DNA from: Ignicoccus pacificus DSM 13166
GTDB lineage: Archaea; Thermoproteota; Thermoprotei_A; Sulfolobales; Ignicoccaceae
DNA: 32,000 nt
Direction of reading: 5' to 3'
Assembly (NCBI GenBank): GCA_025340205.1
Contig: CP006868.1
Location: 1,290,001-1,322,000, forward strand
Made by a program: the position numbers and the translations under genes. The first letter of the stretch is position 1. The number at the start of each line of letters is the position of its first letter. A model generated the notes under the pieces. That model ran no database searches. It saw only the letters and a program-made list of their open reading frames with translations, and was not told the origin of the DNA. Below are positions 1-32,000 of the stretch, in pieces.

Positions 1-2
1 CC

Positions 3-566
3 GTGCTCTCGATAGGCAAGTACTCCATCATTTCCAAGGACGTGGGTCTAGTTGACGACGTTGAGAAGGTGTTCAACTTCTCTAAGCTCAAGGGTACCCA
101 TGGAATAGGCCACGTGAGGTTCTCCACGGAAAGCGCTGTAGATGCCCTTCACGCCCACCCCTTCCAGACCTTCGACTTCCCCGACATAGCGATCGTTCAC
201 AACGGTCAGATAACTAACTATTGGAAGAGGAGGGAGCTCCTAGAGCTGGAGGGTCACGTCTTCCAGACCGATAACGACTCCGAGCTGATAATTCATTATA
301 TTGTGAACAAGCTGAGGAAGGGCTACAAGCTGGAGGAGGCGCTTCACGAAGCAGTTAAGGACTTGGACGGTCCCTTCGCCTTCCTCATCTCCATGCCTGA
401 GGGAATTGGGATGGCTAGGGATAGGCTCGGCTTGAGACCCTTGGTTACCTCCGAGTATGAGGGTGTTTTCGTGGCCGCCTCGGAAGAGGTGGCTATCAGG
501 AAGGTACTTCCCGAGAGCAAGATTACCTACTTGAGACCCGGTGAGGTGGAAGTATGGAGGCCGTGA
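3..566 (+). CDS. Class-II (Ntn) glutamine amidotransferase subunit of archaeal split glutamate synthase (GltB domain-1 like), 5' partial
   Basis: The ORF runs in from the window edge. The translation carries GATase-2 signatures (HGIGHVRFST, VHNGQITNY, FQTDNDSELI, DGPFAF, RDRLGLRPL). It overlaps the next glutamate-synthase gene by 13 nt, which suggests coupling. Confidence 0.8.
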   Translation: MLSIGKYSIISKDVGLVDDVEKVFNFSKLKGTHGIGHVRFSTESAVDALHAHPFQTFDFPDIAIVHNGQITNYWKRRELLELEGHVFQTDNDSELIIHYIVNKLRKGYKLEEALHEAVKDLDGPFAFLISMPEGIGMARDRLGLRPLVTSEYEGVFVAASEEVAIRKVLPESKITYLRPGEVEVWRP

Positions 567-2701
567 GAATAGACGCTCAGAACATGACTCCAAAGGAGCT
601 AAACAGGGAACTGAAGGAGAAAGCTAAGAGGTACAAGAAAATAATAATACTAAATCCTAACGCCAAGCACTACATAGCCGCTGGACTGGTAGCGGACGTT
701 GAAGTCGAGATCGAGGGAAGCGCCGGCTACTTCCTAGGAACCATGATCCACGGGCCTAAGATTACGCTCAAGGGCAACGCGGGCTGGTACGTAGGAGATA
801 ACATGACTATGGGAGAGATAGTGGTTAAGGGACACGCCGGAAACGGAGTCGGTCAGTACATGTACGGAGGAACTGTGGTCGTTGAAGGAGATGCCGGAGA
901 TAGGAGTGCAGCCCTAATGAAGAATGGAATAGTAATCGTTAAGGGAGACGCTGGCTTAATGACTGGCCTTTACATGATGGGAGGTAAGGTAATCGTACTC
1001 GGAGATCTCAACGAGTACGCGGGAGAGATGATAATTAACGGTAGGATCTACATAGGAGGGGCCCCCAAGAGCCTAGGCAAGAACGCCAAGCTGGAGGAGG
1101 CCAAGCCAGAGGAGGTGGAGGAGGTAAACAAGATACTGAGGAAGTACGGCCTCCCCGAGAAGGACAGCTTCTACGTGATAGTTCCCAAGAGCTTGAGGCC
1201 TGTTTACAAGCCTCCATCCGGAACTCCCGCAATGAAGAAGCTCTTACCCAAGTTCAAGACCGAGTTCACCTATGAGCTCTGCATAGGCTGCGGAGTCTGC
1301 GCACAAGTCTGCCCCGAGAAGGTAATCAAGATGGTCGGAAACAAGCCAGTGGCTGCTAGACAAGCGGATTGCATAGGCTGCTACGCTTGCGTGAACTACT
1401 GTCCGACGGATGCGGTTAAGGTCTTCAGGGTGGCGGAGAGCAAGACCAACAGAGCTAACATAGACGCCTCGATATACAACTACATAAGGCAGATGGCCTC
1501 CGTAGGTCATCCTCCCGTAGTCGGAATGGGAGCGGAGAACAAGTACTTCCCCTCTCTAGATCAGCTTACCTTCATACCCGGCCAGACCTCTAGACCGCCC
1601 ATAGACAGCTACAGAGAGCCTTGCGACACCGAGGTGATCCTAGGCCATAGGTTCGCCGAGAAGCCCTTGAAGCTCAAGGCTCCGATAATGATAGGTGCCA
1701 TGAGCTTCGGCTCCGTCAGCAAGGAGGTAAAGATAGCGTTAGCTAAGGCGGCCGGAAGGCTGGGAATAGCCGCTAACACCGGAGAGGGAGGAATGCTCCC
1801 TGAAGAGAGGAAGTACGCCTCGATACTAATAGTCCAGTATGCCTCTGGAAGGTTCGGCGTGTCCGCTTCTTACCTAAGGTCCGGAGACGCTGTAGAGATC
1901 AAGATAGGGCAAGGAGCGAAGCCGGGAATGGGAGGACTCCTATTAGGAGAGAAGGTAACCGAGGACATCTCGAAGATGAGAGGGATCCCAATAGGCACCG
2001 ACGCGATAAGCCCGGCTAGGCACTTGGACATAGTGGGCCCAGAGGACCTAAAGATGAAGATAGAGCAGTTGAGAGAGATTACCGACTGGAAGGTCCCAAT
2101 AATAGTGAAGTACGCCGCTGGAAGGGTCGCCGACGACGTCAAGATAGCGGCCAAGGCCGGAGCGGACATAATTGTAATAGACGGGAAGCCCTCCGGAACG
2201 GGAGCCACCCCTTACATAGTGACCGAGCACACCGGCTACTCCACGATGGCTGCTGTGGTAGAGGCCCACAAGGCCTTGAAGGAGATAGGCCTTAGGGACA
2301 AGGTCTCCTTGGTGGTGGGAGGAGGGATAAAGACGGGGGCGGATGCGGCGAAAGTCTTGGCCTTAGGAGCTGACGCCGTCATGATCGCCTCTGCAACTTT
2401 GGTGCCCATAGGCTGTACCTACTGCGGAACCTGCCACAACGGCAGGTGTCCCTACGGAATAGCCACCCAGAAGCCCGAGCTGAGGAGGAGGATCAACGTG
2501 GAACTTGCCGCGAAGAGGATAGAGAACTACCTCAGAGGGTTCATAGAGGAGATGTGCATGTTCGCGCAGCTGGCCGGAAAGAGCAAGCTGAGCAACTTGG
2601 AGAAGGAGGACTTAAGGGCCTTAACATTCGAGGCCTCAATGCTGACCGGAGTGAAGCTAATGGGAGTGGAGAAGCCCGCCTCCGAGCTCATGGAGAGGTA
2701 A
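554..2701 (+). CDS. gltB: Archaeal-type glutamate synthase fusion: GXGXG beta-helix domain + 2x[4Fe-4S] ferredoxin + FMN-binding glutamate synthase core
   Basis: GXGXG repeats are present (GSAGYFLG, GNAGWYVG, GHAGNGVG, GDAGDRSA, GDAGLMTG). There are two CxxCxxCxxxCP motifs (CIGCGVCAQVCP, CIGCYACVNYCP). The FMN core motifs follow (GAMSFGS, NTGEGG, IKIGQGAKPGMGG, IVIDGKPSGTGA). Confidence 0.85.
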   Translation: MEAVRIDAQNMTPKELNRELKEKAKRYKKIIILNPNAKHYIAAGLVADVEVEIEGSAGYFLGTMIHGPKITLKGNAGWYVGDNMTMGEIVVKGHAGNGVGQYMYGGTVVVEGDAGDRSAALMKNGIVIVKGDAGLMTGLYMMGGKVIVLGDLNEYAGEMIINGRIYIGGAPKSLGKNAKLEEAKPEEVEEVNKILRKYGLPEKDSFYVIVPKSLRPVYKPPSGTPAMKKLLPKFKTEFTYELCIGCGVCAQVCPEKVIKMVGNKPVAARQADCIGCYACVNYCPTDAVKVFRVAESKTNRANIDASIYNYIRQMASVGHPPVVGMGAENKYFPSLDQLTFIPGQTSRPPIDSYREPCDTEVILGHRFAEKPLKLKAPIMIGAMSFGSVSKEVKIALAKAAGRLGIAANTGEGGMLPEERKYASILIVQYASGRFGVSASYLRSGDAVEIKIGQGAKPGMGGLLLGEKVTEDISKMRGIPIGTDAISPARHLDIVGPEDLKMKIEQLREITDWKVPIIVKYAAGRVADDVKIAAKAGADIIVIDGKPSGTGATPYIVTEHTGYSTMAAVVEAHKALKEIGLRDKVSLVVGGGIKTGADAAKVLALGADAVMIASATLVPIGCTYCGTCHNGRCPYGIATQKPELRRRINVELAAKRIENYLRGFIEEMCMFAQLAGKSKLSNLEKEDLRALTFEASMLTGVKLMGVEKPASELMER

Positions 2702-2747
2702 TTTTGTCCCTCCGGTTAGGTCACCTTAATTTCCGCTTCCTCCCCTT

Positions 2748-4109
2748 GTGGGACGGTGCTTCCACGTGGAGGTCGTCGTCATAGGAGGAGGAGCCGCTGG
2801 AATGAGCGCTGCCTCCAGGGTCAAGAGGCTTCACAAGGACTGGACCGTTAGGGTCTTCGAGGGATCCGGCTACGTTTCCTACGCCCCCTGCGGCCTCCCC
2901 TACTTCATTGTCGGGAAGGTAAAGGAACCGAACCAGCTCACCTACTACCCCGTCGAGGTCTTCAGGGAGAAGAGGGGGATAGACGTTCACGTCAACGCTT
3001 GGGTAATAGACGTGGATCTGGACAAGAGAATAGTGAAGGTGAAGGAGGGCGGGGAGGTGAAGGAGTATCACTGGGACAAACTGATATTGGCAACTGGGGC
3101 CAAGCCGAAGGACTTGGGAGTGGAGGGAGAGAACCTCAAGGGGGTGATAAAGCTCCACACGGTCGAGAGCGGGATAAAGGCTAGGGAGGAGCTCCAAGGA
3201 GCTAAGAGCGTGGTCGTGGTCGGAGCGGGGTTCACCGGAATAGAGGTCGCCGGGGAGCTCAAGGAAGCCGGCTACCAGGTTCACTTGGTAGTTAGGTCAA
3301 GGGTTCTGAGGAAGAGCTTTGATGAGGAGATGAGCGAGCTCATAGAGAATCACTTGAAGAAGAACGGAATAAACTTGATCAAGGGAGTAACTGTAGAGAG
3401 GATCGTCGGAAAGGAAAGGGTAGAGGGAGTGGAGCTTTCAAACGGAGAGAAGGTAGAGGCTCAAGCCGTAGTTGTAGCAGTTGGAATGGAGCCAGCAAAC
3501 GAGCTAGCGAAGAAGATGGGATTGGAGCTTGGAGTCAACGGGGCGGTGAGGATAAACGAGTACACCGAGACCTCCATGCAAGACGTCTACGCAGCTGGAG
3601 ATGTGGCGGAAAGCTGGCACGTCCACTTGGGAACGGATTACAGGGTGTGGTGCCCCTTCGCCCCTCCAGCCAACAAGATGGGGTTGGTCGCTGGGCTGAA
3701 CGCTTCCGGAAAGAGGGTCTCATTCCCCGGAAGCTCTTGTACCGGGATAACCAAGGTGTTGGGCTTAGAAATAGGGAGGACCGGGTTGACGGAAGAGGAG
3801 GCGAAGAAGATGGGCTTCAAAGTAACAGCTTCAATGGTCAAGGCTAGAACTAGAGCCCACTACTATCCCGGCTCCAGCTTCACCAACGTCAAGCTTGTGG
3901 CTGATTCCAACACCGGCATGGTGCTCGGAGTCCAAGTGGTCGGACCCGAAGGAGTTAAGGGAAGGGTTGACGCCGTCGCCACCCTCCTCACGAGGAGGGG
4001 CACGGTAAGGGACCTCTTCTTCGCTGACATAAGCTACGTCCCTCCCTTGGCCCCAGTGTGGGACCCCTTGGTAACCGCCGCCAGGCTCCTGTACAAGGAC
4101 CTCAGGTGA
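2748..4109 (+). CDS. Pyridine nucleotide-disulfide oxidoreductase, CoA-disulfide reductase / NADH oxidase family
   Basis: The N-terminus reads VVVIGGGAAGMSAA and the redox Cys sits in SYAPCGLPY. A second Rossmann motif (VVVVGAGFTGIE) and YAAGDVA are present, and the length is 453 aa. The true start may be the in-frame GTG at 2766 (MEVVVIGGG). Confidence 0.85.
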   Translation: MGRCFHVEVVVIGGGAAGMSAASRVKRLHKDWTVRVFEGSGYVSYAPCGLPYFIVGKVKEPNQLTYYPVEVFREKRGIDVHVNAWVIDVDLDKRIVKVKEGGEVKEYHWDKLILATGAKPKDLGVEGENLKGVIKLHTVESGIKAREELQGAKSVVVVGAGFTGIEVAGELKEAGYQVHLVVRSRVLRKSFDEEMSELIENHLKKNGINLIKGVTVERIVGKERVEGVELSNGEKVEAQAVVVAVGMEPANELAKKMGLELGVNGAVRINEYTETSMQDVYAAGDVAESWHVHLGTDYRVWCPFAPPANKMGLVAGLNASGKRVSFPGSSCTGITKVLGLEIGRTGLTEEEAKKMGFKVTASMVKARTRAHYYPGSSFTNVKLVADSNTGMVLGVQVVGPEGVKGRVDAVATLLTRRGTVRDLFFADISYVPPLAPVWDPLVTAARLLYKDLR

Positions 4110-4556
4110 GGCATTCGTTATTTCAATAATCCTTTTCAATACTTCAATTAGCAGAATCCCTACTATCGTGAAAGTTATTGGACTGAAGCCGAACCTAGGA
4201 TGGAAGAAGAGGCCAAAGGAAGCTAAGTAGAGGGGTAAGACGTTCAGGCCCTCTAACTTCGTCCCCTCAAGCATTCCCTTAGCCTCTTCAGAAGCTATCA
4301 TGGAAGCGATGAAGGCGCTGGCTATGTATAGGAAGACCAGTTGAGCCTTTAAGGTCTTGGACAAGTGGAATATCCAAAGGAGGAGTATTGCGATGGCTAG
4401 CGCCTTAGAGCTGTTCCTCCAGCCTTCATTCCTTACATTATAGAGAGCGTAAAGGGCTACTAAGCTGGCGAAGAGCAGCTTGAGATAGCTTACGCTCCCA
4501 AACGTAATGTAGATCCACGCTAGAGCGGAAACGAGGAGCAACGAGAGCGGATCCAT
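3831..4556 (-). CDS. Small multi-pass membrane protein, function unknown; the last ~90 codons run antisense through the 3' end of the oxidoreductase gene
   Basis: The ORF starts at an ATG at 4556. The first ~150 aa are strongly hydrophobic helices (LLLVSALAWIYITFG, LVALYALY, AIAILLLWIF, LVFLYIASAFIASMI, LPLYLASFGLFF, FTIVGILLIEVL). No stop codon occurs until 3831, so the annotated 3' end is formal. Confidence 0.5.
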   Translation of the reverse strand: MDPLSLLLVSALAWIYITFGSVSYLKLLFASLVALYALYNVRNEGWRNSSKALAIAILLLWIFHLSKTLKAQLVFLYIASAFIASMIASEEAKGMLEGTKLEGLNVLPLYLASFGLFFHPRFGFSPITFTIVGILLIEVLKRIIEITNASPEVLVQEPGGGYQGVPHWGQGRDVAYVSEEEVPYRAPPREEGGDGVNPSLNSFGSDHLDSEHHAGVGISHKLDVGEAGAGIVVGSSSSLDH

Positions 4557-4651
4557 CGCTTCTCCCGAGGGTATATTCTCTATTTTGGATTAAATCTATT
4601 TTGTTAGAAAGGCAATGGGTTCTCTGTTCTATTTATTGGAACAAAATAGGG

Positions 4652-4665
4652 AAAAGCTTATAAAG
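4652..4665 (+). promoter_or_regulatory. Archaeal BRE/TATA promoter of tRNA-Asp
   Basis: The sequence aaaagcTTATAAAg has its TATA core at 4658-4664, about 30 nt upstream of the mature tRNA 5' end at 4693. Confidence 0.45.
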
Positions 4666-4692
4666 ATAGTCACTCTTCCCCTGCACGGAAGT

Positions 4693-4770
4693 GCCGCGGT
4701 AGTATAGCCAGGCCTAGTATGCGGGCCTGTCGAGCCCGTGACCCGGGTTCAAATCCCGGCCGCGGCGCCA
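4693..4770 (+). tRNA. tRNA-Asp (anticodon GTC), CCA encoded
   Basis: I folded the cloverleaf by hand. Acceptor stem is GCCGCGG/CCGCGGC and D stem is GTAT/GTAT (two G-U pairs). Anticodon stem is CGGGC/GCCCG with loop CTGTCGA. T arm is CCGGG-TTCAAAT-CCCGG, the discriminator is G, and CCA follows. Confidence 0.95.
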
Positions 4771-4810
4771 CAAACCCCCTCACCACCCCTCCCTTCGTTC
4801 GAAAGACTCT

Positions 4811-5311
4811 TTATTGACCGAGCAACTTAGCTCGGATCTCTTCTGTGGAAGTCTCTCTAACGAAGATCACGTTAAGCCTTAACCTCCTAGCTTGATTTGC
4901 CATGCCCTTGTCGTCGGTTACGAGTAGAGAGTCCGTAAGAAGCGCCAATGCGAGGAAGTAAGTATCGAAACCGGACGGAGCAGTCGTTAATGCTACTTCC
5001 AGGGCCTTATCGTACACTACGTCCTCGTCAATAACTATGAAAGTATTGTTTAGACTCTCAACGACTTTTAGTACGTGCTCTCTCGGCATGCCGCTCCGCT
5101 TCAGTACCGATGCAACTTCTATTATGCCAGCTTTTGGGAAGAACACCTTATAGTTCATCTTCTCCAGCAAGCTCAGTATTACACGTATCTTCTGGCGAGT
5201 CTCTATCTCCCTCTTATAGATGTCTCTCTCCAAATACCTTGGTGGAGCCAGAACGCTTTTGGCTACGACGCTTGTGTCGAGTACAACTCTACCCATACAG
5301 CTTCTTGTCAC
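4811..5311 (-). CDS. vapC: PIN-domain ribonuclease toxin (VapC-like)
   Basis: The N-terminus VVLDTSVVAKSVL and the C-terminal LVTDDKGMA are typical PIN acidic motifs. It overlaps the upstream small antitoxin ORF. The start is probably the internal ATG at 5296 (MGRVVLDTS). Confidence 0.8.
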   Translation of the reverse strand: MTRSCMGRVVLDTSVVAKSVLAPPRYLERDIYKREIETRQKIRVILSLLEKMNYKVFFPKAGIIEVASVLKRSGMPREHVLKVVESLNNTFIVIDEDVVYDKALEVALTTAPSGFDTYFLALALLTDSLLVTDDKGMANQARRLRLNVIFVRETSTEEIRAKLLGQ

Positions 5312-5510
5312 GTTTACGAACCTCCTCTAAAACTTCGTCGACGTTCCGTTTGGCTTCGAAACTTGTAGACAGAGCTAGCTCATAAAAACTCTTATCACGT
5401 ACCACAACGACCAGCTCTTCCCCCTCCTTAAGGTCTACAGGCTCAAGAGGTTTTAGCACGCCGTTTTCATACTTAACACGTATAGCCTTGGACAACTCTA
5501 TCCCCGTCAA
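5289..5510 (-). CDS. DUF104/UPF0165-like antitoxin partner of the PIN toxin
   Basis: This 73-aa ORF carries the hallmark IRVKYENGVLKPLEPVDLKEGEELVVVV. It lies immediately upstream of the PIN gene and overlaps it. Confidence 0.7.
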   Translation of the reverse strand: MTGIELSKAIRVKYENGVLKPLEPVDLKEGEELVVVVRDKSFYELALSTSFEAKRNVDEVLEEVRKRDKKLYG

Positions 5511-5639
5511 TATACGTTGCCGACAGAGTCACCTAAGCTTTTTCCGATGCAATATTCATAATTAGACTCAAGAATTAGAGTGAACGTCACATTCCGTGCT
5601 TCTTTGTGTATCTGTATAAGGCTGGTTTTATAGCACGGA

Positions 5640-5684
5640 CCTGTCGAGCCCGTGACCCGGGTTCAAATCCCGGCCGCGGCGCCA
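5640..5684 (+). repeat. Exact 45-nt direct repeat of the 3' part of tRNA-Asp (att-like integration scar)
   Basis: A base-by-base comparison shows 4726-4770 is identical to 5640-5684 (cctgtcgagcccgtgacccgggttcaaatcccggccgcggcgcca). No 5' half of a tRNA precedes it. Confidence 0.9.
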
Positions 5685-5878
5685 TTCTCACAAATTACAA
5701 CTACCCATGCTGCCTCGGCAAGTAACTTCCGACCCCATCCCACTGTTTCCAGACCCTGGAACCTCGATTGAGAGGGAGATCAACGAACATACTTAGTATT
5801 TTCTAGAAAGATATTGAGGTTCGAATATGGTCCATCTTACTATGTTATATGGCCTCTTTACATACAAGACTTGAGGCT

Positions 5879-6378
5879 TCATGGCTCACCGGCCCTTCTC
5901 AGAATTTCATTCTCTACATCTTTTGAGATTCTGAAACCAGCGTCCTTGAGCTTTTCAATATCGTTCTTCACACTACTTATTAATTTAATCCGATTCTCTT
6001 TGCCTTAAGTAGTATACCCACTGTGCCGGCCACACGGAGACCTAGCTTCTTGGCATGTTGTCGCCCTTCTCTTTCATCAATTAACAATAGGTCAGCTCCA
6101 GTCTCGAGTGCAAGTATGATGGCTTCCGCTTCACCTTCATCGAGAAATGTCATTAAGAGAGTCTTCATTGATTTGTTCTTTATTGGAAGTACTTTTATCC
6201 ATGGCGCATTCTTCACCTCGAGTGCGCCCGGTTGTCCCATGCCTTCTTCGACTACCTCTTTATACACCGCACAAGGGATGATTACCTCATTGAACAGTTC
6301 TTGCAAAAGGTAGAGTCTGCCTATTCTCGATAGGTGAATTAGCGGTGAGGAATTAGATACTACCTTAAGTCTCTGCAA
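5879..6378 (-). pseudogene. DUF3368-type PIN-domain toxin, frameshifted near its 3' end
   Basis: ORF 5980-6378 ends ...GILLKAKRIGLN*. The expected family C-terminus (IKLISSVKNDIEKLKDAGFRISKDVENEILRRAGEP*) continues in another frame down to the stop at 5879-5881. Confidence 0.6.
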
Positions 6379-6628
6379 ACTTTAAATCATCCTCCAGTTC
6401 TTCGTTAGTATAGTGTCTTTCGACTTTCCTCTTACTAAGCTCTTCCAAGAACTCCCACTTGCTCAAGCCGGCCAATCTGCGAGCTTGTCCCAAGCTCAGT
6501 ACTCCCCGAGCATAGAGGGCTATAGCCAGCTCGAGTCGTGCAACGCGTTCGAATTCGTTCTCCGGGATCTTGGCTCCTTGGACTACGTCTTTAGGAACGC
6601 GGATGACGATGGAGACCTCTTTGACCAA
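6365..6628 (-). CDS. UPF0175-family antitoxin (partner of DUF3368 PIN proteins)
   Basis: This 87-aa ORF carries LELAIALYARGVLSLGQARRLAGLSKWEFLEELSKRKV. It overlaps the start of the DUF3368 gene by 14 nt. Confidence 0.7.
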   Translation of the reverse strand: MVKEVSIVIRVPKDVVQGAKIPENEFERVARLELAIALYARGVLSLGQARRLAGLSKWEFLEELSKRKVERHYTNEELEDDLKFAET

Positions 6629-6666
6629 CGCTTAAGCCCGTCGAGGGAACGCATAAGGGATATTCA

Positions 6667-6711
6667 AGTATGCGGGCTTGTCAAGTGAGTTCAAATCCGG
6701 CTGCAGCGCCA
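6667..6711 (+). repeat. Decayed third copy of the tRNA-Asp 3' portion
   Basis: The segment agtatgcgggc is identical to tRNA positions 4716-4726. It continues as ttgtcaagtga-gttcaaatccgg-ctgcagcgcca, with transitions and a short deletion relative to the tRNA. Confidence 0.7.
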
Positions 6712-7255
6712 CCTCTATAACCTTGGATTCAGGTTCTGTAATTCTACGGAATCTTAATTGGATTATCCGAACTCAAGAAGCCTCAGAGCTTCCCCTTTCG
6801 GACACCTCGTTGGTCGTACAGAGTATATCAGCGAAGTGCAACTAAAGTTAGTTAGAGATCTTGATGCTTGGGCCCCGAGCGAGGCTAATCCGTTCGGTCC
6901 TCGAACGCTTTTACCGCCAATGAACTCTCGAAGGTCCTAGGTAAAAGCAGGAGTACGATCTACGCTGAGGGAGAAGTAATCCCGAGCGAGGAGGTCGTAG
7001 TGAAGGTTCTAACATTGCTCCCTGTCGACGCATCCCTCGGTTCAGTAGGGAAGGAGGTTCTCAATGCTTATGGGTTGCTTGATCGAGGCGACAAATCAAA
7101 GCTTGCCCCTTTGCTAGCGATCTTGACCGTAGCTCTCTGAATCATTAATACGTCAAGTAAGCTCGCTATCTTAAGTGAAACTCCATTTTTCCCACGAGTT
7201 GTGACTAGAACTCCTATAGTACAGGATTTGATAAAGTAGAAGCACCGTTCTTAGG

Positions 7256-7666
7256 TTATATTTCAAGAGGGTTTACCACTTCTACGTTTAATAATTTGGA
7301 TATCAAGTTAGCTTTCTTGCTTATCTCTTTATCTAGTGTTATGAACCTATCACAATTGAGTAAGTATGAGGATAGCAGATGTAAAGTATCTAGCGTCCTT
7401 AACTTGATTAAGGAGGAGAAACGTTCCATAAGTGAGATTAGTTCAGCAAGGCTTACGTCTACTATTCTCGCCCTAACTATACTTAGTGACGCCTTTGCCA
7501 ATACCTTCGGATCGTTAGCTACTCTAGAGAAGAATGAAATTAGCTCGGCGTAAACCAGAGGGGTCACCGTTCCCTTGCCGATCTTAAAGTTCCTTACCTT
7601 TTCATGATTCACATCATCTTCCACTACGTAAGAAATTATGAAAGAGGTATCTAGAAAATCGGTCAC
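7256..7666 (-). CDS. vapC: PIN-domain toxin (VapC-like)
   Basis: The N-terminus FLDTSFIISYVVEDD and the C-terminal FITLDKEI are typical PIN motifs. It overlaps the upstream RHH ORF by 4 nt. Confidence 0.8.
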   Translation of the reverse strand: MTDFLDTSFIISYVVEDDVNHEKVRNFKIGKGTVTPLVYAELISFFSRVANDPKVLAKASLSIVRARIVDVSLAELISLMERFSSLIKLRTLDTLHLLSSYLLNCDRFITLDKEISKKANLISKLLNVEVVNPLEI

Positions 7667-7896
7667 TCCCTTTCACCTAGGAACTCTGAAACCCAGTCCT
7701 TCTTCTTGCCCAAGCTTATCTTACCTTCTTTTACGATTCTCTCTATCTTTTCATTTTCGTTGTCTAAGTTCTTCAAGCCTAACTCTATTAACTTTATTAT
7801 CACTTCGTTCCTAGACTTCCCATATCCAGATTCTAAGAGTTCGTTTATCTTTTCCAAGATCTCTTTCTTCACCCTTAAAGGCAGTACTACGCTCAA
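7663..7896 (-). CDS. vapB: Ribbon-helix-helix (CopG-like) antitoxin
   Basis: The 77-aa translation begins VVLPLRVKKEILEKINELLESGYGKSRNEVIIKLIELGL, a beta-strand followed by two helices. It lies directly upstream of the PIN gene. Confidence 0.7.
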   Translation of the reverse strand: MSVVLPLRVKKEILEKINELLESGYGKSRNEVIIKLIELGLKNLDNENEKIERIVKEGKISLGKKKDWVSEFLGERE

Positions 7897-8232
7897 ATGT
7901 ATACACCAAAGTATACTCTACTGAGAAACATAAAAGTATACGGAAAATGCTCTTAGCTCTTGGATACTTACCAGTTCTTCCTATTTGTGCTTTTGTGTTA
8001 CGTGTGGTGAGCTCTTTATTCTTGTTCAATCATCACCAAAATGTAGATTAATGAAAATGGCCTAATCACGAAAATTTGTGATCTTGAGCGAATGGTTTAC
8101 ACTTAGCGTAGAACTGACGTATACTCTATATAGATCTAACATCTTACGTACAATCTGTGGCGATAACCCTCCCTATTCCATCTCTTATGTACAATTAGGG
8201 TTTATTGAGAATTTATTGTTAACTTTTACTTA

Positions 8233-8631
8233 TCAGTTTTCTAAGTCTTTCTCAATTGCTTTAACTAACTCCTTCACTCTCTTTAATGCATCCTTTACAT
8301 GTTCCTCTTTGCACCATCCTTCGTAAAAGCAGACGTGCATTGAAGAAGCGCTCATCCAAGCATCATGAACCCACTCGCCCCATCTTTTCCTCAGCTCCAA
8401 TTCGTACTCCCACAACTGTCCATGTGAAGCTAACCTCTTCCCTTCCTTTACCAATGCGTGTGCTTTGATGGCTAAAGCAGCTGCTCCCCAGACCTTTTCA
8501 GCGGCTTGTCTGTAATCGCCTTTCCGAAGCTCCTCCTCAGCTTGTTTAAGGAATTGCTTTGCTTGTTCTAAGTAACTCAATTGCTTCAAGCTCAAAAGAG
8601 GTTCCCAGTATGACCCGCGGTAAAGGTTCAT
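8233..8631 (-). CDS. PaREP1-family protein (HEPN-like helical protein of unknown function)
   Basis: The translation matches the PaREP1 pattern as I recall it: LRKGDYRQAAEKVWGAAALAIKAHA, ...LASHGQLWEY..., ...SASSMHVCFYEGW. Confidence 0.75.
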   Translation of the reverse strand: MNLYRGSYWEPLLSLKQLSYLEQAKQFLKQAEEELRKGDYRQAAEKVWGAAALAIKAHALVKEGKRLASHGQLWEYELELRKRWGEWVHDAWMSASSMHVCFYEGWCKEEHVKDALKRVKELVKAIEKDLEN

Positions 8632-8678
8632 GAGCGTTTATCTCTAGCTTTTCTCATTAAAGGTCTGGGATTCAAAGA

Positions 8679-11423
8679 GTGAGGGTCCTAGCTCTCCTGT
8701 TGCTTCTAGCGATTACAAGCAAGGTCATAGCAATTTCCTTAACGCAACTATGGACGTTCAAAACTAACGGTGTAGTTGAAGCGCTAGCCTTCTCCGATGA
8801 CGGTCGTTTAGGAGCTGCCTCTTGGAATGGTTGTGCCGACATCTTGGATCAAAATGGAAATTTGGTGAGCGGATATTGTAGAGATTATGGCATGAACGAC
8901 GTCTCCTTCTGCTGCAACAAATTCGGCTTTGTTAAATTCTATCATTGGGATCTTGATGGAAACGTTTACATCTACGACCTCTCAACTGGAACTTGGAAGA
9001 AGGTGTACGTTGGAGATCCTTATGATTCAGCAATCACAATGCTCAAGGACGGCTTTCTGGCTGGTGGCGACAATCTCGCCTACTTCGACTTTCAAGGGAA
9101 CAAGAGGTGGGACGTGAGTATGAAGTACATTACAAACGGTCCAGCTGTTTACAACGGGTACGTTTACGTTCCAAGGTGGGATTGGCCTTCTGAAGGTAAA
9201 GGCGCTCTTACTATCCTCAAGCTCTCAGATGGAAGCGAGGTAAGGACCATAAAATTCAATGAAAGGGTTTTTGATACTCAAGTCTGTGGAAATTACTTAG
9301 CTCTTGGAACAGCTCATCACGTTTACCTTTATGACATTAGCAACCCAGCGAATCCAAGGCTTCTGTGGTACAGCAATTATTTAGCAAGTAGCTGTAGCGG
9401 AGGAGATTGTTGGGGGGCCTACAACGTCGCCTTCAGTCCGGATTGTAGGTACTTAGTGAGCACTGATAATGATGATTGGAAAATATACTTATTCGATACG
9501 CAAACTGGAAGGCTAGTGCTGGAGAGGAAGTTTAAGAATGATGTTAATGCTGTTGCTTGGTGGAGGGATAGAATAGCTGTTGGATTAGCTGGAGGTGGAT
9601 TAAGAAATGGTAAGATTTACATGTTCAAGGTTGAGGGATACGAGCCATATTTCGGCCTATCGCGAGATCAATGGAATTCCTTAACAGCTCAACAAAAAGA
9701 AGCTATAAGCAAGTGCTATTCGATTATCCACAACTCAAAGCTCTGTTATTCCTTCGTTAAAGCATTGGGAGGAAGAGTCAGTGTATCAAATTCTTTAAGC
9801 ACACAAGAGCTGTCTAAAACCTTAATGTGCTATGCTATCTTCAAAGACGCTATAGGATGTTTGAACTCAAAGTTGATCGTTAAACCTACCCTCTCACTCA
9901 CAATGCTCCCCAATCAACCTCTAACCCAACCGTTCACCCAAACGATCTTCCTCTCTTACCCAAGTAGCTCCACCGCGTTAACTACTGTAACGGTAACACA
10001 AAGCCAACCAGTAACCATAACCTTAAGCAGAATAACCTACGTCACAACGATTGAAATTCCGACTACAATTACCACGCTCGAAATCAATTACGGTCCTTCA
10101 AAGTTCCCAGCCCTCTCCAATGCTACCATCACCGTTACCGTTTCCAACCCAGCCGACTTACCAGCTGAGATAACGTTAGGAAGCTCGACGATAACGGTAG
10201 CTCCCCACTCTTCAGCACGAACTTCGACCATCACCTACCTCACCTCCACCGGAGTGATAAGGAAGACCCTAACCCTCCAGGCTTACGGAATTACCTATAC
10301 AAAGGGAATAACGGTAACTGCTACGGAGCCGAGAGTCAAAGCCTTCCCGATGCCACTTCTAAAGAGCGCCACGATCACCTATCCCTTAACACTGGTGAAT
10401 GAGGATAACATAATAGCCACCCTCTCAGCTCTTCCCAACCCGTTAGGGATATCTTCCATTCCATTAACCTCCAAAACGGTAACCCTAACGGCGACCTACT
10501 CCTTGTCATCAACTGTTCTAAACCTCAAAGCGTTCAAGTACGGAATTACTTTGACTATCCCAGTAACGTTTACCTCCACCTCTCTCCCAGTGACGATAAA
10601 GCTGCTCAACTCCAAGGTTAAACCTTTAATTCCCCAAACGTTGACGTTCTTGGTCATAGCCAAAGAGCCGGTTACCTTCTTAGGAAGAAGTGTTGAGGGA
10701 AGCTCCACGTTAACGACAGTAGTAACTCCCGAGTCAGAAGAGTTCAGGGAGACGTTAACGCTTACTTGGGCTAAAGTGCCATTAACTTTCACCTTGAGCT
10801 TAATAAAGCCCTATACCATATTGAAGAAAGAGCTAGTCGGAGCTATAGGTGTTCCGACCCTCCTGATCCCGCTGAAAGCGGATAGGGAGTTAACCGTGAG
10901 CGTTCCTGGAGGAACCCAAACGGTAGCTCAAGGACTGCAATTGGTGACCTTATCAATCGCTAACCTCAGGCCCGGAATCAAGGAATTCCCAATGAAAGTT
11001 TGTTTATCGAACTACTGTTTTTACGAAACCGTGAGAGTAACTCTGACTATACCAAAGGTAATAGTTAGAGTTCCACAGACTGTAACGGTTAACGTGAATC
11101 AATCCAAGGAAGTTTACATTACGATCATGAATCCCAACACGTTCCCGTTAATAGTTACTCCTAAGGCCGACGGAGTGTTCCTCAGAGTAGCAGAGGTTCC
11201 GGTAAGCCTTCCGCCTAAAGGAGTTGTGACAGTAAAGGCAACAGCCACAATGAACGTTTACGGAATAGCTAACGCAACGATCACCATACTGATAAACGGT
11301 ATTAAAGTAGTTACAAATGTGATTAGAGTAATAGCGGCTTTGAACTTCCTACCGACGAGCACCAAGGAAGTGATTCCTTTAGTGTTGCTAGCATTTGCTA
11401 TAGCGATAAGAAAATTTACCTAA
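8679..11423 (+). CDS. Large surface protein A: signal peptide, Cys-rich beta-propeller-like module, small Cys-containing helical linker, Thr/Val-rich Ig-like repeat stalk, C-terminal TM anchor
   Basis: The 914-aa ORF starts MRVLALLLLLAITSKVIA. The propeller-like module spans 8739-9655. The repetitive beta-rich T/S/V/L/P region begins around 9880. The C-terminus is VIPLVLLAFAIAIRKFT. Confidence 0.8.
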   Translation: MRVLALLLLLAITSKVIAISLTQLWTFKTNGVVEALAFSDDGRLGAASWNGCADILDQNGNLVSGYCRDYGMNDVSFCCNKFGFVKFYHWDLDGNVYIYDLSTGTWKKVYVGDPYDSAITMLKDGFLAGGDNLAYFDFQGNKRWDVSMKYITNGPAVYNGYVYVPRWDWPSEGKGALTILKLSDGSEVRTIKFNERVFDTQVCGNYLALGTAHHVYLYDISNPANPRLLWYSNYLASSCSGGDCWGAYNVAFSPDCRYLVSTDNDDWKIYLFDTQTGRLVLERKFKNDVNAVAWWRDRIAVGLAGGGLRNGKIYMFKVEGYEPYFGLSRDQWNSLTAQQKEAISKCYSIIHNSKLCYSFVKALGGRVSVSNSLSTQELSKTLMCYAIFKDAIGCLNSKLIVKPTLSLTMLPNQPLTQPFTQTIFLSYPSSSTALTTVTVTQSQPVTITLSRITYVTTIEIPTTITTLEINYGPSKFPALSNATITVTVSNPADLPAEITLGSSTITVAPHSSARTSTITYLTSTGVIRKTLTLQAYGITYTKGITVTATEPRVKAFPMPLLKSATITYPLTLVNEDNIIATLSALPNPLGISSIPLTSKTVTLTATYSLSSTVLNLKAFKYGITLTIPVTFTSTSLPVTIKLLNSKVKPLIPQTLTFLVIAKEPVTFLGRSVEGSSTLTTVVTPESEEFRETLTLTWAKVPLTFTLSLIKPYTILKKELVGAIGVPTLLIPLKADRELTVSVPGGTQTVAQGLQLVTLSIANLRPGIKEFPMKVCLSNYCFYETVRVTLTIPKVIVRVPQTVTVNVNQSKEVYITIMNPNTFPLIVTPKADGVFLRVAEVPVSLPPKGVVTVKATATMNVYGIANATITILINGIKVVTNVIRVIAALNFLPTSTKEVIPLVLLAFAIAIRKFT

Positions 11424-11428
11424 TTTTT
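11424..11428 (+). terminator. Oligo-T tract directly after the stop of surface protein A
   Basis: The sequence taaTTTTTac directly follows the stop. Archaeal terminators are typically short T runs. Confidence 0.35.
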
Positions 11429-11852
11429 ACGTTAGGTATGAGTACTTTTTGTCCACAATAATGACCTAATTGTCAATAGTAGGTGGAATAACTAGTTCAA
11501 GAGATCGTGAGAGAGTCATAGATTTCGTTGGAATCATCTATCGCTGATCATCTCACACATAGGTTAGGAAGAATTTTTGTAGAGATAGCAGAGAAAGTGA
11601 GCGTTCATTGAATCTGTTACAGGAAAGGCGAACTTACCTACTTTGATAGCTATTTGATCCCTTGATATTCCTTTCCTCGCCCGCGGCTCATCTTCTTCGG
11701 TTAGCTGATCGGAAGTAGCATACCTCCACATCTCCATGGAGCGTAACTGGATATCTAGAGGGGGTAGGGAGTTAAAATGAAAACCTTCAAATGGAATTTT
11801 TCCAACGTTCCAAGCTTTTATGCAAGCAATGGGGACGAAATAGGGCGGAACT

Positions 11853-12407
11853 TTGTTCCTCCTCGAAGAACTTCAAAGGAAAGCTAATGAGGAAAGGAAA
11901 TATCCTAAAGATCAAGAGTTCTTGGAAAGGAAAGCAATTGACGTAGTTTATGAAATGATTAAAGCTAAGGAATTGCTTGAAAAAGGAGATACGAGAAACG
12001 CAGCTGGAAAAGCATTCCAAGCCTGGAAGGACTTGCTCTCATGCTTAATTTATTTGAACTTGGATGAGTTAGCAAAGAACGAAAAGGAGAGGAAGTGGCT
12101 CTTAAAGAAAGGAATAATAGTTCCAACTACAAAGATGCAACAGTTGGCCTTGGAGCTTGAGAAGAGAGGCTATAACATGTTGAGCTTTATCACCGACAAG
12201 GCACTAAAGCTCCATAACTACCAATACAACGGTCCCGACCCAGACAATTATTACGGAGGGATAGTAAGCGAGGACGTAGCTAAGGAATATGTTAAACTAA
12301 TGTTAAGCGTTACTAAGGAGTACTTGGAGAGATACATACTTCCTAACATTAAGGGGGAGACTTTGAAAATGATCAGAGAGGGCTTGAAGCTATTGGAGTC
12401 CGCCTAA
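11853..12407 (+). CDS. PaREP1-like helical protein, paralog of 22105-22635
   Basis: KGDTRNAAGKAFQAWKDLLSCLIYL and ALKLHNYQYNGPDP follow the same pattern as PaREP1 (GD..A..K.W.A, then LH..Y.G). It aligns along its whole length with the ORF at 22105-22635. Confidence 0.6.
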   Translation: MFLLEELQRKANEERKYPKDQEFLERKAIDVVYEMIKAKELLEKGDTRNAAGKAFQAWKDLLSCLIYLNLDELAKNEKERKWLLKKGIIVPTTKMQQLALELEKRGYNMLSFITDKALKLHNYQYNGPDPDNYYGGIVSEDVAKEYVKLMLSVTKEYLERYILPNIKGETLKMIREGLKLLESA

Positions 12408-12432
12408 GAGCTCAGAGCATTCAAAAACGCTC

Positions 12433-14763
12433 CTACTGTACGGCAAGCGGTATGTTCACGCTCCACACACTCCCATCGATGAACGTTAACCTTAAGGTCA
12501 CTTGTGGCATGACGTTCACATTGACATTATCACAATAGACAATCAAGCTCCACAAGTCCTTCTTTATGCCAACTATATCATATAGATCAGCTTGATACTT
12601 ATGAGTTCCATCGTACGCCACGCTAACACTCCTTCCAGCCCATCTATCAAAGGTAATTATAGCGTTCGTCTTACGGAAGTTGGTCTCTACCTTAGATCTT
12701 GAAACGTAGACGAGCTCTAGTACGCCGTTGACTACTGTGGCAAAGGGTTTATAAGGAGAATAGAAGAGTGTGTTACCGATCTTACCTACCAAGATCCCTT
12801 TCTTAAGCATGGCGAAAGAGGCAGACGAATAGACGGCAGAATTCCCCATATCGCTCGTAGTGAATAATATTATTCCAGGAGCTATGGAATCCTTATCATC
12901 CACTTCTCTCTTACTCAATCCATGGTAACCGCTCACCACTATTCCAGAGATCTTGTTGACTGAGATAGGTTTTCCGGTCTTCAAGTCCTCAACCGTTCTG
13001 GATTGAGGTACTGATGTGCCAATGACGTTGGAACCGACGCTGGCGACCAAATACGAGTAGGTACAAATGGTTCTTCTCCCGAACCTGACTTCAACGGAAT
13101 CTAGAGGGATCTTCGGAGGATTCATGAACGATAGCACAAATACTACCCCTCTATCCCAGTAAGGTCCTCCAGTAGCGTTCATCGAGGGTGCCAAGAACGT
13201 GGCCTGGATCAAAGTTAAGATGTTTGTATTTGTAACTTTAATTGATGGTAATAGTTTGCTTAAGGTAACCGTATAAAAGCGCACCCACGGTTGGAAGATG
13301 GCGCTCAGCATTTGAGATATAACCTTTATCACGTCAGTGTAAACCTTCTCCAAGGTGGTTACCAAGCTCGAAGTTATTTCATAAAAGCTCAAGGCTGGCA
13401 TGAAGCTCCCTCCTAAGTACTCAGTATACGTGAGGGTCACGGTCTTCGTTATTTTAGCTACAGTTCCAGAAATTATTGGAGGAGACACCTTCATTACTGT
13501 TAACGTCTTAACGATTATGCTAGGCTTCAAGAAGGTTACGAGGCCGTGAGGAGGACTCTCTGTGGTTATCGTTTTCACTAAGCATATTGTATTCGTAACA
13601 GCCGCTTCTGGACAAATCACGTATCTTGTCGAAGCAGCTGCGCTGTTCAGTAAGATATATTTGTCGGTCGTGAACGTTATAGTAGTAACTTTCGTCTTTG
13701 TTACCTCTATTCCAAATGCCTCTGCCTTGACGACCCTTGATAAATAAATCGTTACTGTATTATTCCTTTGGCTCAAAGTACCGAAGAGGGAGGAGCTCAT
13801 AGTAACCGGAACTTCCTTGTTTGTCAACACGCTCAGCGTACCGTTAGCCCAAGCGGTGAAAGTTCCGATTCCAGTAGTTAGTGAGATGCTTTGGCTGACA
13901 GATGCCTTAGTCACGAACGTCACCAAATTTAAACTAGCCTTCACGTTAGGAACGCTGAACTCCTTCGCACTGAGCTGTTTACCATTAACTATGACAGCTA
14001 TGTTAGAACCTAATTTAATAGTACCACTTTTTAAATGTTCGTACTTCAGTTCTTCGCCCCTAACGTCTAAAACTATTACGATACCTTTACTTGCTATTGC
14101 AAAGACTGAACAATTAGCATTGAACATAACATCACTCACGCCTTTTATATAAGTGTACCAAGCTGGAGTATGTTTACTGAACTTGAAGTAGTATAAGCTC
14201 AACTTATCGTCAGAGGGGGAGTAACTTACTAAATAGTCCGAGCAGACGTCGAAGACTGTTCCATCGTACCTACCTAGCACCTTGCCGCTCTTCAAATTAA
14301 TCAAGTAAGCCTTGTTAGACGTTATCGCTAGTACCTCGTCCCCTCTTACCTTTACCTCCTTGATCCCGGGAAGATCCAGCGACCAGAGCTCCTCGGTTCC
14401 GTTGAATGCCCTTATCCAATCCTCGCCAATTACTATTATTACATTCTTAAAGGCAAATACATCCTTACCATTTATCGGGATCACGATACCTTTGGGTAAT
14501 ACTACCAATCGATCGCTATACAACAAGTACTCCTTCCCGCAACAGTAGTCCGCAGAAACCACGTTGCACTTCACGTCCTTTATATGTAACTCCTTATCCA
14601 TGAAGTATGCACAATTGCCAGCGACAGCTACTATTCCGTCGCTCTTTACCTTAACGATACCAACTTGATTTGGAAGGACCACGTTGAAGTACGCTAGCAG
14701 CACAGAAGTTAACAGCAGCGCTATGAGGGACCATCTCAAGAGCTCTTCCCTATTTGTTAGCAA
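12433..14763 (-). CDS. Large secreted/anchored protein B: N-terminal signal-anchor, divergent copy of the Cys-rich propeller-like module, Thr-rich beta region, unknown C-terminal beta-rich domain
   Basis: The 776-aa ORF lies 45 nt downstream of ORF C on the same strand. The likely start is the TTG at 14739 (MRWSLIALLLTSVLLAYF). Module motifs present are GNCAYFMD, SADYCCGKEYL, VCSDYLVS and FNANCSVFAIAS. Confidence 0.75.
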   Translation of the reverse strand: MLTNREELLRWSLIALLLTSVLLAYFNVVLPNQVGIVKVKSDGIVAVAGNCAYFMDKELHIKDVKCNVVSADYCCGKEYLLYSDRLVVLPKGIVIPINGKDVFAFKNVIIVIGEDWIRAFNGTEELWSLDLPGIKEVKVRGDEVLAITSNKAYLINLKSGKVLGRYDGTVFDVCSDYLVSYSPSDDKLSLYYFKFSKHTPAWYTYIKGVSDVMFNANCSVFAIASKGIVIVLDVRGEELKYEHLKSGTIKLGSNIAVIVNGKQLSAKEFSVPNVKASLNLVTFVTKASVSQSISLTTGIGTFTAWANGTLSVLTNKEVPVTMSSSLFGTLSQRNNTVTIYLSRVVKAEAFGIEVTKTKVTTITFTTDKYILLNSAAASTRYVICPEAAVTNTICLVKTITTESPPHGLVTFLKPSIIVKTLTVMKVSPPIISGTVAKITKTVTLTYTEYLGGSFMPALSFYEITSSLVTTLEKVYTDVIKVISQMLSAIFQPWVRFYTVTLSKLLPSIKVTNTNILTLIQATFLAPSMNATGGPYWDRGVVFVLSFMNPPKIPLDSVEVRFGRRTICTYSYLVASVGSNVIGTSVPQSRTVEDLKTGKPISVNKISGIVVSGYHGLSKREVDDKDSIAPGIILFTTSDMGNSAVYSSASFAMLKKGILVGKIGNTLFYSPYKPFATVVNGVLELVYVSRSKVETNFRKTNAIITFDRWAGRSVSVAYDGTHKYQADLYDIVGIKKDLWSLIVYCDNVNVNVMPQVTLRLTFIDGSVWSVNIPLAVQ

Positions 14764-14808
14764 GTGAGATAAAATCAGAAAAACCTTTCCACCTAAAGGA
14801 TCAAGATC

Positions 14809-17800
14809 TTAGAGTCTCTCCATCATCCTAGCTATAGCGTAAGCCAACATGATCAATCCCGCTATTCCCTCGAAGCCGCTGCCTCCCGGTGGAACCGCTA
14901 TTATCTTCATCAATACGGTTGTCAACGTTCCTAAGCTGTTTGTTATGAGTACGGTTGCGGTGACGTAGCCGTAGTACTTCAGAGTGCCTGTGACCGGTAT
15001 CGCTACCTTAGCGAGAGGCTCTATGGTGATTACGCTCGTCGGGAAGCTTAAGCGCTTATCGCCTATTAAAGTAACTACCATCCTTACGGGGAACGGGTTT
15101 GAAAGCACTAGCAATGTCGTGTTACTCCCTATACCCCTTATGGTCAAAGTAGGAGTCCTTACAACTATAGGCCTTGGTATGCCTACGTAATAGCAAGTGC
15201 CCGTTAGGGAGGTACAACCGCTCGAGAAGCACGCGCTGAAGTACAAGTCGTTGCATCCAATCGTCGATGGAATGAACACCAGTGAAGTAGTTAGCGTGGC
15301 AGAAGGACTCAGAGATACCTCGTACCAGTCGTTGTAAGCCCCGCTCACGGACAAGGTGAAGTAGTACGAGGTGTTTGCTAGATTACTTACGGTAATCGGT
15401 ATCGTCAGAGGCACTCCTATACGTCCTTCCGCATATTCGGGAACTATCGTTAGGGGCTCTAAGGGGCTCACGTAGCTTTGTGTGGTGAACAAAGTGTACG
15501 TTGAGCTAACAACGACTAGCGTGACATAAGTGGGTCTTGTGAAGGTCCTCTCGAACGTCACAGTGGTCCTATTTGAAAGCAAGGTTATCTCTCTAGAGGA
15601 TCCGTCCAGTAAGAGCAGTATTGTAGCTGGGGACCTCGCCGACTTGGATAGTACAACGTATAAGCTAGCTGGCAAGTAGCTGTAGACGTCGTTAGCGTAG
15701 AACCTTTCGACTGAGATAGGGACCTTTGGAACCACCATTATCACTCCTAAGAGCCTTTGTGTTCCAACGCCCAACTCGAAGGTGTTGACGGTAGCGCTCG
15801 TTCCGGCCTTGCCGACGAGCGTTATGACGTTTGTGCCCGGAACCAAGAGCGCCCTCCCGACGGCGTTGGAGTTCACGTAGCCGGTAGCGAGGTATGTCCA
15901 GCTGTCCTTGTTTATAGCTGTGAACGTCACCTTGTAGCCCTTGCCTATCGGAACAGTAACGGTCGTGATTCTAGGTATAAGAGACACGTCAGGAGTTATC
16001 GAGAAGATTGATAGCTGCGTCCTCCAGTTGCCTATCGCAAGCGTTACTGGGGTCGTGATAACGGGTAAGAGTATAGTAGTCGTTCCGTAGAGCGTCGTGC
16101 TTACTAACTCAGTAGTTCCCTCGAGGACGTTCAAGGGTACGATCACGTCCTTCAGAGCGTTAATTACCTTCACTGGAACTACTATAACTGACCCCTCAAG
16201 ATACGGAAGCGTTGAGGGGGACACAGAATAGGGCATAATAAAGTAGTAGTTTAACGTGGCGGTAGCTAAGACCTTTCCTAAGTACGTGACTGACACGTAA
16301 GCAGTCCCGTTGAACTCGGTTAGCGGAGTGATGGTCACTGGGTACAGAGTAATCGCTTTAGGGGGAATTGGTAAGGTTTCAGAACCTAAGGTTACGGTTA
16401 AGGTGTTCGAATACGGGTTCAGCAGCTCTACAGCTATCTCTGAGCTGATTCCTAGTGGAACGGTAATCGTCTGTGGAACTATCTTTATGCCGATAAATGG
16501 CGTAATAACTAACGCCTTAATCTTGTGCTCGGCTATCTTTTTACCATTCAAATAAACGCTTATCGGTATCGAGCTTACGTCCCAACCATTCAACAACACG
16601 TTTATCGTGGTTGTGGTGTATCTAGGAGGAACGGTGATGTAAATCGTTTGAGACTTCATCAATAGGGTAGCTGTGTAGGGCTCGGTGAAGTTGTTAAGCA
16701 GCGTTACGGTCGCCTTCGTCGGAAGGCCCGGAACGTAAGCGACTTTTCCTTCAATGCTAATGGGGACGTAGAACCAGTACCTTACCGGTATTACAGCGAG
16801 GGTAACGTTTCCGGACCTTAGTGTTAAGGTAAACGTCTTGGCGCTGAGCGATGGAGAAATATACAACATTAGATGATTGGTCCTCGGGACTAGTATCATC
16901 TTACCCAAGGTGAAGTTGTTAACCATTCCAGTAGCAACGAAGCTTATTGGTAGCGTATTGGTTACGGTTACAGTATGGGTGGCCGTCAGAGGGTAAGCCC
17001 AGCTACCCCTTTCGGTAATAGTAACCGGTTTAAGAGTTTCGGGTACGACGCTAATTGTAGTTATGGTGCTAGTGTTATCGTATAGTAATTGAAGAGGTAT
17101 GTTGGTTAAGTTCCTAGCTACCATCACTAATGGAATAACCGTCGTGTGGGTGGGAAGCGTTACCTTAGCGGAGAGAGGGGCAACGCTTACATTTATTGGA
17201 ACCAAAGTAAGGGTTACCACCTTGCCTAAGTTGTTAGCAACAGTAAGGTTAGCTATCTCTGTTGCGCGTGGAACAATTGTTATAACCTTGCTAACTTCGA
17301 TAGGTTTTATGACCCTTATCGTATATGGATAAGAGGTTAGGGTCTTGTTATTTACCAACAGGTAGACGGTGTGCGTGACGGTTCCTATCCTACTCAGCGT
17401 GATGACGTTGCTTAGTGTGGTATTTCTACTTAGAGTTAAGGTGGTGGACCTTAATCCCTTCACCGTTAAGGTCACTGGCACAGTTTCCAAGTTAATTATC
17501 ATAGTTTTTATAGTCTTTGTGCTGTTTATTATTCCTTTAATTGAAGTGGGCGTGACTATGAGTACTGCGTTAGGTAACACCTTCCTGAGGGTTACCGTTC
17601 TTTCAGCTAACGTGAAGGCATCGGAAAGGACTTTCATCGTTAACGAGCTTAGCGGATACGTTAAGGTGAACGTGGAGATAGATGAGATGGTATTGGTTAT
17701 TCCGTCAACAATCAACGTTAGAGGGCTTGTGGGAGCGGGTGTGAGGGTGACAGTGTAAGTGTTAGCCATTCCGTACTTGAAGGTCGTCGGTGATACGGCT

Positions 17801-18120
17801 ATTGAGTAGGGGTACGTGTAGACTACCGTTATCTTTTTGGTTAAGTTTAAACCTATTTCGTTAGTAAACGTGAGAGTTTCGTAGGCAGTAGTTGTAGATT
17901 GATAGGGATTCAAGGTATATGTTATTGTAGTAGTGTTTAAAAGCACCATCATCGATATCGGGATACCTCCTCTCATTACTGTTAAGGGTATAGGAGTTTT
18001 CTCTTCATTGGATAAGGTCAGTGGCAAGGTAGTGGTGCCTACTCCCATTGTGGTGATGGTTGGCGATACTTTTAGTGCCATCGCCAAGGGAAGTAGGATC
18101 AGGAGCAGCGTCCATCTCAC
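14809..18120 (-). CDS. Giant Thr/Val-rich all-beta surface glycoprotein candidate C with signal peptide and C-terminal TM anchor (S-layer/sheath-like)
   Basis: The 1103-aa ORF starts MRWTLLLILLPLAMALKV. Low-complexity-like Ig/CARDB-style segments recur (e.g. LTIPITVSNLANTSYYFTLSVSG). More than a dozen N-x-S/T sequons are visible. The C-terminus is GIAGLIMLAYAIARMMERL. Confidence 0.75.
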   Translation of the reverse strand: MRWTLLLILLPLAMALKVSPTITTMGVGTTTLPLTLSNEEKTPIPLTVMRGGIPISMMVLLNTTTITYTLNPYQSTTTAYETLTFTNEIGLNLTKKITVVYTYPYSIAVSPTTFKYGMANTYTVTLTPAPTSPLTLIVDGITNTISSISTFTLTYPLSSLTMKVLSDAFTLAERTVTLRKVLPNAVLIVTPTSIKGIINSTKTIKTMIINLETVPVTLTVKGLRSTTLTLSRNTTLSNVITLSRIGTVTHTVYLLVNNKTLTSYPYTIRVIKPIEVSKVITIVPRATEIANLTVANNLGKVVTLTLVPINVSVAPLSAKVTLPTHTTVIPLVMVARNLTNIPLQLLYDNTSTITTISVVPETLKPVTITERGSWAYPLTATHTVTVTNTLPISFVATGMVNNFTLGKMILVPRTNHLMLYISPSLSAKTFTLTLRSGNVTLAVIPVRYWFYVPISIEGKVAYVPGLPTKATVTLLNNFTEPYTATLLMKSQTIYITVPPRYTTTTINVLLNGWDVSSIPISVYLNGKKIAEHKIKALVITPFIGIKIVPQTITVPLGISSEIAVELLNPYSNTLTVTLGSETLPIPPKAITLYPVTITPLTEFNGTAYVSVTYLGKVLATATLNYYFIMPYSVSPSTLPYLEGSVIVVPVKVINALKDVIVPLNVLEGTTELVSTTLYGTTTILLPVITTPVTLAIGNWRTQLSIFSITPDVSLIPRITTVTVPIGKGYKVTFTAINKDSWTYLATGYVNSNAVGRALLVPGTNVITLVGKAGTSATVNTFELGVGTQRLLGVIMVVPKVPISVERFYANDVYSYLPASLYVVLSKSARSPATILLLLDGSSREITLLSNRTTVTFERTFTRPTYVTLVVVSSTYTLFTTQSYVSPLEPLTIVPEYAEGRIGVPLTIPITVSNLANTSYYFTLSVSGAYNDWYEVSLSPSATLTTSLVFIPSTIGCNDLYFSACFSSGCTSLTGTCYYVGIPRPIVVRTPTLTIRGIGSNTTLLVLSNPFPVRMVVTLIGDKRLSFPTSVITIEPLAKVAIPVTGTLKYYGYVTATVLITNSLGTLTTVLMKIIAVPPGGSGFEGIAGLIMLAYAIARMMERL

Positions 18121-18263
18121 TTCGACGTTCCCTTGCTATACATTTGCTCCTTTGGCCTTATCTCTTCTCTTCATCCCAATTAGGGACTGCTTACTGCCCG
18201 GATCCCTTATCACATCTCGGAGAATCTCCCTTCATAAAAACACCTTAAAGGTCCAGCTCTACA

Positions 18264-21128
18264 TTGTATTATGGTGTGAATGTGAGATCAACACTATCCT
18301 TGTTGCTCTTACTCTCGCTGACATTCGCCCAGAGCTACCTAATGATCGTCCACAACCCAAATTCCCAGACCTTAACGAACTTCCAAGTTAGAGCGAAGCT
18401 CCCTGCAGATCTTCAAGGGAAAGCCCTTACCATCAAGGACATGAATGGCAATCCAGTTCCCTTCTGCTACGAAACGGCAACTGGAGAGTGCACCACCGAT
18501 CCAACTCAAGGAGATGGCTACGTATGGGTGAAGGTTCCTTCAATTCCAGCAAATGGAGATGCTAAGCTAGTTGTAGAGGTTGGAAGCAATGGAGCGGTGA
18601 AAGGGGATGAAGTGTTTGAGTTTTATGATGATTTTAATGAGGGTTATTTAGACACAAATAAGTGGATAAAGGTAAAGGATGAGGGAAACGAGATCGTTGT
18701 AAGGAGTGGGTACTTAAAATTAGAGGAAACGAGTGCCAATAATAACGGCGTCATACTGTCAACAGTAAAAAACTTTCCAGACAACATCGTGATAGAAGCC
18801 AGAGTAATAGTCAACTATGCCAGTACAGGTGACTTAGATCCGATGATCCACTTTGATAAGTATACGAATCCTCTCTGGAACCCAGATGGAAGCAATTATT
18901 GTCTTACCTTCTATTTTGGTGAAGATAGAAATTGGGATGGGGTATACCTTGGACTAACAAAAATTATAGACTTACCAAAACCTCCCTCAGGCACTCCTAT
19001 TACATTATACTTCATCCCCAAGTCCGGAAATATAAACGCATGCATCGGTACGTCTTGCGGTACATCTTCAGTAAAACATAGTTGTAATTATGAAAACGTA
19101 ATACTCATGATAAACATGTTAAGAGATGACGGTAAAACATATTTGTTAGTTGACTGGATCCATATTCGTAAGTACGCCCCCATCGAACCAACGGTAACCT
19201 TCCAAGCCTACGGAGGCTATCAAGCCCCCTCAACCGTTACCGGAATGAGCCAAGTGTGGAGCTACGATATAGGCTCAAGCGTGGAGGCCCTGGCCTTCTC
19301 GGATAATGGAAATCTCGGGGCCGCTTCCGTGGACCGCTGCGCTTACGTCTTCGACCAGAGCGGTAACCTCTTGAACAAGGTCTGTGGAGACGACTGGATG
19401 AACGACATCTCCTATGCCAACGGGAAGTTCCTGGCGGACAACTACGACAACTACCTCTACGTAATGAGCGAGCGAGGCACTTTGATCAAGAAGCTCGAGG
19501 TAGGGGAGAGCTACGATGACGGAGTTACCGCCTTCTCCCAAGGATTTATCGTCTGCGACGATTATTGTGCCTACTACAACTGGAACTACGAGAAGATCTG
19601 GGATACCTCGGTGGGAAGCAACACCCATACCAGCGGTCCCGCGATAGCTAAGGGCTACGTTTACGCTCTAGCGGTGGACAGCGGCAAAGTGAAGATAATC
19701 TCCCTCTCCAGCGGGAGCGTGGAGGGAAGCGTTACCTTAGATGGAGATGCCTACGACGTCGCCGCTTGCGGGAACTACTTGGCTGCTGCAAGCCAAGACA
19801 AGCTCTACTTGTACTCCTTGGACGATCCAACTAGTCCTACCTTGCTCTGGACGAAGGACATTAGCCTAGGGGATGCTGACTACCGCTCCTTGGCCTTCTC
19901 GCCCAACTGCAAGTTCCTGGCCTTGGCTGACACAAACAACGATCAAGTAGATATATTCAACGCGAAGACGGGAGCTATCGTTTACACAAAGGACTTCGAC
20001 AGGCCCACAGCCGTCGCTTGGTGGAAGGACGAGCTAGCCGTAGCGCAGAAGGACGGCTCGATCTACGTCTTCAGGCTAGAAGGATTCAAGGGCCCCGCCT
20101 ATTCTCCTACACCCAGCTCTTCTACGATCACCGGCCTAACTCTACTATGGAGGCACGGGTTCAGCGGAACGGCTGATGCTGTAGCGATAGCTGACAACGG
20201 AAACGTAGGAGTTGCCAATTACGACAACTGCGCCTACGTGCTGAGCAAGACCGGCTCCGTGCTAGGCAAGTACTGCGGAGGGGATGACGTGGACGACGCC
20301 TCTTACTGTTGCGGCAAGTTCGGCTTCGCTGACATAGACGACTACGACTACTTCTTAGACGTGACCGGCAACTACCTAAAGGCGATACATGTAGGAGATG
20401 ACTACGACTTCGCCATAACAATGCTTCCCAACGGCTTCATAGCTTGCGACGATTACTGCGGCTACTTCACCTACTCCGGAAGCCAGATCTGGAGCACGGA
20501 GCTTGACGGAGAGGCTAGGAACGGCCCAGCGGTCTACAAGAGCTACGTCTACGTTCCGGACTACGGAGAAGACGAGGTAGAGATACTTAGCTTGAGCGAC
20601 GGAAGCGTTCTCAACAAGATGAGCTTTAGCAGCGCGGTCCACGACGTTGGAGTCTGTGGGAAGTACTTGGCCGTGGTTACCAGCAACAAGCTGTACCTCT
20701 ACAAGCTAACCGATCCGACCGACCCTACCTACTTGTGGAGCGTTGGAAACATTTACATAAACGACGAGTACAGCCAGAACTTGGCCTTCTCTCCAGATTG
20801 TAGGTACGTAGCGGTAGCGGATACCGGAAACAGGGCCTTGAAGATTTACGATATCCAAGGGAACTTAGTCTTGAAGAGGAGCTTCCCTGACCCGGTGAGA
20901 GGGGTGGATTGGAGAAAGGACTGGATAGCGGTGAGCTCGGGATACTACGTGTACCTCTTCAAGGTGGAAGGGTACAAGCCCCAAGGGGCTCCGGTGACCA
21001 AGGCACAGATGACTACAGTTACGAACACGGTCACGGTGACCAAGAGAGTAGGAGGATTGTCCACCAATATAATAAAAGAGATAACGAAATTGCCGAGGGG
21101 CAACGTTACGTGGACCATACCGGGTTGA
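18264..21128 (+). CDS. Large secreted protein D: signal peptide, DUF2341-like + LamG/ConA-like head, two tandem Cys-rich propeller-like modules; no TM anchor
   Basis: The 954-aa ORF more likely starts at the GTG at 18282 (MRSTLSLLLLLSLTFAQS). LTNFQVRAKLP...GYVWVKVPSIPANGDAKL...VFEFYDDFNEGYLDTNKW resembles DUF2341 followed by a LamG-type domain. The two modules span 19245-20100 and 20135-20985. Confidence 0.8.
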   Translation: MYYGVNVRSTLSLLLLLSLTFAQSYLMIVHNPNSQTLTNFQVRAKLPADLQGKALTIKDMNGNPVPFCYETATGECTTDPTQGDGYVWVKVPSIPANGDAKLVVEVGSNGAVKGDEVFEFYDDFNEGYLDTNKWIKVKDEGNEIVVRSGYLKLEETSANNNGVILSTVKNFPDNIVIEARVIVNYASTGDLDPMIHFDKYTNPLWNPDGSNYCLTFYFGEDRNWDGVYLGLTKIIDLPKPPSGTPITLYFIPKSGNINACIGTSCGTSSVKHSCNYENVILMINMLRDDGKTYLLVDWIHIRKYAPIEPTVTFQAYGGYQAPSTVTGMSQVWSYDIGSSVEALAFSDNGNLGAASVDRCAYVFDQSGNLLNKVCGDDWMNDISYANGKFLADNYDNYLYVMSERGTLIKKLEVGESYDDGVTAFSQGFIVCDDYCAYYNWNYEKIWDTSVGSNTHTSGPAIAKGYVYALAVDSGKVKIISLSSGSVEGSVTLDGDAYDVAACGNYLAAASQDKLYLYSLDDPTSPTLLWTKDISLGDADYRSLAFSPNCKFLALADTNNDQVDIFNAKTGAIVYTKDFDRPTAVAWWKDELAVAQKDGSIYVFRLEGFKGPAYSPTPSSSTITGLTLLWRHGFSGTADAVAIADNGNVGVANYDNCAYVLSKTGSVLGKYCGGDDVDDASYCCGKFGFADIDDYDYFLDVTGNYLKAIHVGDDYDFAITMLPNGFIACDDYCGYFTYSGSQIWSTELDGEARNGPAVYKSYVYVPDYGEDEVEILSLSDGSVLNKMSFSSAVHDVGVCGKYLAVVTSNKLYLYKLTDPTDPTYLWSVGNIYINDEYSQNLAFSPDCRYVAVADTGNRALKIYDIQGNLVLKRSFPDPVRGVDWRKDWIAVSSGYYVYLFKVEGYKPQGAPVTKAQMTTVTNTVTVTKRVGGLSTNIIKEITKLPRGNVTWTIPG
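19245..20100 (+). repeat. Propeller-like module copy D1 (intragenic tandem duplication, protein level)
   Basis: VWSYD..VEALAFSDNGNLGAAS..RCAYVFDQSGN..VCGDD...IVCDDYCAYY...ACGNYLAA..KLYLYSL..AFSPNCKFLALAD..VAWWKDELAV..SIYVFRLEGFKGP aligns with D2 and with ORF A. Confidence 0.8.
20135..20985 (+). repeat. Propeller-like module copy D2
   Basis: LWRHG..ADAVAIADNGNVGVAN..NCAYVLSKTGS..YCGGDD..SYCCGKFGF...IACDDYCGYF...VCGKYLAV..KLYLYKL..AFSPDCRYVAVAD..VDWRKDWIAV..YVYLFKVEGYKPQ. By eye it is roughly one third to 40 percent identical to D1. Confidence 0.8.
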
Positions 21129-21149
21129 TCGCCCTTCCTTCATAAACAA

Positions 21150-21155
21150 TTTTTT
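21150..21155 (+). terminator. Oligo-T tract downstream of protein D
   Basis: A TTTTTT run lies 22 nt after the TGA at 21126-21128. Confidence 0.35.
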
Positions 21156-22104
21156 ACATGTCCTCACTTTTCGTTGTCCTTCAACCTACAACCCTTCACT
21201 ATCTATCTCTCCTTACCTTGCCGCTGAGGTATGCTATTTCCATAACCTCCCTTGGGCAAAAATATAGTGAAGGAGTTGTACTTCGAAATGATCGAAGGGA
21301 GGATCAAAAACCCTGAGAGGACCTCGTTGAGGTCGAGCAACCTATAGAGAAGGTTATTACTTGTCAGCGCGTTCTGAGTTCAGCTTACTTTAAAGAAAGG
21401 TGACTTTCCAAAGTATATAACATTAAAATACTCAGAGACGAATTAAAGAGCGACCTTGGCTTAAGCGACGAGGTATGAGAGCTAGCTTGCAGGTTGATCC
21501 GCTATTTCATTTCTCGCTGTCCGGACCTCATTAAGAAGTCACTGAATGAAATTATTGAAAGGAGACCGTGAATGCGGAGGAAACTGAAAGACTGAACCTT
21601 AAGATAGAGGTATCTACCGCATCGCTTACAGAGGAAAGCTCCGAGCGAAAGATGGAGGAGAACGTGGCGCTAAGGGATGCCAGCAAGCATTTGATTAAGA
21701 TCGTTTAGGGTCTCGTGATTTTTCATAAAGAGATTCCGTCGTTCTTCACTTCGCTTCCATGTAATTTTATCCAAAGTACTACATCGATGGCGTTAGGTGT
21801 GAAAGCTTACGTTTAGCTAATGGCTTTTATGTTACTGGGTAACGATGGATTTCTCCGAAACCTTCCTGTCACGTAGCTAAGAACTAAATCAATAGTAATA
21901 GTCTCAGGAACGGTAATCCTAGAATTAAGAGTAGATAACAAGGTCACTTATAGAGCAGCTATTGAAGGTGGGAACCTACGCGGTACGCTCTAACGGCTTG
22001 GAAAAGGAAATCAAAAGAATGTGTTGACGTAAAGGAAATTGTAAAAGTGGAAGATCGGCTAAAACATACGAGAGCGTTGTTACAAGTTTGACTTGATTGG
22101 AATG

Positions 22105-22635
22105 TTAGACACTCTCCAACACCTTCCTCAAATCCTCATCCAAATAGTTCCCAAAGTGCTTATCCATGATCTCTTTCCACTTCCTCAGTAACCTCTTCAA
22201 GCTGTCCAACGCTTCCTCCTTATCCGCTGGTCCTCCCCATAATCCTTCGGGATCTGGACCGTTGTACTGGTAGGTATGCAAATAGAGTGCCTTGTCAGTC
22301 CAAGCGCTTATGTCCTCTAACCCAATATCTTCCAACAAGGAGCTTAGGACCCTAAGCTTGGAACTAGGAGCATATATTCCCTTCTTTAAGAACCACTCTT
22401 TCTGCCTTTCATCCTTCAATAATTGCAATATTTCCTCCTTCTTCAAGTAAAGTAAGGCAGAAATTAGATCCTTCCAAGATTGGAAGGCTTTCCCACAAGC
22501 GTTCCTGATGAGACCCTCCTCAGCTAGCTTCTTCGCTAAGAAGGCCTCATAGATGGAATCTTCTATTTTCTTTTTGATGAAGTTGTCCTTTGCTGGCTCC
22601 TCAAGCTTTTCCTTTGTCTTCTCCAAAAGGGACAT
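22105..22635 (-). CDS. PaREP1-like helical protein, paralog of 11853-12407
   Basis: EEGLIRNACGKAFQSWKDLISALLYL, FLKKGIYAPSSK and ALYLHTYQYNGPDPEGLWGG are colinear with the ORF at 11853-12407. Confidence 0.6.
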   Translation of the reverse strand: MSLLEKTKEKLEEPAKDNFIKKKIEDSIYEAFLAKKLAEEGLIRNACGKAFQSWKDLISALLYLKKEEILQLLKDERQKEWFLKKGIYAPSSKLRVLSSLLEDIGLEDISAWTDKALYLHTYQYNGPDPEGLWGGPADKEEALDSLKRLLRKWKEIMDKHFGNYLDEDLRKVLESV

Positions 22636-23147
22636 CGAGTAGCTCCCTTATAGAGTAAAGGCTTTGAAATGTTGAAAAGTTCCGGAGGTTAAACTAAATA
22701 GAAATAAAATATCGGAGTTTGAGTTGGAATTATCTATTGATTTATAATCGATTATAATTACTTTAATTACTCCGTAGTTTTGATAACCGTAACGTATTCA
22801 TTGTTAGGTGAGGATGTCGCAAGTCTTAACAAGTATGGAGAAAGTAACGCTTTTGAGGGGTGTGGGCGTAGAGTGCCAAAGAAGTTTATGTTAAACTTAC
22901 TCTCTAATCGCCACTCTTAATAATAAATCCCAGATCTCTACATGATCATTGAATCCTCATAGCGAACTTGATAGCTTGTATCCCTTTAGCCGCTGAACTT
23001 CCTCTTAAACTAGGTACCCCAGATTGTGCCCCGACCTCGTCCCAGAGCCCTTCCATCGATGATGAAAGATCCTCTGATGAGCAATGCACTTGGTTCAAAA
23101 CTTTGAACTACTTCCTCTCCTTAAATCATTCAATGAATCCTTAGATC

Positions 23148-23693
23148 GTGGGTGGTGGAATGGAGCGAATTGGCGAAGTTCTGGAAGCTTTGAAGAGAGT
23201 TGAGATCGAGCGGTTGAGCGCTATGGCCTACGCCTCGTGGGTTCCCCTAGTAGCTCTGGGGAGCTTCCTAAGCGCCCTCACCGGCAACCCAGCCTTCTCT
23301 CAGGGGCTTTGGGGCTTGGGATTGATCCCCTTCGTTTGGACCGTGAGGAGGCTTAACAGATTGGGGAGGGAGACCAGAAAGTGGAACGGAAAGCTCACCG
23401 TAGCCCTAGCATCAGCCCTCGGAACTTCCCTCGCTTTGGCCAAAATACCGTTGCTCAGCTTAACGATAGCTACGATAGCCATAATCATTGCAGTAACCCT
23501 AGCCAGGCCGAGAGTCTCGTGGATAGAGCTGGTTACCGTAGCTCTGATCGCTCTCTTAACGAGCTTAGGTTCCCAAAGGTTAGGAGCTTGGGAGGCGTTC
23601 TCCAGTGCCTTCGTGATAGGGTTATCCTTCGCTACGCTGGCCCACTTAGCCTACGGAGTGTACGAAGTGGTGCCCTATGTTGAGAGAGATTAG
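23148..23693 (+). CDS. Multi-pass membrane protein, unknown function
   Basis: Four to five hydrophobic helices are visible (WVPLVALGSFLSALTG, LWGLGLIPFVW, LTIATIAIIIAVTLA, LVTVALIALLTSLG, FVIGLSFATLAHLAYG). The probable start is the ATG at 23160. It overlaps the downstream wHTH gene by 17 nt. Confidence 0.55.
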   Translation: MGGGMERIGEVLEALKRVEIERLSAMAYASWVPLVALGSFLSALTGNPAFSQGLWGLGLIPFVWTVRRLNRLGRETRKWNGKLTVALASALGTSLALAKIPLLSLTIATIAIIIAVTLARPRVSWIELVTVALIALLTSLGSQRLGAWEAFSSAFVIGLSFATLAHLAYGVYEVVPYVERD

Positions 23694-23952
23694 GAGCGTG
23701 AACTGCTTAGTAGTGCTGATAGCGGTCTGCGTTAGGGGCTCTCTGAGCTTCTCAGAGGTACTAAAGCTAACCAAGTTGAACAAGTCGACGCTCTGGGAGT
23801 GCTTGAGAAGGTTGAATGAAATGAATATGGTAAGCAGCAAGAGAGTCTTGACCATTGCGGGACCGAGGGTTATAGTGGAATGTGAGGAGGAGGGTTACAC
23901 CGTCTTAAGGGAGCTTAGAAGCGCCCTGGAGGGGAGCGAGTTCTCCTCTTAG
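23677..23952 (+). CDS. Small winged-helix (ArsR/MarR-like) DNA-binding protein
   Basis: GSLSFSEVLKLTKLNKSTLWECLRRLNEMNMVSSKRV forms an HTH plus wing pattern. The ORF is 91 aa. Confidence 0.55.
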   Translation: MLREIRSVNCLVVLIAVCVRGSLSFSEVLKLTKLNKSTLWECLRRLNEMNMVSSKRVLTIAGPRVIVECEEEGYTVLRELRSALEGSEFSS

Positions 23953-24196
23953 GTCCTCCGCATTTCTCATTCAAAGCCAGAAGCTTCTTATGATCGTTCC
24001 CTAAGGGGTTATGCTTGCTTCGACGGCGTTAAGGAAGGACAAGAACTAATGGAGTTCACTTATGTTTTTCTTTCCTTGCCGTGATTATGATCATGTTTTC
24101 TAAAGAGGGGAGTCGATTTCCGAGTATCGATGAACTACACATCTCGAGAAGGAAATATTACTTAAGGCTCGGAATCTCGTATTACGGGATGCCCGC

Positions 24197-24421
24197 GTGA
24201 GCGTAGTCATTAGCGTTAGAATACCGAAGAAGCTTAAAGAAGAGATGGACAAGCTTGACGTGGTATGGAGCGAAGAGATAAGGAAATTCTTGGAAATGAG
24301 AGTTAATGAGTTAAAAAAGAAGAAAAAGCTCGAAGAGGTAAAGAGGATTCTCCAAGGCTTACCTGAGTCTCCTAAGAGCGTCGCCACGACCCTTGTGAGG
24401 GAGGACCGTGATAGTCGTTGA
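24197..24421 (+). CDS. vapB: RHH-type VapB-like antitoxin
   Basis: The N-terminus VVISVRIPKKLKEEMDKLDVVWSEEIRKFLE is typical. It overlaps the downstream PIN reading frame by 14 nt. Confidence 0.7.
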   Translation: MSVVISVRIPKKLKEEMDKLDVVWSEEIRKFLEMRVNELKKKKKLEEVKRILQGLPESPKSVATTLVREDRDSR

Positions 24422-24821
24422 TGCAAACATAATAGCGAGTTACATCCTCAAGGAAGAAGGATGGGAAAGGTTAGACGATGTAATGCTGAGAGGGATTACT
24501 CTCGACTACGCAATGAAGGAAGTCGCTAACGCTATATGGAAGTATTGCAAAGTAAGAGGAAGAATAGACGAAGCTTGAGCATCAGCGCCTTGTAAGCCGC
24601 TGAAGGTGCTCATGGGAGACGTGCTTCTAGTTAAACCTCAAGAGGAGTATTTGGACGAAGCGTTTCAAATAGCGCTGAGATACGGGATCACCGTCTACGA
24701 TTCTCTATATTTAGCCATGGCATTAAAGGAAAAGATGCCCATAATTACGTTTGACAAGAAGCAAACCCGAGGCTATCGCTTACACTTTCTCTTAACGAAC
24801 GACATCACGCCAAGTACTTAG
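24408..24821 (+). pseudogene. vapC: PIN-domain VapC toxin interrupted by one in-frame TGA (24576-24578)
   Basis: A GTG at 24408 opens MIVVDANIIASYILKEEGW...RGRIDEA, which ends at the TGA. The same frame continues ...LLVKPQEEYLDEAFQIALRYGITVYDSLYLAMALKEKMPIITFDKK. I counted codons by hand, and 24408 and 24606 are in the same frame. Confidence 0.7.
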
Positions 24822-24917
24822 TATCTAACCAAGAAGTGAGTGTTGAACATCTCCTTGTTATGAGGACGTGTGGATTTTGGATACCGACACTTTTGGGAGA
24901 TAAGGAACTTCGAGGAT

Positions 24918-24994
24918 TGGTGGGCCCGCGGGGATTTGAACCCCGGACTACCGCCGTGTCAGGGCGGCGTCCTTCCGGGCTAGACGACGGGCCC
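24918..24994 (-). tRNA. tRNA-Val (anticodon GAC), CCA encoded
   Basis: I folded the cloverleaf by hand on the reverse complement. Acceptor stem is GGGCCCG/CGGGCCC and D stem is GTCT/GGAC. Anticodon stem is CCGCC/GGCGG with loop CTGACAC. T arm is CGGGG-TTCAAAT-CCCCG, the discriminator is A, and CCA follows. Confidence 0.95.
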
Positions 24995-25022
24995 GCTTCC
25001 GTGACGGTGGAAGGATAAGAGG

Positions 25023-25029
25023 TTTAAAA
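25023..25029 (-). promoter_or_regulatory. TATA box of tRNA-Val
   Basis: TTTTAAA on the minus strand lies about 29-35 nt upstream of the tRNA 5' end, between the stop of the TROVE gene and the tRNA. Confidence 0.4.
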
Positions 25030-25036
25030 GCTTTCT

Positions 25037-32000: not shown

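Follow-up and report, generated by a model that had tools for sequence, protein, structure and literature searches.

How did an intact tRNA-Asp gene come to be followed by two further copies of its own 3' part, each closing an interval that holds a toxin-antitoxin (TA) pair and no other gene? In the window (the whole 32-kb stretch of DNA analysed here) the last 45 nt of tRNA-Asp, 4726-4770, recur at 5640-5684 with 45/45 nt identity, as the initial annotation had claimed, and the match can be extended to 48 of 49 nt. A 25-nt att core occurs twice in the window, against zero occurrences expected from shuffled sequences. The longer and decayed copy which had also been described, at 6667-6711, starts with 11 identical nt; further along it differs by four transitions (C>T, G>A, C>T, G>A) and has lost 10 nt in three gaps. 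It reaches a Smith-Waterman score of 41, where the window background is about 22 and the maximum of 2000 shuffles was 26. Because of this score, and because its counterpart in a related metagenome contig, L135, is a perfect copy of 55-57 nt, it is taken to be a real att site that has decayed. The att copies have a TATAAG motif ahead of them. Judged from its sequence, the 3' part of tRNA-Asp (from position 24, 30 or 34 to 78) is the probable attachment site (attB/attL). Copies of the same kind were also searched for at tRNA-Val, and none were detected. Our preferred answer, to which we give a probability of about 0.6, is that two TA cassettes without a recombinase, each carrying a tRNA-derived att, were inserted here successively by an archaeal tyrosine integrase acting in trans. 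The features are listed in Table 1.

Table 1. Features of the tRNA-Asp locus (positions in the window).
Feature	Position	Strand	Evidence or content
tRNA-Asp(GTC), intact	4693-4770	+	ARAGORN; Rfam tRNA model, 59.7 bits
Unit 1, candidate cassette of 914 nt	4771-5684		40-nt left end, PIN/AF2212 operon, 125-nt right end, att copy
VapC-like PIN toxin gene	4811-5311	-	PF01850, E=3.7e-8
AF2212-like (DUF104) antitoxin gene	5289-5510	-	PF01954, E=8.1e-16
att copy 2, right junction of unit 1	5636-5684	+	48/49 nt against tRNA positions 30-78
Unit 2, candidate cassette of 1027 nt	5685-6711		194-nt left end, DUF3368/UPF0175 operon, 38-nt right end, decayed att
DUF3368 (PIN-like) toxin, pseudogene in the window	5879-6378	-	frameshifted
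UPF0175 antitoxin, 87 aa	6365-6628	-	PF03683, E=1.7e-26; same 87-aa gene called in L135
att copy 3, right junction of unit 2, decayed	6667-6711	+	aligns to tRNA positions 24-78
Right flank without an intact gene	6712-7255		contains the 83-aa HTH-like frame
HTH-like reading frame, 83 aa	6889-7137	+	HTH_3, E=0.0018, below cut-off

The content of the two intervals is as initially claimed. Pfam recognises the PIN and AF2212 genes and nothing else in interval 1 (4771-5635). The PIN toxin looks intact, with a length of 166 aa from a GTG start or 161 aa from an ATG; it retains every column that is invariant across 11 homologues, including D7, E30, E60, E91, D111, D128 and D129, and its homologues in MAGs are 75-88% identical. 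As read off the sequence, the stop of the AF2212 antitoxin overlaps the start of the toxin. With a PIN protein bearing the acidic residues, and a small overlapping antitoxin upstream of it, the pair can be assigned to the VapBC-type type II systems on sequence characters. Interval 2 (5685-6666) contains the UPF0175 and DUF3368 genes and no others, the DUF3368 match requiring repair of the frame. The UPF0175 antitoxin gene is intact. A 5-bp tandem duplication of TTAAT at 5980-5989 causes the frameshift, which removes 30 of the 46 DUF3368-domain residues, and the 132-aa ORF as it stands (5980-6378) scores 15.7 bits, below the PF11848 cut-off; removal of the duplication restores a frame of 166 aa, which reaches 49.8 bits (E=3.2e-13). 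An intact homologue of 164 aa (P0044) is 98% identical, and the toxin gene is also intact in L135. Unit 2, the older of the two, thus appears to be decaying in the window, with both its att copy eroded and its toxin frameshifted, and the inactivated toxin weakens the 'clean addictive relic' that the initial annotation had seen here.

Both intervals have an att at each end and no recombination or replication genes in between, as expected of a non-autonomous cassette. Units 1 and 2 have a GC content of 46% (46.0% in unit 1) versus 53.6% in the upstream core, and this was counted for cassette insertion. Counting against the cassette reading, the end geometry differs between the two units (Table 1). 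The first 15 or so nt 3' of the window tRNA-Asp are similar to the trailer of another metagenome contig, L070, and more weakly to that of L052; this likeness is not predicted by a simple integration model and also counts against cassette integration.

The history of the locus can be read from its close relative. L135 and L070, from the metagenomes ERZ27262685 and Ga0256843, both have a tRNA-Asp identical to that of the window. In L135 this gene is followed directly by unit 2, which has a length of 1033 nt and intact genes and ends in the perfect att, and which is 96.2% identical to the window unit 2 over 1035 columns. The difference between L135 and the window is exactly unit 1 plus one att copy, with the break points at the repeat boundaries, and the tRNA-Asp of L135 abutting the left end of unit 2 represents an empty site for unit 1. 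Collapse of the repeats in L135 is unlikely, as the assembly of this contig used k=141, more than the length of the repeat. The proposal that the att duplications result from at least two successive insertions at tRNA-Asp is therefore upheld by a relative that has unit 2 alone, and so is the view that the outer and more decayed copy is the older, as unit 1 of the window sits between the tRNA and unit 2 at att boundaries. Flanking repeats identical to the tRNA, an intact tRNA at one junction and the alternative state of the site in L135 are all as expected of integration at a tRNA gene. An orthologous locus was also sought through the flanking NADH-oxidase-like gene, for which the sole close match (L001, 79% aa identity) has no tRNA-Asp nearby and broken synteny. 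The sequences following each att copy were likewise rejected as a guide to the ancestral chromosomal flank, their similarities being 9-15 nt long and mutually contradictory.

The comparison with L135 bears on the simplest alternative, in which the repeats are decayed duplicates of the tRNA-Asp gene (pseudo-tRNAs) and unrelated to mobile DNA. The Rfam tRNA model does give a partial match over att copy 2 (5620-5673, 24.5 bits, E=0.14) and runs 5' of it into a D-arm-like hairpin (5620-5635), as a degenerate tRNA might. However, the copies have no 5' acceptor strand beside them, and identity collapses from 45/45 to about 40-55% just 5' of copy 2; this sharp drop, together with the unrelated cargos of the two units, argues against tRNA gene duplication. 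Copy 3 of L135 is perfect over exactly its 55-57 nt, and the empty-site polymorphism tracks the repeat boundaries. On these alignments the pseudo-tRNA reading has effectively been refuted by L135 already, and we regard it as extremely improbable.

In a model along the lines of the initial annotation, two full-size elements (viruses or plasmids) of the SSV or pNOB8 type integrated at tRNA-Asp, and later internal deletions spared only the TA modules because their loss is lethal. The search for integrase fragments which the initial annotation had called for was negative; tblastn of 4771-7255 with two PF16795 integrases, of 335 aa (L038) and 453 aa (L014), gave no match at E<=10. Neither a split Int(N)/Int(C) integrase nor an element-internal one was found in either interval, the frames that cross the att sites in a six-frame reading of 4700-7300 stop within 13-35 codons, the window ORFs tested have no Pfam recombinase domain, and no integrase is visible within the 32-kb window. 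This last point counts against the cassette reading too, and so does the fact that the analysis recovered neither a circular TA cassette nor an attP form of one. The suggested search of viruses and plasmids for the TA pairs left the PIN family without relatives in IMG/VR, INPHARED and PLSDB, which was counted for the cassette reading; these collections are poor in crenarchaeal elements, and in IMG/VR there were likewise no relatives of the L038 integrase and no match to a 31-nt att core.

Integrases are nevertheless found beside tRNA-Asp in other hot-spring metagenome contigs, and at all stages of decay, which favours reduction by deletion. In L038 an archaeal integrase (PF16795, E=3e-21) lies beside an att-only copy that comprises 46 nt of tRNA-Asp (positions 33-78), and in L014 a PF16795 integrase adjoins the full tRNA-Asp; judging by these sequences, the att geometry of such integrase-bearing elements is the same as in the window, and this was counted for the cassette reading. 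The gene is frameshifted in L082, truncated in L021 and L023, and reduced to remnants of 26-52 aa in L063/L116 and L026/L083, a series indicating that decay of larger elements does occur at tRNA-Asp. An insert of about 6 kb in L108/L121 has an att copy and lacks an integrase, loss of the integrase after integration has been reported for archaeal elements (PMC8371274), and both the 194-nt spacer of unit 2 and the HTH-like remnant past copy 3 could be leftovers of something larger. Against this, neither interval contains an integrase or other pseudogene fragment, and repeats that are perfect, hence recent, already bound units with TA genes alone (unit 1 of the window, unit 2 of L135 and unit 2 of Aeropyrum camini). 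Unit 1 is, moreover, a precise presence/absence difference between relatives that are 96% identical, and units across tRNAs and genomes have the same ends and vary little in size (0.91-1.16 kb). PIN/AF2212 units also recur at three other tRNA genes, some of them homologous throughout. The reduction of full-size elements to their TA genes is therefore considered unlikely.

At these other genes, PIN/AF2212 units are enclosed by a tRNA and a repeat of its 3' part. The units bounded by att and containing TA genes alone are 0.9-1.2 kb long, stand alone or form arrays with as many as four members, and occur in A. camini and in several Desulfurococcales/Ignisphaera MAGs; the att copies begin at tRNA positions 29-34 in most loci. 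There is one PIN/AF2212 unit of 933 nt at tRNA-Arg(CCG) in L128 and one of 1157 nt at tRNA-Thr(TGT) in L141-143, four units of 994, 931, 984 and 1039 nt follow tRNA-Arg(TCG) in L129/L130, and in A. camini (AP012489) tRNA-Arg(CCG) is followed by four units, three of which are AF2212/PIN and the second of which combines a 45/45 att with TA genes alone. In L136 a UPF0175/DUF3368 unit lies beside an AF2212/PIN unit, with decayed tRNA-Arg-like copies in between. Orientation of the TA genes relative to the tRNA varies, and in L141 they are on the same strand; this counts against the cassette reading.

Some of these units are homologous over their whole length although the tRNA gene and the place in the array differ between them. 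The L128 unit is 80% identical to the second unit of L129 over positions 12-933, including the non-coding ends and the att, and the second A. camini unit is 76% identical to that of L128 over 884 nt. Such shared end points at different loci are not expected of deletion relics that formed independently. The window unit 1 is 85% identical to the L128 unit over 753 nt; with the units at other tRNAs it has this operon alone in common, and the differing ends are consistent with its different att. Recurrence at other tRNA genes suggests that a TA pair and its attachment site move as a unit. In L128 the last 32 nt of the att copy equal tRNA-Arg and its 5' part resembles a different anticodon arm, which hints that cassettes could switch between tRNA targets.

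The arrays might instead have spread mainly by homologous processes, that is by unequal crossing-over between att repeats, which duplicates or deletes units in tandem, and by the import of adjacent DNA when strains recombine homologously; single cassettes would then need no site-specific mobilisation of their own. The four units of L129 are paralogues of one another (70-80%), and tandem duplication may therefore have helped to build that array, and direct repeats of 45-55 nt could mediate deletions, which would also explain the state of L135. Unit 2 is 96% identical between L135 and the window though the flanks are far more diverged, and this fits a recent lateral exchange. Adjacent units in the window and in L136, however, carry unrelated TA families, and the presence of the same cassette at four tRNA species with matching att requires insertion de novo at each. 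The sharp repeat edge at tRNA positions 30-34 in most loci is, in addition, typical of the core site of a recombinase. We regard spread mainly by homologous processes as very unlikely.

In the mechanism proposed for the recombinase-less cassettes, archaeal tyrosine integrases would use as their att site the 3' stretch of tRNA-Asp that begins at the anticodon stem and ends with the CCA, and each cassette would comprise a type II TA operon and a tRNA-derived att with short arms. The UPF0175/DUF3368 cassette would have integrated first through a 55-nt att, and the AF2212/PIN cassette would then have entered the tRNA-proximal site through a 45-49-nt att and displaced the older cassette outward, every insertion restoring an intact tRNA and leaving a direct repeat downstream. 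As the cassettes encode no integrase, integration, and probably excision too, must rely on an integrase in trans, presumably that of another element, either resident in the cell or infecting it, which targets the same tRNA segment. A circular intermediate would be expected, with the predicted junction ...TTTTATAGCACGGA-[45-nt att]-CAAACCCCCTCACC... The TA pair would be the entire cargo and presumably stabilises its own retention through a putative addictive function. After fixation the distal att and the toxin would decay, and the erosion and inactivation in unit 2 of the window appear to illustrate this fate.

A wider class of minimal, recombinase-less TA cassettes may exist in hyperthermophilic Thermoproteota (here Desulfurococcales, Aeropyrum and Ignisphaera), held in integron-like, tRNA-anchored arrays, mobilised in trans and able to switch tRNA targets. 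We put this forward tentatively, at somewhat less than an even chance; switching would be possible because hyperthermophile tRNAs have the T-arm and acceptor sequence in common. Archaeal elements that target tRNA genes include those with SSV-type 'suicidal' and with pNOB8-type integrases, and 'gene capture' by archaeal integrative elements has reportedly been described by She et al. Like these elements, the units here target the 3' part of the tRNA, restore the tRNA, leave a 45-55-nt repeat downstream and show successive or tandem insertion, and PF16795 integrases with the same att geometry are present at tRNA-Asp in related metagenomes. Unlike them, the units lack any integrase, be it whole or partitioned, as well as genes for replication or virions, and are 0.9-1.0 kb in size with a single TA operon as cargo. 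Tandem integrations of archaeal elements at tRNA genes have been reviewed (PMC8371274, PMC7253208), and the smallest cryptic integrated archaeal element given in PMC6563490 has 2.6 kb and an integrase; units moved in trans by an integrase would be far below this size.

If moved in trans, the units would be a natural counterpart, in archaea, of integron cassettes and of CIMEs, and a direct, testable route of TA spread. Bacterial CIMEs are cis-mobilisable and are accreted in tandem with ICEs or IMEs. They resemble the units here in being flanked by att, in lacking recombination and transfer genes, in standing one behind another at a tRNA or att site and in presumably needing the integrase of a related element; the units here differ in being archaeal and tied to an archaeal integrase family, in being far smaller, in having a TA pair as their sole content, and in that no partner autonomous element was found within the 32-kb window. 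Gene cassettes of integrons include TA cassettes in chromosomal superintegrons. They too form arrays of small, single-operon cassettes which each end in a recombination site and stand beside a fixed anchor, with TA genes as recurrent cargo. Unlike them, the units here have no IntI, attI or attC hairpin, their anchor is a functional tRNA gene, and each cassette seems to include a promoter region of its own. An integron cassette array as such was rejected, as there is no integrase in the window and tRNA 3' parts, not attC, serve as the recombination sites.

The novelty lies in how the TA operons are packaged, not in the TA proteins. With the DUF3368 frame repaired, these share their domains, antitoxin-first order and gene overlap with the VapBC (PIN + AF2212/DUF104) and DUF3368/UPF0175 families, and are ordinary apart from a PIN protein that is roughly 30 residues longer. 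TA operons count among the prokaryotic genes with the highest horizontal mobility (PMC2701414), and the movement of bare TA operons is usually left unexplained or credited to neighbouring IS elements (PMC3718332). A limited search of open-access literature text found no description of tRNA-att cassettes containing TA genes alone. In this locus and its relatives, a TA pair is packaged with a tRNA-derived att into a unit of about 1 kb, and such units show precise insertion, polymorphism between close strains, stacking in arrays and recurrence at several tRNA genes. If the cassette class is real, it would explain in concrete mechanistic terms the 'exceptional mobility' that has long been noted for TA modules.

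A third TA pair, PIN/RHH-like, lies just past att copy 3 at 7256-7896 with no detectable att copy of its own; no fourth copy was detected beyond it (7897-8232). The HTH-like frame in between had no homologue in a search of 5.8 billion proteins, and its likeness, seen by eye, to the N-terminus of the L014 integrase was not supported by BLASTP (E=0.55). The right flank of the locus (6712-7255) and that of L135 are homologous; they have GGTTCTGTAATTCT in common, but their identity is only about 65%, as estimated from an alignment with indels.

The intact tRNA-Asp is followed by two copies of its 3' part. Copy 2 (5636-5684) corresponds to tRNA positions 30-78 and is identical at 48 of 49 nt, as determined with a repeat finder and a Smith-Waterman scan, which also bore out the exact recurrence of the last 45 nt of the gene. 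Copy 3 (6667-6711) aligned to positions 24-78, with the first 11 nt identical, 10 nt missing and four transitions; it scored 41, where the rest of the window gave a background of ~22 and 2000 shuffles reached 26 at most. The window has two occurrences of the 25-nt att core, where zero are expected. Interval 1, between the tRNA and copy 2, contains only PIN and AF2212/DUF104 genes, and interval 2, between the two copies, only UPF0175 and DUF3368 genes; the initial annotation, which had described the tRNA, both 3'-part copies and intervals holding only toxin-antitoxin (TA) pairs, was right in every particular.

Features of the window and TA-only units at other tRNA genes
Locus	Feature	Position or unit length (nt)	Strand	Remarks
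Window	tRNA-Asp(GTC), intact	4693-4770	+	ARAGORN, Rfam tRNA model
Window	PIN gene, unit 1	4811-5311	-	
Window	AF2212/DUF104 gene, unit 1	5289-5510	-	overlaps PIN gene
Window	TATAAG-like motif	5612-5619, 6651-6658		
Window	UPF0175 gene, unit 2	6365-6628	-	
Window	HTH-like reading frame, 83 aa	6889-7137	+	no start codon; HTH_3 E=0.0018, under cut-off
Window	third TA-like pair, just past copy 3	7256-7896	-	PIN gene, PF01850 E=3e-11
Window	three PaREP1/HEPN-family genes	8233-8631, 11853-12407, 22105-22635	-, +, -	
Window	four very large ORFs	8679-11423, 12433-14763, 14809-18120, 18264-21128		776-1103 aa
Window	further PIN pair	28904-29543	+	90-aa upstream gene and PIN gene, PF01850 E=6e-8
L144 (Aeropyrum camini)	TATAAG-like motif	adjoining 4656 and 3219		
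L128	one unit at tRNA-Arg(CCG)	933		
L129/L130	four AF2212/PIN units at tRNA-Arg(TCG)	994, 931, 984, 1039		
Aeropyrum camini SY1 chromosome	four units at tRNA-Arg(CCG)			
L141-143	one unit at intron-containing tRNA-Thr(TGT)	1157		
L136	UPF0175/DUF3368 unit beside AF2212/PIN unit			decayed tRNA-Arg-like copies between

The DUF3368 gene is broken in the window: ORF 5980-6378 scores 15.7 bits, under the Pfam cut-off, and joining it to the next frame (5879-5998) gives 166 aa matching PF11848 at E=3e-13. With this repaired protein as query, an intact protein of 164 aa and 98% identity (P0044) was found, encoded on the 1675-nt metagenome contig L135. The frameshift is caused by a TTAAT tandem duplication at 5980-5989, and since the near-identical L135 gene is intact and the window copy differs by this duplication, the inactivation was recent. 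Read in window orientation, L135 carries a left flank and a tRNA-Asp identical to that of the window. This tRNA is joined directly to the stretch that in the window lies past copy 2; the intact DUF3368 gene and the UPF0175 gene come next, and then tRNA positions 24-78 are repeated perfectly over 55-57 nt; copy 3 is the eroded form of this 55-nt att. In the right flank of L135, GGTTCTGTAATTCT is common to the window from 6732 onward. Window and L135 are 96% identical over 1087 columns. Unit 1 (914 nt, PIN/AF2212 and one att copy) is thus a presence/absence difference between close relatives, with break points exactly at the repeat, so that the proposed successive integration holds; the order of events, outer unit older and inner unit newer, is likewise supported.

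Immediately right of copy 3 the identity between window and L135 drops to roughly 65% (an estimate from the alignment), with indels, and 10 nt upstream of tRNA-Asp the similarity ends. Because identity collapses on both sides, unit 2 is much younger than its surroundings. Such a pattern is expected of a mobile unit that is discrete and was shared recently.

From 10 nt before tRNA-Asp (4683-4692 and upstream), the window is unrelated to L135 and to L070, a contig of 1286 nt; it encodes a 241-aa membrane protein and an NADH-oxidase-like protein, and L135/L070 a flavodiiron/metallo-beta-lactamase-like protein. Since tRNA-Asp and unit 2 are 96-100% identical despite these unrelated flanks, a rearrangement break point at tRNA-Asp is suggested. 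L070 matches L135 at 100% over 574 nt of left flank and tRNA, but its downstream content differs. In L070 the tRNA is followed after 22 nt by the decayed remains of a DUF3368 gene from another lineage (71% nt identity); this gene is cut short and joined to a PaREP1 gene with homology to window 8432-8586. A third cassette type has therefore used tRNA-Asp. The first ~15 nt past the window tRNA-Asp resemble the trailers of L070 and L052.

Homologues of the window PIN protein (75-88% identity) lie in contexts that repeat the same architecture at other tRNAs. In the L129/L130 array tRNA positions 30/32-79 are copied after each unit, and in the Aeropyrum camini array positions 34-78 recur without mismatch, over 45 nt, at the boundary of one unit. 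Units at different tRNAs or array positions share end-to-end homology, including non-coding arms and att: the L128 unit is 80% identical to the second L129 unit over positions 12-933, and 76% to the second Aeropyrum camini unit over 884 nt. Window unit 1 and L128 have a 753-nt operon in common (85%); the arms differ, matching the different att. The match of the L128 att copy (3328-3380) to tRNA-Arg(CCG) is limited to the last 32 nt. Because the remainder, on the 5' side, resembles a different anticodon arm (loop CTGGTAA, anticodon GGT), integration via shared T-arm/acceptor sequence, i.e. target switching, is hinted at.

In the window, L135 and Aeropyrum camini, att copies have a TATAAG-like motif close on their 5' side. 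In the form G(T/C)ATAAGG or TTATAAGT, it lies 1-16 nt 5' of the copies at the right unit ends; it might serve as an arm site for an integrase, or as a TATA box from which the tRNA 3'-half copy would be transcribed.

The TA pairs had been interpreted as the last relics of larger, deleted elements. This part of the interpretation is not supported, as tblastn with two archaeal integrases (E<=10) detected no integrase fragment in either interval and units whose repeats are perfect already contain nothing but TA genes. We argue from this comparison that the mobile unit is the TA operon plus att, since independent loci also have common end points, unit sizes fall in a narrow range and the intervals are without debris. 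Reading frames across the att sites stop at once; the reading APRPGFEPGS across them resembles what we take to be the att-encoded stretch of the SSV1 integrase.

In other organisms larger elements do target this tRNA, as seen among 120 metagenome loci with the 31-nt att core. In L038 an att-only copy (positions 33-78) and a PF16795 'archaeal phage integrase' gene are 110 nt apart, and in L014 the same integrase gene adjoins a full tRNA-Asp. In other contigs it is frameshifted, truncated or down to 26-52 residues, and L108 and L121 have a ~6 kb insert without integrase. The window att geometry thus matches a real integrase system, and larger elements do decay; the TA units show a different behaviour. 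In L108 (139-178) and L121 (10214-10253) the tRNA-Asp contains an intron and the att copy ~6 kb downstream (positions 33-72, 100%) is intron-less, so the element took its att from an uninterrupted tRNA-Asp. One metagenome contig, L012, carries two full tRNA-Asp genes, 98-174 (-) and 1994-2070 (+), inverted and 1.8 kb apart.

The most likely mechanism is that a tyrosine integrase acting in trans recombines an attP carried by the cassette with the tRNA 3' part; we infer this integrase, a circular form and an addictive role of the TA pairs. Target switching may occur through T-arm and acceptor sequence common to hyperthermophile tRNAs, and units may also be gained, lost or duplicated by homologous recombination across the repeats. 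Bacteria are known to have non-autonomous elements flanked by att (CIMEs) as well as TA cassettes in integrons. In archaea, tandem integration at tRNA genes and integrase loss have each been described (PMC8371274, PMC7253208, PMC6563490), as has a Thermococcales integrase with relaxed target recognition (PMC7253208). That TA operons are mobile is well known, but how they move is not (PMC2701414), and in Sulfolobus their mobility was ascribed to IS elements (PMC3718332). In a limited search of the open literature, TA-only cassettes of ~1 kb anchored on tRNA genes were nowhere described.

The conserved upstream genes (glutamate-synthase-like, NADH-oxidase-like) have 53.6% GC; the value drops to 46% in each of the two intervals and continues at 41-44% out to ~14.8 kb of the window. 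Just past copy 3, 6712-7255 holds no intact gene; a search of 5.8 billion proteins gave no homologue of the HTH-like frame within it, which was rejected as an L014-type integrase N-terminus for lack of similarity. In the third TA-like pair (GC ~38%) the upstream partner, 77 aa without Pfam match, is taken as RHH-like, and no att copy was detected beyond the pair in the window. In a low-GC stretch the PaREP1/HEPN genes interleave with the four very large ORFs, which we read from their hydrophobic N-termini as putative secreted proteins; the first and last have beta-propeller/WD40-like Pfam matches and the other two none. Over its C-terminal ~225 residues, the 776-aa protein (12433-14763, -) has 36% identity to a 315-aa protein of L001 (11329-12276), putatively pilin-like from its N-terminal sequence, which directly adjoins the NADH-oxidase orthologue there, in an orientation and position that differ from the window. 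The further PIN pair has 67% nt identity to L001, where its context is different, and, unlike the cassettes, looks like a chromosomally fixed TA.

Follow-up and report, generated by a model that had tools for sequence, protein, structure and literature searches.

A gene cluster of Ignicoccus pacificus encodes candidate surface proteins that combine a cysteine-rich WD40-type propeller with stalk-like, DUF2341, and fiber-subunit-like domains

Introduction

Among archaea that have an outer membrane, Ignicoccus is the best studied, and one of its species hosts Nanoarchaeum equitans; to our knowledge, these are the only archaea with two membranes, and we know of very few Ignicoccus envelope or contact proteins. 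WD40-type propellers, of which the string FSPDG is typical, usually act as binding platforms, Methanosarcina mazei has surface-layer proteins with YVTN propeller and PKD domains, and PilY1 also carries a propeller. The two Ignicoccus membranes separate and re-form during the life cycle (bioRxiv 10.64898/2026.09.08.750209), and Ignicoccus is described as being without an S-layer (PMC4243693). As early as 2008, a WD-40 expansion was described for Ignicoccus, with 10 paralogues in I. hospitalis (Igni_0008, 0114, 0419, 0434, 0435, 0477, 0541, 0561, 0808, and 1434); Podar et al. proposed that these function in protein complexes, in cellular compartments, or when the cells interact with N. equitans (PMC2614490). 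Among pilus-associated proteins, Methanococcus type IV pilus loci encode large DUF2341 proteins that have been compared with the PilY1 tip adhesin, and DUF2341 is stated both for PilY adhesins and for archaeal type IV pilus-locus proteins (PMC4858521); a DUF2341 gene of the M. maripaludis epd locus was hit repeatedly when transposon mutants were screened for transformation defects (PMC10133366), and DUF2341 is also fused to ExbB/TolQ-like proteins (PMC12505986).

Here, we describe four large open reading frames (A to D) in a window of I. pacificus DSM 13166 DNA, the window being the whole stretch that was analyzed (32,000 nucleotides). The reading that we favor, with somewhat better than even confidence, is that the locus is a variable chromosomal region, specific to this species, that encodes modular surface adhesins or receptors, and not a conserved multi-protein machine.

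Results

Exact protein look-ups identify ORFs A, B, C, and D as IPA_07595, IPA_07610, IPA_07615, and IPA_07620, respectively, all four annotated as hypothetical, and each is present at the position and on the strand given in the initial annotation (Table 1). They lie in a zone of 43-47% GC together with PaREP1 and PIN genes, bounded by two tRNA genes; the Pfam E values for the three PaREP1 genes are 8e-19, 4e-26, and 3e-19. ORFs C and B share a strand, with C lying 45 nt ahead of B, and because the gap is so short the two are probably co-transcribed. Signal-peptide-like N-termini had been proposed for all four proteins, and we find hydrophobic signal-like segments by hydropathy in A, B, and D, and by inspection in C if the GTG at 18120 is its start. 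Cys counts are even in all four. The four proteins, which we take to be Sec-exported, would most likely be adhesins or surface receptors, displayed either within the intermembrane compartment or at the outer membrane.

Table 1. Coordinates of ORFs, domains, and neighboring genes in the window
Feature	Position	Strand	Details
PaREP1 gene flanking the cluster	8233-8631	-	Pfam
ORF A (IPA_07595)	8679..11423	+	914 aa; exact match UXD22712.1
Propeller module of A	8736..9653	+	A-type subfamily
PaREP1 (HEPN-like) gene between A and B	11853..12407	+	Pfam
ORF B (IPA_07610)	12433..14763	-	776 aa
Iho670-like globular domain of B	12439..13287	-	Homologous to Iho670 residues 24-302 (PDB 5KYH)
Diverged propeller copy of B	14044..14646	-	Cys landmarks GNCAY, KC, YCCGK, VCSDYL, FNANC kept
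ORF C (IPA_07615)	14809..18120	-	1103 aa from GTG start; annotated 1092 aa
A-like C-terminal part of C	14830..15975	-	~380 residues, homologous to A aa 551-909
ORF D (IPA_07620)	18264..21128	+	Annotated start GTG at 18282, giving 948 aa
D head	18327..19253	+	DUF2341 (aa 78-135) and ~200 beta-rich residues ending DWIHIRKYA
Propeller module 1 of D	19242..20090	+	Six conserved Cys; without vicinal CC pair
Propeller module 2 of D	20133..20981	+	All eight conserved Cys; modeled copy
PaREP1 gene flanking the cluster	22105-22635	-	Pfam
Edge ORF E	31430..31999	-	C-terminal half of a further propeller-family member, cut by window end

The four proteins had been described as built around a shared, repeated module, and the repeat itself is real. 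BLAST aligns A residues 20-323 with D residues 624-906 (39% identity, E 5e-59) and with D residues 327-609 (35% identity, E 9e-51), and the motif strings listed in the initial annotation are found in the alignment of module copies. A family HMM derived from sequences outside the window gives 1e-115 for the A copy, 1e-91 and 3e-95 for those in D, and 1e-24 for the edge ORF. The last match covers HMM positions 159-274; we therefore attribute what had been taken as a C-terminal half module to a complete gene truncated where the window stops. In the edge ORF the module is followed by a charged helical tail, and the ORF overlaps the beginning of the LysRS gene. The copy in B is diverged and weak by BLAST (E 1e-3) and HMM (E 2e-4), but aligns collinearly with the family profile over about 200 residues in hhalign (95.3% probability, E 2.3e-8, 194 columns) and with family members P0034 and P0168 at about 3e-5 by BLAST. 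An HMM search found no copy in C, and the description of four proteins sharing the module is therefore overstated, holding for A, B, and D.

Searching with the family profile yielded 235 representatives scoring below 1e-30. Module copies number about 120 (126 near-complete copies in 123 proteins) and come from Ignicoccus and Desulfurococcales MAGs. At least 10 members are found in I. pacificus, at least four in I. islandicus, and further ones in Desulfurococcales MAGs; all of the named members are from Ignicoccus, and the others are unnamed sequences or come from Desulfurococcales or other archaeal MAGs. The suggestion that the module proteins are exported extends to many relatives, with signal-peptide-like N-termini in 42 family members and C-terminal anchor tails in 20, including a recurrent tail of [VI]P.P, hydrophobic residues, and RRR. 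No CTERM sorting domain (PGF-CTERM, VPXXXP-CTERM, or similar) was matched in NCBIfam at E≤1 in A to D or in six tail-bearing family members. Thirteen members (including IPA_06310, IPA_01505, and IPA_02555) have an N-terminal extension without a hydrophobic segment and, by this measure, may be cytoplasmic. In several members, an alpha-helical tail accompanies the propeller.

The module is predicted to fold as a seven-bladed beta-propeller, as had been anticipated from its blade-like periodicity. The AlphaFold model of D module 2 (pLDDT 96.5, pTM 0.93) has 28 strands arranged as seven blades of four, and Foldseek returned 1,678 PDB matches at E≤0.001; all of the matches listed are propellers, and the top structure among them is WDR5 (TM-score 0.87, rmsd 2.3). 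The family profile matches 89 PDB sequences at E≤0.001, reaching E 2.8e-37 for 2YMU, a Nostoc WD-40 protein, and D matches PF12894 (ANAPC4_WD40) with 37.3 bits (cut-off 22.9). The canonical WD40 repeat PF00400 stays under its gathering score of 27 bits in both A (19.4) and D (22.9), and we therefore regard the module as a divergent WD40 subfamily. Because of the WDR5 similarity and the profile matches to WD40 proteins in the PDB, we conclude that it is a lineage-specific, seven-bladed subfamily of the WD40 superfamily without a Pfam model of its own. The WD40 likeness seen initially is thus upheld, and calling the module unnamed is correct insofar as neither Pfam nor NCBIfam has a dedicated model, but not insofar as it clearly belongs to the WD40 superfamily. 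Replacement by Cys of the usual Gly in FSPDG, also observed earlier, is found in 97% of module copies. A PQQ-repeat or BamB-type propeller was considered and rejected, as seven blades are predicted and not eight; in A to D, PQQ_2 scores 27.0 (threshold 27.6) and TIGR03300 scores 30.3 (threshold 285), and Foldseek TM-scores to BamB are 0.63-0.69. The fold itself is ordinary, and going by the usual role of WD40-type propellers the module would serve as a binding platform.

ORF A encodes a signal peptide (aa 1-19), the propeller (aa 20-325), a four-Cys helical linker (aa 326-400), a Thr/Val/Leu-rich region (aa 401-890), and a short hydrophobic tail with RK at the C-terminus, in agreement with the Thr-rich region and tail anchor proposed for it. 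The short hydrophobic and basic tails of A and C are recognized by inspection and fall below the hydropathy threshold. ORF C is 16.8% Thr with 16 N-X-S/T sequons, and the C-terminal parts of C and A share 24% identity over 402 columns (BLASTP, E 1.5e-6). We envisage that A would present its propeller on its Thr-rich region, presumed to form a beta-rich stalk, and be anchored by the C-terminal tail; C is a protein without a propeller whose C-terminal part resembles the Thr-rich region of A.

ORF B has a hydrophobic segment (aa 11-29), the diverged propeller (~aa 40-240), a Thr/Val-rich spacer, and an Iho670-like domain (aa 493-775). This last domain, that of a fiber subunit, was overlooked in the initial annotation. 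The 283 C-terminal residues match 5KYH_A residues 24-302 (phmmer, E 3.9e-24; 34% identity in a MAFFT alignment) and share with Iho670 the blocks LTLIQAT, PFAT, YVS..VETNFR.T.A.I.FDR, and C.NVN.NVM. No hydrophobic pilin helix precedes the domain: the preceding residues (TLEKVYTDVIKVISQMLSAIFQP) carry charges, and the sole hydrophobic segment upstream, at aa 11-29, is about 460 residues away. Inspection of the B N-terminus shows no class III signal motif or [KR]-[GA] cleavage site. Unlike Iho670, B is 776 aa long, with the domain at the C-terminus after an amphipathic charged stretch and with ~490 residues upstream that include a propeller. Lacking both the hydrophobic core helix and a class III signal, B therefore cannot be a normal filament subunit, and we rejected an ordinary Iho670-type subunit as an explanation; it instead joins a diverged propeller to a copy of the Iho670 globular domain.

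In ORF D, a signal peptide precedes a DUF2341 head and two propellers, and the protein ends in a short Thr-rich tail without an anchor. The DUF2341 assignment made earlier is borne out by PF10102 (E 1.4e-14, 54.7 bits against a cut-off of 23.4); the link in the literature between DUF2341 and type IV pili had been overlooked. Conserved versions of the head occur in EYM_02635 and EYM_06285 of I. islandicus and in MAG proteins, and in EYM_02635 the order is the reverse of that in D, with the propeller preceding DUF2341. AlphaFold is confident for the first ~100 residues of the head only, with the remainder at pLDDT <50; DUF2341 is the only significant domain match in the head, with no match bearing out the LamG-like part proposed initially, and Foldseek of the head model gave nothing significant. 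In this arrangement, D sets two propellers under a DUF2341 head.

The cluster is possibly associated with the adhesion fiber. In a more specific reading, its products would be accessory or tip proteins of an Iho670-type (type IV pilus-like) fiber that give it binding specificity, with B docking onto the fiber by way of its Iho670-like domain and D, with its DUF2341 and propellers, acting as a PilY1-like tip adhesin. We think this specific reading conceivable, although unlikely. Residues 493-775 of B are homologous to nearly the whole Iho670 globular domain, and D resembles PilY1 in having a propeller. The likening of Methanococcus DUF2341 proteins to PilY1 (PMC4858521) and the repeated recovery of the epd-locus gene in the transformation-defect screen (PMC10133366) point the same way, but DUF2341 is not confined to such proteins, as shown by its fusion to ExbB/TolQ-like proteins (PMC12505986). 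Moreover, the 32-kb window is devoid of genes for a pilin, an assembly ATPase, a TadC-like protein, or a prepilin peptidase, and no pilin-like gene adjoins the relatives in L006, L009, or L011; B lacks the pilin helix and class III signal; and the D propellers are WD40-type, with no PilC/PilY1-type propeller model among the Pfam matches of A to D at E≤1. A more elaborate version, which we rate as quite unlikely, is a fiber tip or adaptor complex made from parts unrelated to bacterial minor pilins, in which B would be a "helix-less pilin" that mimics the next subunit with its Iho670-like domain and presents a disulfide-stapled propeller, and D would take the part of PilY1. If true, the genus-wide propeller expansion would supply interchangeable binding heads for cell-surface, cell-cell, or host-symbiont contact.

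The distribution of these genes accords with a variable region encoding modular adhesins or receptors. The initial annotation saw in them a dedicated cell-surface apparatus, which predicts co-occurrence in relatives, but in the neighborhoods that we examined the four-gene set is not conserved. ORFs B and C have no full-length homologue other than themselves among 5.8 billion proteins; the D-like EYM_02635 of I. islandicus lies amid housekeeping genes, and the A-like P0001 and P0137 and other MAG relatives are in different gene contexts. The nearest relatives of A and D being in unrelated neighborhoods, we conclude that there is no conserved four-gene apparatus. Paralogues are clustered in two MAGs (L001 and L011), and some functional coupling of neighboring members is therefore possible.

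The same distribution bears on whether the propeller family, including A, B, and D, could be structural organizers of the envelope, either tethering or scaffolding the inner membrane, intermembrane compartment, and outer membrane, or shaping vesicles. Such a role would suit the functions proposed for the I. hospitalis paralogues (PMC2614490) and two membranes that part and re-form (bioRxiv 10.64898/2026.09.08.750209), as well as the restriction of named members to Ignicoccus, the export and C-terminal tail anchoring of many members, and the union of propeller and alpha-helical tail in several. However, conserved orthologues and synteny would then be expected, whereas B and C are species-specific and architectures are rearranged from one species to the next; we consider this explanation improbable, and adhesins or receptors of variable architecture the better account.

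The Cys conservation noted in the module comprises eight columns, of which the window copies keep six to eight. The A module retains C33/C48, the vicinal CC, and C174/C218, lacks the CxxxC of blade 3, and carries a CxxxxC insertion (aa 239-244) instead, and there is a subfamily in which an inserted CxxxxC pair takes the place of the CxxxC pair. The columns are gained and lost together as four pairs (33/48, phi 0.85; 59/60, 1.00; 105/109, 1.00; 174/218, 0.57), with phi of about 0 across different pairs, and the CC (59/60) and CxxxC (105/109) pairs are anticorrelated (phi -0.43). In the secondary structure of the AlphaFold model, partners are on neighboring strands or adjacent a-b turns, positions that fit the disulfides suggested initially. 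Three of the four pairs are missing in 18-55% of members, with losses strictly pairwise and not four-way; given this dispensability, stabilizing staples therefore fit better than catalytic residues. From co-variation and strand topology, we propose that the module probably has four disulfide staples, which would sit within blade 1, at the vicinal CC of blade 2, at the CxxxC hairpin of blade 3, and as a link between blades 5 and 6. A point against staples is that Ignicoccus lives in sulfidic, strongly reducing habitats, under which exposed disulfides may not persist.

That the paired Cys are instead functional (redox-active, or binding metal or sulfane sulfur), with the propellers carrying or sensing sulfur or polysulfide outside the cytoplasm of this sulfur-reducing organism, strikes us as highly improbable: in other proteins, vicinal CC and CxxxC motifs can have redox activity or bind metal, methanol dehydrogenase is a propeller with a vicinal disulfide beside PQQ, the CC and CxxxC pairs behave as if they were alternatives, and there are weak PQQ_2/BamB model matches, but every PQQ-type match is sub-threshold, quinoprotein dehydrogenases have eight blades and not seven, three of the four pairs are dispensable and lost pairwise, and the cluster has no redox partner gene.

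Discussion

Whatever the function of the individual proteins, an exported WD40-type propeller family is now defined that is lineage-restricted and has a diagnostic pattern of four Cys pairs, and its recombination with stalk-like, DUF2341, and fiber-subunit domains is laid out. The Cys co-variation provides a disulfide map open to testing, and the Iho670-like domain of B is a first sequence-level hint tying some members of the family to the Iho670 adhesion fiber. IPA_07595 to IPA_07620 and their paralogues are concrete candidates for envelope or contact proteins, and we favor modular surface adhesins or receptors as their role.

The cluster and its family share with archaeal surface-layer proteins and anchored S-layer glycoproteins a signal peptide, propeller, presumed beta-rich stalk, sequons, and a hydrophobic anchor with a basic tail. 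They differ in coming from a genus described as having no S-layer, and no PKD, PGF-CTERM, or other CTERM match was found in A to D. ORF D resembles PilY1/PilC and the Methanococcus Epd DUF2341 proteins (arCOG03508; MMJJ_08210), themselves proposed adhesins, in being large and exported and in combining DUF2341 with a beta-propeller; unlike PilY1/PilC, its propellers are WD40-type, and no von Willebrand A domain match is listed. With the WD40 propellers of WDR5 and 2YMU the module has in common its seven four-stranded blades and the AFSPD-x-x-x-LA strand-turn-strand signature, whereas its frequent export, the Cys in place of the Gly of FSPDG, and the four co-varying Cys pairs set it apart.

The I. 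hospitalis WD-40 family completes the comparison. No I. hospitalis sequence is listed among the named family matches, and the signal peptides, Cys pairs, and DUF2341 or Iho670-like fusions reported here are undescribed in the 2008 account. Compared by description only, however, the two are alike in being genus-level expansions, with ~10 WD40-type genes in I. hospitalis and at least 10 family members in I. pacificus.

Genes of the cluster

The four large ORFs described in the initial annotation, A to D, are all present, and each corresponds to a protein annotated as hypothetical (table below). By exact protein matches, the window belongs to the I. pacificus DSM 13166 chromosome (1,685,057 bp). 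Scans of the four against Pfam and NCBIfam gave above-threshold matches to DUF2341, ANAPC4_WD40 and, marginally, DUF5711, with no others; no named family covers B, C, or the Cys-rich module of about 290 aa that recurs in the cluster.

Coordinates of genes and other features in the window
Feature	Coordinates (strand)	Description	Basis
Glutamate synthase ORF	554-2701		Exact protein look-up
tRNA-Asp	4693-4770	Last 49 nt (4722-4770) repeated	
tRNA-Asp repeat	5636-5684	98% identity, 914 nt downstream	
PIN-domain genes	4811-5311 (-), 7256-7666, 29184-29543		
PaREP1/HEPN-family genes	8233-8631, 11853-12407, 22105-22635	The 11853 and 22105 genes share 42% identity	
A	8679-11423 (+)	IPA_07595; hypothetical	Exact protein look-up
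Four-Cys linker of A	9654-9878	aa 326-400	
B	12433-14763 (-)	IPA_07610; hypothetical	Exact protein look-up
C	14809-18120 (-)	IPA_07615; annotated as 1092 aa; hypothetical	Exact protein look-up
Extra N-terminal codons of C	18087-18120 (-)	Annotated start lies 11 codons within the ORF	
D	18264-21128 (+)	IPA_07620; annotated start GTG 18282, giving 948 aa; hypothetical	Exact protein look-up
Base-composition mosaic of D	18282-20990		
Three-part C-termini	11367-11420, 14812-14874		
181-aa ORF	23148-23693 (+)	No Pfam match; looks like a multi-pass membrane protein	Inspection
490-aa ORF	25037-26509 (-)	No Pfam match	
Cbf5	26701-27759		Exact protein look-up
Class I lysyl-tRNA synthetase	29914-31446 (-)	Start overlapped by the edge propeller gene (17 nt)	
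Edge propeller gene	31430-31999 (-)	Charged helical tail at its end; N-terminus beyond the window	

A divergent WD40-type propeller in three of the four proteins

By BLAST, residues 20-323 of A align with both copies of the module in D, at 624-906 (39% identity, E 5e-59) and at 327-609 (35% identity, E 9e-51). A family profile built solely from relatives outside the window scores 1e-115 on A, 1e-91 and 3e-95 on the D copies, and 1e-24 on the edge ORF, over profile positions 159-274. The N-terminus of B is far more diverged (BLAST E 1e-3, hmmsearch 2e-4); its match to the module is collinear, retains the Cys landmarks, and reaches 95.3% probability in profile-profile comparison (E 2.3e-8, 194 columns). 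The family profile finds no copy in C, and the module, around which the initial annotation saw all four proteins as built, is therefore present in three of them (A, B, and D). The half module described at the edge does match the C-terminal half, but belongs to a family gene severed by the window end.

An AlphaFold2 model of the second copy in D, computed from a 39-sequence alignment (A2), has a pLDDT of 96.5 and a pTM of 0.93, and consists of 28 beta strands forming seven blades of four strands each, with an N-terminal strand ahead of blade 1 comparable to the WD40 'velcro' closure. Foldseek returned 1678 PDB matches to this model at E<=0.001; the matches listed are propellers, and among them WDR5 gives the best superposition (TM-score 0.87, rmsd 2.3 Å). 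The family profile itself matches 89 PDB sequences at E<=0.001, led by the WD40 protein 2YMU (E 2.8e-37), and in D the Pfam model ANAPC4_WD40 scores above threshold and the classical WD40 model below it. Given the profile matches to WD40 proteins, the seven-bladed model, and the sub-threshold score of the classical model, the module is a divergent WD40-superfamily propeller without a model of its own. The propeller fold had been anticipated correctly from the sequence; the module is unnamed insofar as it has no dedicated model, but profile and fold both place it in the WD40 superfamily.

Paired cysteines

Eight columns of the family alignment are rich in cysteine: 33 and 48 (75-76% Cys), 59 and 60 (45%), 105 and 109 (82%), and 174 and 218 (97-98%). 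Gain and loss are strictly pairwise, with phi values of 0.85 for 33/48, 1.00 for 59/60, 1.00 for 105/109, and 0.57 for 174/218, and of about 0 across pairs. In the predicted secondary structure, strands c and d of blade 1 carry positions 33 and 48 at ends that face each other, the blade 3 b-c hairpin is closed by 104 and 108, the a-b turns of blades 5 and 6, which are neighbors, hold 175 and 223, and 58 and 59 are vicinal. With covariation and strand topology as guides to their geometry, the pairs behave as would be expected of disulfide staples, and a functional instead of a structural role for them is highly improbable. The initial annotation had proposed disulfide or metal stabilization; the covariation supports the former, and the latter is less probable, since three of the four pairs can each be dispensed with. 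On fold and cysteines alike, its inferences were good.

One subfamily of 22 members, A among them, has no 105/109 pair; in half of these (11/22), a 9-residue insertion supplies a CxxxxC pair instead. Across the family, the vicinal CC (59/60) and the CxxxC (105/109) are anticorrelated (phi -0.43), with the CC present in 20 of the 22 members without CxxxC, as though either pair could make up for the other.

Domain architectures

D comprises a signal peptide, a DUF2341 head (E 1.4e-14), two propellers, and a tail with no anchor. Proteins of I. islandicus and of metagenome-assembled genomes (MAGs) share the conserved head. The AlphaFold model of the head, from an alignment of 4 sequences, has a pLDDT of 53.9 and is confident for the first ~100 residues only, and neither Foldseek with this model nor a profile search against the PDB returned anything significant for the head, whose LamG-like portion, proposed in the initial annotation, stays putative. 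The base composition of D is mosaic, with 42.7% GC in the DUF2341 head and 54% in the two propellers, which could reflect a recombined gene or amino-acid composition alone.

In A, a signal peptide and a propeller are followed by a four-Cys helical linker, then a region rich in Thr, Val, and Leu, and finally a short hydrophobic tail with RK at its end. The linker (CYS..LCYS / CYA..GC) also occurs in two relatives, P0129 (45% identity) and P0189. C, with 16.8% Thr and 16 N-X-S/T sequons, has a terminal tail similar to that of A, and over its final ~380 residues shows homology to the A C-terminal part (24% identity, E 1.5e-6). It has a signal peptide provided that GTG 18120 is the start; the annotated start of IPA_07615 would delete this hydrophobic segment, and the GTG restores MRWTLLLILLPLAMA. 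Local phmmer searches with the A C-terminal region, C, and the B spacer against all fetched proteins and loci gave no matches.

Such C-termini recur: 20 of 121 family proteins (P0002, P0132, P0134, P0148, and P0179 among them) end in a Thr-rich linker followed by a [VI]P.P motif, a stretch of ~13 hydrophobic residues, and a tail rich in Arg/Lys. The three-part layout is like that of archaeosortase-type sorting signals, but matches no NCBIfam CTERM model, and on this pattern it may be either a sorting signal that has no name yet or simply a tail anchor.

Residues 493-775 of B align with residues 24-302 (of 303) of Iho670 (PDB 5KYH), a type IV pilin-like protein that is the building block of the I. 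hospitalis adhesion fibre, at 34% identity (E 3.9e-24), covering nearly the entire globular domain. Unlike Iho670, B has no hydrophobic pilin helix ahead of this domain; its sole hydrophobic segment is residues 11-29, and a PDB search with the B N-terminus gave no match to the Iho670 helix. Because the helix is missing, B, as judged from its sequence, cannot be an ordinary filament subunit. A metagenome scan for the Iho670-like domain yielded 150 pattern matches, none of them confirmed, and word-indexed searches of 5.8 billion clustered proteins with B and C recovered only the queries themselves, with no full-length homologue. For B this is partly an artefact of sensitivity, since phmmer against the PDB found Iho670.

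Family distribution and genomic setting

An exhaustive profile search identified 235 family representatives below 1e-30, and among the proteins fetched there are 126 near-complete module copies in 123 proteins. Named members come from Ignicoccus only, and the remainder are metagenomic, Desulfurococcales MAGs included. I. pacificus contributes IPA_01165, 01505, 01585, 02555, 02980, 06310, 06735, and 08795 together with A, D, and the edge ORF, and I. islandicus contributes EYM_01615, 02635, 06285, and 06575. A genome-collection scan, with no I. pacificus or I. hospitalis genome among those returned, gave five loci in two Desulfurococcales MAGs.

The initial annotation envisaged a dedicated apparatus, a view not upheld, given the lack of full-length homologues of B and C and the occurrence of A and D relatives in other contexts. 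The D-like EYM_02635 has the propeller before DUF2341, the reverse of D, and lies amid housekeeping genes. In MAG contig JBPMCF010000059 (locus L011, 524-3744), the orthologue of the A propeller (60% identity) stands alone as a protein of 374 aa with a near-identical signal peptide, and 45 nt downstream is a gene for a 683-aa protein that combines an N-terminal anchor and Thr-rich segments with a diverged propeller, different from that of its neighbor, and a helical tail; the pair loosely parallels A and B. Another MAG has an 886-aa family member alone as well as a divergently transcribed propeller/DUF2341 gene pair. There is a tendency for family paralogues to lie in clusters and to be recombined with DUF2341; the four-gene set, however, is unique to I. 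pacificus.

The cluster region has a GC content of 43-47%, whereas the housekeeping genes on either side have 50-56%, and this low-GC zone is bracketed by tRNA-Asp and tRNA-Val. PIN and PaREP1/HEPN genes lie dispersed both within and around the cluster, and the region is rich in toxin-antitoxin-like genes. With its low GC, PIN/PaREP1 genes, and flanking tRNAs, the region resembles a variable zone. The tRNA-Asp repeat encloses a lone PIN-domain gene (4811-5311) and resembles the att-type duplication that a small integrated element would leave behind. We considered the whole region as an integrated element and rejected this for the cluster itself, as the duplication of the tRNA-Asp 3′ end spans 0.9 kb and stops short of the cluster.

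Discussion

The best-supported reading, and on balance a probable one, is that the cluster forms a species-specific island encoding exported surface proteins of modular build, with a disulfide-stapled WD40-type binding head. The head would be displayed by A on a tail-anchored Thr-rich region, carried by D beneath a DUF2341 head, and fused in B to a fibre-subunit domain; C would be a propeller-less relative of the C-terminal part of A. The role of these proteins is likely adhesion or surface recognition.

A more specific role at a fibre tip or as a fibre adaptor is suggested by B and D jointly, through the Iho670 homology of the one and the pilus literature on DUF2341 of the other. Type IV pilus loci of Methanococcus code for large DUF2341 proteins, compared to the PilY1 tip adhesin by Makarova, Koonin and Albers (PMC4858521), transposon screening for transformation defects in M. 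maripaludis repeatedly hit a DUF2341 gene of the epd locus (PMC10133366), and DUF2341 is also annotated as a component of type IV pili-like systems (PMC11809585). The domain is known, however, from ExbB/TolQ-like proteins too (PMC12505986), pilus assembly genes are absent from the window, and no pilin-like genes adjoin the relatives. We regard such a fibre role as unlikely.

Ignicoccus is not known to have an S-layer. Its envelope is made up of two membranes, inner and outer, with a wide intermembrane compartment between them (see also bioRxiv 10.64898/2026.09.08.750209). That the cluster proteins act as scaffolding in this envelope is more doubtful still, and adhesion or surface recognition by modular exported proteins is the reading we prefer. 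Literature searches found no papers on the I. hospitalis WD-40 locus tags. A possible counterpart of the present family is nonetheless described in the I. hospitalis genome paper, where 10 WD-40 paralogues were singled out as the most intriguing expansion of that genome (PMC2614490).
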